A stretch of DNA of 63,966 nucleotides, counting the filler, from Salisapilia sapeloensis CBS 127946 (taxonomy: Eukaryota; Protista; Oomycota): assembly GCA_023334545.1 (NCBI GenBank). It is 4 parts of 4 records of this genome, joined end to end, with 100 filler letters (N's around TTAATTAATTAA, not from the genome) between each part and the next. Parts side by side here need not be neighbours in the genome. Positions count along the whole stretch, not along the records: positions 1 to 17,207 come from JAADVB010000342.1; 3 more parts are not named here. One strand, given 5' to 3'. The position numbers were made by a program, and so were the translations under genes. Under the pieces are notes generated by a model that worked only from the letters and a program-made list of their open reading frames with translations, did not search any database and had not been told where the DNA came from. Shown here piece by piece: positions 1 through 63,966 of the stretch; within the stretch, counting starts at the first letter, position 1, and the number at the start of each line of letters is the position of its first letter.

Positions 1-217
1 CAGACCGATCAACGTTGCCATGCTGTACTCAGACGTTAGCAAAAAGCATTTTTATCGTACATGAAGTAGTAGACATACCTGCAGTGAGGAATGGTAGGCG
101 TGAAGAAGATGGTGACTTCATTGGTCGCGTCGTCCACGTGAGTGTTCTCCAGTTCAATGACCTTGAGCTGCTCCAACGTCAACGGATGCTCCGGATCGTT
201 CACATGACGCAGCATTT
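1..217 (-). CDS. CIA2: CIA2/MIP18 (FAM96B-like) cytosolic Fe-S assembly protein, partial. 3' end cut by the window edge; 5' exon(s) not resolved.
   Basis: Joining exons 217-79 and 22-1 across a 56-nt GT-AG intron (78-23) gives [54 protein letters not shown], containing the hallmark DPEHP-TLEQL and [15 protein letters not shown] motifs. Missed by the ORF track. Confidence 0.9.
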
Positions 218-992
218 CTATTCCAGTTCACCGTCAGGATCATACAACCTCTCGCCATCCAGGACGATAGGAACGTACAGAAGATTCATTCTGACGATAT
301 ATGCACAGTGCGTTAACCTGCTGGGACAACAAAAATGCTGATTGTCCGTCCACGTAGCACAAATCTTGCAAGTCGCATGGATGCACTGATAGTAATGTGC
401 CTAGTGATGGCATATAGAGAGCCTATAGTACCACCGTCTTGCTGAACCTGATGACAATTTCTTTCCAGCGAACGCTACGTGATCCAATAATAATGGGTGT
501 TTTAAAAATATGGGCTGCCTGCTTAGGCTGATTGATTGGCTACAGAAGGCATGGACGAGGTAGACTCGCTGGAGGCACGTGTCCACCGGCGGTTTCCAAG
601 TTTCAACCTCTGATCCACTGGTCAGACTTCTGGTTCTGAGAGGGGCAGCGACTCTATAAAGTCATCTTGGCTTCCGCCCGTCTCCTCATACCGATTCCCA
701 TTGGCAATTCATGGGGAGTCCGGTGAAAATGCCCGCCGCTAATATCTTATCGTGTCTCCATCTTAATATAACTTCTGCTTTAATCAAGATTAATTTTGAC
801 CTACGTCTCGTGCCTACCACGAATGAGCTTCATCCTAAGGTGTTACGATTGTAGTGGTGGAAAAGACTTATGCGATCCAGTGCGTCGTAACGGTGCAAAA
901 AAGGGAAGAGAACGTAACCTTTAAGCCTAGGCTGTGGGAATGGATCGTGTTTTTGGAACTGGCACGCGCTCTCGAAATGTATTTTAAATCGA

Positions 993-1007
993 GCTCATTT
1001 CTCAATT
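993..1007 (+). promoter_or_regulatory. Oomycete-type Inr+FPR core promoter element of the MCO-ZIP gene
   Basis: GCTCATTTCTCAATT closely matches the oomycete consensus GCTCATTYYNCAWTT, about 75 nt upstream of the ATG at 1080. Confidence 0.6.
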
Positions 1008-1079
1008 GGCTTTGGCCTCGCCAAGACTAGCTTCGCCTCTTGGCCGCCAACTTTCCACACGCCTTCGCTTCCAGTAACA

Positions 1080-3824
1080 ATGCTTATAAGCAAAGTTGCT
1101 ACCTTCGCCGTGTTTGGAGCACTCGCCACCTTTACGGAGGCAATCAGTAACCTCAAGACCGATTGGGAGGCGTATGCATCTCCACTAGTGATCCCTGAAG
1201 TCATCGACATGACCAAGGGTGGTCATGTCGATATGCAGATGGGGCGTGGAGAGCACAACTGGACTGCTGATGGAGAGGTCAGCGGTACCACATACGGCTA
1301 CGGCCTCCGTAATGGCTCCATTAGCTTTCCTGGTCCTACGATTCGAGTATCTCGTGGTGTACCTATCTCCGTCACGTGGTACAACGAGCTCGGTCCAATC
1401 CATTTACTCGACGACCGCGTTGACTACTCTCTTACAACGGGTGAATCTGGTTGTTACCCTCATTGTGGTGTTCCCGCCGTCGTCCATGTCCACGGATTAG
1501 AATCACCTGCCGTGGATGATGGGCTTCCGATATCGACAATCTATGCGAACCAAAGTCAAACGGCTTACTACCGAAACAACCAGTCGTCATCTACAAAGCT
1601 TTACCACGACCACGCCGCTGGTTTGTCTCGAATGAACGGTTGGGCTGGCCTACTTGGTGTCTACATCATTGAAGATAACGACACGGAGCAGGAGTTTAAC
1701 GTAGATGTGGAGACTGACGTTTCTCTTATGTTTGCTGATCGTTTGGTAACAAAAGATGGAGAACTTCGCTACTCTGAAGACAGTTGCGTCGGCCTTGACG
1801 TTGATGCTTGGATTCCTGAATCATTTGGCACGGTTAATACTGTCAACGGTGTTGTTATGCCATACCTTGAAGTTCCTCCAGCACAGGCTCGCTTCCGTCT
1901 GATCAACAGTGCCAACGCCCGAAACTACAACTTTTCGATCCCGTTCGCCGACAAGTGCAAATTAATTGCCAAGGACTCTGGACTGGTTGCTTACACCGAG
2001 CCAATCCCGAGATACTTGAATATGTACCCGTTCGAGCGTGTCGAGATGATCTGCGACTTTGAAGGAGAAAACGACGGAAAGAAGTACGAGGTGACGGACA
2101 TCCCGACCATTGAGCAGGACTTGCCTTACGACTCCCATGTGCTGGAAATCCGCATTTCAGCGAACCTTCTGACTGATGAAATGGTTCACCGTGATATTCC
2201 TGACAAACTTGTCAAGTACAAAGACTTGTCAAAATTGTTCACGGAGCTTGGTGGTAAAAACCGAGCATTGATGTTGGGTGAAAATGAATACGGTTTCCAG
2301 TGTCCCGAGCGGTCCATGATTGTGTACCGGAACAAGGAGATCAACACGACGGACATTTGGAATACGCTTGCTTGCACAAAGGGAACGATTGAAAAGTGGC
2401 ACTTCAAGAACCCAACCGATGATCCTCATCCTTTCCACTGGCACGTTGTAAATGCCCAGTGTGGACCGACGGAAGAGGAAATTGATACGAACGGATTCAA
2501 GGATGTTGTTGTTATACCGAACGCCAATGCCACGAAGGACAACCCGTCGGGTGTGACGCAAGTGTGCTATGTCGCATGCACACCGCAAGACTTCCTGGTA
2601 GAGGGATCGACATGGGGACCTCGGGACTACAACTTTGACACATCTGATAGGTATGTTGCTCACTGTCACATCATGGAGCACGAAGACAATAGCATGATGA
2701 GTTGGTTCCGTATCACTGACCAAGACGATGGTATTCCCGACGACGACGGATCCGTGGTCGGTGGCTTCATCACCGGCACGGTCATCGCTACAGCCATGGG
2801 CATGAGTGTACTGGGTGGACTCGCGATGACGGCATCTGTGTTGGTCATTTCTATTGATCGTCTCAACTTCCTCGCTAGTCCGATTCCACTCTCAATTGCC
2901 TTCGCACTTTCCGCTGGAGTTATGGTATTCATCGCTGTCGGAGATCTCTTCGCAGAGTCTATCGCATTCTTCCGTGCAGCTTTCACGGTTGGTGGCAACC
3001 CTGACCCGGAGGCTTATGAAAAGGGGGGAACTGCTGATCCTGGTGTCTGCGACCTAAATTGCGTCGGGAACGCCTGGCTTACTACAACTTGCGCTTTCTT
3101 CGGTGGTGTTATTATCATCTTGCTTGTCGAATACATCGTCCACCAGGTCATTGAAAAGAAGTATGGCAGCGCACATGAGAACGGAGACGTTGCACTTTCA
3201 CCTGAACTAGCACAGAGTCCGTACTCTAAAGACGGCTTACGTTCACCTGCTTTATCGAATGGATACGAGGAGGACAACAAAGCGAAGATGCAAGAAAATG
3301 AAACTGGCACGGAAGAAGAGGATGTACTGGTGAACCAACCTACGAATGTCAAGAATGAGTATAAACGTGCAGGTATGATGACTGGCATTGCAATGGCAAT
3401 TCACAATTTCCCGGAAGGTCTGGCACTCTTCGTCGCTTCATTGCAAGGACTCCGTACGGGCATTGTACTCTCGATTGGTATCATCCTCCACAACCTGCCG
3501 GAAGGTCTGGCCGTTGCAGCGCCAGTGTACTACGCGACTGGTAGCAAGTGGGAGAGCTTCAAGTGGTCAGCCATTGCCGGTGTTGCCAACCCCATCGGTG
3601 CTGCTATCGGATGGGCAGCTGTCTCTGGAGGTCTCCCATTCTGGCTTCAGGCTCTGCTGTATAGTATGGTCGCTGGAATGCTTGTGTGCATTACAGTCAA
3701 AGAGCTGATTCCCGGTGCGTACAAGTTCGATCCTAGCGGCAAATACTTTGTCCCTGCTTTCTTCCTTGGCTTTGGCGTCATCGCTTTCAGTGTCGTCGCA
3801 CTGCACTATGCCGGATCTGGATAG
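1080..3824 (+). CDS. Secreted CotA/bilirubin-oxidase-like multicopper oxidase fused to a C-terminal ZupT/GufA-type ZIP metal transporter (914 aa, single exon)
   Basis: Signal peptide MLISKVATFAVFGALATFTEA. All four MCO copper motifs: HVHG, YHDH, HPFHWH, HCHIMEHEDNSMM. Then ~8 hydrophobic helices with ZIP TM4 AIHNFPEG and TM5 ILHNLPEG. No stop or intron between the domains. Confidence 0.93.
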   Translation: MLISKVATFAVFGALATFTEAISNLKTDWEAYASPLVIPEVIDMTKGGHVDMQMGRGEHNWTADGEVSGTTYGYGLRNGSISFPGPTIRVSRGVPISVTWYNELGPIHLLDDRVDYSLTTGESGCYPHCGVPAVVHVHGLESPAVDDGLPISTIYANQSQTAYYRNNQSSSTKLYHDHAAGLSRMNGWAGLLGVYIIEDNDTEQEFNVDVETDVSLMFADRLVTKDGELRYSEDSCVGLDVDAWIPESFGTVNTVNGVVMPYLEVPPAQARFRLINSANARNYNFSIPFADKCKLIAKDSGLVAYTEPIPRYLNMYPFERVEMICDFEGENDGKKYEVTDIPTIEQDLPYDSHVLEIRISANLLTDEMVHRDIPDKLVKYKDLSKLFTELGGKNRALMLGENEYGFQCPERSMIVYRNKEINTTDIWNTLACTKGTIEKWHFKNPTDDPHPFHWHVVNAQCGPTEEEIDTNGFKDVVVIPNANATKDNPSGVTQVCYVACTPQDFLVEGSTWGPRDYNFDTSDRYVAHCHIMEHEDNSMMSWFRITDQDDGIPDDDGSVVGGFITGTVIATAMGMSVLGGLAMTASVLVISIDRLNFLASPIPLSIAFALSAGVMVFIAVGDLFAESIAFFRAAFTVGGNPDPEAYEKGGTADPGVCDLNCVGNAWLTTTCAFFGGVIIILLVEYIVHQVIEKKYGSAHENGDVALSPELAQSPYSKDGLRSPALSNGYEEDNKAKMQENETGTEEEDVLVNQPTNVKNEYKRAGMMTGIAMAIHNFPEGLALFVASLQGLRTGIVLSIGIILHNLPEGLAVAAPVYYATGSKWESFKWSAIAGVANPIGAAIGWAAVSGGLPFWLQALLYSMVAGMLVCITVKELIPGAYKFDPSGKYFVPAFFLGFGVIAFSVVALHYAGSG

Positions 3825-3962
3825 ATGCTAGCGTACATGTTACCTTTGATAAGGTAGTCATGACGTTTCGAACAAGATTAGATGAAACAGAACTGAAATT
3901 TGCACTTTGAAGATGAGTTTTAATGACTTGATAGACTGTTTAGAAACTGCTGTAGGTGAACA

Positions 3963-5192
3963 TCACACTACGTCTGCAGCTTCATGTGGAATTCGTTTCT
4001 GCACAGACCAACCACCTTCAAGTGTTTCTGTCGCCGACACGACTGACGCTTTCTCTTCGTCGTCGGAAGTGAGGAAGGAGTCTGCCTCGGTCGCATCGTC
4101 TTCCGATGGCTGCAACTCTTCTTCTAGCACATATCCTAGCACTTTGGTTTTCAATGATCTATTGAAATGATTGAGCACATGATTCAATTTTCATCGGAGG
4201 TACATGGTTGATACGTACGTTGGGAACCAAATGTTTGTTGGAAGGAACCAATGGAGAGCCATCGAATTGGATGAGCCACCGAAAACCTCACGAACACCGA
4301 TACTGTCTCCAGTCTCACCTTTCAAACGGTCGATTTGTGTCGAACCTGTCGAGATGACGCTATACTGATCGCACATCATACATAGCGTGAAGAGACCGAA
4401 GAGCACCGCCTCCAGCACCAAGAACACAACGAGGAAAGCACCATTTGGTGGACAGGTGTCGTGTATGCATCGTGCAAATCGCATCAAGATGAGAGTGATC
4501 GCATAGGATGAGAGCAGAAAGATGTAGAAGATGAAGAGGAGAAAGAATTTGTGGTTGCCCAGTCCGACGCAATTGTTGACCCACGGGCAGTGGTGGTCCA
4601 TCTTTAGTACACAGCGGTCACATATAGAACAATGGTGAGCTCTAGCGGGCTTGAATTGCCTACATCGACGACAGGACCGATACTTTTGCTCTTCGAGTCT
4701 ATAGATCACAACGTCACCAGAGTAGTCCTATCGAGAAAAAAGTGGTTGCATACTTTTCGAGATCCTGCTTTGGGGCGTTGGCAAGCGCAACGGGGAGTGC
4801 ATTTTCAGGTACAGCCCCCGGGTCACTCATCATCGCTACAAATGGTATCAGTCTATTAGTACAGCAGATCGAATGATTTAAAATTTCATCTGAATGCTTG
4901 CCTTTGCCATGCGAGATAAGGGACATCACCGCAATCGTGGTAAAAGCACCAATGTTAAGAAGCCCGTAAAGCGACAATCCCATCCATGGATAGATAATTA
5001 CGCCCTACAGAACTATTAGCGAGCATGCTTTATGGGTGAGTCGTGAAAAGGCTGTACCACGACGATGGTCTCAGCGTAGAGTACGAGGAACCACGATATG
5101 ACCGCGCAGATGATCCCACATGGATCTCGGTTACACCATACACTAGCATTAAACCCAGTTCCACATCCGCTTCTTCTCTGCTTGCGATTCAT
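3963..5192 (-). CDS. DHHC protein S-palmitoyltransferase (ZDHHC3/7-like), multi-exon
   Basis: Start MNRKQRRSGC...WCNRDPCGIICAVISWFLVLYAE at 5192. SHGKAMMSDPGAVP after splicing. Cys-rich domain CRRCRQFKPARAHHCSICDRCVLKMDHHCPWVNNCVG. Last exon ends at TGA 3965-3963. Confidence 0.92.
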
Positions 5193-5801
5193 CCTACTTC
5201 GACCTTGACCGGATCAAGCAGCTTTTGTACTGCTCTGATGTGATTTTATCGGTATGTGACGGTACCATATGTATACTTGAAATTAGCTAAATGCGCATGC
5301 TAACTGCGAAAAAACTGACATCTACTTTTTCAGGAGATACTGTGGTGCACAATCAGCAGTTTTCACTTCCTAAATTAGGGGTCAAAGTTGTAAAAAAATC
5401 GTCTTATAAGTTTATGTCTTGAGTGCTGATATTTTCGTCATCCAATTCTTATATTTTCCGTCCTACAATCCAAATCAGCTACCTCCAGAGGTAGCTGATA
5501 TACAAATATCGGATGTTGATTATCTGAAAAGTCCGATAATTCTGCAGTCCGGCGAAGATAATCATGGACACAGTCTACTGATACTTTCTGCGCAATCTGG
5601 AAACTTTGACTCCCCTTGTTTAAAATCTGTACACACTTCGAATGACTAAAAGACAATATTTTGGAAGAATAAGGCGTCGGTTTTGACATCCTCATTTCTG
5701 TTTAAGCAACGCACACGTTTTGTATTCATGCTCCCTGTGTTTTCTTACTTTGTCATCTCTTTCACATCTTTCATGTCATATTCACTTATAGTATCGACGG
5801 T

Positions 5802-6564
5802 CTATTCATAATGGTATGAAATTAGCTCAAAATATGCGCGTTCTTTCGTCGCAACTTTACAACTTTGTCCACCGGAAATGATATCATAGAGTAGTCGTAT
5901 GCCTTCTTCGACAGTGAGAGGAGAACCGGCATCTCCATCGCAAGCTCCATTTTCGACGGTTCCTACTTTTGCATAGATGACAGTGTCAGGTTTCTCGCCA
6001 CCACAAGACTATTCATCAATGGAGGCAAAGATAAGCTTAAATTTACGTAGCCAGCCAATATTTGAGTAAGAGTAATGAGGCGACCCCTTTCCATACCCAT
6101 ATACTTTGGCAGTGGATTGAGTTCGACTCGTCACTTCCTTCATCATAGCGATGGGAGTAAATCTACTGGAAACGATTGTTTTATAAGACCAATGTTGTTC
6201 CCTTTCTGGAATACTCGATTTCATTCATAAGCTGGTTTTGTGACGCCTTTCGTGCCAGTCAAGTGGTCCTCTATCGTGGCATTTTTAACCTCACAGTCTG
6301 CGTGACGGCTTTAATAAAGTGGGCAGCTGTAAGGATCCATTGAGGTCGGATGAGTACACCAGCGCGTATTGATCGTCCCTCCATAATCTAAGCGACATAC
6401 GGCACTTTATTGACTTCCGAGTCAAGAATGAATGGAGCGTTTTGACAGTTTATAGATGTCTGCGGGCTTATAGCCTCAACAGTGACAAACGGGTCATCGA
6501 AGAGTGCACTCGTCGAGTTGGTCGGGAAGAAGATGAGAGTGCACAGCAAGAGAAGGATAGGCAT
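5802..6564 (-). pseudogene. Decayed secreted trypsin-fold (S1) protease homologue, non-catalytic/GIP-like
   Basis: Signal peptide MPILLLLCTLIFF, then KVPYVA*IMEGRSIRAGVLIRPQWILTAAHF, NNIGLIK, TAKVYGYG, DE*SC, GACDGDAGSPL and LLYDIISGG. In-frame TAG stops at 6390-6388 and 6011-6009 plus frameshifts near 6270-6180. Confidence 0.8.
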
Positions 6565-6850
6565 GATTGCTTTGGTCAGAAGTTTGATTTCTGAGCAGTA
6601 GTAGTACGTGCAGAATATTCTGCTCCCAATCCCAGGTTGCCATATGATTCCCAAATAAATGCTATATCCACCTATCTATTCGCTATCTACGGTCCAATTC
6701 TGTTAACGGCGCAATGCAAACCATTTGTTTCAGCATATCGGCCTTGGATACTTACTCGTAGTTAACACTTAATATATTTTCATGATCTACTACAATATAA
6801 AAAGTAACTCATTTAATTAAAAATATTATTCGGTTAATAGATAGCGTATA

Positions 6851-9397
6851 TTATTCGCAACCCAGCCAGGCTTCAACTTCCGGATCACAGGGAGGCCCGA
6901 TCTTTTTCTCGATTTGCTGTTTACGGAGCTCGAGGAGAATGGAGTTTGTAATGCACGAAATTGCCATTAATCGGCGGTTATAGCACATTGATGGTGTGGT
7001 ATCTGCACCTGTTGGTCATTGTTTGTACATTACACCTCCACAAACCTTTGTGTTTTCTTCTGTTGGGAATGAAAAGCCATCCTCCATAGATCCTCGTAGC
7101 AACTGACAAACAGATTAGTTGAATTTGTTGAACAGCGCTACCATCTTTGGAGATGCTCTACTAGCATTAGCATGTAAACATAACTATGGTGGATCGCTGC
7201 TTAGTGGCTTTGCTTGACAGTATTGATGCTCGAGGTTGCACTGTCCAAGAAACCCGTTGCAACATATAGGAATACGAAGTATGATTGCAAGCACGTTCAG
7301 ATCGACTCCAGCGTCAAGACTAGGAAGAGTACGTAGTTTTGGAGCATGGACGATTGTGTGTGCCTTCAAGTTGCGTACGCTATCGAAGGAGGGCAGACTT
7401 GCAAGCGAATCAAATTTAGCAATTGTAAATGCTCGGAGATTAACGAGGTCATCGAAAGATGTTATTTATTTAAAATGAGGATGAACACCAAGATGAAGAA
7501 AGACGAGACGCTGCTTATTGTCGAAGAAGTTTGTAGGTATACGAACAAGATTGGTGTCTTCCTTTTTGCCTTCGATGTGCCTAAATGACAAAGTTACTTA
7601 GACAGAGTGATTATAGCCTACTTACATACAATATTTCAAGACTCGACATTGCGTTGGCTCAATCGGGTATCTCCATCAATTCAGTGTACATGAGGTATCT
7701 ACATGCCATTGTAAAATAATATTATGTCTAAACGCAGGATACAAATAGCTATGCATCTTCACGTACATTTGGTGCAAACTTGTGCAGGCCGCCATTTCTT
7801 TGGGTAACTTCTTCAAACCTCGATTACCAATCTTTAGTATCTATAGATATTCTGACTGGGTCATTTCTTTTTATTTATTTATGGCATCTTTGGGTTTTAA
7901 CCACCCTTCATAACTCTTTGATGCTATTTCAGCGTCCACAAGCTCAAGGCAAGGACAATTTTCTGTTCTTCGCCAATGATAGGCAAAAATGGTTTACTCA
8001 TGGTGATGGTAACAAGCAGCTTCAGAATGTCGTGCGGCTTCCATTGGAACGGCAAGTGCAAGAATAGCGCATGCTACGAACTAAATTGGGATTATTCGAG
8101 ATACTTCAATCTGTGTACGCTTTTTGGCCACTACAACTATCGGCTGTAATCTTGTTTACATGCTCTTTGCTTCATATATAAAAGTTTCTGTGATACGAAT
8201 CAGGCGGTAAGAAGATGACAAGTGCAGAGCTATTTGCACAACAAAGTCTGAAAACTGGCGAGTAAGAAGGGTGCTGAAGCTGACCAGAAATTGCGTCGTT
8301 TCTATAGAGTCACCTGCGCGCCCGGCGACACGTTCAAGGTACCCTCCTGGAATTACCTCTCTGTTCAACTAGAGCATATCATGATCCAGTTCTAACCTCG
8401 AGTGAGAGAAAACGAGAGAAGTCATTGGAAATCCAATGGCGACTATCGCATCGAAGTTATAAAAATTGAACCTTGTGAATAGTCAATTTATATCCAGGTA
8501 AAAGGCGTACGTACACAAGCCCGAACACTGCTTCGATGAAGGACAATATGCGTCGTCTGCATGATACAAGTCCAGCGTATGATAGAGAATTACAAAACCC
8601 CAACGCTCCGCAAGCATACATGAGTTCTAAGGAGCTCGATCCCATAATTTGATAGAGAACTGCTGCTTGCAGAGCAATGCCAACAACTTCTTGTCCGATA
8701 TTCTAACGGAGCATTTTATCATTGAAGACATCAAAACGTTAAACATGGACATCTATTGTAAACTACTGCGTACTCACGGACAACGATTTGGCCCCTCGTA
8801 ATCCAAAACATCATCGTCAGGGCGAAGAGGGTATAATGCTTTACGGAAGAAAGTTTTCTTTTGAACAATTTGATGCTTCTGTTTGAAGCTTGAATTGGTC
8901 GCGCTCAGAAAGACAAGTAAAGCGACCACTTTCGCAAACAGCAGTGCAACCACTATTAGACTGATAACACTCAATACTGTGAGCTCTAGATCTGGCTTTC
9001 CTATTAGGCAAGATTCTCCATCATCATAGTCTGAAGTAACTGTCAGAATATTGACTGTCTCATTCGGGTACATGTTCAGTGCGATGAGCCATAGGACCCG
9101 AATGATAAACGTGATCGTGAGAGCTAGTAGCGGGGGTCCATAGAGCCCGGATATATCAAAGAAGGTAAAATTGTCTTGCTTATAAACAGCATTTTGCCTC
9201 CTTCCGTGTTGAGCCATCTCCACATTTGGTCGGTGATTTTCTGATATTGGCGGAACTGCAAATCGTTGAGAGGCGAACGAATTATCCTTGAAGCTTACCG
9301 TGTCTACTGGAGCGCCAGAAGCAGGACCGACTTATAAAATCTTCTGCCATGTTAAATCTCCTTCCTTCGCCATAGCATTATCTTCTTTACCAGGCAT
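6851..9397 (-). pseudogene. Decayed member of the expanded oomycete multi-TM + LRR family ending in CDPxxEAWLGC
   Basis: Family-like blocks in order: GLYGPPLL, PNETVNIL...YDDG, YLERVAG...QFLVSF, CPCLELVD, LRR-like segments, CCNGFLGQC, CYNRRLMAISC, and the terminus IEKKIGPPCDPEVEAWLGCE* at 6853-6851. Many in-frame TAG/TAA/TGA stops and frameshifts. Confidence 0.8.
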
Positions 9398-10237
9398 TCT
9401 GTATCGTGTATTGTAATTTGTACAGGTTTTAAATCCTAATTTAACGTATTGGGGTTCTAAGACGGCAGTGCTTAGGCGGGTCGCCACTACAAAAGAAACA
9501 TTGCTTTCTATTCTTAAAAGATGGATATGAAACTGAAGCGAAGTGTTAAAATAAAGAACTACGATGTATGTTGGAGTGCAGTCTGAGATGATCAAGCGAT
9601 GCATGAGCGCCACCTAAAACTAGGGGTTCTAGCAGAGTGTATACCGGTTAAAGAGATTTTCCGCTGGGTCGTTACAGAATTTTCATTTTGGCCCGGTTCC
9701 TATATCCGCACATGTATCAAAATGTCGTATCGGTGGAAAGGATATACTTCGCTTTGTGTCGATTGGAGCATGACAAATGCGCGTATATCGAAGCTTTTAT
9801 TACTGCTACAACTATTAATTCATTTTACTATGTCCAGGGTTTTGCCTCTTCAATTTCGCGCAGCTACTTTCTTTCAACACAGATATCTAGCCATCTAATA
9901 TCCGACGAAAGAATACTAGAATGATTATTAGAGTTGCTTACAGGCCTGCTGGTTGGTATTTCTCAATGTATTTCCCTGACCTAAGTTCGCCTCCACTGAT
10001 CACCTACACAATGGGACTCAGCACACTCTAGCCGAGTAATCGGAAGGACCCAACGATAGTGCAGAACCCAAGTTTCCATTCAACTCTTAAAGAGCGCATA
10101 ATCACTCGGCCAAGGCTTGATCAAAATAAAAAAATATCCATCTGTCCGAATAAATTCTAAACTTATGTGCAAAGTATGCAAGTATACACTACTTGCGGAT
10201 GAACAAGATATTTTGACAGAAAAAAGAAGAGAGCGAA

Positions 10238-12621
10238 ATGGCGCTTAATGTCGAGTTTGATGGCCGTTCAAAGCGTGTACCAGTGACACCAGGCACTACA
10301 ATGGTTCGTATAGCTATTCCTTATATTCACTCTATCATCAGACCTGAAAATTATGTCTGTCGGAGTACAGTTTCAGGTGCTCGAAGCAGCTTGTAGCAAG
10401 TTCGGACTATCGAGGCCACCATCTTCCTACCAGTTGACACATCGGAGGCAACCGATCGACATGTCTATCCCATTTCGACTTACAGGCATTTCCAATAACG
10501 CTACGTTGGAATTGAAAGAAAGCACAAACAACAAGGGCAATACGGCGTCCAATACCACCATCCGAGTCGCGGTGCAGTTACTTACTGGGCAACGTGTACA
10601 GTCCTCTTTCTCAAGCAATACAACCATCAGCTATATCCTGTCAACACTTGAGATACCAGCTTCATCGAAATCCAACTTTGCTTTGGGCTTTTTGCATCAG
10701 GAGATCTCTCCAGAGAATTTCGAGACAACAACGTTGAAAGACTTGGGACTGTTGCAAGGCTCTGCCATGTTCCGCATGAAGTCTATTGAACGAGAATTAT
10801 ATGCTCCAGCGGTCCCGACAGCATCTGCAAGGTCGCCTCCACCTGGTCCAGCTTCTCCAGACGCGAAGCAATCCTCAGAAGCGGATGAAAAGGCTGTAAA
10901 GTTTGCACGAGAAGACCAAACGATTGGAACATCAGCTGGCGTAGAAATAAAGAGTGCTCCACCTCTTCCAGCATCTTTAGACTCAAAGCCAGTCGTGGAG
11001 GACGAAAAGAAGGCTGTACAGTTTGCATCTACAGAGCAAACGATCGGGACGTCAGCTGGAGTTGAACTGGAGAGCTCATCACCTACGGAGCCACCATATG
11101 AGATAGATGAACCGATGGACAAGGAGATGAGCAGTTATGATGCTCTTCAGCTGATTCGTGACAGTCAGTTCGACGCTTCTTCTAAACGATCTGTCCTGAC
11201 GCTTTCCAAGATCGTTGCCAATATCCTTTCATACCCTGGTTTGTTTCACATATCACCAAAATATATAATCAACAACTTTCTAACTCGTATCGACTAGACA
11301 ACGAGAAAATGCGGTCCATTAGGCTGACAAATAAGGCCTTTCGTCGAGACGTAAGGGACGTAAAGGGAGGACTAGAGTTTTTGTGCACTTTAGGCTTTGC
11401 CATTAATCGACAGACGGAGAAAATTGAGCTCCTGGAGCTATCGCCACAAGTGGTGGAGAAACTACAGGAAGGTTTTAAGTGGTTGCAGGATGAAGCGGAT
11501 GATCTCGGGATTGATGCTGGTGACCGCCCAGAAGTCGTAAAGCCGGCGGAAGGGGACCCGAACTTTGATGTTTTCCATTCTCAAATTACTCGATTCCAAG
11601 TAAGTAGTATAAAAGTACGAATCATATGAAGATGATACGAACTAGATGTGTACAGATGCAACCAAGAGGGCCAAGTGCGACTGAAGCTCAGCTGGAAGAG
11701 CTCAAGTCCAAGCAGGAAAAGCTTATTCCGTCCGATTTACCTCCTCGTAACACAATGGTCTTTTTAGACGGTGTGCCACACAGCAGTGCATCCTCTTTCA
11801 TGGAAAATGAGGCACAAGGTAGTGACTCTCAACTACTTGTTTCTAGTCTTAAGCACAAGCAGTCAGAATTGGAGAAAGCGAACGTACAAATAATACACTT
11901 ATCTCGATGTACATGCTGCAAACTGACCTCATGGCTGTAGAAATTCCAAACGAAAGCGATGCGAGAGTTAGATGAATTAAAACGGAAGAAGGTGTATCAG
12001 AAGACACTCATTCGTATTCAATTCCCAGATCGAGGTATCTTATTATCTATACCATGCCGTCCTACCCTCTTATATATTTCGTCCGTTCTAGTGATACTGC
12101 AAGCATATTTCCATCCGAATGAAAAGGTAGCAGACGTAGAAGCGTTTGTTAAAGAGAGCTTGGCGCCATCCGCACAATACGCCTTTTACTTGTACGTGAC
12201 GCCACCTCGACAGCGCCTGGACTCTGCCAAGTCACTCTCGGACCTTCAGCTTGTACCTGCTGCCCATACATACCTAAGTTGGCATGACTCTCCACCAACT
12301 TCATCAAGTGATCTGCCTGGCTCGTATCTCCTTCCTGAGCTGGTAACAACTGGACGTTAAATCACTTGATAGCAAGTCACTAAGCATGTCCATAGACGAC
12401 GACAGAAGAAGCTGATGCCAAGTCGTCCACTGCGGATGTGGTTGCTTACCCGACCTCGGTGCCTCTCAGTACCTATTTATTATCTCTAGTATCTTGTATT
12501 CTTCTAATAACCATTCGTAGCGCAAGAAGAAAAAGCAGAGGCTAAAAAGGAGACAAAGTCAGAGTCCAAGGCGTCAAGCAAAAGCAAGAGTGGGAAGAAG
12601 CCAGGATGGCTCAAGCTCTAA
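10238..12621 (+). CDS. ASPSCR1: TUG/ASPSCR1-like p97 (Cdc48) adaptor with UBL1, UBL2, PUB and UBX domains, multi-exon
   Basis: Exon 1 MALNVEFDGRSKRVPVTPGTTM spliced to FQVLEAACSKF...IPFRLTGISNNATLEL (TUG UBL1). PUB-like KIVANILSYP...MRSIRLTNKAF...GGLEFLCTLGF. UBX KTLIRIQFPD...FYLYVTPP. C-terminus KKPGWLKL*. Confidence 0.85.
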
Positions 12622-12674
12622 ATGGTCTTCAAGGAACGAGTTCATTTCCAAAGCCTACACTAGGTCCACCCCTT

Positions 12675-15131
12675 CTACTTGTTCGCCTTCCTTCGCACAC
12701 GCTTTTCATACAAGTGTTTTCGACGTAAAAAGTCTCGTCCGGCAATTGCATTGCGTGCCAAGAAGAGACGAGATACTTTAGCCCATGCCAACTCGCGTTT
12801 TGCTGGTCCTTGTCGTACTACCGACTTGTTCGTGATCTTGAGGTCACCAATGGCAATCTGACTTGTCTGGTTCAACCGCTTCACCGTCGCCTTCTCTTCC
12901 TTCACTTGCATCGTCCGACCCACCGTTTCCATTCGCTTCTTACGTCGAAGCTTCTCTTGCCTCGTCAGTTTCTCCGGCGTCTCGGCAAAGGTCTTTAGCT
13001 TGTCCGGTGCCATCGTACCTCGACACTTGCGAGAACCACATTGACACTTCCACTCAAGAGCTTCTCGTGTATGGAACTGATAGTCATACGACAGTTCTTC
13101 TCCGACTTCAATGTCTCTTAACGCCGTGATCGCAATGCGGTTCATGCCTTTCACTCGCCACTTGACCAAATGGCAGTTGGGTTCACACGAGTGATTGATG
13201 AAGCGAGACTCGTTCCCTTTAAAACGAGCGTCAATGTACACTCCCTTCTCCAACTCCATGATGTACATGTTCTTATCATCCGGACAGTTCTGTGCATGAC
13301 TTTGGAGTCGACGCTCCTTCTCGTCTTCTAGAATGACTTCCCCAATGTACTCCATCACGAGTTTATTCGCAGGAATATATTCGCTCGCGACGAGTCCCCA
13401 TCCTTTACCTTGCGTCTCCACTCGCTTCGTGTCTGCATACAGCTTTTGATGCAACGCTCGGTTACCACAATCGACGCCGAGTTTACAATTCGACTCCTTG
13501 GTCTGTTTGCTGATAGGAATGCTCGGATCTAATGCCGGACCAAAGCATTCCGTGTATGAAATACGGTTGATACAATCATCACCGCACGACCGTCCACATA
13601 TACACATAGGGGAGTCTTCCAGAGACACCTTGGAAGGCTTAAACGTGTACATATTCCGTCTGAGCTTTTGGTACGTCGGCGGTTTCGACTTGTACGTGTC
13701 CAAGAGTTCAGACGGAAGACGAAAGTGATGCGCATCCTCTGCATCCTTCACATCTGGAGGCGAAGATGGGAGGAAGAGAGCTGGAAAGTGTAAGTTAAAG
13801 TCTACCGTGATGATGTCCACGCCGACTTGGAGTAAGTAGTCTGGGATTGTCGGCAAATCCGCATTTGGATGCTTTGAACACAACAGTCCGATCGTATTGT
13901 ATCGAGCGCTGGGAGGTACACATTGCGGATGGTACGATTCAGGGCACTTTAGACAGTACATGTACTCTTTGCTACGCTTGCTATCTTCACAGACGAGACA
14001 TTCGTGACGTGGGCATCGAAAGGGAGCGTCATAGCTCATATCTTTATCCACTGGCGCATGCAATGGCGTCGGCTTTCCGCCTTTAAACCGACGCGAGAGA
14101 GGGTGTTCATCAATACAGCTCTGATGGTAAAATTTACCACATCCAGGCACGGCACATTTGAATACGCCTGCTTTTTCATTAATAGATCCGTTGCGACCAC
14201 ACGCGAAACAAAACTGTTCATTCGTTCGACATTGCTCACATACCCAATTGTCTTCTTCTGGAGGCCCCTCGAGTCCGAGACACCCGAGGTGCGAGTACGT
14301 GAGGCACCCGCCTTCACAAAAGACGAGATCTGTTAATTGTTCATCCTCGATTTCACCACAGATGGTACATAAATCCGCTTCTTCGAATTGTTTCAAAGGG
14401 AGCTTCGTCGACTTGGGCTTGGATTCTGTTTTGGCCTTCTTCTTTATCTGTGGCGCGCCATTATTCGTCAAGCGACGTGTAATCTTTCGACCGGAACGAG
14501 TATGTCCAGATGGAACGTATTGAGGTGCAAGGTCCTTGTCGTCGTCAGCGACTTCGCCGCTTGGTCCAACATCCTCGCCCCGGACCATGCGCAACTTGCG
14601 ATCTAACTTTTCATCTTGAGTCGCTTCCCGACTGCGCTTGAGTTTAGCCTGTCGCTCGTCATGTTCTTCCCACTTGTCCTTTGCTTCCGTACCTCGCTTT
14701 GCAAGTCGCATGAGCTTCTTTCGTTTTATGAATTCGTCTTCACGAGATCCCCAGCCCATGTAGTGAATGGTAAATCCTTCGTCCGATATATGGACGATAC
14801 GAGCTGGAAACCATTTTTCTTGGACGATGCAATAAGCATCTATATCTTCATTCTCGTTAAAGGAGATCTCGTCCTGGTCTTTTGAAACGTTCGAAGCCGT
14901 ATCGGATGCGGTTTTTTGCTTCTTAAAAGGTGATGGCGATGATACGTTCTCTGGATCGGTGTCTACCGTCTTTTTAGAGCTAGCAGTTTTTGATTCGATG
15001 CTATTGCCATTCTCCGCTGGTCGTGATCTCTTTGATGACGAGTCGACGGACGACTCGGTTGGTGTGAAGCTAGCGTCTAGCGTGGTTTGAGATAAAGATT
15101 TCTGCTCCACATTCGATTCTTTCGATGCCAT
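12675..15131 (-). CDS. NSD/ASH1-class histone H3K36 methyltransferase: chromo-barrel/Tudor-knot, PHD fingers, AWS, SET, post-SET
   Basis: HYMGWGSREDE chromo-barrel; several C4HC3-type zinc fingers; KGWGL; EYIGEV; IDARFKGNESRFINHSCEPNC; GEELSYDYQ; post-SET CQCGSRKCRG. Confidence 0.92.
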   Translation of the reverse strand: MASKESNVEQKSLSQTTLDASFTPTESSVDSSSKRSRPAENGNSIESKTASSKKTVDTDPENVSSPSPFKKQKTASDTASNVSKDQDEISFNENEDIDAYCIVQEKWFPARIVHISDEGFTIHYMGWGSREDEFIKRKKLMRLAKRGTEAKDKWEEHDERQAKLKRSREATQDEKLDRKLRMVRGEDVGPSGEVADDDKDLAPQYVPSGHTRSGRKITRRLTNNGAPQIKKKAKTESKPKSTKLPLKQFEEADLCTICGEIEDEQLTDLVFCEGGCLTYSHLGCLGLEGPPEEDNWVCEQCRTNEQFCFACGRNGSINEKAGVFKCAVPGCGKFYHQSCIDEHPLSRRFKGGKPTPLHAPVDKDMSYDAPFRCPRHECLVCEDSKRSKEYMYCLKCPESYHPQCVPPSARYNTIGLLCSKHPNADLPTIPDYLLQVGVDIITVDFNLHFPALFLPSSPPDVKDAEDAHHFRLPSELLDTYKSKPPTYQKLRRNMYTFKPSKVSLEDSPMCICGRSCGDDCINRISYTECFGPALDPSIPISKQTKESNCKLGVDCGNRALHQKLYADTKRVETQGKGWGLVASEYIPANKLVMEYIGEVILEDEKERRLQSHAQNCPDDKNMYIMELEKGVYIDARFKGNESRFINHSCEPNCHLVKWRVKGMNRIAITALRDIEVGEELSYDYQFHTREALEWKCQCGSRKCRGTMAPDKLKTFAETPEKLTRQEKLRRKKRMETVGRTMQVKEEKATVKRLNQTSQIAIGDLKITNKSVVRQGPAKRELAWAKVSRLFLARNAIAGRDFLRRKHLYEKRVRRKANK

Positions 15132-15644
15132 CGTGATTGCAAACGATGTAGGAGATGGTAGGAAGAGTCTAGGAAGGAGGGCTCACGAGGTAAAGTGGGC
15201 AGCTCGAGCGTGTCGTGAAACCAGTAGCACGTTGGCTGGAGCTTTTCGCGCCAAGTGTATCTATCACAGTAGAATTATCCTACTATACGTCTCTCAAGTG
15301 GTTACAAGTAAAAGTAACATGTACTATATGTAGGAATCAAGAGTCATCGACTATCTTTAACAAAGTATATTCTGAAACGTATCGTATTATTAACGAATCC
15401 TTGATTCGTATATTTAAACTTCTATCACTGCAACGAATTATGAAATGGGCTGTTTCAAAGTTAAAAATGGCGCGAAAACCAATCAAACGCTCGATGCAGA
15501 CACCTTGACCCACACGTTAGTACGTTGAATATCAGAGCGTTCTACGAGACAACAGACCAGGAGGTTGAATACAATAAAGAGACGACAGACGTCTTTCATT
15601 TCTTTCCTTATTCAAAGTGCAAGCAAAAAACGCAACCAAATAGT

Positions 15645-16391
15645 TTACTTCTTGGCCTTGGACTTGGCCGCCGTCTTCTTCGTTGCCGTCTTCTTGGCCG
15701 CAGGCTTCTTGGCAGGCGCCTTCTTCACAGTTGTCTGCTTCTTGGCAGTAGACGACACCTTTTTCGTCGGGGCCTTCTTCTTCGCCACAGCCTTCTTGGT
15801 CGACGCAGCAGACTTCTTGGCCGTCGTCGTCTTTGTCGCACTCTTTGCAGCAGTCTTCTTTGGCGTTTTCACGGCAGTCTTTGGCTTCTTGGCTGCCTCC
15901 TTCTTCAACTGAGCGCCAAGCTTGTACGAAGCCTTGACTTGTACGAGCTTACCGTTCTCAACGGCGCTACGCAGGACGCGGTTGAGCATGTGGTTCATGT
16001 AGTCATCCTTCTTGCGCTCCTCCACGTAACGCTGGATTAGCTGACGGGAAGTACCGGATCGCTCGTTGTAGTGCTGAATGGCTTCCACGATTAGTTCCAT
16101 GTACGTCGGGCCACCGTCCGTGGAGGCCGTCACCTTCTTCTTGCTCGCAACCTTCTTGGGTTTCTTCGCCACAGCAGCCTTACGAGGTGGAGGGGCGCTT
16201 GCTTGACGCTTGGCTACCTCAGCAGCACGCATGGCCTGTGTCTTCGCCTTTCGCTTCGGGGCACTACGGGTCGGAGTCGTGGCAGCTTTCGGCGTCGAAG
16301 ATTTGGCAGACTTATCTTCCACGGGCGCCGTGTCAGTAACGATGACAGTCGTCTCGACCGTCTTGGTCACAACAGGAGTTTCTTCACTCAT
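15645..16391 (-). CDS. H1: Linker histone H1 with winged-helix globular domain and Lys/Ala-rich tail
   Basis: PTYMELIVEAI...ERSGTSRQLIQRYV...LRSAVENGKLVQVKASYKL, followed by a K/A/T-rich tail. A CCAAT box lies upstream (ATTGG at 16546-16550). Confidence 0.93.
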   Translation of the reverse strand: MSEETPVVTKTVETTVIVTDTAPVEDKSAKSSTPKAATTPTRSAPKRKAKTQAMRAAEVAKRQASAPPPRKAAVAKKPKKVASKKKVTASTDGGPTYMELIVEAIQHYNERSGTSRQLIQRYVEERKKDDYMNHMLNRVLRSAVENGKLVQVKASYKLGAQLKKEAAKKPKTAVKTPKKTAAKSATKTTTAKKSAASTKKAVAKKKAPTKKVSSTAKKQTTVKKAPAKKPAAKKTATKKTAAKSKAKK

Positions 16392-16528
16392 CTTGTTTTT
16401 CTACTTATTCTGCGGGTAGATCGGCTCTTGCTCCTCCGGGGTGATTTCTATTGTAAATCCCAGCTGAATAATTGTGCAGCTGAAAGTTTTGATGCTATTT
16501 CAAAAAGACGCAAATATTCAGAGTTTGG

Positions 16529-17207
16529 TCATTCCTCGCAATTTGATTGGCGGAGTTTTAACCTGCTAAAACGAATTCGGGCTAAGGGTATTATATATAA
16601 AGATGTACATTTTGTAAGCAGCTCTATGAAGTCCTGTCCTCTCAACTCGTGTAGCTCCAACGTACCCTTCACATCCATGTACTTGACGATTCCTTTTTCA
16701 AAGGCATCCATACCAACTCGCAGCACTCGTTCTGGAGGTGGGAAGTCCGGTTCACCAACATAGAGCAAGTGCACTTGCTTTCCTTCTGCTTCTAGCTGCT
16801 TGGTCATGCCGTTGATGACGACTGTCTTGGACGATGGAACACGACTGAGGAGCGGGTTGAGCGTATATTTGACTGCCATAGTTAGCTCCTTTATTTTCTT
16901 CACCGGAGCTTGTTCGAACTGAGACTCGACAGTGTCGAGGGCTTCACGGAACTTTTGGACCTGCTGCTTGGAGTTCGGATTGAACGTGTGGAGATCTCGG
17001 AAGAGTTCGAGCGAGTCTTTGCACGTGTCTTCCACGAGACGCGCGAGGTTTTTGAAGCCACGCGTATCGATCGGAGTATTTTGAACACCCTGTTGACTGA
17101 GCACACGACCGGTAAAGTGCGTGAGAAACTGACTGCTCGCAGCGTATTCGTCATGCTGCTCACACGTCATGTCGAGCATCTGACAGGCCTCAACTTCAAA
17201 GATACGA
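16529..17207 (-). CDS. Partial fusion: C-terminal part of a plant-type arogenate/prephenate dehydrogenase followed by the N-terminus of a class Ib (prephenate/aspartate) aminotransferase. 5' end cut by the gap; 3' end truncated, possibly a pseudogene.
   Basis: MTCEQHDEYAASSQFLTHFTGR...NTPIDTRGF...DSLELF...NPNS (TyrAa dimerisation region), then LNPLLSRVPSSKT...VGEPDFPPP...KYMDVKGTLEL. Similarity is lost after that and the frame stops at 16529. Confidence 0.75.
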
Positions 17208-17307
17208 NNNNNNNNNNNNNNNNNNNNNNNNNNNNNNNNNNNNNNNNNNNNTTAATTAATTAANNNNNNNNNNNNNNNNNNNNNNNNNNNNNNNNNNNNN
17301 NNNNNNN
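17208..17307. other. Artificial contig spacer (N44-TTAATTAATTAA-N44)
   Basis: Exactly 100 nt with a six-frame stop 12-mer at 17252-17263; identical spacers occur at 42567 and 62768. Confidence 0.97.
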
Positions 17308-19653
17308 AAGAAATAGGTCTAATGGTTTGGAATGAACGTATCGTTATTTGCTGAAAGTATCCTTCTTGTCATTTCTTTAAAGCTTCTTCGTGTACAAATT
17401 GTGTTTCCTCATCGCAAGGTTACCGTGTTAACAGAGCGAATACATCTTTACAAGCGCAACGTTAGATTTCAGGCATTGCACGGTTCATATTCCTACATCC
17501 GCCGTGAGCAAGTCTGTGCAGTGTTCGCTGTCGACGCTCACAAGATGGAAACTTGGATTAACATGTCTTCGATCGTGATATCCACTACTTTATAATATCC
17601 GTATTATTTGAGATGCTGCGAGGAGTACGAGTTGGATAGATCTAGATTTGCAGGCAAATTCATGGATTTAGATGGCAAGACACAATGATAGAACGAATAG
17701 ATGTTTTTGTCTCTCCACTACTTTCTAATAGAAACCTACTGACGAGTTCATCATCTCTACTGGATGTCGCTATGCAGCACAATTCAATGGGCGGTTCTAG
17801 CAGAGCTTACTTGACTCGTACTAACTTACTTCCACTTCCTTCGGCAACTGCCTTGTAGCACTACAAACACGCATCCGGCGAATGCACGCTTGCGACAAGT
17901 ATGGGGGTGAATTTCGTCCGGGCGTGTGCGCAGAGACCCGAGGCTGCATGCGCAGGTCCGTTACGCACGTCAAACGATCTCAAAGACAGTTGCGATGTGG
18001 ATTTGGAGCCTACTGCCTGGGTTGACGTTACTGATGGACTGACCCCTACTGTGTCTAATGATAGCTAGAACTTTGGCTCATGCCGACAATACTTTCTTAA
18101 TCGGAGCAAACATCCACGGTTCCTTTCGTATGTAAATGCAGCTCTGCATTAGACCCAGAAGCATTCGTTGCAACGATACCTGCCGTACTCAAGAAGGATT
18201 TGAAATTGATTGATCGACAGACAGCTCACTTCTTACCAAGTGACATGTTAACAGATCTGGAAAAGAATGCAAAAGATACAAGTCAGGCCGACGAGACAAG
18301 CTTTGCACACACGGAACGATGCACGTCATAATAGATCAAGCTCAAATTCTGTGACTATTATACGAACATTTGTGGTTAATATGTTTCAAAAAACGTACGA
18401 AGATAGTGCGCGACTTATGATGCTAGTTTACACTAACGCAATCGATAGTAAGGATGGGTCGGCACTACAGTATTATACCAAAAATCCTCTGTCGACTAGA
18501 GTGGATCTGCGTTTAACTCTGTCTTCTCAATCTCTATCGATTTATGTATCCCTTTGACCCGATCGCTGCACTCTCCTGCTCACTGGTTTTGCTACACCAA
18601 TTTGCAAATCTTTTTGACTTCAAGCAAGAGTTTGTAGAGCATATCATTTGTACTCGCAAGGCATATCGAATCTTGAACTTCATGATATAATCAGACGCTT
18701 AGATCGAGCTACATCTTCGTGTATCCACGCACGGTCTACGAATCACTCTTTATTTCCATCAGGAATGCGGCAATATCTTCCATATGACCAGCACTTCACG
18801 CATGCATCTTTCTTCTGGGTACAATGCAGATGCGGCGTGTTCGAGATGACGTCGACGACTTGTAGGCTCATCACCAAATATCTGATGTCTATTTTCCTTC
18901 TACCAGATCTTTAATCAGATTGGGATTTGAAGACGAAAAGAAGAGTAGGTAGACAGGTAGGATATCATGAGCATGAATATGGCGATTAATATTAATTAAG
19001 AACTATTTTTATATATTTTTATTTTTGAAACAAGTACTATTAAATAGCTTGTACTACATCAGCTTCATTAACTTAATACGCAATGACTAGCATTCACTCC
19101 TAGTCAGAAGGGTTTGGTTGGAAACAAACTGATTTATGCATGCACATAGGCGTTAATCCGCTAATGTCCCAATCGTTCGACAATCCACATATATCTATTG
19201 ACTGCAGAGTTTTATCTTCCTAATCTCCCTCTATCCTTTTTGCATTTCTGATTATCCAAGCGACCAGTAGCTGCCAGACACACTTGAAGTCATTCAGCAT
19301 CGTCAAACGCGATCACGCTGTCTATAAAGGCTGACTACAGTGACGCTGAAGGGTAGAAAGGTAAAGTCAACGCTCAAATCTAGTCTGCGCTCGACTTGCC
19401 TTCTTTCTATTCGACTCCGCCGACGCCAAATGTCTCCTTACACCATACTCCCTAGAGTTGCTATCATAGACTATTTCTTCTAGCTCTGTGCATATCGCAT
19501 CCTGCTTTGCGCGGCGCTACGAGTATCTAAACGACATGACTAATAAATTATGTTTCATCGAACAACACATCGCATCGCACAGCACCATCGTTTACCAGAA
19601 ACAACAACAAAGATCCAAAAGCAGGTCCATTCATGCACCTTTATAAACCAACT

Positions 19654-21489
19654 TTACTTCCTCGGTCGCTGTCGACACACTCGAGCAGCAATAATCGTAA
19701 TGTCATCTGGCATGCCACCTCCCCACATCAAATCATTTTCTTTCGCCAATCGCGCAAACGGCGAGTCGACCGTCGAATCTAAACTCAACTCCCTCGCTTT
19801 CGCCACCAACTTGCGCGTCAGCACTTCCACACTCTCCTCCTTCTTATTCGTAACGTCGCTCACAAGATCCAACAACGTCTCTTCCTCCACATTATCAAAC
19901 AGTCCGTCCGTCGCCAAGATAATCAAGTCTCCTTCCCCCACAGGCACACGCAGCTTGACGCTATCCCCCGGCGTCTCGAACAACGGATTCTCACTCATGT
20001 AGCTATCCGTCCCTCTCTCCTCCGCTAGTTCCTTCTGGACAGATGAAGGAGCAAAACCCAATTGATACGGACAGTTAAAGTAGTGCAGTTGCTGCGGACT
20101 ACGGTAGCTAATGTGTGCTCCTTTACGACGTCCAGCGGGTGTCAAGTCACTCTCGCGGTCGCGAATACGACGGTGGAGAGAGCCATCGAGTGTCCCTCGC
20201 TGTCTCGCGCTCTCCAAGTCCGACTGTCTGTCGCGAATGATGAGGAAGCCAGAGTCACCCAAGTTCACGGCGTGGAGCTCGCCTGACGCTGGATCAAGCG
20301 ACAGGATACACGCTGTGCTACTCCCGACGATCTCCTCTTGTAGGACCGAGTTCCAGGCTGCATGAAGGAGATCCGCAGGATTGATGTACAGCAACGACAT
20401 GTTCGTGCTCGGGTTTTTACTTGGTTTCGAATGTTTCTTTGCTTTGTATAGTTGAGACTGATAGAAAACACGTAACGCTTGATGCGCTTGCTCCATAAGC
20501 TTGGTTGCGTATAACTTGGCGCTCACACCTTTTTCAAACCATGAACCGACACCGTCAGCTACACCAAACGACAGGACATTCGTCGGGCCTGTACTCTGCT
20601 CTGCTGTGAACGTGTCTTCAGACGTAGATGGAGGTGTCTGTTGGTCTAAAGTACCCATAAAATAGGCATCTTCGCCTCCTGTTTCTTCCTTTTGCGGATG
20701 AGGAATCGACAGAGCATACGCGTGGAGGTAGTAGGCAAACTCTGGCTGACGTTTCGTACGAGACTCGTCGTCGTTAAGAAGCGTATTGGACGGAAGACCC
20801 TTGCGAGGTAGGATAAGGTTGATGTAGTCGGATTTGGCGCTGTGTGACTCGTTATCGTTCTGAGCGTCTTGGCGATGGAGGAGAGATGCAATGTCTGTGA
20901 GAGAGACAGTGCCTAGCAATCGGTCTCCTTCTAATACTGGCAGCTCTCCTCTTCCAGACAATGCCATGACAGCTCGACAATTTTCTAACGAATCGTCTGG
21001 AGAGACGTGCAGGACGTCTCGAATGGGCATGCAGATATCTTTCACACTCGTCTTCCAGTTCGTTATATCTTCCCCACTCATCTTAGCAATCTGTTCCATG
21101 ACGACGTGGTTCGTTAATAACCCGACGACTTTTTCACTTTCATTCAAAACAACTAAAATGGAGGAATTATAATTTTTCGCGAGAGACTGCACGGCCGTCG
21201 CGAGAGAGTCGTCTTGGAGTATATAATTCGTCTGTTTCGACCGGAATTGTTTAGACACAGCCAGCAAGTCTGCGACTGTCGAGGGTGGCTTCAGCACTTC
21301 CTCAGCATTGGTACTAGGCGCGCTGGAGAAGGATTGCTGGATACAGCGACTCAATGGGCCATTGCGTACACGATAGCGAACACTAGATGTACGAGTAGGA
21401 GGTAGTGTACTTAGGGAGAGTAGTCGGACCTGTTTTCTAGTCGTATGAGCCGCCAGTCGTGGAGATAAGCGCACGTATAGCGCTCGCAT
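19654..21489 (-). CDS. PTC7: PTC7-family PP2C phosphatase with an N-terminal CBS-domain pair and a likely mitochondrial presequence
   Basis: Arg/Ser/Leu-rich acid-poor N-terminus. CBS-like VVLNESEKVVGLLT and LPVLEGDRLLGTVSLTDI. PTC7 motifs IPHPQK...GGEDAYF, GVADGVGSW, GSSTAC, NLGDSGF, QLHYFNCPYQLG, ATDGLFDNV, PDDITII. Confidence 0.88.
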   Translation of the reverse strand: MRALYVRLSPRLAAHTTRKQVRLLSLSTLPPTRTSSVRYRVRNGPLSRCIQQSFSSAPSTNAEEVLKPPSTVADLLAVSKQFRSKQTNYILQDDSLATAVQSLAKNYNSSILVVLNESEKVVGLLTNHVVMEQIAKMSGEDITNWKTSVKDICMPIRDVLHVSPDDSLENCRAVMALSGRGELPVLEGDRLLGTVSLTDIASLLHRQDAQNDNESHSAKSDYINLILPRKGLPSNTLLNDDESRTKRQPEFAYYLHAYALSIPHPQKEETGGEDAYFMGTLDQQTPPSTSEDTFTAEQSTGPTNVLSFGVADGVGSWFEKGVSAKLYATKLMEQAHQALRVFYQSQLYKAKKHSKPSKNPSTNMSLLYINPADLLHAAWNSVLQEEIVGSSTACILSLDPASGELHAVNLGDSGFLIIRDRQSDLESARQRGTLDGSLHRRIRDRESDLTPAGRRKGAHISYRSPQQLHYFNCPYQLGFAPSSVQKELAEERGTDSYMSENPLFETPGDSVKLRVPVGEGDLIILATDGLFDNVEEETLLDLVSDVTNKKEESVEVLTRKLVAKARELSLDSTVDSPFARLAKENDLMWGGGMPDDITIIAARVCRQRPRK

Positions 21490-22036
21490 GGTACTCTGCT
21501 TGGTATGTTGTTCGATCCGTGTTTGGAATGTCGTCGTTCATTCGTAGATAATCGTATATTTATGACTAATCAAATTGAACCTTTGGATTAGGATTGATGC
21601 ATACTACAGGAAGGTTGGACATGGTATCCTTGGTTTAGGCCAAGTGCGGATGCTACTTGTAGCTAGTGTCTAAGAGAGAGCAGTACCTTGTCGTTTATTG
21701 ATTCTTGTCCACCTCGTGTATGTTTAGGCTGTATTTTAAAGTAAAAGGCACTGGCGCCAAATGATTAAATTCAAACTGTTTTCCCGCCAATTGATGCATG
21801 GCGTTCCGAGGACTTCCTCTTGCATTGACGCTCTCTCGCTATCTACATCTGCATCTTGTACGAACAAGATTCTGTCTATTATCTGTTCATCAACTAGAAC
21901 CTAATATGAATACCTTCCCGCCATGATCGCAAATGACTAGCATGTCTTGGCGCCATTTTCGAATGATACCGGAAGGAAACGGCTGTGAGTGTTGTGCATC
22001 TCTCGAACAGATCTATTTGTCAGTTGCTTATCTACT

Positions 22037-22372
22037 ATGCAGACCAAAAGCTCCCTTGCATCCGACATTCATCCTCCATCCCGAAGGAATGAACTAGACA
22101 TCTACTTGTGGTCGGATGAATCAACTCTAGAAGCCACTCCATCTCCCCATAAACGACAGAAGATAAACCATCTTCCAGATACCTCTTCAACCACTCCAAA
22201 GCATCTCATCGGAAAAAATTACTGTGGCTGTGGAGAAGACGAATGCAAAGCACATCTCTACAACGACGAAGGCGATTACATCGGCGCCAATCATCCAAGT
22301 CAAAAGTCTCGTGGAAATTTCGCCGACAACGATGAACCAACTCTCTTCCTCCACTACCTCCTCTTATCCTAA
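22037..22372 (+). CDS. Small hypothetical protein (~111 aa)
   Basis: ATG at 22037 opens an acidic, hydrophilic ORF with a KRQK basic patch and a CGCGEDECKAH cluster, lying between two convergently and divergently oriented phosphatase genes. No family recognised. Confidence 0.45.
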   Translation: MQTKSSLASDIHPPSRRNELDIYLWSDESTLEATPSPHKRQKINHLPDTSSTTPKHLIGKNYCGCGEDECKAHLYNDEGDYIGANHPSQKSRGNFADNDEPTLFLHYLLLS

Positions 22373-22508
22373 CTCGTTCATCCAAACCAATCCTCTCAGC
22401 AGCTTGTTCACGTACAAACGGTTCCATTTCATTCGTGCTTACTTTTGCATTCTGCTCTTTGCCTACATAAAACCTGTCTCTTGCGCTCCTCTTTCCTCCT
22501 TTCGCTGC

Positions 22509-24983
22509 CTACTTTTGCACACATAACTCTCTCGATCGCTTAAACAACACGACACACGCCGTCACGTTATCCATCGACCGTTCTTCCTTGACGGCATGGT
22601 CCACCAACGCCTACAACCATTTCATTAATCCTTCTCCCATCTACTTCCAATCAAAGAAAAACATACCTCGACTGCTCGTTGGACATCTCCAAGCTCCACA
22701 AGCTTCCGTCGTACAAAATCCACTGCTGCTTGATCCTTGAACACATCAAACAGTCCGTCGCTCGCTAAGATAACAAACTCGTCCTCTTCTTCCACCTCCT
22801 TCACCGTCACCTCTGGCGTCGCAATGACCAACGGACCGTTCAGCACTTCACTAATCCGACACCCGTCATCCACGTTCTTCACTTCTTCCCCAAGCCAATT
22901 CTCATTACTCTTCGGTTCCTCCACTTCAAACGTCTTGAACGGTGCGTCGCCAAAGGCTCTTGACACTGCAAGCTCCCCCATCACTCGTCCATTCACGACG
23001 AACCCTCCCATCTCACGTATTCGCTGCGCCTCATCCTTCCTACCTGGCTTATGATCATTACTCAGACGCTTCGCGATGCCATTTGCACTTAAGACTGTCC
23101 TTGAATCCCCTACGTTGATGCAATAGAGGTGCTTCCCTATTACACAAACGACTGTCGCCGTGCTTCCCGCCTGTGGTTTCTCTCCTTCCCTCAAGTACTC
23201 TTCATCACACCTTTCAAATGCATCAACAAAGACCTTTGAAATCGCTTCCGGCGACTCGACCGAGCCTTCATGTGCGTAGAAAGCTTCCATCACATGCTCA
23301 TGGAGCGTATCAGCAACATACTGCGACGTCTCGTAGCCGCCATGACCGTCATATACGCCGTAGAAGGATTGTGGCATAAGACCTGCAGCAGATAAGGACG
23401 CAATGTTCAGGTCTTGAATAACCGTCTGCGCGTCCTCCATCTGCCTCCTCGCACCAATGTTACTAAAGACACCAAAGTCGAAGCGAGCGACACTAAAGCA
23501 CGTTTGTCCGATCAAAAGATCATCTCCTAGTTCTAACAAGTACGGACCAGCGTAAGGACCACTGAGACGCATGAACGTCCCGTTGAGACTCTCAAGATCG
23601 TTGAGAAAGAATGAATTCGACAACGTATCGAACCAGATCTCGGCATGTCGACGAGATAGCTCATGGTCCGTGATGCTAATGACATTATCGCCCGCACGTC
23701 CGATGCCGGCACCACCCGTCGGGACGACAAAGACCGTACCGACGACTGGGCCAGTAAGAGCTTCCAACGTCAGCTCTTGCTTCGTATCCGAGACGTGTGT
23801 GACGAGGAAGTCAGTGGTACCAACGCGGAAGCTCACGTCGACGTCTAGCGGCCATTGCATCTTATCCTGCATGTCATCCACTTCCGGAGGTGGTGGAGGC
23901 AGCTTGATAAAGGTCGATGCGCCGAGAGACGTGCCGACTTGATCTCCTGCTGTAATGAAAAATCTACCTCTTGTATATTCAATGAACGCATGTCTGTCTT
24001 CGAGCATCATCTTATCTGCTGGCACACTCGCGACGTTTTTCACGCCACGACCAATCGCTCCACCACTCGTATCGAATTGAAAGGACGTGATGACATCTTC
24101 ATCGTTAAACGACGTCATTTTCAATACGACAAAAGGCCATGGCTGACCATCTAGTTCGACCGTCTCCTCTTGTTCGACTGGTATACTACTATTCTGATTA
24201 AAAGCAGAGGCAAGGACCGGGACGTGGGACTCTGGATCTGCCTCCGAGTCCGATGAAACGTGTACCGTGTCAGGTACGAACATTGCGTTGGATAATTCGT
24301 TCGTCGAAGTTAATGCAGTAGCAGACCCTGTGAGCGTGCTGTGGAAAATCGAGTTCACGGATGTCGTGCGTAAGAGACGATGGACACCAGAGTTCTTGGC
24401 TCGAGCAAGACTCGCTGCTTTACGAGAATCATACGAATCTACTTGCATATCAGAACCTCGATGTTTATCGTGATGATAGGAACGTACTTGGAGGTAAATG
24501 TACGGATCGACGACGTCGGTCAATGTCTTCATACTTGCGGACGACACCTAGAGGAATAGACACGATAAGTACCTTGATAAGCATAGCATCACGAGCATGC
24601 AATCGTCTATCGAATGCCATGGCATTCGATATGTATAATATTGCTAGACTAATGTCAGGATGCATTGGCCTTGATATAAAGTACAAACCATCGACTACGA
24701 GCATCGTGGCGACCGAAAAGACGGTGCCAACGAGTGCCCAGACCCAGTCCCTCCATCCAGACGATGGACGAGTTGCTACGATACATTTTCCATATCGTCG
24801 AAAAAGCAACGTACGAGAGGATACGATCGAGTCCAATCGACGTACATATACACAAAGAGATCACATATTAATTTTCACGTCGCTTCCCATGAAACATTGG
24901 CACATACCGATCTTGGTCGGCAGGTCGTTCGAGGAGTGGCCATTGGAGCTACTATGAGAACTCGATGGCAGTTGCTTGGCCAT
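22509..24983 (-). CDS. PP2C phosphatase with two FHA domains, multi-exon; 5' exon structure uncertain
   Basis: Degenerate FHA (GGAIGRG...DRHAFI) and canonical FHA (GIGRAGDN...SRRHAEI...SLNGTF). PP2C motifs MEDA, YGVYDGHGG, GSTA, NVGDSR, DHKP, LAVSRAFGD, ILASDGLFDV. A final intron then ALVDHAVKEERSMDNVT...QK* ending at 22509. Candidate start MAKQLPSSS at 24983. Confidence 0.85.
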
Positions 24984-25260
24984 TTTCTCCAAGCTTTCTT
25001 CTTTATCAAGCAAGTTCCGTCGATAGGAAGCACAAATAGGCTCCGAATGCCACTGCGTCGATTGATGGAAGCGAGGCGAAAATAACTCTCTCCCACTTTA
25101 TCACAAGCTTTTACACTTGCAACTTGTATGCGCCACTAGGTACTGTATAGAGGTAGGTTTACCTGAGAACGAAGGCAGATGACAATGGCGGACCACGACA
25201 TGGACATGTAGATGCACGCGAGTAGCCAAATAGGAACAAAGTGGTTGGTTTATTAACTTG

Positions 25261-26342
25261 TTAAACGTCTTCAAGTCCACTTGCACTCGTTCTTCGTACG
25301 ACGATCGTGGTAGAGGACGCACGGAACAAGTACGACTTGATGCGATGGCATTTCTTCAATGCCTGATTCTTGCTTCGGGAATCCAATACCGTTAAATGAG
25401 AATGGTCGTTGAATTCGAAATGCACCTTGTAGCTACGAGTGTCCACGTCGCCACTAAATTCGCCACAAGCTTCGACTCGAATGTCGACAATGTCCTTCAA
25501 GTTTCTCTCCGTACATCTTGTACCGCGTAGCATTGCAATTGGGAGGCAGCAAGGTTTCGTCACGGTAACGAATAGCTTTGAATCGTCGTGACTTACCACT
25601 AAAGTCTCGACACGAGCGCTGATGATAATCCCCAACGCGCCTATATACAATACAAGCGCGACAATGTACTTCCAACCATCACTCGGATCTCGCGGCTTGA
25701 GGTCGTGGAAATCACGCTCGGCGTCGATTTCCGATCCAGCGTGATGCACACGATCGAGGAAGATTGTCGTGGCAATTGTAATCACGAAGCCTAAAGCCCA
25801 TATTGTCCACGGATAATTAACGATGCGTAGCTAGACATTGATGTATCCATAAGTTTCCAATGGAAATGCTGTCGAATATAGTTACATACATCTCCAATTA
25901 CGTCTTCCTGCTCTTCGTACAGGTTATCAAAGTCCAACGAACTACGTTCCTACTCATAAGTATGTCAGTAGGTGTTTAGAGCAAAGTATTTCAAACATAC
26001 TCGGCTGAGCTGGCCCCATCGCGTCTTTAACTTTCGACGCCCTCGCTTCTCCTTCCTCTCCAATGCCCTTCGAAACCTTTCCGATTGTAGAATAACTAGC
26101 CGCTTCTCTTTCGACATGGGCTCCGTCGACACGTCCGAGCCATCTGAATTGACCGACTCAACATCTCGAAGTTCCAATCCTGCCCTCGGGTGTTGATTGA
26201 TCTTTGAGCCAGTGTTCTTATCCACGGCATGAGCAGGTGCACTTGAACTGGAAGGTTGGGTCGGAGAGGAAGTAGTACGATTGTCAATGTCTTTTGTAGA
26301 TGCCTGGCTATTATTTAAAGCGGAATGAGGAGTGGTAGACAT
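25261..26342 (-). CDS. Hypothetical two-TM membrane protein, multi-exon
   Basis: The hydrophilic 5' ORF (26342-25965) contains a GTATGT donor. The 3' ORF has two hydrophobic helices (WTIWALGFVITIATTIFL; YIVALVLYIGALGIII). No family recognised. Confidence 0.6.
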
Positions 26343-26490
26343 GATCTACGTTGACTATCCTCAGTCTGCCAGCTCAAGTATGAGATAGCTGGCTCAAAAG
26401 CAGTTTCGTGGTAACCAACTAGGGATCAACGAAACGAAAATAGCTACTTGTATCTATTTGATCAGCTCTTCTTTGCATGCTTCTTCAAGG

Positions 26491-27669
26491 ATGCGGAGCT
26501 TGGCTCAATTGAAAAAGGAGCTAAATGATCTTGGCATTTCAACTTCGACAGGAGGATTGAAAGGCGATGATCGGAGGAGAGTCTTGGAAAGACGATTGGT
26601 GACAGCCCAAATCGGTCGGAATATCTCTGCTCTTCATGTAGAATCAACATCAAAGACAGAGATAGATGATGCATCGAATTCAGTATCAGCTTTAGACAGC
26701 CATGAAAGTCTTCAGGAACTCCAATCCCTTTCACTGACAGCGCTCAAGCAAAGATTACTGGCACTGGAATGTAGCGTAGAAACACCAGACATTAAAGGTG
26801 AAGCACGCCGTCGATGTTTACTACAGCGACTACTAGAGGCCACGCGTAACTCATACGATACATCCTCAGTAGACGAGAAACAGACAGAGAGGGAATATTT
26901 GCCTCCTAGACGAACCTCGGGGGTTGCTAGTAAGGGCAAGTTACCACGAGATGAAACGTTCTTGTTTGTACCAGACCAAGAGCCCGTGGAAGATGTTGAT
27001 ATCACAAATAGGAAAGCATCAATACCAAGCAAAAAGAAAGACGAAGCGGTGTCTAGAAAGGATATTCTATGCGACTTGGGCCTTAGCAATCAAAACCTAG
27101 TGCATCCACGGCCAGCGACTGCTTTACCTACCGATGCAAGATCAACCCGAATGGCAGAGCTACAAGCTGAACTACATTCGCTTCGGTCTAAACTGCACAA
27201 TCAAACGCAAGAACGACTACAGCGAGCAGGGATTACGTCTAACTTACGGGAACTATCATTCAACATGGAGAAGCTAGAGATAGAAAGACGACGGATTGAA
27301 ACTGGACAAGGAGCTCCAGATGACTTGGTCGTATCCACTGTCTTGTCTTCATCACCGACGTGTCCATTGGAGCTCCTCCGAGACGACGCATGTAGACTAA
27401 TCCAAGCCAAGCAGAAGATCCTGAGGCATCAAGTGTTAAGGACGAAACAAGCATGGGATATCGTCCGCTCTAGTGACTCGGATGCACTTCAGACGAGTGA
27501 CGATCAAATCTCTCGCGATGTCTTGACAAAGGTCAAGGCAATCGAAGCAGAGCTTACTCAGCTCCAATCCGAATACTCGAGCTCGGTAGCTGGTTTCATA
27601 CCACATCCTCTCGTCTCTCGACGAAAGGCCAAGTCTAGCTCCAACTTACCATGCTTCGTGCCTGTCTGA
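26491..27669 (+). CDS. Hypothetical coiled-coil protein with two SAP/HeH-like motifs
   Basis: SLAQLKKELNDLGISTSTGGLKGDDRRRVLERRL and SLTALKQRLLALECSVETPDIKGEARRRCLLQRL are an internal repeat resembling SAP helices. The C-terminal half is coiled-coil-like. Confidence 0.6.
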   Translation: MRSLAQLKKELNDLGISTSTGGLKGDDRRRVLERRLVTAQIGRNISALHVESTSKTEIDDASNSVSALDSHESLQELQSLSLTALKQRLLALECSVETPDIKGEARRRCLLQRLLEATRNSYDTSSVDEKQTEREYLPPRRTSGVASKGKLPRDETFLFVPDQEPVEDVDITNRKASIPSKKKDEAVSRKDILCDLGLSNQNLVHPRPATALPTDARSTRMAELQAELHSLRSKLHNQTQERLQRAGITSNLRELSFNMEKLEIERRRIETGQGAPDDLVVSTVLSSSPTCPLELLRDDACRLIQAKQKILRHQVLRTKQAWDIVRSSDSDALQTSDDQISRDVLTKVKAIEAELTQLQSEYSSSVAGFIPHPLVSRRKAKSSSNLPCFVPV

Positions 27670-28220
27670 GCACCATCATAACGTCCACCCTGTAATGTGG
27701 CTTGATTAAAGAGGGAGTTTGTCTACCTAACGCTTCAATACCAACACCCGGCTACTTTGTTACTACGCATATACGAATATCAATGACGGCAGTACTAACA
27801 GAGGTGACTTTCGAATTGAAGATCTAGTCGGCCGAACGACAAGAGTGTCTGTTATTGCTCAGGGTACCATCACTAGCTTGAGTATTTGTGACTCGGATTA
27901 GAGTAAAATACACACGCCAGAACCATCCGGTTGTCCATCGTCACATTGTACCATCTACTACACTTGGTCTCACTCTTGGTCTTGTCCTGTGTGAAGAAGG
28001 CGAAAGCTAGGTCTAACGTTCGTCCTATTCCTTCTCCCGCTGCATTACCAGCCTTTGGTACGAGTCCTTCCAATCCCCTATTTTTCCCAATCTTCCCATC
28101 TTACCACCCACAATCCCACCGTTCATTATTAATTTGTGCTACGACTGCTTACTGTCTACTTGTAGCTACTAGAGCAAGGCCTCACTTATTGGACCGAAAG
28201 CTCCGTAAAGTGCATATAAC

Positions 28221-30194
28221 ATGGCCAAATGGAGCCGAGTCATCTTTCTGTTGCTCGCGCTTGTCCTAGCTTTAGCTCAAGTAAGTCTAGTAACTTGTCA
28301 GTCCGATGGAAATCAAACCACGGACTTTAACAACTCACAGTCTTCCGCTACACAAGAGCCAGCTACTGCTGCTCCGGAGACTTTCCAACCTGAGCAAAAT
28401 ACTAACCAAGAGCCACCTATACAGGCTCAGGACCCAGCAGCTCCCGCCGAACCAGCAGACCCGGCCCAAGCTAATCCACCACCCGAAGGTGTGCCGCCAG
28501 CGGACACGCCAGTGCCTCAGACGCCAGTACCAGGAGAAACAGCGGCACCTGTTGCACCGCCACCTCCAGCAACACCAGTGCCGCCACAACCAGATCCAGC
28601 TGCGACGACGCCACCGCCGCCAGCACCTGACCAACCAGAGCCACCAGCTCAGGAGACACCGCCTCCTGATGCTGATGGAGCTGCTCCACCCAATCCGGAT
28701 ACACCACCTCCAGCTCCTGATACACCTGCACCGTCGCCGACACCAGACGACATTACAACGGCTATTGATTTCTCAGGCATCTACTCTCTCGTTCAGTCAG
28801 GCGGAAGCAGCGAGGCGGCAGATGATGGTATCACAGACACCACTGGAGAGGACGGTACAGGTGCAGATAACGCTCCTGATACACAGGAAGAGGAAAACAC
28901 AGACACTGATACTATAGCCGATGAGAAGGATGCGGACGAGGAGAGTCAAAGCTCTGCTACTGGTGTCAGTGTATCTCAAGAACGTGATCACGGAGCTTCC
29001 ACTGGTGTCCAAGTTGCCATTGGACTTGGTGGTGCAGTCGGTATCGCTGTCGTCGCTCTCATCTTCGTAACGTCAAGAGCTCGTAAGCGCCGTCTAAAGG
29101 AAGAAGACGATAAGTACACGTACAACGTGAAACCGAGTACGAACGACTTGAGTAATTCGGCTATGAACGGTCCAGCGACGATAGGGACATCCACGATGCG
29201 AGCAAGTTCGTCAATTCCGTTCGAACCACATCGAACGCCGTCAGGACAAGATCCTCCAATGAACCAAGTGAACAGCTACGTCCCATCTCCGAAGCAGGGA
29301 GCTACATTCGATAATTCGGTCGACTATAACGACCCGCACTTTGACGTTCTTACGCCTGTGAGTGACATTGTTACTGCGGAAGCAGATACCATGTCGTATC
29401 GGGAGCAGGAACAAGATACGCCAATACTTGATCGTGCGAGCGAAAGAGTCGATGAGTCCATGATGTCGTCGCAATCCTACTTGTACGACAAGTATCGCTC
29501 TACTTCGATGAAAGACTCGGTGCCGGTTATGTCCGATGATTTCTCTCAGCGTGAGAGTAGCTTCTCGACGGTCCATAAGGTACCAGCCCGTCCGTCTGTA
29601 CAGAACGATAGTCGAGCATGGGAGGAATCCGAGTTTAATTTGAAAGAGTCGGACATCATGTCGGACGAAGGTGAGTCCAAGCGGTTTGAGACGAGTGTCT
29701 TTAGTGATGGAGAGGACTTCCCGGATGCACCAGAGCAAGGAGGTGGCTTCTCGGAAGTCATGCGTGGTTTCCAGTCTGAAGCGTCGTCGGACTTTGGTGC
29801 TCGATCGAGCGCTCGACCGTCCTATATGGACAGCTACGTGCAGAGCACGCGAGACACGAGTCGAAGTACGGCTGTAAGCAGATTCCAAAGCGAGTTCTTG
29901 CGTCGATCATCTGCAGTCGAGTCGGACTGTAGTCGTCTAACGATGGAGGAAGTGGACGACGGTCACAACTTCCGGCCGACAAACCTTAGCGAAGACAGTG
30001 CTTTAGATGGATCTGAACGGTCCTTCCGATTGTCTGGAAGCCAACCGCATCCAGAAGGTGGACGTCACACAAGGAGTAACACTATGATCAGTGAATTGGA
30101 GGAAGGGAACGAACGGATGAGCTTTGAAAGTGATGATCGACCTCGTGGCACGAGTGTCTGGGAATCAACACACAAGTTCGAGTATGAGGTATAG
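28221..30194 (+). CDS. Type I membrane protein with a Pro/Ala/Thr-rich mucin-like ectodomain and a long Ser/Asp-rich cytoplasmic tail (657 aa)
   Basis: Signal peptide MAKWSRVIFLLLALVLALAQVSLVTC; PAAP/TPPP low-complexity region; single TM VAIGLGGAVGIAVVALIFVT followed by SRARKRR. Confidence 0.8.
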   Translation: MAKWSRVIFLLLALVLALAQVSLVTCQSDGNQTTDFNNSQSSATQEPATAAPETFQPEQNTNQEPPIQAQDPAAPAEPADPAQANPPPEGVPPADTPVPQTPVPGETAAPVAPPPPATPVPPQPDPAATTPPPPAPDQPEPPAQETPPPDADGAAPPNPDTPPPAPDTPAPSPTPDDITTAIDFSGIYSLVQSGGSSEAADDGITDTTGEDGTGADNAPDTQEEENTDTDTIADEKDADEESQSSATGVSVSQERDHGASTGVQVAIGLGGAVGIAVVALIFVTSRARKRRLKEEDDKYTYNVKPSTNDLSNSAMNGPATIGTSTMRASSSIPFEPHRTPSGQDPPMNQVNSYVPSPKQGATFDNSVDYNDPHFDVLTPVSDIVTAEADTMSYREQEQDTPILDRASERVDESMMSSQSYLYDKYRSTSMKDSVPVMSDDFSQRESSFSTVHKVPARPSVQNDSRAWEESEFNLKESDIMSDEGESKRFETSVFSDGEDFPDAPEQGGGFSEVMRGFQSEASSDFGARSSARPSYMDSYVQSTRDTSRSTAVSRFQSEFLRRSSAVESDCSRLTMEEVDDGHNFRPTNLSEDSALDGSERSFRLSGSQPHPEGGRHTRSNTMISELEEGNERMSFESDDRPRGTSVWESTHKFEYEV

Positions 30195-30387
30195 ATTCTA
30201 GACAAGTTGTATAAGGCATGATAGGACTTGTGTAGGCTGTATATGTGTAAAGACAACGAAGATTTTTGCAAACTACATGGTCATGCGTTCATTTGGATAG
30301 TTTAGGAAGAGGTCCAAGGCATCTTGTTCCTAGCGAATGGCATCAAATGATTGCATTTTAAGAGAAAAATTTGTGACGAAGAGTAAT

Positions 30388-30573
30388 CTAGTAACCACGT
30401 GGGAGCCATCCGAGGTTCTGCTTCTCCATGTCTTCCGGTGTGATTCCACCACGCTTGTCCATCGTCTCGTGGTCCGGGTACTTGATACCGTACGGACTCG
30501 GGAATGCGGAAACTTGGGTCATGGTCGCCATCAGGGCAACGGATACTGCAGCAACGAATGTAGAGAGCTTCAT
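30388..30573 (-). CDS. 61-aa secreted peptide precursor (peptide C)
   Basis: MKLSTFVAAVSVALMATMTQVSA-FPSPYGIKYPDHETMDKR-GGITPEDMEKQNLGWLPRGY*. Clear signal peptide, dibasic KR site and an upstream Inr element. Confidence 0.75.
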   Translation of the reverse strand: MKLSTFVAAVSVALMATMTQVSAFPSPYGIKYPDHETMDKRGGITPEDMEKQNLGWLPRGY

Positions 30574-30611
30574 GTTCACTTCTGGTCTTGTGAGGTTCGG
30601 ATGAAAGCGGA

Positions 30612-30627
30612 GGATTAAGAAATGAGC
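30612..30627 (-). promoter_or_regulatory. Inr-like core promoter of the peptide C gene
   Basis: GCTCATTTCTTAATCC on the minus strand, about 40 nt upstream of the ATG at 30573. Confidence 0.5.
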
Positions 30628-31360
30628 CGGAGAGATACAGCGAGTGTCCACGAAGATCAGTTGTCCGGGTCTTTATGGAACATATTCGCAGCGGTAGTTA
30701 CTTTGAGGTAGCAACAGGTGGTTGAAGCGAAAGTGTAGGGACACTTGCTGAGTTTGGCATAGTACCCAACTTCATCTGATAACTATCTACTTTTGGTCTC
30801 ACTCCATTCCTCATGGGAAGCATCTGGCTCTTGCAAAAGTATTTTGGTGTCACGGATAGCGATATCATAGACCACATATCCTTATATCGATTTTGACGAT
30901 CATGCCACGATGATCACCACGTTGGATTTGGCATGTCTTGGCACGATAAGATGCACACAGCATATAGTAACTGCTTGGACAAATAAAGTTCAAACTTATA
31001 AATGGAAGAAAAGATGATCCTGTGATGCAGAAAGGAAAGTATCAGAAAGCAAACGTCGATCTGGACGAGCAACCTGACTGGAAATAGTGGGAGCAACGGA
31101 TGTGCATGCTGATTAGAACAAACGCGATGGGTGCCACGATCTTTGAATCGGAACATGAAAACGGGTGGTCATAACTTTTCAATCCACGCTCGTGCATCAA
31201 TCGACAGCTCCTTACCACATCCTAACAGATAGAAGATCGATACAACATGAGTGGTAACCTTTCACACGAAGAGATCGCAAATTCCCAAGTTACCACATAT
31301 ACGGCCTATCCAAACTCTTTTGAACGAAAAACGCAAGGTATCAAGTCTTTCCTATTCCTC

Positions 31361-34300
31361 CTATTCCTCCTTTACCTCCTTTTCCTCCTTTTCCTCTTCC
31401 ACATCCTTCTTTTCTTCACCCTCGTCCGTCTTGGGTTTCTTCACAGGCGACTCAGTACCTTCCGGTGCCGATCGCTTCGCAGCACCAGTCGATGTCAACG
31501 ACACAACGTTTGACGGATTCGATCCACTCGCGGCACCGAATCGCGCCAAACGAGCATTCAATTTCTTCTCATCTACCGCATCCGACTCCTTACTCTCGGT
31601 CGCGCTGCTTCCCGCCGATACTGTCGGAGACGACGGAACCGGAAGAGCAATACCCGGCTTTCCAAACACCAAATTGCTCGCACTACCCGATCCGAACGTG
31701 ACATTTTCACTCAATGAAGTCGTGGTCGTGGTCGTCGCTGGAGCTGTCGTCTTAGCTGCAGCCTTCGCCGGTTTCGCCAGTCGGTTCTTAAACGATTGGA
31801 GCGCAACTAATCGCAACTGGGCTTCTGCATCCGACTCACTATCCTCTTTACTCTCCTTGACACTCGAAGCAGGCGTAAATGCCGGCGCTTCCGAGTTCAA
31901 TGTCGGTTTCGGCGTCCCGCCCACAGGTTGCGCCGTCACTACTGTGCTAGTCGTCGCTGTTACAGGTGTGGATGACACCGGCGGCGATGGCGTGAATGAT
32001 GAACTCACAGTTGTACTAAATGAACTCGACTTTTTCTCCGGTACAGCTTCACTCGTCTCCATCGATGTTGAAGGCACGAGAGGAACAGACGCACTCGTCA
32101 TCGTGCCACTAGACGCTGCTGTATGTACAATAGAAGATGTAGCAGTAGAAGACACAGGAGCTGTACTGGTACTAGTACTAGTACTATCCTCCGTCGCAGC
32201 AACAGTCGACGGAGTAGATGTTTCTGGTACACTAGTGGTACTATCAGATACCGTCGAAATGACCTTGGAAGGCGTCGTGGAAGTACTCTCCGTACTACTC
32301 GCAGCCTTCACCTCACCTGCTGCACTGGCTGATGTCGACGTGCTAGGAGCAGAAGTTGTTGGCAACGACACTCCAGTCGTACTCGCACTGGGAACAGAGG
32401 TCGATGCAACTGGTACTTCACTGGTAATAGGCGCTTCTGCAGACTTCGAAGCCTCCTTGGCCGTCGTCGAGGGCTCTTTGGCCAGCATCTTCACTGGCGT
32501 AGTAGTCGGTACCGTCGTCCCACTCGGTTTGGACACAGGAATCTGCGTGGCAGCAGTTGACTGTCCACTAGCGGTCGATGGTACAATCTTACTCGGTACA
32601 TTCGCCTTGCTCTGCGTCGACACCGGTGCCGACACTCCTGTACTTGCACCAGTCGACGCCGCCGGCACCTTAGCCTTAGCAGCCGGTCGCTGTGTCGCCT
32701 TCCCAGCCAACGGCGGCAGTCCAGTCTTCTTCTCTGCCTGCTGCAACTTGTTCTTAAGCTCTGCATTCTCCTTCTTACTCGCTCTAACGCCATTCATCAA
32801 ACTTTTATTCAACTCCTTGAGCTGATGCACTTTATCCTCCAATGCCTTCGTTTCGCTCGCACTCGACGTCTCCTTGAGCTGTGTCTCCAATGCACTCACC
32901 TGTGCATTCTTCTCACTCACAGTTGCATTCAACTCCTGTGCTTTCTGTTTCCAGTTCTTCGCAAACGTCTTGATCTTATCATACTGCTCTCTCCATTTCG
33001 TCGTATTGGCATCTTCATCCATCTTTTCCTTCTTCAGCCGTTCAATCTCGTCTTCCAATTGCTTCACTTGTCCTTGCAAAGCTTCATGTTCCACCGGATC
33101 AATTTGCTGATACTTGTCCACCAACTGCGACACACGTTGCTTCCACTTATCATTACTCTGCTGCATGAATGACACTTCATCTTCCAAAGCAGACACCTTA
33201 GCTTCCAATTCCTCCTTCTGTGTCTTCAGAGGAGATACCTGCTCTTTGTAACTAGACACTTGTGCCTCTCGGCTCTTCATCTTCGTCGTCAAGTCCTTGA
33301 CTTGACTACGTAAAGTGGCATTCGACTCTCGAAGAAGACTTAACTGCTCGAGACTTTCTCGACTCTCCTCCATCTCCTGTGGACTAGTACTAGACACTTG
33401 TGCACGTAAGCGCTTGACACTCGCCTCCAACGTCTCCACCTGCGTCTCTAAACGCACCTTGTCGTCACTCGCCACTTGCTGCAGCGCATGCAGCCGATCA
33501 TTCTCCTTCTTCAGGTACGTCACCAACGACGTCAGTTCTGACGAATCCCCAGTCTCCTGTCCCTTAAGCTGAGCAGCCGTCGTCTCCAGCTGTCGATACA
33601 AGAGATCCTGTTGCTCCTGCAGCTCCTTCCGTGCCGTCTGGACCTCTTCTAACTGCGTCTCCATCGCCTCCACCTTTTTCTTCCATCCATCCTCTTGTGT
33701 CTTCAGTCGTTCTTCCAACGTCTGCACCTGCATCTTGAGCTCTCGACTCTTACTCTTACTCTTCCGTACTTGCTCCTGAAGATCCTTGGAACTCGTCATC
33801 GTCTCGGAATGCAACATCAACTCTCGTTCATACTTGTCTTGCGTCGCCTCGACCTTGCTCTTCATCTCGTCTTTCTTTTGTTTCAGCGCATTCTTTTCTT
33901 TCGTCAGATGCTCAATCTGTTGCTCCAACGTCTCTTTTTCCTGTTCAGAAGACTTGACACGACGTACGAGGTCATCCATGTCAGTACGAACTTGATTCTC
34001 TTCTGTCATACGAGTCTTCATCTCACTCTGCATCGAATGTACACGAGATACGAGTGCATTCTTCTCTTGCGATACAAGATGCAGACGCATCTGTAACTCA
34101 TGATGACGCGTCTTACAACTCTCTTCACGATCCTTCCAGCTCGTTTCATATGACGACAAGAGATCCTTGTATCGACTGACATTCGACATATGCGTATGGA
34201 TGCTCTTGCAAGCCTTATCACGTTCCGTCTTGACGATCTCGAGCTCCGACTCGAGGGAAGAGACCTTGGCAGAAGTAGCAGAAGGGAGACCTTGCTTCAT

Positions 34301-36926
34301 CCAATTGTCCATCTTGTCCTTTTCTCCTTCCAGACGCTTTATCGTCTTGTCATACGTCTCGATCTTTTCCGATAAGAGAGACACTTGATGCGTCTGGGAC
34401 GTCTTCTCCTCTTGCAATTTAGACACTTGCTTCTCCAACTGCTTCTTCTCCTGTTCCAACGACAAGATACGTGCGTGATACGTCGTCTCATTCGTCTGCA
34501 TCTTCTCCTCCACCTGTCGACGCAACGCCGTCGCTTCCTCCACTTGTGTCTGCAGTCGATGCATCTCCTTTTCATCTCTCGCTTCTCGCATCTCCTCTGC
34601 CTTTCGCGCATGTTCCATCAATTGCAACAACCTCGAACTCTCATCTCGTGCTCGAACCACCTCCTTCTGCTTCTCCTCTATACTCCTTTCATACGAAGCA
34701 ACTTGTTCCTTGCAACTCTTCATCTCCATCGATAGACGCTGGTTTTCATAACGTACATCTGAGAGTTTCTCCTCTTGTTCCGACAATACTTTCTCCCGCT
34801 TCACCTCTTGCGACGACAATGTCGACACTTGTACTTGTAATCTCTCCTTGTCCTTCTGCATCTCCTCCAAACTAGTCGATAGAGACGTCGATTTATCCTC
34901 CAACAGACGTACTTGCGTCTCCAATTCCACTCGACGTAGATTCAATCGATGTTTTTCATCTCGAAGCACTTGGTTCTGACTATCTAAGAGCTCATACGAC
35001 TTACGACTCTCCTTCTTATACTCCTCCAACTCTTGCTGGGCGTCACTTCCGATAGATGGCACGACTGTTGGCTCTGTAGGTAGACTCGATGCGTCGTGTT
35101 GAGATAGAAGAGACCGGTACATGTCTCTCTGCTTGACAATGCGATCGATCACGTCCTTCTCTTCCTCTCGAGCTTTACGAAGCTCTTCTAATTGACGATA
35201 CGCGTCTTGTAGTTTCTCATTCGAAGTATCTTCCATCGACATGACACGCTCTTCATTCGAATCATCGGATGGTACGAGAGCCTTGAGCTCTTCGACATAA
35301 GCACGTAACATCTCGTTCTTCTCCTGCAACTGCTTGACATTATCAAAACGAATCATATCTGTCGAATCGATCGACTTTGTCTCCGTCTCTTCATGTGGAC
35401 GGAATAAAAGATGTTGTATCTGGTCACTCATCTGAAGCTTACTCGTCTCTAAGACACTCACACGAGACCTTAGTTCTTTACATTCCTTCTCCAACTGATG
35501 CTTCTGCCCTTGACACGTCGTCAATTGATTCATCGTGACATCCAGACGATCACTTAGGTACGAATATTCTTGCTGAAGACGAGCATGGTCCATACGAAGT
35601 GACATGATGATCGGAGCCTTCTCCTGCACTTCTTTCACGATCTGATCTAAATACGTCTGCACTTGTTCCTTCTCGTCCGTTACTTGCACCACTTGATCCT
35701 GGAGCTTAGTTGCTTCAGACATCAACTGCTGCTTCGTATAGTGCGCATACGTAGCTGAAGGAGAGACTTGATGCTCGACAATCGCTCTGTCGAGATTAGA
35801 CGAACTAGATGCTTCCTTTGCCTTTACAAGCTCCTCTTCTAACGCTCGAATGCGTTCCTCCGATCGACTACTTTGCTCTCGGAAGAGACTTTCGACTTCA
35901 TCTTTCATCGTCTGCTTCTCCTCTTCCTTCTGTGCTTCAGCTTGAGCTAATTGCGATCGAAGACGCTCACATACAGACTGGAGATCACGAATCTGTCCAT
36001 TCGCGTCTTCCGAACTGGACTTGTATAGCTCGACGAGACGTGTTTGTGATCGGATTTCTTGCTTATAATTCTCTTCTGCACTTAGGAATTGTGCATTCGT
36101 TTCTCGAAGAGATTCTCGAGCATCAATAAGTTCTCGATCGACCTTTTGATATTGTTGACGAGCATTCGCAAGTTGTTTTTCGAGAGAAGTGTACTCTTCG
36201 GACTTATCACGACGTAAATCTTCGACTTCATCCGATTGATTCAATACTTGTTGACGTAAACGATGGATTTCACCATTCTTCGCTTCCACTTGACTATGAA
36301 GCTCCGTCACTTGTGACTCTAAGCTTTCGACACGCGCCTCAAGACGTTCCTTCGCGGAGGACAAAGGTGTGAATTGAGACTCGAGCTCTGTGGCACGAGC
36401 CACAGCTTTTGACTCTTCCTTCTGAGACTCTAATAGACGAGCACGCTGGTCTTTCGTATACGCCTGGAGCTCTTCAATCTCAATGAGACGACGCTCTGCA
36501 AGCGCTCGAGCGTTCTGGAGCTTGTGATCTAATTGCTGCTTTTCTAAAGATGCAGTCGAAGCTTCTTCCTTGTACTTAGTCTGGAGCTCATTATCTGACG
36601 AGATGGATGCTTTCGTACGCTCCAACTCGTTTTCTATCAAGCATGTGAGCACGGTGTCGTAGGGAGATATTAGTCAAGATCAAACGTACGAGTACGATCC
36701 AATTCAGTTCGCAGCTTTTTACGTGCATCCTCCGATACTTCTAACTCACTCTGAAGGTGAACGTACTTAGATTCGAGCTCATGTAGACGTTGTTCTAATC
36801 ACAAATCGTTCAATAATAGCTCTTGTGGATGCAAATAAAGAATGCACGAAAGGAGATTAGGAGGGTTCATCTACCTTGATTCACGGCCGCAGCCTCTTCC
36901 TTGGCCTCCTGAGCATCCGTCGACAT
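31361..36926 (-). CDS. TPR: Nuclear basket nucleoporin TPR/Mlp1; short 5' exons plus one very large exon
   Basis: Over 1,700 aa of coiled coil with TPR-conserved motifs IVKEVQEKAPII, FDNVKQLQEKNEMLR, IVKQRDMYRSLL and QDKYERELMLH...QQDLLYRQLE (TPR/MLP1/2 domain). Ser/Thr-rich tail with FG motifs. Likely start MSTDAQEAKEE at 36926. Confidence 0.88.
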
Positions 36927-38107
36927 ACTTGTGGACGTATGCAAACGCACGTATAGGCCACTAGCAACGGTCGGACGCGGTGTACTCCTTCCGCCTTCTT
37001 CGGTCCCAAACTTGGTGCGAACGGAGCAGGATATGCCGTATTTAGCTGGACATTATATAGTGATTTTTATATAATAATGTCCGAATAAAGGGAAGATGTA
37101 AAGGATGGCAGTATATGTTTTATCGGTTTCACATACTGCCACGTTGTCAGCAGAAGCTTTCTGGTCATCTACCTGCATGCAAGTCATCATCTTTATACCT
37201 TTGCTTGTGGTGATACTATAGATACGTGATAGAGAATACACTGTGCGTTGCCCTACGGCTGTGAATAGCTTTTTTATTATGATATGCGAATGCTTTATGT
37301 ACATTCACTCTTTCGACAAGTACATCTTGATGTTTCTTGCTACTCGTCTACTCGTGTAGTATCTAGACTACTCTTGTTACCACGTCCTTGTAAAAGTTTG
37401 TCGATACAATCTTCTTCTTTGATCGCAGTAAACAGTGTTCATGCTGAATAGCACTCCTAAATCAATGGCCTACTCGAGTTCAATGCTTTTACTCCTTTAC
37501 TACGAATGCAGGCACCAACGCAGAAGGAAAGAATGTGCTCAGCTGCTGACTGCACGGTCGTAGAAATAGCATGACAGAGACTTTCGCTCTATATCCATCA
37601 CAAGGCTGATTATGTATTCCAATCATTGGATACCGACTTAGAGAGGAATATCAGCGGAATATATACGTGGAAACCTAGTGACCCCGTTTTCGTTTGATGA
37701 AAGGATCCATTGAAATGGATCTAATGCAGTAGCATAAAGCTTCCTCTCGCACAACATCGATACAACTAGGTATATAATGAATAGAAACTCGGTGAAGGCA
37801 TCGTGTCTTTCGTGATATCAAGTTTAAAGGAAAGAAACGAGAGGATCATAACAGTACAAATGACTACAGCAAATATGCTAACGAAGATATATACAATGAG
37901 TATCAAGACGTGATCTAATCTCACCCATGCCTTCCTGCGAGTGTATCCTGCTTACGTGATTGTATGAATTTCTATGCGTCAGCGCTATAAGGCATGTCAG
38001 ATGGTCGATGAGATTCACGTAACGGTCATCGCTTTATTACACAAGACAAATCTTTCATCTGTACTCATCCATTTCCAGTTTCCCCCCTCTCCTATCAAGC
38101 ACTCAGC

Positions 38108-39469
38108 ATGCGCTTCCTAATAATTGCTTTACTGTCTACGCTTTCATCCATTGAAAGCTGTAGTGACTTTCGATATAACTCGACGCCTGATGACGCTTCC
38201 ATCTTGAGCGGCCGCACGATGGATTTTGTTCCCGACTTAGAGACCTTAATTGAAATCGTACCTCGCGGTACTAGTATGCAAGAACCTCCGATCCGAGGCT
38301 GCGCCAATTGTCCAGACTATGGATGGGAATCCAAGTACGGCTTCGTTGCTATGAATGTCTTCGGTGTAAACGTCGCAACGGATGGACTGAATGAAAAAGG
38401 TCTATCCGCTGGATGGCTGTACCTCACCGGTTCCAAGTACCCCATACCAGAGGCCACTGAACCCGACCACGAGGTGTCTCCTTTTGACCCGGAAGCGTCA
38501 CCAAAGGAAATCCCAGTCGTTACGTCCACATGTACCTACTTCCTCGGCAACTTTGCCACTGTCCAAGAAGTAAAAGACGCTATAAAGAACCATGACATCC
38601 AGATTGCAGCAGTGGACGTATCAGCTGTATCCATCCTACGGGCACATACGGACGCATACTCGGTGGATGGTTCTCAACTGCATGTATCCGTGCATGACGC
38701 AACAGGCGCCAATCTCGTTCTTGAGTTCCTGGATGGAAAACTGCGCATGTATGACAACCTGAATAATGTGCTTACGAATGATCCTCCGTTACAAGAGCAA
38801 TTGAAACTATTGAAAGAACATGGTCTAAAGCATCTTCCTGGTGGATACGAACCAGCAGATCGTTTCCAACGCCTCTCCCTCCTGAACCATGCTGCGTCTG
38901 TGTACGGGTACAAGACGTTGAACAATCATGACGACGTTACGTACTTGCAAGCAACGAAGAAGCAACGGCAAGTGTCGGATGTTGTGCACATTCTTAACAC
39001 CGTTGAGCTTCCAACTTTAGCGGCAACGCAATGGACACTTGTACATGACCATACGGACAAGGCTCTCTACTTCCGTAGCACGATGAACTTTGTTCTTCGT
39101 AAGATTGATCTTTCTATAATCGATTTCTCCCACGGACAACCTCGACAAGCGATACCGGTGACGATGGGTGACTGGCATGTTGACCTGACGCCTGCATTAG
39201 TGTCCACGGACAACCAGTTGCATACATCTGACTTGCCATCTCGATCCCAAATTTTGGCTTTAAAGAAAGGAGAAACGGATGCTTCTTTAAAAGAATTGGT
39301 GAAAACAAGCTACTCGTCTGTAGAAGCAAAAGGCTCAAGCAGCTTACGTGACTTAGTGTTGGTCCTCGCTGGGGTGGTCGTTGGCGTCGCCGTCACAATG
39401 ATCGTTGCTCATCGACGCACAATTCAAAGCAAACTGTTCAAGAAGCAGAGTTACCAGGACATCGCGTAA
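38108..39469 (+). CDS. Secreted, C-terminally membrane-anchored Ntn-hydrolase of the choloylglycine hydrolase/penicillin V acylase (C59) family
   Basis: Signal peptide ending IES immediately before CSDF (N-terminal Cys nucleophile); GRTMDF; DGLNEKGL; HDATG; VLTNDPP; LPGGYEPADRF; TQWT...D...LYF; TM LVLVLAGVVVGVAVTMIVA near the C-terminus. Confidence 0.88.
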   Translation: MRFLIIALLSTLSSIESCSDFRYNSTPDDASILSGRTMDFVPDLETLIEIVPRGTSMQEPPIRGCANCPDYGWESKYGFVAMNVFGVNVATDGLNEKGLSAGWLYLTGSKYPIPEATEPDHEVSPFDPEASPKEIPVVTSTCTYFLGNFATVQEVKDAIKNHDIQIAAVDVSAVSILRAHTDAYSVDGSQLHVSVHDATGANLVLEFLDGKLRMYDNLNNVLTNDPPLQEQLKLLKEHGLKHLPGGYEPADRFQRLSLLNHAASVYGYKTLNNHDDVTYLQATKKQRQVSDVVHILNTVELPTLAATQWTLVHDHTDKALYFRSTMNFVLRKIDLSIIDFSHGQPRQAIPVTMGDWHVDLTPALVSTDNQLHTSDLPSRSQILALKKGETDASLKELVKTSYSSVEAKGSSSLRDLVLVLAGVVVGVAVTMIVAHRRTIQSKLFKKQSYQDIA

Positions 39470-39924
39470 GAGCTACGAAATGATAAGTAGACTACTAAAA
39501 TCCGAGAGTCTAATGAATTTGTCATTACACTAGTAAATACATCTACTACGTTCGTACGTATAGGTTAAATATTCTCATCACTAAGTGACAGTAGTTGTGG
39601 TTTCTACTTGTCCTGTATGGTCATGAATAAGATTTAAAAGTAGGAATAAATATGTATTTCCATCCATTTACTTTTATATCGCGCATTTTATTCATCAAGT
39701 ACAAATGTACTCGGCTAGACAAGGTAATTAACCTCTTCAGTCGATCAAGATATCTTTATACAAGTACAGATATAGTCACTAGAAACAAGAGAATCTATGC
39801 ATTCCTACTAGAAGCAAATATGAAGAAAGGAATGAAATGAGAAAACCATTCAGTTGCATTCGACTAGAAACGACTTTGCTTCTCCAGCATTCACTTTCAG
39901 CTGGCAAACGGCACATGATCCGTC

Positions 39925-40119
39925 TTACCAATTGTACCATATCGGCCAGCCACCACGATGCGGATATCCAATCGACTCTTTTCCGCTGGAACCTTCAGGA
40001 TCTTCTTCATTGGCTAAAGATGCTGCAGCCGATTCCAAGTTTCCACGAAGGTTGTCTTCGGCTTGGATGCCACTCATAGCACCGACGAGTCCGAGGAGAA
40101 GAAGAGCTGTCTTGAACAT
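39925..40119 (-). CDS. 64-aa secreted peptide precursor (peptide A)
   Basis: MFKTALLLLGLVGAMSGIQA-EDNLRG...EEDPEGSSGK-ESIGYPHRGGWPIWYNW*. Signal peptide, acidic pro-region, and a C-terminus shared with peptide B. Confidence 0.85.
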   Translation of the reverse strand: MFKTALLLLGLVGAMSGIQAEDNLRGNLESAAASLANEEDPEGSSGKESIGYPHRGGWPIWYNW

Positions 40120-40158
40120 CTTGTAGCTTATAGAGAATTAAAGCTTGAGCTGTCGAGC

Positions 40159-40175
40159 GCAAATTTGAGAATGAA
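40159..40175 (-). promoter_or_regulatory. Inr+FPR core promoter of the peptide A gene
   Basis: TTCATTCTCAAATTTGC on the minus strand, about 40 nt upstream of the ATG at 40119. A related CCATTCTCAAAAAT (41117-41104) precedes peptide B. Confidence 0.65.
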
Positions 40176-40867
40176 GAGAAGGATGCAAGTCGGCTTTAAG
40201 GCAGCCTATTGCTATGGCTGTCGTAAACTATCACGTATGACACAGTATGCACTGCCTCTATTCTAATATCTCTTGCTATCTACTTGGCATCTAGCTATGC
40301 GAAAGAAGTACATAGAGAAGTACAGGTCGATGGTCACATGTCCATAATCCTAGGTCTACAAGTGTAATCTTGATTGGAAACAACATGGGATAGATAGGAG
40401 TAAATTGCAGTTGCGGAATCCCTTGATTGACCCAAGAAGGCAGAGGGGTAACAGCAAGATGCAGCGAAAGCAATGTTACTAGAGGTTACCGACCGAAGTT
40501 GACTTTGCCTTCAATGCACACGTTTCTACCACGTCGATATACATGTACAAGAGAAAAGATATCTTTCCGGTAATCTTACCGATGGGAACACATCCAAGGT
40601 AGAAATAAAATAGCAATTCTTGGTTTCTCTTTAGATAGTGACACTGTGTCGATCATCAACCGTTACTAGACGCCTCGAGAAGCATTTGCATCAGTACTCT
40701 GCAGTCGCAGTATCTCAACCGAAGAACACTGATAATCAACAACAAAAAGAATAATGTGCGGAAATGATAATGAAGATCTGGAAAGTCAACTTCATTCCAT
40801 TTAGCGCTACGATTACTTCTTGTTGCTTCCATTACGCGTGCACGGTCATAATGATGGTCTTCTTGCT

Positions 40868-41071
40868 TTACCAATATGGCCACCAAGGCATTCCATTGCG
40901 TTGAGGATAGCCAATGCTTTCGTGCATACCAGAGCTTTCCGATACGTTCGAAAATAATATTTTGAGCGTGTCGAGCCCTTCGACGTCCGGCTCGCTTCGG
41001 AGATAGACGTCTGCTTGAGCGATAAAGGTTGCGATAGAAAGATAAGCGCAGAGTAGAAACGCCTTCATCAT
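40868..41071 (-). CDS. 67-aa secreted peptide precursor (peptide B), paralogue of peptide A
   Basis: MMKAFLLCAYLSIATFIAQA-DVYLRS...SESSGMH-ESIGYPQRNGMPWWPYW*. Confidence 0.85.
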   Translation of the reverse strand: MMKAFLLCAYLSIATFIAQADVYLRSEPDVEGLDTLKILFSNVSESSGMHESIGYPQRNGMPWWPYW

Positions 41072-41905
41072 CTTCAGATGCTGACGTGTGCGACCTTACT
41101 AGTATTTTTGAGAATGGTGCAAGGAAGGCAATGAGACCACCGGAAAGATCTCTATATCTTTAATGACAACGTTTCTTTTCCTTCGTGCGATCTACCCGAG
41201 TTCAATTGAAAGGGAAACATGCAGATAAGATCAACGGCTATGTTGTAGATAATTCGTTACCACATCTCCAATATGTCGAGAGAAAAGGGTAAGATGTTTC
41301 CGCTGGGATGCCCTATCTCAAATCGTTTCTATATTCATATGAACAAAGTAGCTATTTGCTCTCTACGCTTCAACATGGATTCTCATACATCATGTCACTA
41401 GTAGAACTCAGTATCACTATGATTACACGTAGGACAGTGGAAAATACATACGTCAACCAGGACAAGAAATTCATCCGTCAATTCATGTACAGAACGATTA
41501 GGCACGTATCGGCAGTTATAGGGGATGCGTGTGACTCTGCTATGGTAACTGTCATTTTCTGACCACACTTCATGAACCTTGATTAGAGATCCTGGACCGT
41601 GGGACTTATGACGAGCTAGTGAGAACAGACCACTTTCGATGCTGCTTGATATTAATATCATGTTATTCAAATTTCCATGCATCAACCGCCTAGTGTCATC
41701 TGGATTATACCATTGCCATTGGATTTCTAATCAAACCGATTCGGCGACAAAATACTGTCCAGTTCCTTCTCACCTTTGGACTTGAGAAAACATGGAACTT
41801 CGCGTACTAAAATAAAAACGATCAGACCATTCAGTATGACTCTTGTGATTCTCATTATTCAATTTCACTCGGATCCTCCATACCGCCAATTTCCATCGCT
41901 TTAAT

Positions 41906-42566
41906 ATGACTGAACATGAGTACGCGTCGGTACTAACACCGAGTGAGGCATCCAAGTCCAGTGGTTCAACTCCTTTGCCGATGCTAGGTACCTCAAGCGA
42001 TTCTTCACGTCCGTCGTTTGGTACTCGTGTACTTCGTGCTGGATACGCCGTTCGATGGAAACTAGCTGAGACCTTCTTCGGAAGACCGCTTCCGTTCCTC
42101 ACTTCTCGCTTCGATATCAAGCTTGGTGACCTGTTCATCACATTACCGATCATCGTCGTGACTTTAGCCGTGAATGCCATCAAGTGTAGCAATGGAGATG
42201 TCAAGCCTAGCGGTACCTTACCCAACATCTCTCTCATGCTCGTCGTGATCATGGCCATCCGGAACAACATCGTCCTCCACTTCTTAGCCGGCATGTCCTT
42301 TGAGCGAGCGTTGATGTACCATAAACTCATGGGTGTCATGACCCTCCTACTTGGAGCCTTACATGGTGCTTCTTACCTCGTCGCTAAAGATAATGATGGT
42401 AAGTGGAAAAGTGGTCTCCCCTTACTCATCCTCCTCGGTACCATCTTCCTCTTTGCGTTGCCTCCCATTCGACGCAAATTCTTTCACCTCTTCCTACCGA
42501 TGCACATCCTCCTCTTCGTTGCCATCGTCATCATCGCGTTGATCCACGCAGGTGGTCTTGTCATGG
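41906..42566 (+). CDS. Ferric reductase-like (FRE/NOX superfamily) transmembrane protein, 3' end cut by the gap
   Basis: IRNN...GMSFERALMYHK, LHG, RRKFFHLFLPMH and IHA give the four heme-ligand histidines of the ferric reductase TM domain. Confidence 0.85.
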
Positions 42567-42666
42567 NNNNNNNNNNNNNNNNNNNNNNNNNNNNNNNNNN
42601 NNNNNNNNNNTTAATTAATTAANNNNNNNNNNNNNNNNNNNNNNNNNNNNNNNNNNNNNNNNNNNN
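42567..42666. other. Artificial contig spacer
   Basis: N44-TTAATTAATTAA-N44. Confidence 0.97.
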
Positions 42667-42867
42667 AATCCAGCGTCAGCTGTCCCACGTTCCCATACGA
42701 GACCGCCGGCTACACCATATCAATCCAAGAGCATCAGCACTGTTCTCAAAATCAAAAGCGCTTCTTGGTAGTATCTTGTAAAAGCATAGACGTACCACAA
42801 CCAAGGTACTTCCGTGAAGGAGCTTCTCAGCGCTCGGATCGGCCGTCGGTGTCGGCACAAACTCCAT
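42667..42867 (-). CDS. PSMG2: Proteasome assembly chaperone 2 (PAC2/PSMG2) 5' end, copy 1, cut by the gap
   Basis: MEFVPTPTADPSAEKLLHGSTLVV, an 86-nt GTACGT...TAG intron, then PAVSYGNVGQLTLD, matching the PAC2 signature PAVSxGNVGQL. Confidence 0.75.
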
Positions 42868-42928
42868 CTCGTGCTTTGTGTCCAAATAAGCTTGTCAAAA
42901 GATGCATAATGGCCATAGAAACGAATAA
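42667..42928 (-). repeat. Left arm of a 262-bp inverted repeat bracketing the 42667-62767 contig
   Basis: Reverse complement of 62506-62767, with two mismatches seen by eye (42808 and 42819). Confidence 0.95.
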
Positions 42929-42985
42929 GATCCGGATAGTCGTACGACATCGTCTGGGGTCATTTTTAGTTTCACTCCGACCAGT

Positions 42986-45900
42986 ATGCAGGCGTCTGCC
43001 CCTCCATATACGCTCGGCGTATGCGTCATGGAGCGGAAGGCGAATTCGGCTCCCATGCAAGAGATCCTGTCTCGACTTCCGTCTTCACTTTTCACCATCG
43101 TTATCTTTGGTGACGACACAATCCTGAACAAACCGATTGAAGACTGGCCGGTGTGCAATGCCCTGATCTCGTTCTTTTCCTCAGGGTTCCCACTAGAGAA
43201 AGCGCAGGGTTATGTACGTCTGCGTCGTCCGGTTATTGTGAATGACCTCGAATCGGAGCCGCTCTTACGAGACCGACGAGACGTCTACCGAATCTTGCAA
43301 GAGGATAACATCCCTGTGCCTCGACACGTGACTGTAAATCGCGATGGGTATCGCGGGCTACCAGATTCTGAAGTGATTGAAGGGGAGGACTGCATTGAAG
43401 TGGATGGAGACAAGTTAACGAAGCCGTTTGTAGAAAAACCTGTGGATGGTGAAGATCATAATATATACATTTACTACCCTATGAGCGCGGGTGGCGGACG
43501 CAAGCGACTATTCCGGAAGGTTGGCAATCGATCGTCCGAGTTTGATCCACAGACGAATCGCGTACGGACTTCTGGTTCGTTCATCTATGAAGAGTTTCTT
43601 TCGACGCAAGGCACGGACGTGAAAGTGTATACTGTCGGTGCGAACTACGCTCATGCCGAAGCACGTAAAAGTCCTGTCTTGGATGGACGAGTTGTACGGG
43701 ACGCAGCGGGAAAAGAAGTCCGGTACCCAGTCATCCTATCGACAAAGGAAAAGGATATGGCTCAGAGAGTGAGTCGAGCGTTTCGTCAAACAATCTGTGG
43801 GTTTGATATCTTGCGCGGAACGAACCAGTCCTTTGTGTGTGATGTCAATGGCTGGAGCTTTGTCAAGAACTCTGAAAAGTACTATGAGGACTGCGCCACA
43901 TTGCTCAGTGGATATCTTGAGCAAGCTCTTCGGCAGCACGAAGTCGGTACGTTGGATACCGACTTGGAGGCTCGTGGAAACCCTGACCAGATGCCTGTCG
44001 GATTCATCGGCGCAGACGATCCGTTCTATCTGTCCAGCTTCCACTTCCCAGAGGCTGGTGCTGGTGCCCAATTGTCTGAACCTCCTACTCTACTCTCGAA
44101 ACACGGTAGCAGCAGCAACATTTATGAAGAGAGTCTGTTGCATGCCTCTGATGCACACTCGACTAGCAGCAACTTGAGCAACTCTATAGGTCCACCCGGT
44201 GAAGAAGGAGAAGAGTTGCGCTGCGTGTTGGCTGTCATTCGTCATGCTGACCGCACACCAAAGCAGAAGATGAAGATGCAAGTGTGCCATCCGTCGTTCC
44301 TAGACTTTTACCATGCTCGACAGTCGGACTCGTCCAAGAAGAAGGACTTAAAGATCAAGGCAGTGGCGGATTTAGAAAAGCTGCTAGAAGTCAGCAAGGA
44401 TCTCTTGCGGCGATACGATGAGCGGGAAGAGTCTTTTATGCACTTTTTATCGACGAGAGAAGAGAAGTATGAAGAAGACACTTCGGACCGGATGCAAGGG
44501 TACCGGACTTTACGAGACGTGCTCCAGCGTTGGCAACTGGTGGGTATTAACCGCAAGGTTCAGCTAAAGCCACGCGAGTATAGTGAGCCGGATGCGGATG
44601 GAAACGTCCAAGCGACCAAGCTGCTGCTGATTCTAAAGTGGGGAGGTGACTTGACCCACAGCGGAGAAGAGCAATCGGAGAGCTTGGGCAAGAGGTTCCG
44701 ACAGATGATGTATCCAGGAGGAGAAGGTGGTTTGCTACGACTGCACTCGACCTTTCGACATGACCTCAAGATCTACACGAGTGACGAAGGCCGTGTGCAA
44801 AAGACAGCTGCGAGCTTTGCCAAAGGTCTCTTGGAGCTAGAAGGAGATTTGATCCCGATTCTTGTCGGCCTGGTCCTCAAGTCCAAGGATGCCGATTCGA
44901 TGCTGGACCCGTCTGGCTCGGAAGCCCAGGAGATCATTATGCGCGTAAAGCAGCGATTGCACAAGATCATCCATCGCTTGGATGATACGGTGCAGCTCCT
45001 CGAGTCGGACTCTCGACTCATTCGCTCTGTTGCTCGTGCCTTGAACAGTATTTCGGAGCCGATCAAGAAGATGGAAGAGATGCATACGATGCTGCGGTAC
45101 TTGAAAGAGCAATTGACCAAGAACTTGCAGGAGAAGGCGAGACTACGGGCGGAGAATGCTTCGAAGCACCAGGATAATGTACTCCCGACGTACGCGTCCA
45201 TGGAGAGGTCCATTAGTTTGGGTGGCATTCGAAGTCGAAATGGTTCCCATGATCACATCTTCCCGGAAGACGATGAAGAGATGGATAGAGTCCATGAAAC
45301 TAATCGTAGTAAAGGTGAAGAAGTTCCGCCCTCCTCTCCTCCGATGGGTGCAGGTGCTAGTCGCCTACTCGCGAGGATGCGTCGACGCGTCGCGGAGGAA
45401 GAAGTGAACTTCCCAGAGCCATGCGGAAGGGAGACGCTAGAGATGATGCGCGAACGATGGGCCAAACTTCATCGTGACTTTTACAATAAGAAGAGCGACG
45501 CGTACGACTTGTCCAAAATCCCGGACATTCATGACTGCATCCGATACGACGCTCTGCACAACGCGCAACTGCACTTGACGAGCATGAGGAAGCTGTTGGA
45601 CATCTCTAGCTCCTTGTCGCATGCACTCGTGCCACAAGAGTACGGTATCAATGTGGAGGAGAAGGTGAACATTGGTGCTGCCATGTGCCGTACGTTGCTG
45701 ACGAAGATCAAGGACGATCTGGATCTTGCGAGAGGCTTGGAACTACAGAACATGCATCGATTGAATCCGTCGTACGTTAAAGACAAGATCAACTCGACGC
45801 ATCGAGCCGTTCGGACGCGACTGTACTTTACGAGTGAATCCCACTTGCATACGCTGCTCAATGTCCTACGATACCCACGAAGCGATTCACCTGTCGCAGC

Positions 45901-46261
45901 GGCGGTTGGAGAGGAAGCGAAGAAGTGGATTGAGACGATCCCAGAGCTGTGCTACATGACCCACTTTGTCTTTCGTGTCTTTGAACGCTTCCAATACGCC
46001 AAGGATGATCCGCAAAGGTACAGGCTGGAGATCTCCCTAAGTCCTGGCGCAGATAACGACCCGCTGCGTAGTGACACAGAGAGTGTGAATGACGTTGCGC
46101 CGTTAAAGATTATTTCGAGAGAAGGCGTGACGTGTCAAGAGTTTGTGGATTACCTTGCAGACGTGATTAACTTTGCTGAGCAGCGATTGGAGGCATCGGA
46201 GATTGCCAAAGCAACGCCGACTTCAAGTCCGAAGCAGAGCGAGTCGGAGGATCTTTCATAG
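42986..46261 (+). CDS. VIP1: Bifunctional inositol pyrophosphate kinase/phosphatase PPIP5K/VIP1 (1091 aa, single exon)
   Basis: ATP-grasp kinase motifs FFSSGFPL, FVEKPVDGEDHN, YEEFLSTQGTDVKVY, HAEARKSP and VCDVNGWSFVK. Histidine phosphatase motifs RHADRTPKQK, LKWGG, DEGRVQ and RTRLYFTSESH. Confidence 0.96.
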   Translation: MQASAPPYTLGVCVMERKANSAPMQEILSRLPSSLFTIVIFGDDTILNKPIEDWPVCNALISFFSSGFPLEKAQGYVRLRRPVIVNDLESEPLLRDRRDVYRILQEDNIPVPRHVTVNRDGYRGLPDSEVIEGEDCIEVDGDKLTKPFVEKPVDGEDHNIYIYYPMSAGGGRKRLFRKVGNRSSEFDPQTNRVRTSGSFIYEEFLSTQGTDVKVYTVGANYAHAEARKSPVLDGRVVRDAAGKEVRYPVILSTKEKDMAQRVSRAFRQTICGFDILRGTNQSFVCDVNGWSFVKNSEKYYEDCATLLSGYLEQALRQHEVGTLDTDLEARGNPDQMPVGFIGADDPFYLSSFHFPEAGAGAQLSEPPTLLSKHGSSSNIYEESLLHASDAHSTSSNLSNSIGPPGEEGEELRCVLAVIRHADRTPKQKMKMQVCHPSFLDFYHARQSDSSKKKDLKIKAVADLEKLLEVSKDLLRRYDEREESFMHFLSTREEKYEEDTSDRMQGYRTLRDVLQRWQLVGINRKVQLKPREYSEPDADGNVQATKLLLILKWGGDLTHSGEEQSESLGKRFRQMMYPGGEGGLLRLHSTFRHDLKIYTSDEGRVQKTAASFAKGLLELEGDLIPILVGLVLKSKDADSMLDPSGSEAQEIIMRVKQRLHKIIHRLDDTVQLLESDSRLIRSVARALNSISEPIKKMEEMHTMLRYLKEQLTKNLQEKARLRAENASKHQDNVLPTYASMERSISLGGIRSRNGSHDHIFPEDDEEMDRVHETNRSKGEEVPPSSPPMGAGASRLLARMRRRVAEEEVNFPEPCGRETLEMMRERWAKLHRDFYNKKSDAYDLSKIPDIHDCIRYDALHNAQLHLTSMRKLLDISSSLSHALVPQEYGINVEEKVNIGAAMCRTLLTKIKDDLDLARGLELQNMHRLNPSYVKDKINSTHRAVRTRLYFTSESHLHTLLNVLRYPRSDSPVAAAVGEEAKKWIETIPELCYMTHFVFRVFERFQYAKDDPQRYRLEISLSPGADNDPLRSDTESVNDVAPLKIISREGVTCQEFVDYLADVINFAEQRLEASEIAKATPTSSPKQSESEDLS

Positions 46262-46549
46262 TCGCCTTCATACAATGTACTAGACGGTAATACCATGTAC
46301 TTGGAAGAAAATATGTGCTTTGTTTTTAAGTTTTCTACTAGACGATAGGTGTCATGGAGCGAAAGCTCTTGGTGGGAAATATGCTTGAAAATCTGTAGAA
46401 TAGGAGCCAAAAAATGCTTCGAGTGAAACTCCATTGGGAGTTTCAAGCGATGACAGGGCAAAGCACTGTACGAAACGCCGGTAAGTCCAAATACATTTTG
46501 GTATTAGTCCAGTGACTTGTGCCTACGTAAATAACGATCTTGCGTCCCG

Positions 46550-49500
46550 ATGGATGATACGGTACCTCGTGGACCAGATATTGCATGGGCGTCTGGAAAG
46601 TCGGATCCTGCTATAGACTTTCGTCCTGCCACAAAGGTTCGGAGCATCGAGGCGAAGATTGCAAAGCGAAAAAAGGGTGGACAGCGTATCCGTGACGACA
46701 GTGACGACGATGATGATGATCTGTACGGGACGGACCCAAATAACTTGCCGTTGTCGCATGAACCTGACAGTCGAACAGGCCCAGCAACGGAAGACATAAA
46801 AAAGCTCTTCAGCACTGTACCACCCTTGGAGACGGAAGAACAAGCTGTAAATCCTCGAAGAAACACTGTCAGTGCTCTCTTGTCGGTTGTACAAAAGATA
46901 GCTGTCCCGGAAGTTCGTCGTGAAGCCAAGGTGCATTCGATTATGGAGATGCTAAGATTGCGAGCCGTGCACATGAAGCGCTCTCAATTGGCACTAGGAG
47001 CGCACACGACATCAGCTGCCTTAGTAGATGCAGTCTATGTGCTCGTGAGTGTGCCTTTACGTATTGGCTTCATGTACGACCCGTGGAATGGTATAGACAT
47101 GACGAATGAGTGGACTCGTACACTTACCGTTTTATCGATCTTGGATCTGATCGGTGAAATTGCTCGACTAGCTTTCATTGTTCGAGAACGAACGGTCATT
47201 TTTGCAAAACAAAAACGTAAACAACGTAGTAGGTCAGCTCGTTTATCGCTTGTTGAGCATGTAACGAGCCACTTTGCAAACGTACGAAGGAGCGTCGTTG
47301 TGCCAGAAAAGTCTATTGTATCGCTACGAAAGAGTAAAACTGGAATCGATACCGTCAATTCAAAGGGGGCTGTACGAAGGCCTAGTCTTAACGATGTAGA
47401 AGAAGTATCTAGCGTGCGAGAGCCTTTGTCTTCGAGCTCGCTGCCACGGATGATGAACTCGAAAATGACTGCCTTTGCATTCTTTCTTCCGTTGGAACTC
47501 GTCGCGGCCTACTTTAGCTACAACCTCATTCACGTCGCTCGTCTGCTAAAGTATTTGGCGATGGTATTTCAACTTCGCTGGGTATGTTCGTCCATATTAA
47601 AGAAGAATCGGTCATTTCGTATCGTGCGCCTGCTATCGTTTAGCACATTGTCAACTCCGTTTCACTTTTGCTGGGTCGGCTTTTACCTTTGTCATGTTAT
47701 TGCCAGCGGCTACATGTTCTTGGCGCATTTCAACTGTGGGATAAACTTTGATCAATGTGGATCGACATTGCTACATCCAGGTTGCTGGGCCATCAAGGAC
47801 AAGTTAGAGCATGCTTCGACAGTAAGAAAGTATTTAAGAGCACTCTACTGGGCAGTAAAATCTGTGTCGACACTTGGACAGGGTGACATTTTGCCGACGA
47901 ATGAGATGGAAACGTATTACTGCATTCTGGTCCAGTTGCTTAGTGGCATGTGGGCAACCGGTTTGCTAGCAGCTTGCTCATTCTACTTTACGCGCAGAGA
48001 TGGTGATCTCGGTCAAAGCGTCAGTACTCGCCTTGAGCAAGCACTACTGTTTTTAAAGTCCAGAAAGACACCAACTGAAATCTCGACTGCGATTCAAGCG
48101 TACTATGACTACATGCAGCGAACACGGAATGGCATTGAAGAACGAAGTGTGCTTGCAGAGATGCCACAGCAATACCGACTACAGTGTGCGAATTACTTGG
48201 CATACCGCTACATGAGAAAGGTATGTCTCTCTTCTATTATCGATGCGTAAATGCGCATGGATTGCAGTGACGCTAACGCATATGTCTGACTAGATCCCAT
48301 TTTTCTCTCAGCAGCCCAAGCCTTTTATGAAGACTGTACTCGGGTTAGTTGAAAAAGACTTCTTTTCGCCAAATCAAATTATAGCTAGACAAGGTGACTC
48401 GGAAGAGCTCATCGTGATCGCCCGAGGTGAAATTCGGGTTGTTCATTCAGAATCAAGGGAGATTGAGCAAGTATTAATGCGAGGAGAATGGATTGGGGAG
48501 AAGTCACTTTATCAAGATACGAATTTGAAGAAGGATTTGGTCGCTGGCACATTTTGTGACATCTTTTGTCTCTCGAGGCAAAACCTTCGTGCAGCTTTGT
48601 CACGACACTTTGCCAAATTTAAAATCTCTCTCATGATGGCACAGCACCGTCGTCAAGCAGTGTCAGATGAAGACACGAAGAAATGTCTGCAGTTCGTAAA
48701 TCCAAATCCACCAGTTAGCAAACACAACACAATTGTGAATCGAACGACTCGACGAATGACCAATGCTGTGGGAAGACGAACACTTCTGCTCAATGTCATG
48801 CAACGGGATTTTCATCTCGCAGGTGGTAGTGGCAGCCTGCATTGGCGATATCCACGCTCTCGTTTCCGTCTGCTATGGCGTCGTATCAAAGTCGCTTGTC
48901 TTATCTTCTTGTCGATTGAGGTACCTTTTGAAATCGCTTTTGATTGGCGTGTTAGTATTCTCCATGACGATACCATCCTTCGACAGAAACTGTCGTTTAT
49001 GGTCAGTGCCTTTGTGGAGTTCGTTCTTTACATCGACCTCTTTTTCCGAGCACGTCGTTTTATTCGCTTGCAAACGATATACGGACGCAAAGGTAATACA
49101 TCACCTCCGAAGAGTTCTCAAGCGCCAAGCGAAGTAGCATCGATCATTCATTCTTTTAAAGCTATGACAGACTCGGATGATTCACGCAGAGAGCGGAATC
49201 AAGAAAGTATCCGTGTGGATACGACAGTGGATATCGCTAGTGGAGAAGCCACAGCAAAGTCTAAAAGCGTCAACAAATGGCAAGAAGTATCTTATACTCG
49301 ACCGCAAGATATCTTTCACTGGTATCTACTACATGATAATGTCGTGGCTGATTGCCTCGCGACCGTACCCATTGCCCTCATTTGGAAACTTATTGACAAG
49401 ACTGACATGAACATAAATGCGATGCTCTGGATGAGATTTACTCGACTACTAGCGCTCGGAAGGTTGCTGCCATTGTGGGGATCGATTCAGAAAATCATGA

Positions 49501-52500
49501 CTGAGTATGGACTTAGTCCATCTGCCAAGCAGCTTGTCTCCATTGTCATTTCGTGTATAATTGCGGCCAACATTGTCGGATGCTTTTTCTTCCTTGTTGC
49601 AGATTCACCCGAATATGTAGATGGGTACCCGACTGGAGATTACCTTCGAACGGATGCAGAGTGCCTAGAAGACGCTAGTCTTTACGGGAATTGTACATGG
49701 TTTATAGCAGATTTGAGCAAGTTCCAGATTCAGTCGAGGTACGTGAGGTCTATTCATTGGAGCCTTGTTCTACTCTCCACAGTCGGATATGGTGATATCC
49801 ACGCTATATCAACGATCGAATGCCTACTCGCACTTATGTGGATCTTTGTCGGGTCGATCATTTGCTACTTTACTGCGTGTGCCATATCCAGTGTTGTCAC
49901 CCAAGTTACCATTCTATCTTCGATGCAACGAGAGCGACTGAATGAAATTAAGCGGGCCCTAGTGCATTGTAACATCTCAAGACGTACGCGGAACGTTATT
50001 CAGCGCCATTATGAGACGAAATGGAAGCTAAATGGAAGTACTGTCATCGAAACAGAGTTGCAGTCGTATCTACCGCGCTCTTTGCGGAATCAGCTCGCAC
50101 TTTCGATGTATGCAAAGCTTTTGCAGGAGTGTTATATACTGTCACCATGTGAATATCATCAAGCTTTCTTAAGGGAATTAGCATTGCGGACACATTCCGA
50201 GATCTTTGTGCCAAATGTGACGATACTGCACCTTGGACATCTGATCAAGGAAATGTATATTGTACAATCAGGAGACGTAGAAGTACTTTTACAAAGCGAG
50301 AGTGAGCAAGTGAGATTAAGTGCATACAGACCGTCTCAAGCGAGGATGATGCTAAACAGTTTCATGTCTGGCTCCAGACTTTCTTGGTGGTTGCGTGGAT
50401 TTTTCGCCTCCAAGCCCCTATCTTCTTTTATTTCGCCCCGGCTTAGCCTCGCTCGATTGTCTGTGTCATCGCTTACCGGGGATCTTCTTCCAATGGCAAT
50501 TCTATGTCGAGGAGCTTGCTTTGGTGAAGAATCGCTCTTGTCTGGAGAACAATTTGTCTCGAGGGTGAATGCGCGAGCTGTGACAAGTACGCAGGTTGCC
50601 GTGCTACCAAAAGAGGAATTAAGACAGTTGGCAGAGAAGTTCCCGCAGCAATTAGATGAAATTGCAGACCTGGTGGCAGCGAAGAGAAGATCGGATACGG
50701 AGCTCTATCGTACGCTAAAGCAGAATTTGAAGGAAAGAGGCAAGGTGAAAGAATTTTTAGGTGGCATTGGATCTTTACATGTGAGTCGAAAGCCACAAGA
50801 CAGGAAGATAATTGCTCCTGACTCGGCGCTAGCGGTAATCTGGCAATGTCTCCATGCATCCGTTCTGATGTATAACTTCTTTTCGATCACATTTCGCATC
50901 GCGTTCCTTCCGTACCCGTCAGAGGAGTTGGAAACAGTTATCAATGGCATCGACTACTTTAACGATCTAATCTTGTTCGCGCACATCTACTTGGCGTGGG
51001 GCAGGCTCGGTTACTATGCATATGGAGAAAAGATAATAGATCCATCCGCAGTTAAAGAACGATACAAGAGCACGACATTCCAAATAGACTGCTGGAGCAT
51101 GCTACCACCGTTTTACTACGGAAACACCTTTTACACTGCATTGCTCCGGCTGCCACGCTTACTTCGAAGTCCTCAATTACTTCCATTTATTGACGAGATG
51201 TATGAACGTCTAAGAGACATTATTTATCAGAGCAAGCGCAGCACCATTATGCTGGGCGTGTTCGACCTTGTCAAGTTTCTTCTCTTCTTTCTCGCGGCAG
51301 CTCATCAAGTTGGTAGTCTGTTCTTCACTTTAGGCCGCCTCCAGATTGAATATGGTCTAGCTTCCAAGAGCTGGGTGAATGTCGATAAGGTGTTAGCGCT
51401 GTACCCTGAGAAGCCGATCATTCAATACTTGCGATCTATTTACTGGTGTCTGGAAACGGTAATACACTCTAGCTGGCACATGTACCCGTATCTCACGCGA
51501 CGGTGCTAATGTGATTTTCTCTTTTAGTTTACAGTCGTTTGCTTTGGAGATATATTTCCTAGGAATGGTCTGGAGACTATCTACGCTTCTTGCACGTGTA
51601 TCATCGGTTGGATTGTACGCCTTTTTCATTTTACCAGCATAGTCATTTATTGCTTGTACTCATCGGTAGCAATCTAGGCTATCGGCTACGTTGTGGGAAA
51701 AATCACATCTCTCATGTCGAACTTGGACAAGGTACGGCATATATTCCGATTGCGTACTAGTTGACAATCTTAAAAATATCGTGGCATGTCATTTGTTAGG
51801 ATGAAAAAGATCACCGAGATCGAGTTAACGACTTTGAGCTGTACAGTTCTCGACTTCAGGTAATGCACTTGCATTTTCATAGGAAGTTGAAACAAGAAAA
51901 CTCAATATTGGTACGTATAGCTTCCTGCCTACCTTCGCGAAAGATCACTAGAGTCACTTGACTACAAAAGCAAGTGTCAATTGGAGATCAACATTCGCAA
52001 AACGTTTAAGGACTTACCGATATCTCTACAAGTAATACTCTTTGACGAGTTGTACGGTCCTGTGCTCCGTAAATGTCCAGAATTTTCCAGCTGCCTTTCA
52101 CGGCCACAGATAGAAGCGCTTGCGTGTGAGTTTACGCTTGAGCTCTATCTGCCGGAAGACGCGATTGTTGAAGAGGGACGAATCGGAACGAAATTGTATA
52201 TTATGCAGAAAGGGAGAGGCGAATGGTTTGCAGCTGGATCCAAGATCACTTTTGCTGGTATACACGAAGGGGTTATGTTTGGCGATTTAGCGTTCTTTCT
52301 TCCCGGTACAAGGTATATGGCTAGTGCTCGAGCTGTTAAAAGCTCTCAGGTCCTAATGCTTCGGCGTCGGCAATGGATGAAGCTTTGGCCGGACAAGAGT
52401 CGCCGGAATGTTGAAAGGAAGCTACTGCCCCTGATCAAGTCCAAGCACATCGCCATGACCAAAGCTTTCATCAACATTATAAAGAACTTTGAGGTGTCTA

Positions 52501-55337
52501 AATACGATGTTTCGACACATGCAAATCGTCATCAGCGAGGACATACAACGTCTAATCTTAATGCATTAAAACCATTAAGTTCAAAGGAATCAGCTCCTGA
52601 CGTATCGGAGGATTGTCCCGATCGTCCACAACTACGAGACATGAAAACAAATACAGCTCAAGTAAGCAGACGAAAGTTGTCATCTCATTTTGACATGCAA
52701 AACCATCCAGCCAAGTCATTGGATGCTACGAGCGCCGAGGCACATTGGAAACGGCATCAAAAGAATTTGCTCATGTTGTCCCTAATTGACCAGCATAATC
52801 GCATGGAGGCGGAAATCACGTACAGAGACCGAAGAGTTTCAAATGTAGAAAAAACGGGAGGATTGGAAGCACTGCATCTACAGAAAAGAATATCACCAAG
52901 GCTAAAAGAATATCATAGGGGAGATTCATCCAAAATGGTAGTTGATGAAGAAGCTACTCGAAACAAACCTAATTTAGAAGACGCCCAGCATGTCGGATTA
53001 CGGAATGAACCTACTGGAGATCGTACGAAAAGCTGTGTTCATCTCCCTAGTGCTACCGCCCAGGGTGGAACTGTCAAATTATTCTCCAACAAGTCTGTGA
53101 AAAACAATTTTAGTAAGCTACTTCCTACAAACCGGCGAAATCCATTTTCGCCTGATGAAAAGAAACTCGTACAAAAAAGGCGACGTCATTCGTTGCAAGG
53201 TCCGACACAAGAATATCGAAAATCGCTGGAATCAGTTCAGCTTTTCTCTAACGACATGCCGATTCCAGGAGTAGCTCACCGAGGATCTATAACGACCGCG
53301 GCGCGCAAACTGCAGTTAACTCCAGGTCTAGATTTGCAATCGTCTGCAAATGCCACAAAGCCACGCACAGCAAACTCCAAATTCCCTTTCGCCTCGTTTA
53401 ATTTACTCTCAGTAGTCCGTCAAATGCGTCCCAAGTCAACTTTGGGTCAAGGACTAGGCGTGGCGAACGCTAGAGATGACACTGCTGTTGGAAATTACCA
53501 CCAAGGAGACCAAGCTACTATTCATCATGAAAGTGCACCATCTGAAGATCCGGCTCTAGATGGCATTGATGAAATAGAACATTTACGAGTCCTACTGGAG
53601 AGATGGCGCCGACGCCAACGCAAACCTGGCTTAAGCAAGAAAAGCTCTGTCGTGCTTCCGATGGACCAAACACTAGAGTACCGGAACTTGTACCAGATCT
53701 GGGTCGAGCCACCGCCACCGCATTCTATGATGCTAGAGAGCTCATATTTCCGGAGATTTTGGAATGTACTTATGCTTCTGATCTGCTGGTACTACGTACT
53801 TGTAGTCCCATTCCGAGCTGCGTTTGACTACGAAGCACTTGACCACGTGGATGAACGACATGTCACGACGACTCTTTGGTTCATGATGGAATACGTTTGC
53901 GATCTGCTTTGCGTCATTGACTTCATTTTCAACTGCCGCTACTTTGCGTTCATCGATCGAGGGGAAGTGGTGACGGAACCAAAAGCTATCTTTGAGCATT
54001 ATTACCACGACGGCTCCTTTCTATCCGACCTTCTCGTGATATTCCCGTTTGAAGTATTTCTACCTTTCTACTCGGTCTGTATCGGTAAGACTGCATGGCC
54101 GACTTTAGCTACCGTTACTTGGTTTCAAATTGCAATACTTCGAATGACGAAAATGCTTCGCATCATCCACCTGCATGAACTGGGTGACCGAGTCCAACGG
54201 ATGATTCTGTTCGATATGAAACTGAGCTCTGTGCGAATGAGCTATTTGTTCTTCATTCGATGTGCATTGGATTTTATTCTTGGCGCACATTGGCTTTGTT
54301 GTGCATTCTTTGCAATATCATTTAATACATACAATGAAGACGTCCCGTCGTGGCTTACGACACCAGACATGCTGTCTTTCCTCGACATTGACGGAGCTAA
54401 AGGAATCGCTTCCGTCCCACTCAAAACGCGCTTCTTCCGCTCGTATCACTTTAGTATTGGCGCCGTCACCACCGTATCGTACGGAGACATTACACCACAG
54501 AATGCAGTAGAGACTTTGGTTGTCGTTGTGATCATTGTCTTCTCCGTCGTGTTCTTTGGTATGCTCTCCGGTGGATTCTTCCAACTACTTGAAGGTGAAC
54601 TCGGACGTCGAGCAGACTATGAAGAGCGAGTTGCTCGGGTCGCCCATTTCATGGTGTTTCATCGGCTACAACTACGAGTCTGGAAGCAGTTGCAACTCTA
54701 CTTTTCTATGCATTGGCAAGAAAGCAGAGGGCTGGATGAGACGCAGCAGCTTCGCGGAGTCACCACAGCGGTGAAAAACGATATCGCACTCTTTGTCAAG
54801 CGTCAATTTGTCGCGAAATTACCACTGTTTGCGAGTTGTGAAGAAGCATTTATACGAGCTGTCGTCATTGCGTTTGAACAGGAGCTTTACGTTCGAAGCG
54901 ATGTAATCATCGCCGAAGGAGATACTGGAAGAAGCTTGTACGTGATCGAAACTGGCCAAGTGCTCGTACGAGTTCCAAAGAAACCACCGAAACGTGACCT
55001 CAAAAGCTTTGATCAAAAGCATTCAGAAGACTCTGTAGTGGAACTGATCAAGACAAAGTATGACTTCTTCGGAGAAAAGTCACTGGTGCTGGACATGCCT
55101 CGAAGCGCTACATGTATCGCTCTTAGCTCCTGTCGAATGCTATTGCTGACGGTCGACAAGTACGAAGATATATTAGAAGAATTTCCAGAGTATCGAGAGA
55201 AGAATATGCGAGAGTGGATATTTGTCAATTTGCCAGATAACAACGCTCACCATGCAACACCTGAATCTATGGCAAAGAAGAAGGCATTTTGTGACCCGGA
55301 TGCATCCTATGACCCAGATGCATCCTTTCAGCCGTAG
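46550..55337 (+). CDS. Four-repeat cyclic-nucleotide-binding-domain cation channel (~2,817 aa): join(46550..48220,48294..51458,51528..51614,51678..51731,51800..51859,51921..55337)
   Basis: Five phase-0 GT-AG introns join the three track ORFs in frame. Four pore loops (STLGQGDI, STVGYGDI, TVVCFGDI, TTVSYGDI), each preceded by an Arg/Lys-bearing S4 and followed by a C-linker and CNBD. Confidence 0.85.
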
Positions 55338-55414
55338 TTTGTCGAGGAGAATTAACTTTAATTGGAAAGCAATTACACCGATCTTAATTACTATGTTGTT
55401 GCTTAGTGTGCATT

Positions 55415-56458
55415 CTATTCGGTTTGAGAAAGCCCTGCTTGATCATGGTCATATCCGTTGTCTTCATAAGTATCGCTGTTGAAAAACATGCTGCCCGTGT
55501 TATTATCCTGGTCATTTCCATCGCCAGAACTTTGCTTTATTTTAGGTGATGGAGACGCATCTTCGCATTCTCCTTGTCTTGCTCCTCCATAATGCGCTGG
55601 CATGGATGTGTCGAACCTTGATATTTCATCAAACTTTGATTTCAAATGAATAAATTCCTCTTTGCCTTGATCTTGATGCACAATGTCATCGTTTAAATGC
55701 TCCGTTTGCTCAAAGTGAGTTATTTCTCGATGCGCAAATTCTCCATCTCCAGACTCCATGTGAACAATTTCTTGCTGATGTTTCTCTCGTTCAACTAATT
55801 TCTGAGCATTGCCAAGCTCATCAATCTTTGTATATTCTGTAATATGTTCTTGGATGGTAATTTCGCGCTTTTTCCACGCACCTGGTGCCGGAGGGGCTGG
55901 TGTTGGCTTGGTTGACTGCTGTGTATTCAAAGCGGATGGCTGAAAGATTGTTAGTGCATCTGTCGTCTCCTGGTTTGAACGATTTTGCCAGCGAGGCGGG
56001 GTCGGAAGTTCTTGTACTCGGCGTTCCTTGTCAGCAGCAATATAAATTGCGGAGCGAAGGAACTCGAGGAAACTGTTGTAATTGATCTTAGTTTCACCAT
56101 CACCGAGTCGAAAAACACGTCGAAGTACAAGCTGGCGGAATGGCGGTACCGAAAGGTAGGAGCAAAGTTCATCAAGCTCCAGATAATCATCTGAACTTGT
56201 CTATCGAAACAGGAGGTAATGTAAGCACGGATAGGAAAGAAAAGCAAGTTAGGTGAACGATACTCTAGTGTCTCCAATGCGCTTCAAAGTACGAAATTGC
56301 TCATCAAGAGATGCATGTTTGTTCTTGCGAAGGTTGAAGGCTTTTAAAATGAGAAAGTGTTGCAGCTTGACACTTTGCTTATTGCTCGCCTGTTTACGAT
56401 CCAAAGACCGGGGAGGAGCAGAGCATCCACCAGACATTCCGTCGACATCTACTTTCAT
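55415..56458 (-). CDS. Hypothetical protein with a degenerate EF-hand-like segment, probably two exons
   Basis: ATG at 56458 (MKVDVDGMSGG). An intron near 56260-56200, then DDYLELDELCSYL...INYNSFLEFL continuing in frame into track ORF 55930-55415. Confidence 0.6.
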
Positions 56459-56551
56459 TAGTGATTTGCGATCGATTAGTATATCCCGAGGGTATCTCGC
56501 TCCGACCCAAAATAGCACCAAGCAACAAAATACCAATTCCAGACAAATATT

Positions 56552-58315
56552 TCATTGCTCTACTAATTCATCCAGTAGCATGGAAACAGACTTGTTCGTG
56601 TCGCTCAGCTTTTGGCATGCTGCTACGATGGCAGCGCGGAAATGAAGAGATCCTTTCTTCTTAAAAAGAGTGCCAAGATCGCGAGTCGTCTCGATGGGAT
56701 CTTCAATGCTGACGACTGCTTTTCGCCACACCTTAGCTTTCGTCCAGTTCTTCTCTTTCTTCGTCATCAATGCACGCTGTCGCAAGTTCACGACCGAGTT
56801 TGTCCAGTCAAACTTTCTCACGTAAAAGCAGAAAAATCGAACGGCAAGTACCCACCATGGTTCTACTTGACTCACGCAAAGTTCTGGATGTGCTGTTAAC
56901 GCCTCTTTGATTGACAAGCTCACAGTTTCTGGTGTTATCGTAGCAATCGTATCAGCGTCCTCTTTGTAGCAGCTCGTGATATCGATGACAGGTAGCTTTT
57001 CCTCCTGCTGCAAGTAGTGCAAGAACATGAGCAAGAGTCCGTAGGAGCTGATCTGATGGCCGAACGTAGCGTGATGACGTTGCCGCCAGCGTTTCAAGCA
57101 CAAAAATGCCTTTTGAATAGACAATCTTAGCGGTCCGCTGGCATCTATAAGCCCCCGAATGAGCTCCGTATTCCATAAAGCTGCCACGTTGTTTACGCTT
57201 AGCTCACATGGCACTGCTAGCATAGCATCTTGAAACTGTACGATAGGCACTCGGGCGTTTGTGATCGCGATAAAATTTGCATCGCTACTACTAGCTGCGT
57301 ACAGCTCCAAGTGTTCCTTCAGTTCGGCCACGATAGGAGCAGTGTCCTGGCGGAAGACGACGTCGGATGGGATGAGGACACAAAGATCCAAATCCTCAGA
57401 TCCGTTTTCCTCCGTTAATCCAGTTGATCTTGATCCGAAGGTGAAAACGCGAGCGTCAGGCCATAGCTGTTGTATACATTCTTGAATGCGATCGCGCACA
57501 TGATCACGCTCTGGATGACTCGATACCAGCGTTTTATGGACTTGTTGATCAGTAGAAGACTCTGCATGATCCCATTTTCCACGTACGACTCGCTGTTGCA
57601 ATAACAGAGAATAGCTGCTAGCATAAGATGGAATGAGGTGGAGCATCTTTTCTTCGGATAAACAGCGTTCCACCAACAAGCGCTGGAGATGCTTCCGTTC
57701 TGATTGCTGTTCTTCCGTCATAGACGATGTATCTTGCAGCAAAGATTTTACGGCATTTAAAGTCGTAGCACTGCTTATAGAAGAGGCTTGTTTCTGAGCT
57801 GATTGAAGCCATGGCCACAAGAACTCGTTTAATCGTACTTCGTTTGACAACATTGAAGTACTGGTATGCTGCAGAAACTTGGCTTTTAGAAGCATACTCT
57901 TCTCCGTATCAGTTTCAGCTTTTAAAATCTGTAAAGTCGTCTCCTGCTGAGGTTTTAGCCGTTTGGTGTAGTGTCCTGCGGCTTTAGCTGCCTCCATTTT
58001 CCACAGTAGATTATGCAGCAAGTGCATTTTGGCCTCTTCCGTGCCTATCTGGAGAACCATATTCTGTCCGACATCCCAATCTCGACTATCCACTTTCTCT
58101 CCCTTGTCTTGAGTGGTCGTGCACTTGGCAATCCATTCATCCAACGTCGCTAAGGACACCAGCTCGTCATTGCTACACTTTCTACTTGATACACCAGATG
58201 CATCAGCAAGTCCCGATTGCGCTCGTCTAGCAAGACGCTCTGCTTTGGATTTCTTCGCGCCCTTACTCCCATGTCGCTTCCTCTTCCGAGTACTTGCACC
58301 TGCCGTGGTACTCAT
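56552..58315 (-). CDS. Terminal nucleotidyltransferase (Cid1/TUT/TENT family non-canonical poly(A/U) polymerase)
   Basis: FGSRSTG...EDLDLCV, ARVPIVQF, CELSVNN, SSYGLLLMFLHYLQ and the PAP-associated IEDPIETTRDLG; basic NLS-like N-terminus. Confidence 0.88.
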   Translation of the reverse strand: MSTTAGASTRKRKRHGSKGAKKSKAERLARRAQSGLADASGVSSRKCSNDELVSLATLDEWIAKCTTTQDKGEKVDSRDWDVGQNMVLQIGTEEAKMHLLHNLLWKMEAAKAAGHYTKRLKPQQETTLQILKAETDTEKSMLLKAKFLQHTSTSMLSNEVRLNEFLWPWLQSAQKQASSISSATTLNAVKSLLQDTSSMTEEQQSERKHLQRLLVERCLSEEKMLHLIPSYASSYSLLLQQRVVRGKWDHAESSTDQQVHKTLVSSHPERDHVRDRIQECIQQLWPDARVFTFGSRSTGLTEENGSEDLDLCVLIPSDVVFRQDTAPIVAELKEHLELYAASSSDANFIAITNARVPIVQFQDAMLAVPCELSVNNVAALWNTELIRGLIDASGPLRLSIQKAFLCLKRWRQRHHATFGHQISSYGLLLMFLHYLQQEEKLPVIDITSCYKEDADTIATITPETVSLSIKEALTAHPELCVSQVEPWWVLAVRFFCFYVRKFDWTNSVVNLRQRALMTKKEKNWTKAKVWRKAVVSIEDPIETTRDLGTLFKKKGSLHFRAAIVAACQKLSDTNKSVSMLLDELVEQ

Positions 58316-58564
58316 GCTCGATTTGTGCCCAAAATGCGTGGCAGTGTGTAACTATGAAAGACTAGGAAAGCAGCAAATGCAAAAGATTTTTCATTCCCGG
58401 GTCCACCCTTAGTACCTCGATCCTTGCAAGCTTTCTTGTTATCCGGGGGGTTTCTACAAATCCACAATTGTCGGTGGCTATCGTATGGAGCATATCTCTC
58501 ATCTTTCATTGACAATACCGTCCTCCACTTCGATCGTGAACGAGGTATGTAGCCCATTGGCTTT

Positions 58565-59641
58565 CTACTGCTCTTGCGCAATATCATCTTCCGTCTCTTC
58601 CACAATGGCTCCGAAGGCCAAGAATCGCGAATATCGCATGTAACGACGGACGAGAACAGTCGATAGATCAGGGTCCGTCTCGAGGAACGTGTCGTTGTCA
58701 CGTGGAACGATCTCTGGTTCCTCCTGACGCTCGCCGCTTTCCATGAACCTCTCGACTGCCCTCAAATTCCCGCTGCTGGCGCACTCGAGCATGTACAGCA
58801 CCTGATTATGACGGTGGTGCCTCGCCACATCGACAGCCGTCTCTTCTGCCACGTTTGGCATATCCGGGTCGCCGCCAGCAGTGATGAGCAAGTAGACGCT
58901 CTGGACGTCTCCTTGCGCACATGCAAAGTGCATTGGAGAATTACCATCGCGGTCTTCCGCGTATGGGTCTGCGCCACGGTCCAACAGCATTTCCACGACT
59001 TCCGACCGCCCTTCTTGGCATGCAAGCATGAGTGCAGTACGTTGCGACCGGGAGGCTTCCACGTCACAACTCCATCGCTTCCGCTCTTCCTCTTGCACCG
59101 GCTTATGCTGTAAGAACTGACGCACGACGTCAGCGTGACCTTGCTTGGCGGCAATGTGCAGAGGCAGGAGTCCGTTGGCAGCATGCTGCGTGACGCTCGC
59201 ACCATTTTGGAGCAAAACGGTAACCATACGCTCTTTTCCGAGAGAGCTGGCAATGTACAATGCGCTGTAGCCGTCCAATGTCACGTCGTCGACGTCGGCA
59301 CCGTAGTGGAGAAGGACTTGAGCGACGGCGCAATACCCGTGCGACGCGGCCAAGTAGAGCAAGGACTGTCCCAAGGCCGTGCGTGCCTGTACGTCTCCGC
59401 CTGCGGAAAGGAGTTCCTCTACCTCATTCACATGTCCTTTCGAGACAGCGTCCAACAACTTGTGCTTTCGTGCTTTGGCTGCAGCAGCGAGTTTCGCGAT
59501 ATTTCGGCCGAGGAAATGCCAAAGACGCGTGGGGTTGTCATGCGGGACATTGCTCTTGGACTGCTTAGCAGCAGTGCGCGACTCGGTGTCCGGCAACGGT
59601 GCGTCTTGGGCTGGATTTTCAAATGTCATTGGAGACGGCAT
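58565..59641 (-). CDS. Ankyrin-repeat protein
   Basis: Tandem G-x-T/S-[AP]-L-H/Y-x-A repeats: GQSLLYLAA, GYSALYIAS, GLLPLHIAA, QRTALMLAC, GNSPMHFAC. Confidence 0.9.
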   Translation of the reverse strand: MPSPMTFENPAQDAPLPDTESRTAAKQSKSNVPHDNPTRLWHFLGRNIAKLAAAAKARKHKLLDAVSKGHVNEVEELLSAGGDVQARTALGQSLLYLAASHGYCAVAQVLLHYGADVDDVTLDGYSALYIASSLGKERMVTVLLQNGASVTQHAANGLLPLHIAAKQGHADVVRQFLQHKPVQEEERKRWSCDVEASRSQRTALMLACQEGRSEVVEMLLDRGADPYAEDRDGNSPMHFACAQGDVQSVYLLITAGGDPDMPNVAEETAVDVARHHRHNQVLYMLECASSGNLRAVERFMESGERQEEPEIVPRDNDTFLETDPDLSTVLVRRYMRYSRFLAFGAIVEETEDDIAQEQ

Positions 59642-60006
59642 GCTTTGTAGATAGGATAGGAGGGTCTCGACGACTGAAGTGGAGGGGGTGATATACGACG
59701 TCTGGGTCGTGTACGAAAGGGCGTGGTGTTTTTTCCGACCCTTTTGTGCCCGGTGCTTGCCTCGTTGGGAAGTGATGGAAGAATCGCTGATCGAGGGTGT
59801 CGATTTGTAATTTGCATCCCAATTTGCAGCATGATGCTTTCGTCGAAAAGCAGCTGGAAAGTACGCAACTGTACCTAATTTTTACATGATTCAAAAGTAC
59901 TGGACCGTGTGACAGTCGGACGAAATCAAGGCGGAGGTAAAAGCCGGGTAAAACCGTTGTTTTAGGACCATCGGCACGACAAACTGTTTAACACGGAGCG
60001 AGGTGA

Positions 60007-61285
60007 ATGGCAGGAAGGATGACCAAGGCCATGAGCCCAGTCGCGAGGCTCTCCATCGCACCCATGGTACGATACGTCGCACATGAATATGTGGAAATGC
60101 TAATATGGATACTAGATGGACTGGACCGATAGGCACTATCGATACCTCATGCGTCTCATCACCAAACATACGCTACTGTACACCGAAATGGTAGTCGACC
60201 AGACCGTACGTATTGCATGACGCAGTCTATAATCAAATTAATTATCTAATGGAATGCAATAAAGTTGCTGCATCAACGGAAGAACTTGGATTATTTTCTT
60301 GGTCATGATGCGACCGAAGCGCCACTAGCTGTCCAATTGGGTGGCAACAGCGTCGAAGATCTTGGAGGTACTCCCATGTCAATCACCCATCTACATCCGT
60401 CATCTCATACGTGATCTAGTTGCTGCCAAGATATGCCAGGACTATGGTGGCTTTTGTGAAATTAATCTCAACACTGGATGTCCGAGCTCGACCGTCTCTA
60501 AGCGTTGCTTTGGCGCCAAGCTCATGCTAGACCCCGATCTCGTTCGCGATATCTGTAATTCCATGCAAAGCCAGCTAGAGCCTTCGGAGCACAAGCCGGA
60601 AGTAACTGTCAAGTGCCGACTCGGCGTGGACGACCATGACAGTTACGAAGAGCTCCATCATTTTGTCTCGACGGTCGCTAGTGCCGGCATTACCCACTTC
60701 ATTGTGCACGCCCGCAAGTGCTGGTTGAAAGGCCTCAGTCCGCATGAAAACCGGACGGTTCCACCTCTTCAGTACGAACGCGTGTACAAACTCAAGGAAG
60801 ACTTTCCACATTTGTACTTTTCACTGAACGGAGGCGTCTCGGGCGTCGACCATGCGTTGGAACTACTTAAGACAACGCCAGTGGATGGTGTCATGATCGG
60901 TCGAGCTGCTTACAACTTTCCGTGGAAGCTTCGAGATGCCGATACGAAGATCTTTGGCGCAGCAGAAGATCCGAATTTCTCTAGACGCGAGATCATCGCG
61001 ACGTACCTTGACTACGCAGAGAAGCTGCAGGCCGAGTGGGGAGCTGACAAGCCTCTAACGGATGTGCCGTACACGATGCCAACGTCTGAACTGTTGAAGC
61101 CTCTGTTAACGTTGTTTGCTGGCGAACATGGTGGGAAGGCATTTAAGCGAGAGATTGCGAAGCAGTGGGGAGGGAAAGATAGTCGCCCAGCGCTTCGAGA
61201 TATGGTGTACAACGCCATCAAAGTCATCCCGGATGACGTGCTGGACGCAAGAGCGAATGATGTAATAGAGGAACAAGCTAGCTGA
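60007..61285 (+). CDS. dusA: tRNA-dihydrouridine synthase, DusA-like, multi-exon
   Basis: Spliced [48 protein letters not shown] (catalytic Cys), [13 protein letters not shown]...[27 protein letters not shown]. Confidence 0.9.
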
Positions 61286-61288
61286 TGT

Positions 61289-62477
61289 CTAAACTACGGT
61301 CTCTTGTCTACTTTCCAACCACGTCTCGTATTCATCCAGTGCATCGTACACGTCCGTGACGTTCTGAGCTCTCACGAATCGATCACGCACGACCTTGGCT
61401 CCTGGCAGCCCTTTTAGATAGGACGGATAAAACTTTTTCATGCGGGCGAAGCTGACGTGTCCTGGTGCTCCTAGCAGCTCCTCAAACACTTGTGTGTGCC
61501 ATCGAACGACCCGAAGGCGTTCCTCGATAGGAATTGCAGACACGCTGTCATGACCTTGAAATAGCCACGGGTTACCAAAGAGCGCTCGGCCGAACATGAT
61601 GCCGTCTAGATCGTAATAGGCTGCTTTCTCTTTCGCCTCCTTTACGTTAGCGACGTCACCATTGCCAATGATCAAAGTAGACGATTGTTGCTGCTTGGCA
61701 ATGTTCGCAACGTCCCCGATTACATCCCAGTGTGCTGGGACGTTAGACATCTCATCTCGAGTACGCCCGTGGATGGTAAGAGCCTCTGGTTCTGTCGACA
61801 GCAGTCGTAGAATCCAGTCGTGATAGTCGATATGATGGAACCCAATGCGAGTTTTTACACTCACAGGGATATCTCCACCTGCTGCTCGCATCGTTTCTGT
61901 GATAATGGACTGTAGAAGTGTTTAGTGAATGCAATCTAATAGATGTCGTACAGGAGAGCGTACTTGAGCAAGGTGGGGGTGAAGGATGAGAGCAGCTCCA
62001 CTTTGCTGCTTGATGACGTTATGCTCTGGGCATCCCATATTAATGTCGATGCCATCAAAGCCCATGTCTTTCACAATTAACGCGGACTGAATGCAATGGA
62101 TGTTAGTTTCTATGAAGTATGCTTTTCAACAATCGGATGCTGACCTCGTAAAATTGCTCAGGTTTCGAGCCAAATAGCTGGACCACTGTCGGTCTTTCAT
62201 TGTCTTTGTACATAAGCGTAGCCTCCATGCGCTTTCTAGATGTTGCATCGTGCGTAAGAGCTTCGCAACTGACAAATTCCGTCCACATCACCTGCATAAC
62301 ATCGTTGGTACATGATAGCAGCACATTATAAAGTTTTCCTGACGTTCAAGTAAAATGCAAAAGACATACCGAAGGCGGTGCTAGCTTGTTTATTACATGT
62401 CGGAACGCAGCGTCCGTGACGTTAGCCATCGGAGCTACACATAGTAACGGTCTCGGCAATTGCTGCCAGAAGCTCAT
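61289..62477 (-). CDS. Second tRNA-dihydrouridine synthase, bacterial DusB-like, multi-exon
   Basis: MSFWQQLPRPLLCVAPMANVTDAAFR, WTEFVS, VVQLFGS, DGIDINMGCP, VSVKTRIG, LTIHGRT, IGNGDV, GIMFGRALFGNPWLF. Confidence 0.88.
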
Positions 62478-62505
62478 TCGATTGAATTGGTGCCAAGTTT
62501 TATTT

Positions 62506-62767
62506 TTATTCGTTTCTATGGCCATTATGCATCTTTTGACAAGCTTATTTGGACACAAAGCACGAGATGGAGTTTGTGCCGACACCGACGGCCGATCCGA
62601 GCGCTGAGAAGCTCTTTCACGGAAGCACCTTGGTTGTGGTACGTCTATGCTTTTACAAGATACTACCAAGAAGCGCTTTTGATTTTGAGAACAGTGCTGA
62701 TGCTCTTGGATTGATATGGTGTAGCCGGCGGTCTCGTATGGGAACGTGGGACAGCTGACGCTGGATT
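62506..62767 (+). repeat. Right arm of the 262-bp inverted repeat
   Basis: Reverse complement of 42667-42928; both copies end at the same base (CTGGATT) at the contig edges. Confidence 0.95.
62567..62767 (+). CDS. PSMG2: PAC2/PSMG2 5' end, copy 2, cut by the gap
   Basis: Exon 62567-62638 (MEFV...KLFHGSTLVV), intron 62639-62724, then exon from 62725 (PAVSYGNVGQLTLD). Confidence 0.75.
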
Positions 62768-62867
62768 NNNNNNNNNNNNNNNNNNNNNNNNNNNNNNNNN
62801 NNNNNNNNNNNTTAATTAATTAANNNNNNNNNNNNNNNNNNNNNNNNNNNNNNNNNNNNNNNNNNNN
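62768..62867. other. Artificial contig spacer
   Basis: N44-TTAATTAATTAA-N44. Confidence 0.97.
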
Positions 62868-63160
62868 TACTCTGTTTTTTCCATTTCATCACATAAATCC
62901 TACCAATCATGATCTTCTACGTAAAAGTAAAGGGCCAAGTTTCCAGAGCACGTGCGACGTTTTTAAGCAAAAGATCGGTCGCTTGGTAGCCAGAGGTCGC
63001 CTAGACTTGGTTTATTAAGATATTTTATAGACATTGGCCCTCAACCCGGGGGTCTCTTTTGCAGAAGAATGCGTTACACGTGTATCTTTACATTGTAAGT
63101 TAACTGGTAACTTGGTATCTCGCCTTTCGTCTGTTGTGCTGGAGCGAATCGAAGGAACTG

Positions 63161-63176
63161 TTCATTCCGCATTTGT
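63161..63176 (+). promoter_or_regulatory. Inr+FPR core promoter of the CAP gene
   Basis: TTCATTCCGCATTTGT, a near-perfect oomycete TCATTYYNCAWTTT element about 45-60 nt upstream of the ATG at 63221. Confidence 0.7.
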
Positions 63177-63220
63177 CCGTCGAGCACCTACCTCCTCTTT
63201 CATCTACTCTCTCAAGAACA

Positions 63221-63966
63221 ATGCAGCTTTCTAAAATCATCTTTTTCATGACCACGGCCGTCGCAATGGTTTCTGCTTCAAATCTGCGCCAAGAATCTCG
63301 TTTCCTGAAAGGCGGGGAAGCATACAGCAGCCCTGATGACTTTCAAGAACAACTGCTGCAGCGTATAAACGAGAAGCGTGCGAAGAAGGGCAAGGACCCG
63401 CTCTGCATCAACTACAAGCTCACATATGCAGCTCAGCTTCACTCGGACAATGACGCCCAGAACGACGGCACGGTTGAAAACTCTCCGGGTAAAGGTCCAG
63501 ACAAGGGTCGCCACGTTGAAGCTAAAAACTACCCCTCTAAAAAGATCAAGCAAAACGTTGACGTTGGACAAGTCGACGTTGATGCAGTTGTGGACGCCTG
63601 GATGAAAGATCCAAAAACCCGTAAAAACATGCTGGGTAAGGGCTACCACTTTGGAGCAGGATACGCTTACAACCCGGACAGCGAAGGCTGCCACTATTGG
63701 ACAGCCAACTTTGGTAAAGCCAAAAAGGAAAAATGTGACAGCGACGCTCCTGACTACGCGAACGATCCGGAAACCCAGGCTCCTGACTCCTCAGATGCTC
63801 CTGACTCCTCAGATGCTCCTGACTCCTCAGATGCACCTGACTCCTCAGATGCACCTGACTCCTCAGATGCACCTGACTCCTCAGATGCTCCTGACTCCTC
63901 GGACGCTCCAGAAGTGAGTGAGGCTCCTGACTACACCGATGCACCGGAATACACGGACGCTCCGGA
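63221..63966 (+). CDS. Secreted CAP/SCP (PR-1-like, YkwD-type) protein with an acidic APDSSD repeat tail; runs off the window end
   Basis: MQLSKIIFFMTTAVAMVSA signal peptide; LLQRINEKRAKKGKDPLCINYKLTYAAQLHS; VVDAWMKDPKTRKNML; YWTANFG; then (APDSSD)n. Not in the ORF track because there is no stop before the window end. Confidence 0.85.
   Translation, partial: MQLSKIIFFMTTAVAMVSASNLRQESRFLKGGEAYSSPDDFQEQLLQRINEKRAKKGKDPLCINYKLTYAAQLHSDNDAQNDGTVENSPGKGPDKGRHVEAKNYPSKKIKQNVDVGQVDVDAVVDAWMKDPKTRKNMLGKGYHFGAGYAYNPDSEGCHYWTANFGKAKKEKCDSDAPDYANDPETQAPDSSDAPDSSDAPDSSDAPDSSDAPDSSDAPDSSDAPDSSDAPEVSEAPDYTDAPEYTDAP
63779..63966 (+). repeat. 18-bp coding minisatellite GC(T/A)CCTGACTCCTCAGAT
   Basis: Seven near-perfect units at 63779-63904 encoding APDSSD, then degenerate APEVSE, APDYTD and APEYTD units. 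Confidence 0.95.

What the first reader, a model, noticed from the sequence alone, without database searches (positions are those of the whole stretch)
1080..3824. Single-chain multicopper oxidase-ZIP transporter fusion: a candidate redox-coupled metal uptake machine
Seen in sequence: one intronless 914-aa ORF with a signal peptide, a three-domain MCO carrying all four copper motifs (including the T1 Cys and an axial Met ten residues later), a short strongly acidic linker (ITDQDDGIPDDDG), and a complete ZupT-like ZIP with HNxPEG motifs in both TM4 and TM5. Established: ZIP N-termini face outside the cytosol, so the oxidase would sit on the uptake face; fungi couple the ferroxidase Fet3 to the Fe3+ permease Ftr1 as two separate proteins; ZIPs carry divalent ions. 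Inference: this is a covalent analogue of Fet3/Ftr1 built on a different transporter family. It could oxidise Cu+ to Cu2+ for import, or handle Fe or Mn, with the acidic linker passing metal along. I know of no functional characterisation, but cannot exclude that the architecture is already annotated in other oomycetes.
Basis: partly seen in the sequence, partly recalled or inferred. Interest (0 to 1): 0.88.

Follow-up and report, generated by a model that had tools for sequence, protein, structure and literature searches.

The report
Oomycete copper oxidase fused to ZIP transporter
The gene is real and is expressed as one messenger RNA: it joins an outward-facing copper oxidase that looks like an iron oxidase to a ZIP metal transporter, a design found in this survey only in water moulds (oomycetes), already present in databases, and with no functional study found in the literature searched.

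Summary
ORF 1080-3824 (+) encodes 914 aa: a signal peptide, a three-domain multicopper oxidase (MCO) with all four copper motifs, an acidic tether, and an 8-helix ZupT-like ZIP with HNxPEG in TM4 and TM5. RNA contigs from four runs (two samples) cover the whole ORF as one unspliced piece, while the neighbouring gene is spliced.

About 80 full-length homologues (48-63% identity) occur across Pythium, Globisporangium, Phytophthora, Lagenidium, Albugo, Aphanomyces, Saprolegnia and Achlya. Copper ligands, ZIP metal residues and the DD-x4-DDG tether are conserved. In a library of 1.84 billion representatives, only this one cluster combines both domains.

The oxidase belongs to the CotA/LPR1 lineage. 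It carries the Glu and Asp that LPR1 ferroxidases use to bind Fe2+ and that CotA lacks. Iron is therefore the best-supported substrate, over copper or manganese.

My best reading is a covalent ferroxidase-permease for iron handling or uptake. It is analogous to Fet3/Ftr1 but is not a member of that system. The mechanism is untested, and the ZIP metal site looks like an ordinary divalent-ion site.

The architecture is already annotated in many oomycete genomes. I found no paper describing it.

The parts
949..3912 (+). Transcript: one unspliced mRNA covering the 5' UTR, the whole ORF and the 3' UTR
   Evidence: single contigs span 1020-3912, 975-3907, 1011-3898 and 949-3853 in four RNA runs. There are no joints and no differing letters.
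1080..3824 (+). ORF of 914 aa, stop codon included: the MCO-ZIP fusion protein
1080..1145 (+). N-terminal signal peptide (aa 1-22, MLISKVATFAVFGALATFTEAI)
   Evidence: The hydrophobic leader is read from the sequence. AF2 models it as a low-confidence helix at aa 4-22, detached from the fold. The cleavage site itself is inferred.
1146..2723 (+). Extracytosolic three-domain multicopper oxidase (aa 23-548) of the CotA/LPR1 lineage
   Evidence: TM is 0.82 to CotA. Rice and Arabidopsis LPR1 are among the top Swiss-Prot structural hits.
1485..1493 (+). Copper motif 1, H136-V-H138 (trinuclear cluster)
   Evidence: H136 is invariant in both alignments; H138 is invariant in the 72-row alignment and nearly so in the 20-row one.
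1605..1613 (+). Copper motif 2, H176-D-H178 (trinuclear cluster)
1809..1829 (+). WIPESFG. E247 aligns with the first acidic-triad residue of LPR1-type ferroxidases (E269 in LPR1).
   Evidence: E247 is invariant in the family, whereas CotA-like proteins have Ala here.
2097..2132 (+). Variable surface loop DIPTIEQDLPYD. It corresponds to the LPR1 linker that holds the middle triad Asp. E344 aligns with that Asp, and Y350-D351 are invariant.
   Evidence: The strict LPR1 motif 2 is not matched.
2409..2444 (+). NPTDDPHPFHWH. D448 is the third acidic-triad position (it fits NxTx[DEG]xHP). This is followed by the T1 His H450 and copper motif 3 (H453, H455).
2661..2696 (+). Copper motif 4, H528-C529-H530...H534...M539 (T1 Cys, T1 His and axial Met)
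2724..2750 (+). Conserved acidic tether DDGIPDDDG (aa 549-557; family pattern DD-x4-[DN][DE]G)
   Evidence: It is present in all fused proteins and absent from MCO-only relatives, apart from one recent tandem copy. pLDDT is about 75 over aa 551-560.
2775..3821 (+). ZupT/GufA-type ZIP permease with 8 transmembrane helices (aa 566-914)
   Evidence: ZupT, ZTP29 and zntB are the top Swiss-Prot structural hits. TM is 0.77 to BbZIP.
2985..3068 (+). Extracytosolic TM2-TM3 loop (aa 636-663). It is acidic (D642, E644, E647) and holds the conserved C657-x3-C661-x-G motif.
   Evidence: The CxxxCxG motif is shared with the closest unfused protist ZIPs.
3150..3338 (+). Disordered cytosolic TM3-TM4 loop (aa 691-753). 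It is poorly conserved (17% identity) except for an invariant Pro723, preceded by Ser in most sequences.
3402..3419 (+). TM4 metal-site motif HNFPEG (aa 775-780)
   Evidence: The motif is invariant.
3489..3506 (+). TM5 metal-site motif HNLPEG (aa 804-809)
   Evidence: H, N, P, E and G are invariant.

Best explanation
Shown:
- The gene encodes one polypeptide, made from one unspliced mRNA.
- Its parts, in order, are a signal peptide, a CotA/LPR1-lineage three-domain multicopper oxidase with complete T1 and trinuclear copper sites, a conserved acidic DD-x4-DDG tether, and an 8-helix ZupT/GufA-type ZIP permease with an intact HNxPEG/HNxPEG metal site.
- The fusion arose once, before the Saprolegniales and Peronosporales lineages split. 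Its two halves have co-diverged since. In the databases searched it is confined to oomycetes.

Inferred:
- The oxidase sits on the extracytosolic face, either outside the cell or in a lumen, directly over the entrance of the permease.
- It is a metal oxidase, most probably a ferroxidase. It keeps the Glu (E247) and Asp (D448) that LPR1-type enzymes need for Fe2+ binding and that the laccase CotA lacks.

Most likely mechanism:
- Fe2+ is captured at the acidic site next to the T1 copper and oxidised, while O2 is reduced to water at the trinuclear cluster.
- Because the two activities are covalently held together, oxidation controls what reaches the ZIP pore.
- The protein would then act as an oxidase-dependent iron acquisition or handling device. 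It is analogous in logic to Fet3/Ftr1, but built from an LPR1-like oxidase and a ZIP.
- Whether the ZIP carries the oxidised product or a divalent ion is not known.
For: - The ORF and its motifs are confirmed, as are the domain assignments.
- The transcript is single and unspliced in 4 runs from 2 samples, while the neighbouring gene is spliced.
- About 80 full-length homologues span the oomycete orders. All copper ligands, E247, Y350-D351, HNFPEG and HNxPEG are invariant or nearly so, and D448 is acidic throughout, with Glu in Albugo.
- The tether motif occurs in every fused protein and is absent from MCO-only relatives.
- MCO and ZIP pairwise identities correlate at r=0.91.
- Only one 50%-identity cluster among 1.84 billion representatives has both domains.
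- The LPR1 acidic-triad definition and its mutagenesis come from PMC9168544. E247 and D448 align with the LPR1-type triad, while the CotA-like protein has Ala and Phe at those positions.
- The nearest non-oomycete MCOs include a moss LPR1-like protein and proteins with complete triad motifs.
- The structural neighbours are rice and Arabidopsis LPR1 and CotA for the oxidase, and ZupT, ZTP29 and BbZIP for the permease.
- Topology is supported by 8 of 9 sequons and 11 Cys lying in the ectodomain, by acidic outer loops, and by 8 TM helices.
Against: - No biochemical or genetic data exist for any family member in the literature I could search.
- The ZIP metal site is the ordinary ZupT-type site for divalent ions. 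No ZIP is known to carry Fe3+, so a Fet3/Ftr1-style product relay has no precedent in this transporter family.
- Strictly applied, only one of the three published LPR1 motifs is matched. The middle-triad column is not invariant.
- The oomycete MCOs form their own long-branched clade outside the LPR1/CotA group.
- The neighbouring genes are housekeeping genes, not metal genes.
- The subcellular location, the regulation by metals, and the distance from the T1 site to the pore could not be determined.
Confidence: 0.5

Rival explanations
1. Gatekeeper or detoxifier. The ZIP imports Zn2+ or another divalent ion. The attached oxidase removes Fe2+ (or Cu+ or Mn2+) at the pore mouth by oxidising it to a form the ZIP does not carry. 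This sharpens selectivity and limits toxic Fe2+ influx in reducing, waterlogged habitats.
For: - The ZIP metal site is a standard, broad-spectrum ZupT-type divalent site.
- The oxidase has Fe2+-binding residues.
- This reading needs no unprecedented Fe3+ transport by a ZIP.
- From general knowledge, oomycetes live in wet soils and water, where Fe2+ and Mn2+ can be abundant.
Against: - There is no precedent for an enzyme acting as a selectivity filter on a transporter.
- The conserved acidic tether and acidic outer loops fit cation hand-over towards the pore at least as well as they fit exclusion.
- No expression data link the gene to zinc.
Confidence: 0.2
2. Independent functions. The MCO is a surface laccase or ferroxidase acting on the cell wall or on host substrates. 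The ZIP serves mainly as its membrane anchor while transporting zinc on its own account, with no substrate coupling.
For: - In the family tree, Phytophthora paralogues replace the ZIP with a long Ser/Thr-rich tail, and Aphanomyces has soluble MCO-only copies. The oxidase can therefore work without a ZIP.
- The closest solved structure is the laccase CotA.
Against: - The fusion has been kept with co-diverging halves (r=0.91) and a fusion-specific conserved tether across the crown oomycetes.
- A mere anchor would not need an invariant ZIP metal site together with a conserved linker.
- The triad residues that CotA lacks argue for a metal substrate.
Confidence: 0.12
3. Copper route. The ectodomain is a cuprous oxidase (Cu+ to Cu2+), and the ZIP imports Cu2+. 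Alternatively, the oxidase protects the cell from Cu+.
For: - From general knowledge, ferroxidases such as Fet3p also oxidise Cu+.
- CueO is among the sequence and structure neighbours.
Against: - No Met-rich CueO-type insert is visible in the sequence.
- The CueO NCBIfam score is 140, against a cut-off of 525.
- The residues that are conserved are the LPR1-type iron triad positions.
Confidence: 0.08
4. Efflux coupling, as with ferroportin and hephaestin. The ZIP lets Fe2+ leave the cytosol, and the oxidase pulls the flux by converting it to Fe3+ outside the cell or in a storage compartment.
For: - The covalent pairing of an Fe2+ oxidase with an Fe2+-competent carrier fits this logic.
- From general knowledge, ZIP transport is not directly ATP-driven, so its direction could in principle follow the gradient.
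Against: From general knowledge, all characterised ZIPs move metal into the cytosol. Nothing in this sequence suggests a reversal.
Confidence: 0.05
5. Artefact. Two adjacent genes were merged by misassembly or by read-through of a missed stop or intron.
For: None was found.
Against: - The ORF is continuous.
- Identical single contigs occur in four RNA runs, with ends just outside the ORF.
- The architecture is the same in about 80 proteins from independent genome projects, and the locus is syntenic in Pythium oligandrum.
Confidence: 0.01

Closest known systems
Fet3p/Ftr1p high-affinity iron uptake complex of fungi (and FOX1/FTR1 of Chlamydomonas)
   Same: An extracytosolic multicopper ferroxidase is physically coupled to a membrane permease. 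Acidic residues lie near the T1 copper and on the outer face of the permease.
   Different: - Fet3p and Ftr1p are two separate proteins, whereas this is one chain.
- Fet3p is a fungal-laccase-type MCO, whereas this one is of the CotA/LPR1 type.
- The permease here is a ZIP, not an OFeT/FTR1 protein with REXXE motifs. There is no FTR1 Pfam hit.
- Fe3+ transport is established for Ftr1 and is unknown for any ZIP.
Arabidopsis LPR1 and bacterial LPR1-type ferroxidases (PMC9168544)
   Same: - It belongs to the same CotA-related MCO lineage.
- LPR1 homologues are among the closest Swiss-Prot structural neighbours.
- The first and third acidic-triad residues are conserved.
- It has an axial Met at T1.
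   Different: - LPR1 is a soluble apoplastic or ER enzyme with no transporter.
- The oomycete domain lacks the PYPxGD linker motif.
- It has Ser where motif 1 requires Y, A or F.
- It forms a separate long-branched clade.
Bacillus subtilis CotA laccase
   Same: It is the best solved-structure match (E 7e-45, TM 0.82, 27% identity). It has the same three-cupredoxin architecture and the same copper ligands.
   Different: CotA has Ala and Gly where the oomycete protein has E247 and D448. CotA oxidises bulky organic substrates and has no membrane part.
ZupT of E. coli and other GufA-subfamily ZIPs (Arabidopsis ZTP29, Dictyostelium zntB)
   Same: - The fold has 8 helices.
- HNxPEG occurs in both TM4 and TM5.
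- These are the best NCBIfam and Swiss-Prot structural matches.
   Different: - The ZupT score (166 bits) is below the equivalog cut-off (252 bits).
- There is a long disordered TM3-TM4 loop.
- There is an extended acidic TM2-TM3 loop with a CxxxC motif.
- A 550-aa enzyme is attached to the N-terminus.
LIV-1 ZIPs with large extracellular domains (for example human ZIP4)
   Same: A ZIP carries a sizeable N-terminal ectodomain that is thought to assist metal acquisition.
   Different: The ZIP4 ectodomain is a non-enzymatic helical domain, and ZIP4 belongs to a different ZIP subfamily. Here the ectodomain is a redox enzyme.
Hephaestin or ceruloplasmin with ferroportin; bacterial EfeUOB
   Same: Iron transport across a membrane is paired with oxidation of Fe2+ on the non-cytosolic side.
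   Different: The transporter families and oxidase types differ, the direction is export for ferroportin, and the components are separate proteins.

Membership tests
Three-domain multicopper oxidase | Four copper-binding motifs: HxH, HxH, HxxHxH and HCHxxxHxxxxM | tested here: met
   H136/H138, H176/H178, H450/H453/H455 and H528-C529-H530/H534/M539 are all present and conserved in the family.
Three-domain multicopper oxidase | Three cupredoxin domains, with Pfam Cu-oxidase models above threshold | tested here: met
   Cu-oxidase_3 and Cu-oxidase_2 are above their gathering scores. The middle domain is missed by Pfam, but the model superposes on CotA over aa 27-547 with TM 0.82.
LPR1-type ferroxidase (Naumann et al. 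2022, PMC9168544) | Motif 1, [WVI]xP[EA][YAF]x[GA], with the triad Glu | tested here: inconclusive
   WIPESFG has the Glu, which is invariant and aligns with the LPR1-type Glu. However, Ser replaces [YAF], so the strict pattern fails.
LPR1-type ferroxidase (Naumann et al. 2022, PMC9168544) | Motif 2, N[DTS][AG]xxP[YF]PxG[DE]x(5-10)[VI][ML]xF, with the middle triad Asp | tested here: not met
   There is no match in any oomycete family member. The loop is shorter. E344 aligns with the Asp in the window protein, but the column varies. The paper reports that this residue matters least for activity.
LPR1-type ferroxidase (Naumann et al. 2022, PMC9168544) | Motif 3, NxTx[DEG]xHP, with the triad Asp next to the T1 His | tested here: met
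   NPTDDPHP carries D448. The position is Asp, or Glu in Albugo, throughout the fused family.
LPR1-type ferroxidase (Naumann et al. 2022, PMC9168544) | Phylogenetic placement inside the LPR1 clade | tested here: not met
   The oomycete MCOs are a separate monophyletic group (100/100) on a long branch from the LPR1-like and CotA-like sequences. I therefore do not file the protein as an LPR1 family member.
LPR1-type ferroxidase (Naumann et al. 2022, PMC9168544) | Measured Fe2+ oxidase activity | not testable with these tools
   This needs an enzyme assay.
ZIP (SLC39) transporter, GufA/ZupT subfamily | Pfam Zip above threshold and an 8-TM ZIP fold | tested here: met
   Zip scores 118 bits against a cut-off of 35. 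Both models show 8 helices. TM is 0.77 to BbZIP and up to 0.84 to ZupT models.
ZIP (SLC39) transporter, GufA/ZupT subfamily | HNxPEG metal-site motifs in both TM4 and TM5 | tested here: met
   HNFPEG (775-780) and HNLPEG (804-809) are present and invariant in the family.
ZIP (SLC39) transporter, GufA/ZupT subfamily | ZupT equivalog score (NCBIfam NF003243) | tested here: not met
   The score is 165.7 bits against a cut-off of 252. The protein is ZupT-like but not a ZupT orthologue.
Fet3/Ftr1 oxidase-permease system | OFeT/FTR1-family permease with REXXE motifs | tested here: not met
   There is no FTR1 Pfam hit. The membrane part is a ZIP.
Fet3/Ftr1 oxidase-permease system | Fet3-type (fungal laccase-like) MCO with a single C-terminal TM anchor | tested here: not met
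   All the closest sequences and structures are CotA, LPR1, CueO and bilirubin oxidase.
CueO-type cuprous oxidase | Met-rich insert over the T1 site, and the CueO equivalog score | tested here: not met
   No Met-rich segment is present in the sequence. The CueO model scores 140 bits against a cut-off of 525.

The most novel reading that the evidence does not exclude
The ZIP domain depends on its own covalently attached ferroxidase. Either it imports the iron that the ectodomain has just oxidised, or its transport is gated by that oxidation. This would be the first oxidase-dependent ZIP. It would also be an independent invention of oxidase-permease iron uptake that is specific to oomycetes.
Probability: 0.3. 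Interest if true: 0.85.

Novelty: new variant of a known kind. Interest (0 to 1): 0.66.

Why it matters
Oxidase-coupled iron uptake is so far known only with FTR1-type permeases, in fungi, algae and bacteria. A ZIP hard-wired to a ferroxidase would extend that principle to the most widespread family of divalent-metal importers. It would also raise the question of what a ZIP pore can carry.

The family is conserved in Phytophthora, Pythium, Aphanomyces, Saprolegnia and Pythium insidiosum. In the databases searched it appears to be absent outside oomycetes. Little seems to be written about how oomycetes acquire iron, to judge from my literature searches. This protein gives a concrete, testable candidate and a lineage-specific surface protein.

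Even the more modest readings would be new for both protein families. These are a gatekeeper oxidase, or a ZIP-anchored ferroxidase.

Tried and rejected
- Nine literature searches and the supplement of Morris et al. 2009 found no description of the fusion. The only ZIP fusion listed there is 'EGF-like + ZIP'.
- Synteny and neighbour inspection showed orthology with Pythium oligandrum but no metal-related neighbours. It gave no functional clue.
- The candidates for non-oomycete fusions in the representative search turned out to be ZIP-ZIP proteins: P0100 from Lagenidium and P0106 from Perkinsus.
- The ESM Atlas returned only plain MCO clusters.
- Rfam and tRNA scans of the window were empty. 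The tandem-repeat scan found only a small 15-nt repeat at 15663-15725, outside the finding.
- I could not measure the distance from the T1 site to the ZIP vestibule, because the structure tool returns no coordinates or PAE. The whole-protein pTM of 0.68 says little about domain packing.
- I rejected CueO-type cuprous oxidase (no Met-rich insert), Fet3/Ftr1 membership (wrong families for both halves) and gene-model artefact (RNA and conservation evidence).
- I did not try to name the source organism beyond its position in the tree, inside the Pythium/Globisporangium/Phytophthora clade on a long tip.


Full report
**1.

The window has an uninterrupted ORF at 1080-3824 (+) of 914 aa. Pfam places Cu-oxidase_3 at aa 133-200, Cu-oxidase_2 at aa 425-548 and Zip at aa 577-903, all above their gathering scores. 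The nearest NCBIfam models are ZupT (1e-48) and CueO (8e-41), both below their equivalog cut-offs.

- HVH (136-138)
- HDH (176-178)
- HPFHWH (450-455)
- HCHIMEHEDNSM (528-539), with the axial Met 10 residues after the Cys
- the linker RITDQDDGIPDDDGS
- HNFPEG (775-780) and HNLPEG (804-809)

**2. It is one expressed gene, not a merged model.**

Four public RNA runs from two samples were laid on 1-5600. Each gives a single contig of 2.89-2.93 kb, running from 949-1020 to 3853-3912. None has a joint or a differing letter.

The intergenic stretch 375-935 is almost uncovered: three runs have nothing there, and the fourth has very low depth to about 750. The adjacent minus-strand gene (3897-5387) is spliced at five short introns. 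The runs are therefore RNA, and the oxidase and the transporter lie on one unspliced message.

The caveat is that these are assembled contigs, not single reads. Long-read cDNA would be the formal proof.

**3. The architecture is conserved across oomycetes and, as far as I can see, confined to them.**

A search of 5.8 billion proteins returned about 80 proteins of about 900 aa with the same three Pfam domains. They are 48-63% identical to the window protein. They come from Pythium, Globisporangium, Phytophthora, Nothophytophthora, Lagenidium, Albugo, Aphanomyces, Saprolegnia, Achlya and Thraustotheca, often with two or three paralogues per genome. Their names are automatic: 'ZIP family', 'Spore coat protein A', 'LPR1-like'.

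A profile of 20 members was searched against 1.84 billion cluster representatives. It found exactly one cluster covering both halves (1644 bits). Every other strong hit is MCO-only or ZIP-only. The two candidates of intermediate length are ZIP-ZIP proteins from Lagenidium and Perkinsus. The ESM Atlas shows no such cluster either. The Pythium oligandrum orthologue lies in a syntenic locus, followed by a DHHC gene on the opposite strand.

**4. Conservation pattern.**

In 20 and in 72 aligned sequences the following are invariant or nearly so:
- all copper ligands
- nine ectodomain cysteines
- E247 and Y350-D351 (D448 is nearly invariant, with Glu in Albugo)
- both HNxPEG motifs, and E875
- a C657-x3-C661 pair in the outer TM2-TM3 loop

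The tether follows the pattern DD-x4-[DN][DE]G in every fused protein. It is missing from MCO-only relatives, which end a few residues after the last strand. The one exception is a recent tandem copy in Aphanomyces stellatus.

The cytosolic TM3-TM4 loop is only 17% conserved, and AlphaFold predicts it to be disordered. MCO and ZIP pairwise identities correlate at r=0.91, so the halves have evolved together since a single fusion.

**5. Family history.**

A maximum-likelihood tree of the oxidase part shows the oomycete proteins as one clade (100/100) on a long branch from the LPR1-like and CotA-like sequences. The window protein lies inside the Pythium/Globisporangium/Phytophthora group (95/86) on a long tip.

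Two groups nest inside the fused clade: the Phytophthora proteins in which the ZIP is replaced by a 350-390 aa Ser/Thr/Gly/Asn-rich tail, and the Aphanomyces MCO-only proteins. This implies secondary loss of the ZIP. Four environmental MCO-only sequences branch below the fused clade. The fusion therefore predates the split between the saprolegnian and peronosporalean lineages.

**6. What kind of oxidase.**

The best solved relative is the Bacillus laccase CotA (E 7e-45, TM 0.82). Among reviewed proteins, the best structural matches are rice LPR1 homologue 1, CotA and Arabidopsis LPR1.

Naumann et al. (PMC9168544) showed that LPR1 is a high-affinity ferroxidase. Its Fe2+ site is an acidic triad (E269, D370, D462) embedded in three motifs. 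CotA lacks the triad, and the middle Asp matters least for activity.

In the window protein:
- E247 (WIPESFG) aligns with the first triad residue.
- D448 (NPTDDPHP) aligns with the third.
- A CotA-like control has Ala and Phe at those two positions.
- E344 aligns with the middle Asp, but that column varies within the family.

The nearest non-oomycete MCOs in the large library include a moss LPR1-like protein and several proteins with all three motifs.

Applied strictly, only motif 3 matches, and the clade is separate. I therefore call the domain LPR1-like in its substrate site, not a member of the LPR1 family. There is no CueO-style Met-rich insert. Iron is thus the best-supported substrate, copper and manganese are less supported, and none has been tested.

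**7. What kind of transporter.**

A model of the C-terminal part has 8 helices. It matches ZupT from many bacteria, Dictyostelium zntB and Arabidopsis ZTP29 (TM up to 0.84). It also matches the BbZIP crystal structures (TM 0.77).

The closest unfused relatives are protist ZIPs of about 350 aa, from MMETSP and metagenomes. They start directly at TM1 and share the CxxxCxGxAW loop motif. They lack the tether.

The metal site is the normal ZupT-type site. Nothing in it points to a trivalent substrate.

**8. Topology.**

The evidence all places the oxidase on the same, non-cytosolic side as the ZIP entrance:
- a hydrophobic leader
- 8 of 9 N-glycosylation sequons and 11 Cys in the ectodomain
- acidic outer loops, with no Lys or Arg in the tether
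- the ZIP fold's extracytosolic N-terminus (general knowledge from BbZIP and ZIP4)

The whole-protein model has mean pLDDT 83 and pTM 0.68, and the tether is moderately confident. I could not obtain coordinates, so I could not measure the geometry.

**9. Mechanism.**

Several things are shown. Both halves look active. They are covalently joined by a conserved acidic tether. They are co-expressed and have been co-inherited through the oomycete radiation.

It is inferred that the ectodomain oxidises Fe2+ next to the pore. My preferred reading (about 0.5) is an oxidase-dependent iron uptake or handling device with the logic of Fet3/Ftr1. The weak point is that no ZIP is known to carry Fe3+.

The rivals are:
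- a gatekeeper that strips Fe2+ from a Zn2+-importing ZIP (0.2)
- independent functions, with the ZIP acting as an anchor (0.12)
- a copper route (0.08)
- efflux coupling (0.05)
- an artefact (0.01)

The neighbouring genes are a DHHC palmitoyltransferase, a TUG-UBL1 protein, an NSD-like SET/PHD methyltransferase and a linker histone. They give no hint about function.

**10. Novelty.**

The sequence family is already in the public databases, so the window gene itself is a new orthologue of an annotated but unnamed family. Nine full-text searches found no paper that describes or tests the fusion. That library omits most subscription journals, so this is absence of evidence only.

Measured against known systems, a single-chain LPR1-like oxidase plus ZIP is a new variant of the oxidase-permease idea.

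Noticed in passing
window 3897-5387 (-): This is a DHHC palmitoyltransferase gene (Pfam DHHC, 3e-37). RNA contigs show five short introns of 53-82 nt, one of them with GC-AG ends. In run X1 only, the contig also crosses a joint at 5250-5333 whose ends read GT..AG on the + strand. That is the opposite orientation to the other joints, so two overlapping transcripts may have been assembled together.
   Followed up: partly
window 1-218: A highly expressed spliced transcript (depth 285-611, intron 22-79) matches the window edge with two differing letters (142 G>A, 150 C>T). It then runs on into unrelated sequence after 218. It may come from an allele or a paralogue, or a further intron may lie there.
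   Followed up: no
window 3243-3248 (aa S722-P723): Pro723 is invariant, preceded by Ser in most of the 20 aligned proteins. It sits in the otherwise unconserved, disordered cytosolic TM3-TM4 loop. It could be a proline-directed phosphorylation site that regulates the transporter.
   Followed up: no
P0083, P0084, P0096 (Phytophthora paralogues): These proteins have the same oxidase, but the ZIP is replaced by a 350-390 aa Ser/Thr/Gly/Asn-rich low-complexity tail ending in KCDG[ED]. They nest inside the fused clade, so the ZIP was swapped for what looks like a mucin-like surface stalk.
   Followed up: partly
hit list: No homologue from a downy mildew (Peronospora, Plasmopara, Bremia, Hyaloperonospora) appears among the 95 hits, although the obligate biotroph Albugo has one. 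This may reflect gene loss in downy mildews. I did not verify it.
   Followed up: no
P0100 (Lagenidium giganteum), P0106 (Perkinsus olseni): These proteins of about 620 aa contain two ZIP domains in tandem. They are either real ZIP-ZIP fusions or merged gene models.
   Followed up: no
window 5400-10350: This stretch is richer in AT (GC 0.40-0.43, against 0.47-0.51 elsewhere). It has no ORF longer than 149 aa. RNA coverage was examined only to 5600.
   Followed up: no
window 15663-15725: A 15-nt tandem repeat (4.2 copies) lies inside the linker-histone ORF (15645-16391, minus strand).
   Followed up: no

Follow-up and report, generated by a model that had tools for sequence, protein, structure and literature searches.

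A pair of small minus-strand genes with a conserved Trp-rich C-terminus, candidate secreted peptide precursors, in the oomycete Salisapilia sapeloensis

Layout of the pepA/pepB locus

The stretch of DNA analysed here (hereafter the window) comprises 63,966 nt, filler included, in four parts from four records of the Salisapilia sapeloensis CBS 127946 assembly GCA_023334545.1. The 25-kb piece that comes from JAADVB010000253.1 (positions 17,308 to 42,566) carries two small paralogous ORFs, which we call pepA and pepB (Table 1). An ORF scan places both on the minus strand, with a gap of 748 bp between them. BLASTP of the pair gives 36% identity, mostly contributed by the tail. Both products end in ESIGYPxRxGxPxWxxW with a TAA directly after. 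No third copy of this tail motif was found in the 25-kb piece, where pepA and pepB are the sole copies.

Table 1. Features of the pepA/pepB locus, with positions counted along the window
Feature	Position	Strand	Description
pepA	39925..40119	-	Small ORF, 64 aa; residues 1-20 signal-peptide-like (MFKTALLLLGLVGAMSGIQA); NLR at residues 23-25; tail ESIGYPHRGGWPIWYNW, then stop
pepA C-terminal core	39925..39978	-	17 codons and stop; the module under selection
pepA core-promoter block	40164..40188	-	Reads TTGCATCCTTCTCTTCATTCTCAAA; Inr TCATTCT 55 nt upstream of ATG, followed by FPR-like CAAATTTG
Probable pepB 3′ UTR	40800..40867	-	Part of the X1 RNA contig past the stop codon
pepB	40868..41071	-	Paralogue, 67 aa; residues 1-20 signal-peptide-like (MMKAFLLCAYLSIATFIAQA); YLR at residues 23-25; tail ESIGYPQRNGMPWWPYW, then stop
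pepB C-terminal core	40868..40921	-	17 codons and stop
pepB core-promoter block	41107..41131	-	Reads TTGCCTTCCTTGCACCATTCTCAAA; Inr-like CCATTCT 46 nt upstream of ATG

The two N-termini are signal-peptide-like as judged from sequence: each has a Lys at position 3, a hydrophobic core of 12-15 residues (KD9 2.3-2.7) and an IQA or AQA end, and this small-x-small QA end closes the putative signal region in both pepA and pepB. Three residues past the putative signal peptide, an aligned Leu-Arg pair (L24-R25) is invariant, and the region that follows is acidic and divergent, with a net charge of -5 in pepA and -4 in pepB. Cysteines are absent from pepA and limited in pepB to a single one within the signal peptide, so that neither mature part contains any. 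KR and RR dipeptides do not occur anywhere along the two products, and no conserved processing site precedes the tail: the Glu is preceded by G-K in pepA but by M-H in pepB, with no dibasic or other site in common. AlphaFold predicts only the helix of the signal peptide, and the remainder has a pLDDT of ~50, which fits an unstructured peptide. A prepropeptide-like layout, a familiar architecture, is supported by these predicted elements.

Most of what the initial annotation had said about this layout is borne out. The coordinates and translations of the two same-strand ORFs of 64-67 aa, about 750 bp apart, match exactly; the xLR motif that it had assigned to both was found as the aligned NLR and YLR; and the acidic and divergent pro-regions are reflected in the net charges given above and in a dN of 0.78. 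It had also stated that annotation often misses such small ORFs, and indeed neither ORF is called in any protein database examined.

Each gene is also preceded by an Inr-type promoter, as had been proposed, with TCATTCT at -55 in pepA and CCATTCT at -46 in pepB. A CAAA(T/A)-rich sequence follows the Inr in both promoter blocks, and the two 25-nt blocks are 72% identical and constitute a direct repeat (D1) whose spacing of 943 is the spacing of the genes. For this reason, the earlier statement that signal peptides, pro-regions and UTRs do not align stands only in part: the signal and pro-regions are divergent (dN ~0.8), but the upstream regions share the 25-nt block. TCATTCT is the commonest form of the oomycete INR and sits 50-100 nt from start codons, and the combination of INR and FPR has been linked to stage-regulated, highly expressed genes and is enriched also in infection-related genes (PMC3599244). 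In the expressed CBAH neighbour described below, CCATTTCC is found at -39, where the CBAH RNA contigs start. The shared block shows for each of the two genes a predicted initiator-type core promoter of its own, conserved between them.

Transcription was assessed with four RNA runs of the same organism (X1-X4), used as Logan contigs, which are strandless and from which rare transcripts are dropped. In one of the four runs (X1), pepB is represented by a single strandless contig of 204 nt (40800-41003), with a depth of 6.3 versus 11-15 for the neighbouring genes. This contig takes in pepB over its 3′ two thirds and continues for 68 nt past the stop, colinear with the genome and with no joint. The two flanking genes, CBAH and a ferric reductase, are fully covered by the RNA contigs of the four runs and the depth of the intergenic DNA is 0, so the pepB contig is not carry-over of DNA. 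Thus, weak transcription of pepB in culture is probable. In the case of pepA, no RNA contig was found in X1-X4, in contigs that drop rare transcripts, and the only match was to the DNA run X5; transcription of pepA is unsupported.

pepA is convergent with the CBAH (choloylglycine-hydrolase-family) gene at 38108-39469 (+), from whose transcript end it is separated by ~380 nt, and pepB is divergent from a ferric-reductase/NOX-type oxidoreductase gene starting at 41906. The remaining piece contains ordinary genes, including those for a CBS-PP2C, an FHA-PP2C and a TPR/Mlp nucleoporin. All best matches of CBAH are from oomycetes (Globisporangium, Pythium, Phytophthora, Aphanomyces, Albugo and Saprolegnia; 40-50% identity). 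At its C-terminus, the CBS-PP2C shares 73% identity with a Pythium oligandrum protein whose gene lies ~10 kb from the P. oligandrum CBAH, which means that the linkage is partly conserved. Both results agree with the oomycete host named at the outset. The linkage of CBS-PP2C/SpoIIE (19654-21489, -) and CBAH is common to P. oligandrum SPLM01000077.1 (1-726 and 10001-11359 of that locus); the intervening genes differ, and a lipase array occupies there the place where pepA and pepB stand here.

Some features of the neighbouring genes deserve mention in their own right. The CBAH/Ntn-hydrolase matches Pfam PF02275 (E 2e-22), its signal peptide ends exactly at Cys18, the expected N-terminal nucleophile, its C-terminus consists of a hydrophobic helix followed by basic residues, and its RNA contigs extend over 38058-39547 in 4/4 runs; these features suggest that the product may be a membrane-anchored extracellular amidase. 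A 657-aa ORF at 28221-30194 (+), with no Pfam match, has a signal peptide, a long Pro/Thr/Ala-rich (mucin-/extensin-like) N-terminal half, one TM helix and a Ser-rich cytoplasmic tail. Another ORF, of 524 aa and low complexity (31251-32825, +), lies antisense to the TPR/Mlp gene (1763 aa; 31361-36652, -), over its C-terminal part, which is rich in Ser/Thr/Ala/Val. Its presence is most likely explained by the sense-strand composition.

Divergence of the pair and searches for relatives

Which part of these genes has been kept since they were duplicated? Comparison of pepA with pepB by region (Nei-Gojobori) gave a pS of 0.76-0.89, that is, saturated in every region of the pair, and a dN of 0.82 in the signal region, 0.78 in the pro-region and, at its lowest, 0.41 in the tail. 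The tails are identical at 11/17 positions, a conservation that amounts to one pairwise comparison within a two-member family. Block shuffling, repeated 200 times, yielded 8 at the most, and that once; when the 102 ATG ORFs of 40-150 aa in the piece were compared pairwise, the runner-up had a C-terminal 17-aa identity of 7. At the DNA level, 7/11 of the identical tail residues use different codons, including TCG versus AGC for Ser, and the identity at first, second and third codon positions of the tail is 11, 13 and 7 of 18 codons, which is a signature of coding selection in this frame. Taken together, these results leave no room for chance ORFs, gene conversion or repeats at the DNA level.

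By these measures, pepA and pepB are an old tandem duplication with protein-level purifying selection on the tail, and the comparison shows this selection to be confined to the last 17-23 residues, the exact C-terminus included. The initial annotation had reached the same view, that of old paralogues with selection focused on the tail, and the different codons that it had listed for shared residues (E GAG/GAA, S TCG/AGC, G GGA/GGC, P CCG/CCT, R CGT/CGC) were all recovered; the dN/dS calculation by region, the test that it had named, gave the values stated above. An opposite-strand ORF of 90 aa (39854-40126, +) overlies pepA. We rejected it as a real gene, given that it has no conserved counterpart at pepB and that the codon-position pattern fits the minus frame.

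Relatives of the tail were sought at several levels. A word-indexed search, whether queried with pepA or with the alignment of the pair, found no tail homologue in 5.8e9 proteins, and an exhaustive profile search found none in 1.84e9 representative proteins, where only repeat artefacts were returned, namely P0001 and two bacterial repeat proteins. P0001 (551 aa) was discarded as a relative: it is a nine-fold tandem repeat ORF, its unit contains THESIGYPKMDIS (HESIGYPK x9), and a heptapeptide match is multiplied by the repeats. It looks like a translated satellite repeat, unrelated to pepA/pepB. The exact products are absent from the protein databases, in collections that do not include this organism's own proteins. 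At the DNA level, the scans covered metagenomes, prokaryotes and two loci: a degenerate pattern for GYPxRxGxPxWxxW-stop had a single match in the JGI metagenomes, off-frame within a bacterial gene, and three chance matches in prokaryotic genomes, and no ORF with the tail motif was found at the syntenic P. oligandrum locus or at one Logan CBAH locus.

Domain and structure resources were equally uninformative. Neither product matches Pfam even at E<=10, and the PDB sequences gave nothing significant. The only match there, to Hikeshi/DUF775 (PDB 3ww0 residues 21-69 against profile positions 20-67, PEGSSGKESIGYPHRGGWPIW/ESIGYPQRNGMPWW), has an E of 0.09 and no Pfam support, and we attribute it to chance. 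Neighbours in the ESM Atlas have scores in the chance range, those of pepB including several metazoan neuropeptide precursors, and a literature search for the string SIGYP returned only unrelated AAV-targeting peptides and abbreviations.

The wider oomycete family envisaged at first was therefore not recovered in proteins, metagenomes, prokaryotes or the P. oligandrum locus, by searches of low power: pepA against pepB itself scores 31 bits, under the reporting thresholds, small ORFs are seldom called and the motif is short. The best reading would be that pepA and pepB constitute a new, so far two-member, lineage-restricted family. Nevertheless, with dS saturated, the duplication would be so old that the family is to be expected in related organisms as well, and this counts against the explanation that we otherwise consider best.

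Candidate products and alternative explanations

What would pepA and pepB encode? Our preferred reading, to which we assign a probability of roughly 0.5, is that they are real, anciently duplicated, intron-less oomycete genes for small secreted pre(pro)peptides whose tail is functional. The 20-residue signal peptide, with its (I/A)-Q-A cleavage site, would send the product into the ER, and the secreted product would be an unstructured, acidic chain of 44-47 residues. Because purifying selection acts only on the last 17-23 residues, the function would be located there, in (S)SG-xx-ESIGYPxRxGxPxWxxW-COOH, and the free Trp at the C-terminus, which both copies have kept, would belong to the recognised element. 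The acidic part most likely serves as spacer or pro-region. Outside the cell, the tail, which is neutral, aromatic and rich in Pro/Gly, would act as a ligand-like peptide, released by proteolysis or still attached, with self or a partner as its target. It is possibly modified, the candidates being pGlu, as an N-terminal Glu could cyclise, Hyp and C-mannosyl-Trp at WxxW. The production of an exact 17-mer by processing is not supported by any conserved cleavage site, the residue before Glu being K in one copy and H in the other.

Processing may also be unnecessary. If pepA and pepB were unprocessed orphan small secreted proteins, the whole 44-47 aa would act in the apoplast, for example with the aromatic tail on cellulose/glucan or on a host or partner target, and no hormone-like signalling would be involved. 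The putative signal peptide and the lineage restriction fit this explanation, as does a tail that is not preceded by a conserved cleavage site, and aromatic residues spaced as WxxW(xxW) could stack on polysaccharide. The enrichment of INR+FPR promoters among stage-regulated and infection-related genes (PMC3599244) also agrees with it. Yet the middle of the protein evolves as fast as the signal peptide (dN ~0.8) and so contributes little beyond spacing, neither product has mature Cys or a folded domain, and the locus is a housekeeping, gene-dense region, not one of the effector type. On balance we hold this explanation to be unlikely, though far from implausible.

In our view, pepA and pepB encode neither lytic antimicrobial peptides nor translocated RxLR effectors. 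As antimicrobial or membrane-active peptides, Trp/Pro-rich tails would be freed from an anionic pro-piece in the manner of indolicidin and tritrpticin, and the W/P-rich C-termini (MPWWPYW and WPIWYNW) do lie behind an acidic pro-region and a putative signal peptide. Known Trp-rich antimicrobial peptides, however, are strongly cationic. Here, the richness in Trp and Pro is present and the strong positive charge is absent: the 17-aa tails have a net charge of about 0 at pH 7 (-0.1/-0.2) and a negative GRAVY, and there is no cathelin-like pro-domain, all of which makes this reading improbable.

Still less probable is that the pair represents divergent RxLR-type translocated effectors, in which xLR would be a degenerate RxLR processing site with a dEER-like acidic stretch after it, and the part with effector function would be very short. 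The invariance of L24-R25 within a divergent region just past the signal peptide, with acidic residues after it, is what such effectors would offer. The first position of the motif, on the other hand, is D or V instead of R (DNLR/VYLR, residues 22-25), the motif lies 3 residues past the predicted cleavage site instead of 20-40, EER is absent, and no RXLR or WY Pfam match was obtained at E<=10. In addition, 11/17 of the last residues match, whereas effector C-termini usually diversify.

The remaining explanations have, in our opinion, hardly any chance. One of them considers pepA and pepB as RiPP-like precursors whose core is cross-linked or trimmed by the neighbouring CBAH/C59 Ntn-hydrolase (38108-39469) and the ferric-reductase/NOX-type oxidoreductase (from 41906). 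In several RiPP classes the C-terminal core is rich in Trp, Tyr and Pro, as it is here, and the flanking genes encode a secreted or anchored amidohydrolase and a flavocytochrome. Against such a role, the P. oligandrum CBAH orthologue has no adjoining peptide gene, the two neighbours are members of families that are widespread in oomycetes, with expression also where the peptide genes show none, and no dedicated maturase family is present in the piece.

It is just as hard to credit that pepA and pepB are first exons of larger genes, with TG|GTAA(G/A) at the stop serving as splice donor and the tail as exon end. ATTGGTAA is invariant at both stops (39925-39932 and 40868-40875, -), and GTAAGA and GTAAAG resemble 5′ splice sites. 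Nonetheless, downstream on the minus strand every frame is rich in stops and the two regions have no coding similarity to each other (best E 0.26), the X1 RNA contig is unspliced across the pepB stop for 68 nt, and only ~380 nt extend from pepA to the end of the CBAH transcript. As neither a downstream exon nor spliced RNA was found, this reading was rejected as largely refuted. Finally, non-functional ORFs, arisen by chance or as decaying duplicates, would account for the lack of homologues, the lack of RNA support for pepA and the fact that neither ORF is called in any database, but the frames are intact, the tail, the stop register and the promoter core have been kept in spite of saturated synonymous divergence, and chance is excluded by the shuffles, which makes this explanation barely tenable.

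Likeness to known peptide systems and possible significance

Leaving these alternatives aside, how do pepA and pepB, read as small secreted pre(pro)peptides, compare with peptide systems already described? The plant CLE, IDA/IDL, CEP, PIP and RGF precursors have in common with them a signal peptide, which in pepA and pepB is a predicted one, a fast-evolving variable region and a single conserved block at the extreme C-terminus. Precursors of the CLE, IDA, CEP, PIP and RGF classes are ~60-120 aa long, carry a Pro/Gly-containing C-terminal motif of 12-20 aa, are often tandemly duplicated and are missed by annotation. In contrast to the plant classes, pepA and pepB belong to an oomycete, are not similar in sequence to the plant motifs and have no Pfam match, and their tail is Trp-rich and ends in Trp, whereas the plant peptides end in His or Asn. 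Ascomycete precursors of the alpha-factor type (S. cerevisiae MF-alpha and the filamentous WCxxxGQPCW type) resemble the pair, if this is secreted as predicted, in being secreted prepro-proteins whose mature peptide, of 10-17 aa, is aromatic or Trp-rich and includes a G-x-P element. These, however, contain several tandem copies, Kex2 KR sites and Ste13 dipeptides, as opposed to the single C-terminal copy and the absence of any dibasic site in pepA/pepB, and homology to alpha-factor-type precursors was not detectable by word and profile searches.

The remaining likenesses are with defence peptides, effectors and toxins. The cathelicidin-derived indolicidin and tritrpticin are short W/P-rich C-terminal peptides behind a signal peptide and an anionic pro-piece, an arrangement that is predicted for the pepA/pepB tails too; pepA and pepB differ in that the tails are uncharged, that there is no cathelin domain and that the lineage is unrelated. 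Oomycete RxLR effectors share the host group and the order of signal peptide (predicted in pepA and pepB), Leu-Arg motif and acidic residues near the N-terminus, but pepA and pepB have D/V-x-L-R, placed too near the signal peptide, no EER, WY fold or Pfam RXLR, and a C-terminus that is conserved and not diversifying. The PcF/SCR toxins of oomycetes are similarly small (50-70 aa), secreted, as pepA and pepB are predicted to be, and often lineage-restricted; they are defined by conserved disulfide-forming cysteines, in contrast to the Cys-free mature parts of pepA and pepB.

It is possible, if decidedly unlikely, that pepA and pepB represent the first secreted peptide signals known to be genetically encoded in an oomycete. 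A Trp-rich peptide of ~17 residues, with the C-terminal Trp free and perhaps with a pGlu or C-mannosyl modification, would be set free from the acidic propeptide. Either a partner or the organism's own cells would sense it, the latter for example in relation to density, the behaviour of zoospores or sexual development. A role as hormone or pheromone is likewise possible, at equally long odds. No ribosomal peptide hormone or pheromone of an oomycete was found in the literature searched and, to our knowledge, sterols and diterpenes rather than peptides make up the hormones so far described in this group. If the tail peptides were real extracellular signals, they would open up peptide-based cell-cell communication in oomycetes, a group that includes major plant and animal pathogens. 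If the genes merely encoded another pair of orphan small secreted proteins, the result would be an addition to the annotation, of local interest. The case also illustrates a route to unannotated small-ORF genes by sequence alone, namely the comparison of paralogues whose synonymous sites are saturated and which are conserved only at the C-terminus.

As for the tryptophans of the tail, they are spaced as WxxWxxW in pepA (39925-39945, -) and as WxxW in pepB (40868-40882, -), a spacing that corresponds to the tryptophan C-mannosylation consensus of secretory proteins.

What the first reader, a model, noticed from the sequence alone, without database searches (positions are those of the whole stretch)
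46550..55337. Concatenated four-repeat CNBD channel with four different selectivity filters and one canonical nucleotide site
Seen in sequence: the three track ORFs splice through five phase-0 introns into ~2,817 aa with four 6TM-pore-CNBD modules. The filters differ: TLGQGD, TVGYGD (the only canonical K+ signature), VVCFGD and TVSYGD. Only CNBD4 keeps a canonical phosphate-binding cassette (FGEKSL...PRSA); CNBD1-3 read IGEKSL...NLKK, FGEESL...SRVNA and FGDLAF...TRYMA. Established: CNG/HCN/KCNH channels are normally four separate subunits, while the sperm CNGK (tetraKCNG) channel is a single-chain four-repeat channel gated through one CNBD and involved in chemotaxis. Inference: an independently built pseudo-tetramer with an asymmetric pore and possibly unusual selectivity, a candidate for zoospore chemotaxis or encystment signalling.
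Basis: partly seen in the sequence, partly recalled or inferred. Interest (0 to 1): 0.82.

Follow-up and report, generated by a model that had tools for sequence, protein, structure and literature searches.

The report
Four-repeat oomycete CNBD channel, asymmetric pore
This is one expressed oomycete gene encoding an ion channel in which four different channel subunits are fused into a single chain; it belongs to an old stramenopile family that built this design independently of the animal sperm channel CNGK and keeps four fixed, non-identical pore filters.

Summary
Window 46550-55337 (+) is one six-exon gene with five phase-0 GT-AG introns of 61-73 nt. It encodes 2,817 aa made of four 6TM-pore-C-linker-CNBD modules. 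The filters are TLGQGD, TVGYGD, VVCFGD and TVSYGD, and only CNBD4 has a fully canonical phosphate-binding cassette. Spliced RNA contigs from four public runs show all five introns removed exactly as modelled, and they bridge the repeat boundaries.

The gene is not a one-off. It is collinear with 2,500-2,900-aa proteins annotated in Pythium, Lagenidium, Phytophthora and Albugo. Four-repeat relatives also occur in Aphanomyces and in the non-oomycete stramenopiles Platysulcus, Cantina and Aureoumbra.

In repeat trees, R1-R4 mostly group by repeat index across stramenopiles, whereas all holozoan CNGK repeats form a separate clade. An AU test rejects shared R4 ancestry (p = 2.5e-5). The fusion is therefore independent of CNGK, but ancient.

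The filter asymmetry is conserved: TLGQGD is invariant in 17 peronosporalean proteins, and R3 is never canonical in any family member.

My inference, untested here, is a cyclic-nucleotide-modulated cation channel with reduced K+ selectivity, driven mainly through CNBD4. I found no paper describing this four-repeat family. I class it as a new variant of a known kind.

The parts
46550..48220 (+). Exon 1 (aa 1-557): N-terminal tail, repeat 1 S1-S6 (47018-47977), start of C-linker 1
   Evidence: ORF and first ATG after a stop. Donor GTATGT at 48221. RNA contigs in runs X1 and X3 join 48220 to 48294.
47870..47887 (+). Filter 1, TLGQGD (aa 441-446)
   Evidence: Invariant in 17 of 17 peronosporalean homologues.
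48221..48293 (+). Intron 1, 73 nt, GT-AG, phase 0
   Evidence: Spliced out in RNA contigs of X1 and X3.
48294..51458 (+). Exon 2 (aa 558-1612): CNBD1, repeat 2 with C-linker and CNBD2, repeat 3 S1 to pore helix
   Evidence: Continuous 1,055-codon frame. Pfam cNMP_binding x2, Ion_trans, Ion_trans_2. X1 contig 50231-51068 bridges CNBD2 to repeat 3.
48492..48533 (+). CNBD1 phosphate-binding cassette, IGEKSL..NLKK, with no Arg at the canonical position
   Evidence: CNBD1 is degenerate in all oomycete homologues.
49779..49796 (+). Filter 2, TVGYGD, the only canonical K+ signature
   Evidence: TVG[YF]GD is conserved in nearly all family members.
50520..50573 (+). CNBD2 cassette, FGEESL..SRVNA (Gly-Glu kept, loop 3 residues longer than canonical)
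51459..51527 (+). Intron 2, 69 nt, GT-AG, phase 0, lying between the pore helix and the filter of repeat 3
   Evidence: Spliced out in all four runs.
51528..51614 (+). Exon 3 (aa 1613-1641): filter 3 VVCFGD (51534-51551) and the first part of S6
   Evidence: RNA joints on both sides. VVCFGD is shared with [Pythium] brassicae P0163, Lagenidium P0004 and Platysulcus P0016.
51615..51677 (+). Intron 3, 63 nt, GT-AG, phase 0
51678..51731 (+). Exon 4 (aa 1642-1659): rest of S6 of repeat 3
51732..51799 (+). Intron 4, 68 nt, GT-AG, phase 0
51800..51859 (+). Exon 5 (aa 1660-1679): start of C-linker 3
51860..51920 (+). Intron 5, 61 nt, GT-AG, phase 0
   Evidence: Spliced out in X1, X2 and X3.
51921..55337 (+). 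Exon 6 (aa 1680-2817 plus stop): C-linker 3 and CNBD3, ~400-aa low-complexity linker (52521-53738), repeat 4 S1-S6 (53766-54572), C-linker 4 and CNBD4
   Evidence: A 4,231-nt RNA contig in X3 runs from 50886 through all four downstream introns to beyond 54000. AF2 model of 53700-55334 has pLDDT 85.5 and matches the CNG/HCN/KCNH fold.
52278..52322 (+). CNBD3 cassette, FGDLAF..TRYMA (Glu to Asp, Arg present, Thr to Tyr plus a one-residue insertion)
   Evidence: HMMER alignment to SthK.
54471..54488 (+). Filter 4, TVSYGD (first Gly of GYG replaced by Ser)
   Evidence: TV[CS]YGD in all peronosporalean homologues.
55068..55109 (+). CNBD4 cassette, FGEKSL..PRSA, canonical (Gly, Glu, Arg, Ser, Ala)
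   Evidence: Aligns residue for residue with the PKA RII-alpha site B cassette. Conserved in most oomycete homologues examined, Aphanomyces and Platysulcus, but lost in two Lagenidium paralogues, P0006 and P0012.

Best explanation
SHOWN. Window 46550-55337 (+) is one transcribed, correctly spliced six-exon gene of an oomycete. It encodes a 2,817-aa single-chain pseudo-tetrameric channel of the CNBD-channel superfamily, with four complete S1-S6/pore/C-linker/CNBD modules. It is a member, nearest to [Pythium] brassicae PybrP1_008099 and a Lagenidium giganteum protein, of an ancient stramenopile family. In that family each of the four repeats is mostly orthologous to the same-numbered repeat in other species. 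The family arose independently of the holozoan sperm channel CNGK. Its four selectivity-filter strands are fixed, different sequences. Only repeat 2 keeps T-V-G-Y/F-G-D, and repeat 3 is never canonical anywhere in the family. In peronosporalean oomycetes repeat 1 is invariantly TLGQGD and repeat 4 is TV(C/S)YGD.

INFERRED. The four pore domains of one chain surround a single asymmetric pore. Two strands lack the first filter glycine; the same G-to-S and G-to-C changes abolish K+ selectivity in GIRK2. A third strand has Gln in place of the aromatic residue. The channel therefore most likely conducts cations with reduced or lost K+ selectivity. Gating is most likely modulated by cAMP or cGMP binding mainly at CNBD4, the one site with a canonical and widely conserved cassette. 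CNBD3 may contribute, and CNBD1 and CNBD2 probably serve as structural or allosteric modules. The S4 segments carry only about three basic residues each, so voltage dependence is probably weak. A role in flagellate spore (zoospore) signalling is plausible but not tested here.
For: Gene model: 5 phase-0 GT-AG introns, 2,817 aa, no internal stop.

RNA: all five joints are present in spliced contigs of up to 4 runs. Contigs bridge R1 to CNBD1, CNBD2 to R3, and R3 through to R4.

Domains: Pfam; four pore-to-CNBD modules by HMM; six hydrophobic segments plus an S4-like motif per repeat. Solved-structure matches to hERG, HCN1, SthK and CNGA1 at E of about 1e-24 to 1e-29. AF2 model of repeat 4 has pLDDT 85.5 and pTM 0.71. 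Its Foldseek top hits are CNGA1/B1, CNGA3/B3, Eag1, GORK and HCN1 at E 1e-21 to 1e-23.

Family: end-to-end collinear alignment at 40.5% over 2,800 aa to P0163, plus 2,500-2,900-aa homologues in Lagenidium, Pythium, Phytophthora and Albugo. Four-repeat relatives in Aphanomyces, Platysulcus, Cantina and Aureoumbra.

Repeat-wise orthology: FastTree on 236 repeats. IQ-TREE supports are A_R1 96/93, A_R2 88/85, A_R4 88/65, with A_R3 in two starred clades. The window's four repeats are each nearest P0163 and P0004.

Independence from CNGK: the CNGK group was identified by named echinoderm, hemichordate, cnidarian, sponge and amphioxus proteins. All 24 CNGK repeats form one clade at 100/93. The AU test gives p = 2.5e-5.

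Filter and cassette conservation. CNBD4 aligns to the PKA RII-alpha cassette.

Selectivity analogy: GIRK2 G154S loses selectivity (PMC9001731). G154C has a widened filter, loses K+ selectivity and passes Na+ (bioRxiv 10.64898/2026.07.28.741201).

Spore context: CNG-type channel genes of P. infestans are expressed mostly in sporangia and zoospores (PMC5322657).
Against: There is no electrophysiology, ligand binding or localisation for any member of this family, so conduction, selectivity and gating are inference.

The GIRK2 analogy comes from a homotetramer mutated in all four strands. Here single strands differ, and K2P and HCN channels show that non-canonical filters can still favour K+.

CNBDs with canonical-looking cassettes can be ligand-insensitive (zebrafish CNGK, KCNH; PMC4749565).

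No single RNA contig spans the whole gene. Contig depth is about twice as high over the 3' part in two runs. This could be 3' bias or a shorter isoform.

The life stage of the RNA samples is unknown.

The P. nicotianae family member PPTG_07772 was not found in the held text of a zoospore membrane proteome supplement.
Confidence: 0.6

Rival explanations
1. It works like sperm CNGK: a K+-selective, cyclic-nucleotide-opened channel that hyperpolarises the cell. The odd filter strands would be tolerated because backbone carbonyls, not side chains, coordinate K+.
For: Same four-repeat CNBD architecture as CNGK (PMC4749565). The closing G-D of the filter is kept in all four strands, and repeat 2 is canonical. 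Some K+ channels tolerate non-aromatic residues at the Tyr position (own knowledge of K2P and Kir filters).
Against: Two strands lack the first filter glycine. G-to-S and G-to-C at that position destroy K+ selectivity in GIRK2 (PMC9001731). CNGK carries GYG or GFG in its pore (PMC4749565), whereas here only one of four strands does. The family is not in the CNGK clade.
Confidence: 0.22
2. The central pore is non-conducting. The protein would act through another route, for example ion flow through a voltage-sensor domain as in HCNL1, or as a cyclic-nucleotide-binding scaffold or sensor.
For: Three of four filter strands are non-canonical. A precedent exists in the CNBD superfamily: HCNL1 has a non-conducting pore and conducts protons through its voltage sensor (PMC7306766, abstract seen).
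Against: The non-canonical filter motifs are among the most conserved positions. TLGQGD is 100% invariant, and the Cys of R3 and G-D of all strands are invariant, against a mean column majority of 0.68. That argues for selection on a working filter. S5, pore helix and S6 are intact in all repeats.
Confidence: 0.08
3. The locus holds two or more separate channel genes, for example two two-repeat tandem genes of the kind reported for oomycetes, and the four-repeat chain is an artefact of reading through.
For: Two-repeat tandem CNBD channels were reported for Aphanomyces invadans and P. infestans (PMC7576140). No single RNA contig covers the whole gene, and depth is higher at the 3' end in two runs.
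Against: There is no stop codon between repeats 1/2, 2/3 or 3/4 once the five verified introns are removed. RNA contigs bridge CNBD2 to R3, and R3 to R4, in one piece. More than 15 species have collinear 2,500-2,900-aa annotated proteins. All four repeats show the same species branching. A 1,535-aa P. infestans T30-4 model falls in the same 90% cluster as 2,533- and 2,713-aa models from newer assemblies, so short models can be truncations.
Confidence: 0.03
4. It is a decaying or silent pseudogene copy of a channel gene.
For: Three degenerate CNBD cassettes and three non-canonical filters could look like decay.
Against: An 8.4-kb frame is intact after splicing. The gene is transcribed and accurately spliced in four runs. 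The same 'degenerate' residues are conserved across genera.
Confidence: 0.01

Closest known systems
CNGK / tetraKCNG (cyclic nucleotide-gated K+ channel of sea urchin, zebrafish and other holozoan sperm; Bonigk 2009, Fechner 2015 PMC4749565)
   Same: One polypeptide carries four 6TM-pore-C-linker-CNBD repeats forming a pseudo-tetramer. The CNBDs are functionally unequal: ApCNGK is gated through one CNBD. It is associated with flagellate swimming cells.
   Different: Independent origin: all CNGK repeats form one clade apart from this family's R1-R4 clades, and the AU test gives p = 2.5e-5. CNGK carries GYG or GFG in its pore, whereas here only repeat 2 does. The canonical CNBD is the fourth here and the third in ApCNGK. 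This protein has a ~400-aa R3-R4 linker and is 2,817 aa, against about 2,100-2,270 aa for CNGK. CNGK is holozoan; this family is stramenopile.
[quoted passage not shown] 2020, PMC7576140)
   Same: Oomycete CNBD-superfamily channels with internally fused, strongly diverged repeats that co-evolve. S4-S5 linkers are short and the C-linker and CNBD are full length.
   Different: That paper reports two repeats, and four-repeat forms only for metazoan and choanoflagellate CNGK. Here there are four repeats, verified by RNA and by collinear homologues. I could not obtain the paper's sequences, so I could not test whether its oomycete entries are truncated models of this family. One truncated P. infestans model of this family does exist.
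Heteromeric CNG channels (CNGA1/CNGB1 3:1, CNGA3/CNGB3) and the HCN/KCNH/plant GORK-SKOR/SthK subunit fold
   Same: Same subunit fold. The AF2 model of repeat 4 matches them at TM 0.63-0.68 normalised to the query and 0.73-0.81 to the target, with E 1e-21 to 1e-23. Sequence matches are E of about 1e-24 to 1e-29. Heteromeric CNG channels also have a pore lined by non-identical strands.
   Different: Those are separate subunits that assemble. Here stoichiometry and order are fixed by covalent fusion, and all four strands differ.
Four-domain voltage-gated Na+/Ca2+ channels (Nav, Cav, NALCN)
   Same: A single chain of four diverged 6TM domains whose non-equivalent filter residues set selectivity. 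This is the same evolutionary logic: fusion first, then asymmetry.
   Different: A different superfamily branch with no C-linker or CNBD. The filters are of the DEKA/EEEE type rather than a K+-channel-like TxGxGD strand.

Membership tests
CNBD-channel superfamily (HCN/CNG/KCNH/plant Shaker-like/SthK) | S1-S6 with P-loop, followed by a C-linker and a cyclic-nucleotide-binding-domain fold | tested here: met
   Pfam Ion_trans, Ion_trans_2 and cNMP_binding. phmmer to hERG, HCN1, SthK and CNGA1 covers S1 to CNBD. AF2 model plus Foldseek. All four modules match the pore-to-CNBD HMM nearly full length.
CNBD-channel superfamily (HCN/CNG/KCNH/plant Shaker-like/SthK) | Short S4-S5 linker (non-domain-swapped architecture; fewer than 10 residues per PMC7576140) | tested here: met
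   In the AF2 model of repeat 4, helix 141-172 (S4) and helix 180-209 (S5) are separated by about 7 residues. This is model-based and only for repeat 4.
CNGK / tetraKCNG | Four 6TM-pore-CNBD repeats in one polypeptide | tested here: met
   RNA support.
CNGK / tetraKCNG | Canonical GYG or GFG K+ signature in the pore (PMC4749565) | tested here: not met
   Only repeat 2 (TVGYGD) has it. The others are TLGQGD, VVCFGD and TVSYGD.
CNGK / tetraKCNG | Phylogenetic membership: repeats group with the same-numbered CNGK repeats or within the CNGK clade | tested here: not met
   All 24 CNGK repeats form one clade (100/93) that excludes the window's repeats. The AU test rejects R4+R4 monophyly, delta lnL 74.9, p = 2.5e-5.
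CNGK / tetraKCNG | K+-selective current opened by cGMP binding at a single CNBD (ApCNGK) | not testable with these tools
   Needs electrophysiology. Sequence shows one canonical cassette, in CNBD4.
Stramenopile four-repeat CNBD channel family (unnamed; defined here) | Each repeat orthologous to the same-numbered repeat of other members | tested here: met
   FastTree: R2, R3 and R4 each form one clade of 47 proteins and R1 two clades, support 0.92-0.99. IQ-TREE: the window's R1-R4 are each nearest P0163 and P0004 with starred support. A_R1 is 96/93, A_R2 88/85, A_R4 88/65, and A_R3 splits into two starred clades.
Stramenopile four-repeat CNBD channel family (unnamed; defined here) | Non-canonical filter in repeat 3 with a canonical filter in repeat 2 | tested here: met
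   R3 is VVCFGD, VDCFGD, VVVIGD, LVGSRE and similar, and never TxG[YF]GD, in all 47 members. R2 is TVG[YF]GD in nearly all.
[quoted passage not shown] | Exactly two fused 6TM-CNBD repeats | tested here: not met
   Four repeats in one spliced frame.

The most novel reading that the evidence does not exclude
Stramenopiles evolved their own pseudo-tetrameric CNBD channel, independently of animals, more than once removed from any characterised channel. After the fusion, its four filter strands specialised into fixed, non-equivalent sequences. This would be the CNBD-superfamily counterpart of the DEKA/EEEE asymmetry of Nav and Cav channels. The oomycete proteins would then be cyclic-nucleotide-gated Na+/Ca2+-permeable (depolarising) channels opened through a single CNBD (the fourth), coupling cAMP or cGMP to flagellar Ca2+ signalling in zoospores. 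That is a signalling polarity opposite to sperm CNGK.
Probability: 0.3. Interest if true: 0.82.

Novelty: new variant of a known kind. Interest (0 to 1): 0.64.

Why it matters
Covalent fusion of four channel subunits allows each pore strand and each ligand site to evolve separately. So far this has been studied in Nav/Cav/TPC channels and, within the CNBD superfamily, only in sperm CNGK.

This gene documents a second, independent and much more asymmetric case. It is conserved across oomycetes, including major crop and animal pathogens, and across other stramenopiles, with multiple paralogues per genome.

It gives a natural experiment on three questions: how many canonical K+-filter strands a pore needs, how one functional CNBD can gate a four-repeat channel, and how cyclic nucleotides feed into zoospore behaviour. 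Pozdnyakov et al. (PMC7576140) already pointed out that tandem channels absent from hosts could be considered as targets for oomycete control.

It also indicates that at least some older, shorter oomycete gene models for this family are truncated.

Tried and rejected

2. My first hand-set exon boundaries were off by 1-2 nt and gave 58 stops. I corrected them after inspecting the junctions.

3. A word-indexed protein search with a full-length Lagenidium homologue returned only 26 hits and no CNGK. CNGK sequences came only from a region-limited search with an all-GYGD metagenomic protein.

4. PDB holds no CNGK or other four-repeat CNBD channel structure.

5. The ESM Atlas look-up confirmed only the general class.

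I rebuilt the alignment without them.

7. I looked for stage or location evidence. PPTG_07772, the P. nicotianae member, is absent from the held text of the zoospore membrane-proteome supplements. No channel terms are findable in the held supplements of the P. infestans life-stage RNA-seq paper. Neither absence is informative, because long files are cut.

8. Literature searches for a described four-repeat CNBD channel in oomycetes or stramenopiles found only Pozdnyakov 2020, which covers two-repeat forms.

9. Rejected readings: recent tandem duplication, because the repeats are 20-25% identical; pseudogene; two separate genes.

10. Not attempted: folding the whole 2,817-aa chain or a four-pore assembly. 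The size limit is 1,200 aa, and joined constructs are not window sequence.

Full report

Yes. The piece contains three long + strand frames: 46535-48247, 48294-51506 and 51921-55334. Reading the two gaps shows consensus GT...AG introns.

With exons 46550-48220, 48294-51458, 51528-51614, 51678-51731, 51800-51859 and 51921-55337, the CDS is 8,454 nt. That gives 2,817 aa plus a stop, with no internal stop. All five introns (73, 69, 63, 68 and 61 nt) are phase 0. A first attempt with boundaries 1-2 nt off failed, so the solution is not forgiving.

| Repeat | Filter (first aa) | Cassette (first aa) |
|---|---|---|
| 1 | TLGQGD (441) | IGEKSL..NLKK (624) |
| 2 | TVGYGD (1053) | FGEESL..SRVNA (1300) |
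| 3 | VVCFGD (1615) | FGDLAF..TRYMA (1799) |
| 4 | TVSYGD (2530) | FGEKSL..PRSA (2729) |

VVCFGD is in none of the three big ORFs. It sits in the 87-nt exon 3, immediately after intron 2, which splits the pore helix from the filter of repeat 3.

**2. Is it one gene?**

Four public runs of the same organism hold this sequence. Their assembled contigs, laid on 48100-54000, show each of the five introns removed at exactly the predicted positions. Intron 1 is removed in two runs, introns 2-4 in all four, and intron 5 in three. Spliced joints also show that these libraries are RNA-derived.

- One contig (818 nt, run X1) joins the repeat-1 C-linker to CNBD1.
- One contig (50231-51068) joins CNBD2 to S1 of repeat 3.
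- One contig (4,231 nt, run X3) runs from 50886 through introns 2-5, CNBD3 and the long linker into repeat 4, and past 54000.

There is no stop codon anywhere between repeats.

Limits of this evidence:
- No single contig spans the whole gene.
- The listed pieces leave 49078-49236 uncovered, at depth 3-9x.
- The 3' contigs have about twice the depth in two runs. This fits 3' bias, but I cannot exclude an additional shorter isoform.

The upstream gene is a separate PPIP5K/Vip1 ORF at 42986-46261. Its best matches are 61-67% identical in Globisporangium, Pythium, Lagenidium and Phytophthora, and 54-56% in Saprolegniales. The window therefore comes from a peronosporalean-lineage oomycete without a close sequenced relative in the database.

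**3. Anatomy**

Pfam finds Ion_trans, Ion_trans_2 and cNMP_binding in the pieces. An HMM of the pore-helix-to-CNBD region finds exactly four near-full-length modules, at aa 396-730, 1009-1343, 1570-1896 and 2479-2817. Each module is preceded by hydrophobic S1-S3 and S5 segments and an S4-like segment with about three basic residues at three-residue spacing.

Repeat 4 aligns from S1 to the CNBD with hERG, HCN1 and SthK at E = 1e-29 to 1e-27. Repeat 2 aligns with CNGA1 at 7e-24.

An AF2 model of repeat 4, built on 30 family sequences, has pLDDT 85.5 and pTM 0.71. It shows a short S4-S5 connection, a complete C-linker and a beta-roll CNBD. Foldseek places it with CNGA1/B1, CNGA3/B3, Eag1, GORK and HCN1 at E 1e-21 to 1e-23, with target-normalised TM up to 0.81.

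The four repeats are only 20-25% identical to one another. A ~400-aa low-complexity linker separates CNBD3 from repeat 4.

**4. Relatives**

An exhaustive HMMER search with exon 2 gave 4,992 hits at E < 1e-3. Of the roughly 170 proteins fetched, 61 had four near-complete pore-CNBD modules, and the 59 with exactly four module hits went into the repeat trees.

Named members are listed below.

| Organism | Detail |
|---|---|
| Lagenidium giganteum | four genes, 2,461-2,755 aa |
| [Pythium] brassicae | two adjacent locus tags |
| Pythium insidiosum | one model (3,245 aa, also carrying glucosidase domains) |
| At least ten Phytophthora species | 2,176-2,841 aa; names include 'VIC superfamily', 'Ion transport protein' and 'Potassium voltage-gated channel subfamily H member 6' |
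| Albugo laibachii | 2,821 aa |
| Aphanomyces stellatus | 2,485 aa, partial |
| Platysulcus tardus, Cantina marsupialis, Aureoumbra lagunensis (non-oomycete stramenopiles) | four-repeat relatives |

The window protein aligns end to end with PybrP1_008099 (P0163): 40.5% identity over 2,800 aa, covering model aa 58-2783. The gene is therefore a normal member of a multi-paralog family that is already in the databases, uncharacterised.

A 1,535-aa P. infestans T30-4 model falls in the same 90% cluster as 2,533- and 2,713-aa models from newer assemblies. Older short models of this family can therefore be truncations.

**5. Origin of the four-repeat design**

In a FastTree of 236 repeats from 59 four-repeat proteins, the repeats of 47 proteins group by repeat index, with support 0.92-0.99. 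Two smaller groups behave differently.

A region-limited search identified one of these groups as holozoan CNGK. It contains proteins of sea urchins (Lytechinus, Diadema), starfish, sea cucumber, crinoids, acorn worms, Nematostella, corals, a sponge, amphioxus and an ichthyosporean. This matches the CNGK taxon list of Fechner et al..

I then ran a careful IQ-TREE analysis (LG+C20+F+G4, 99 repeats, 259 columns):
- All 24 CNGK repeats fall in one clade (100/93).
- The stramenopile R1 forms a clade at 96/93, R2 at 88/85 and R4 at 88/65. R3 falls into two starred clades.
- R2 and R4 are sisters at 84/85.
- All four window repeats sit with P0163 and P0004, with the same branching.

Forcing stramenopile R4 and CNGK R4 into one clade costs 74.9 lnL units (p-AU = 2.5e-5). 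The building event, however, predates the divergence of oomycetes from other stramenopiles.

A ciliate four-repeat protein and an unnamed marine metagenomic group suggest further independent fusions.

**6. The asymmetry is conserved**

Across 17 peronosporalean proteins the filter strands are highly conserved:

| Repeat | Filter across the 17 proteins |
|---|---|
| R1 | TLGQGD, 100% invariant |
| R2 | TVG(Y/F)GD |
| R3 | V(D/V)CFGD, with Cys and G-D invariant |
| R4 | TV(C/S)YGD |

For comparison, the mean column majority is 0.67-0.73.

The window shares the VVCFGD plus TVSYGD combination with P0163 and P0004, its closest relatives. VVCFGD also occurs in Platysulcus. The ochrophyte-like members have VVVIGD, and a second oomycete subfamily has LVGSRE. 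No family member has a canonical R3, while R2 is almost always canonical.

The ancestral state therefore looks like three canonical strands plus one degenerate strand, with further specialisation of R1 and R4 in oomycetes.

The CNBDs follow the same logic:
- **CNBD4.** The cassette FGE(K/R)SL..PR(S/N/T)AT is conserved in most oomycete homologues examined, in Aphanomyces and in Platysulcus; two Lagenidium paralogues (P0006, P0012) have lost it. It aligns residue for residue with the PKA RII-alpha site B cassette.
- **CNBD1.** It has lost the Arg. In most homologues it has also lost the Gly-Glu.
- **CNBD2.** It keeps Gly-Glu but has a longer loop.
- **CNBD3.** It keeps an Arg or Lys, with Glu to Asp and a one-residue insertion. 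HMMER aligns the window's Arg to the SthK cassette Arg, so CNBD3 is ambiguous rather than clearly dead.

**7. How it most likely works (inference)**

One chain supplies all four pore domains, so the stoichiometry and order of the four different strands are fixed.

The first glycine of GYG is replaced by Ser in R4 and by Cys in R3. In GIRK2, G-to-S at this glycine (the weaver change) causes loss of selectivity (PMC9001731). G-to-C widens the filter, abolishes K+ selectivity and lets Na+ through (bioRxiv 10.64898/2026.07.28.741201). R1 has Gln instead of the aromatic residue.

I therefore favour a cation channel with reduced K+ selectivity. Ligand input would come chiefly through CNBD4, and voltage dependence would be weak. 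Strong conservation of the odd filter residues argues for a working pore rather than a dead one.

The caveats are real. The GIRK2 data come from homotetramers. Canonical-looking CNBDs can be ligand-insensitive, as in zebrafish CNGK. Nothing has been measured for any member of this family.

A zoospore role is plausible. CNG-type channel and cyclic-nucleotide genes of P. infestans are expressed mostly in sporangia and zoospores (PMC5322657). I could not link that to this family.

**8. Comparison and novelty**

The protein works like, but is not a member of, CNGK. It meets the architecture criterion and fails the filter and phylogeny criteria.

The only paper I found on fused CNBD channels in oomycetes reports two-repeat forms and reserves four-repeat forms for metazoan and choanoflagellate CNGK (PMC7576140). 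Searches for a described stramenopile four-repeat family found nothing else. The searchable library is limited to open-access papers and preprints.

I class it as a new variant of a known kind. It is an independently evolved, strongly asymmetric pseudo-tetrameric CNBD channel family, of which this gene is an ordinary, expressed member.

Noticed in passing
window 42986-46261 (+): Intron-free 1,091-aa ORF encoding a PPIP5K/Vip1-type inositol pyrophosphate kinase (PPIP5K2_N, RimK ATP-grasp and His_Phos_2 domains). It ends 288 nt upstream of the channel's start codon. Best matches are 61-67% identical in Globisporangium, Pythium, Lagenidium and Phytophthora, and 54-56% in Saprolegniales, which places the organism.
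   Followed up: partly
window 52878-52968: One RNA contig of run X1 skips 91 nt with CT..AC ends, which reads as GT..AG on the minus strand. Only 27 nt lie on the shorter side. It could be an antisense spliced transcript inside the low-complexity linker, or an assembly artefact. It is not seen in the other three runs.
   Followed up: no
window ~52900-55337: RNA contig depth over the last 2.4 kb (repeat 4) is about twice that of upstream contigs in runs X1 and X4, slightly higher in X2 and flat in X3. This could be 3' bias or an additional shorter, repeat-4-only transcript. Contig depths cannot distinguish the two.
   Followed up: no
window 51459-51527 (intron 2), with P0001-P0003: Intron 2 lies exactly between the pore helix and the filter of repeat 3. 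Three ORF-level protein predictions from other assemblies (1,019-1,039 aa, 39-42% identical) start near the window's exon-2 start and end within a few residues of its exon-2 end. This suggests both flanking introns are conserved in relatives.
   Followed up: partly
window 56552-58315 (-), 58565-59641 (-), 60341-61285 (+), 61289-61891 (-): Downstream genes are a Cid1/PAP-associated nucleotidyltransferase and an ankyrin-repeat protein. There are also two adjacent, convergently oriented ORFs that both match the dihydrouridine synthase (Dus) profile. These could be two Dus genes or an inverted partial duplication.
   Followed up: no
P0364 versus P0164 and P0363 (Phytophthora infestans): The T30-4 reference model XP_002901268.1 (1,535 aa, 'VIC superfamily') clusters at 90% identity or more with 2,533- and 2,713-aa models from newer assemblies. 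At least this older oomycete model of the family is truncated. This may bear on published counts of 'two-repeat' tandem channels.
   Followed up: partly
P0036, P0041, P0049, P0105, P0109, P0121, P0150 (L001 is a TARA Oceans scaffold); P0347 (Tetrahymena): A further group of intron-free four-repeat CNBD channels from marine metagenomes has mostly canonical GYGD filters. A 3,380-aa ciliate four-repeat protein also exists. Neither groups with the stramenopile family or with CNGK, hinting that CNBD-channel fusion happened several times.
   Followed up: partly
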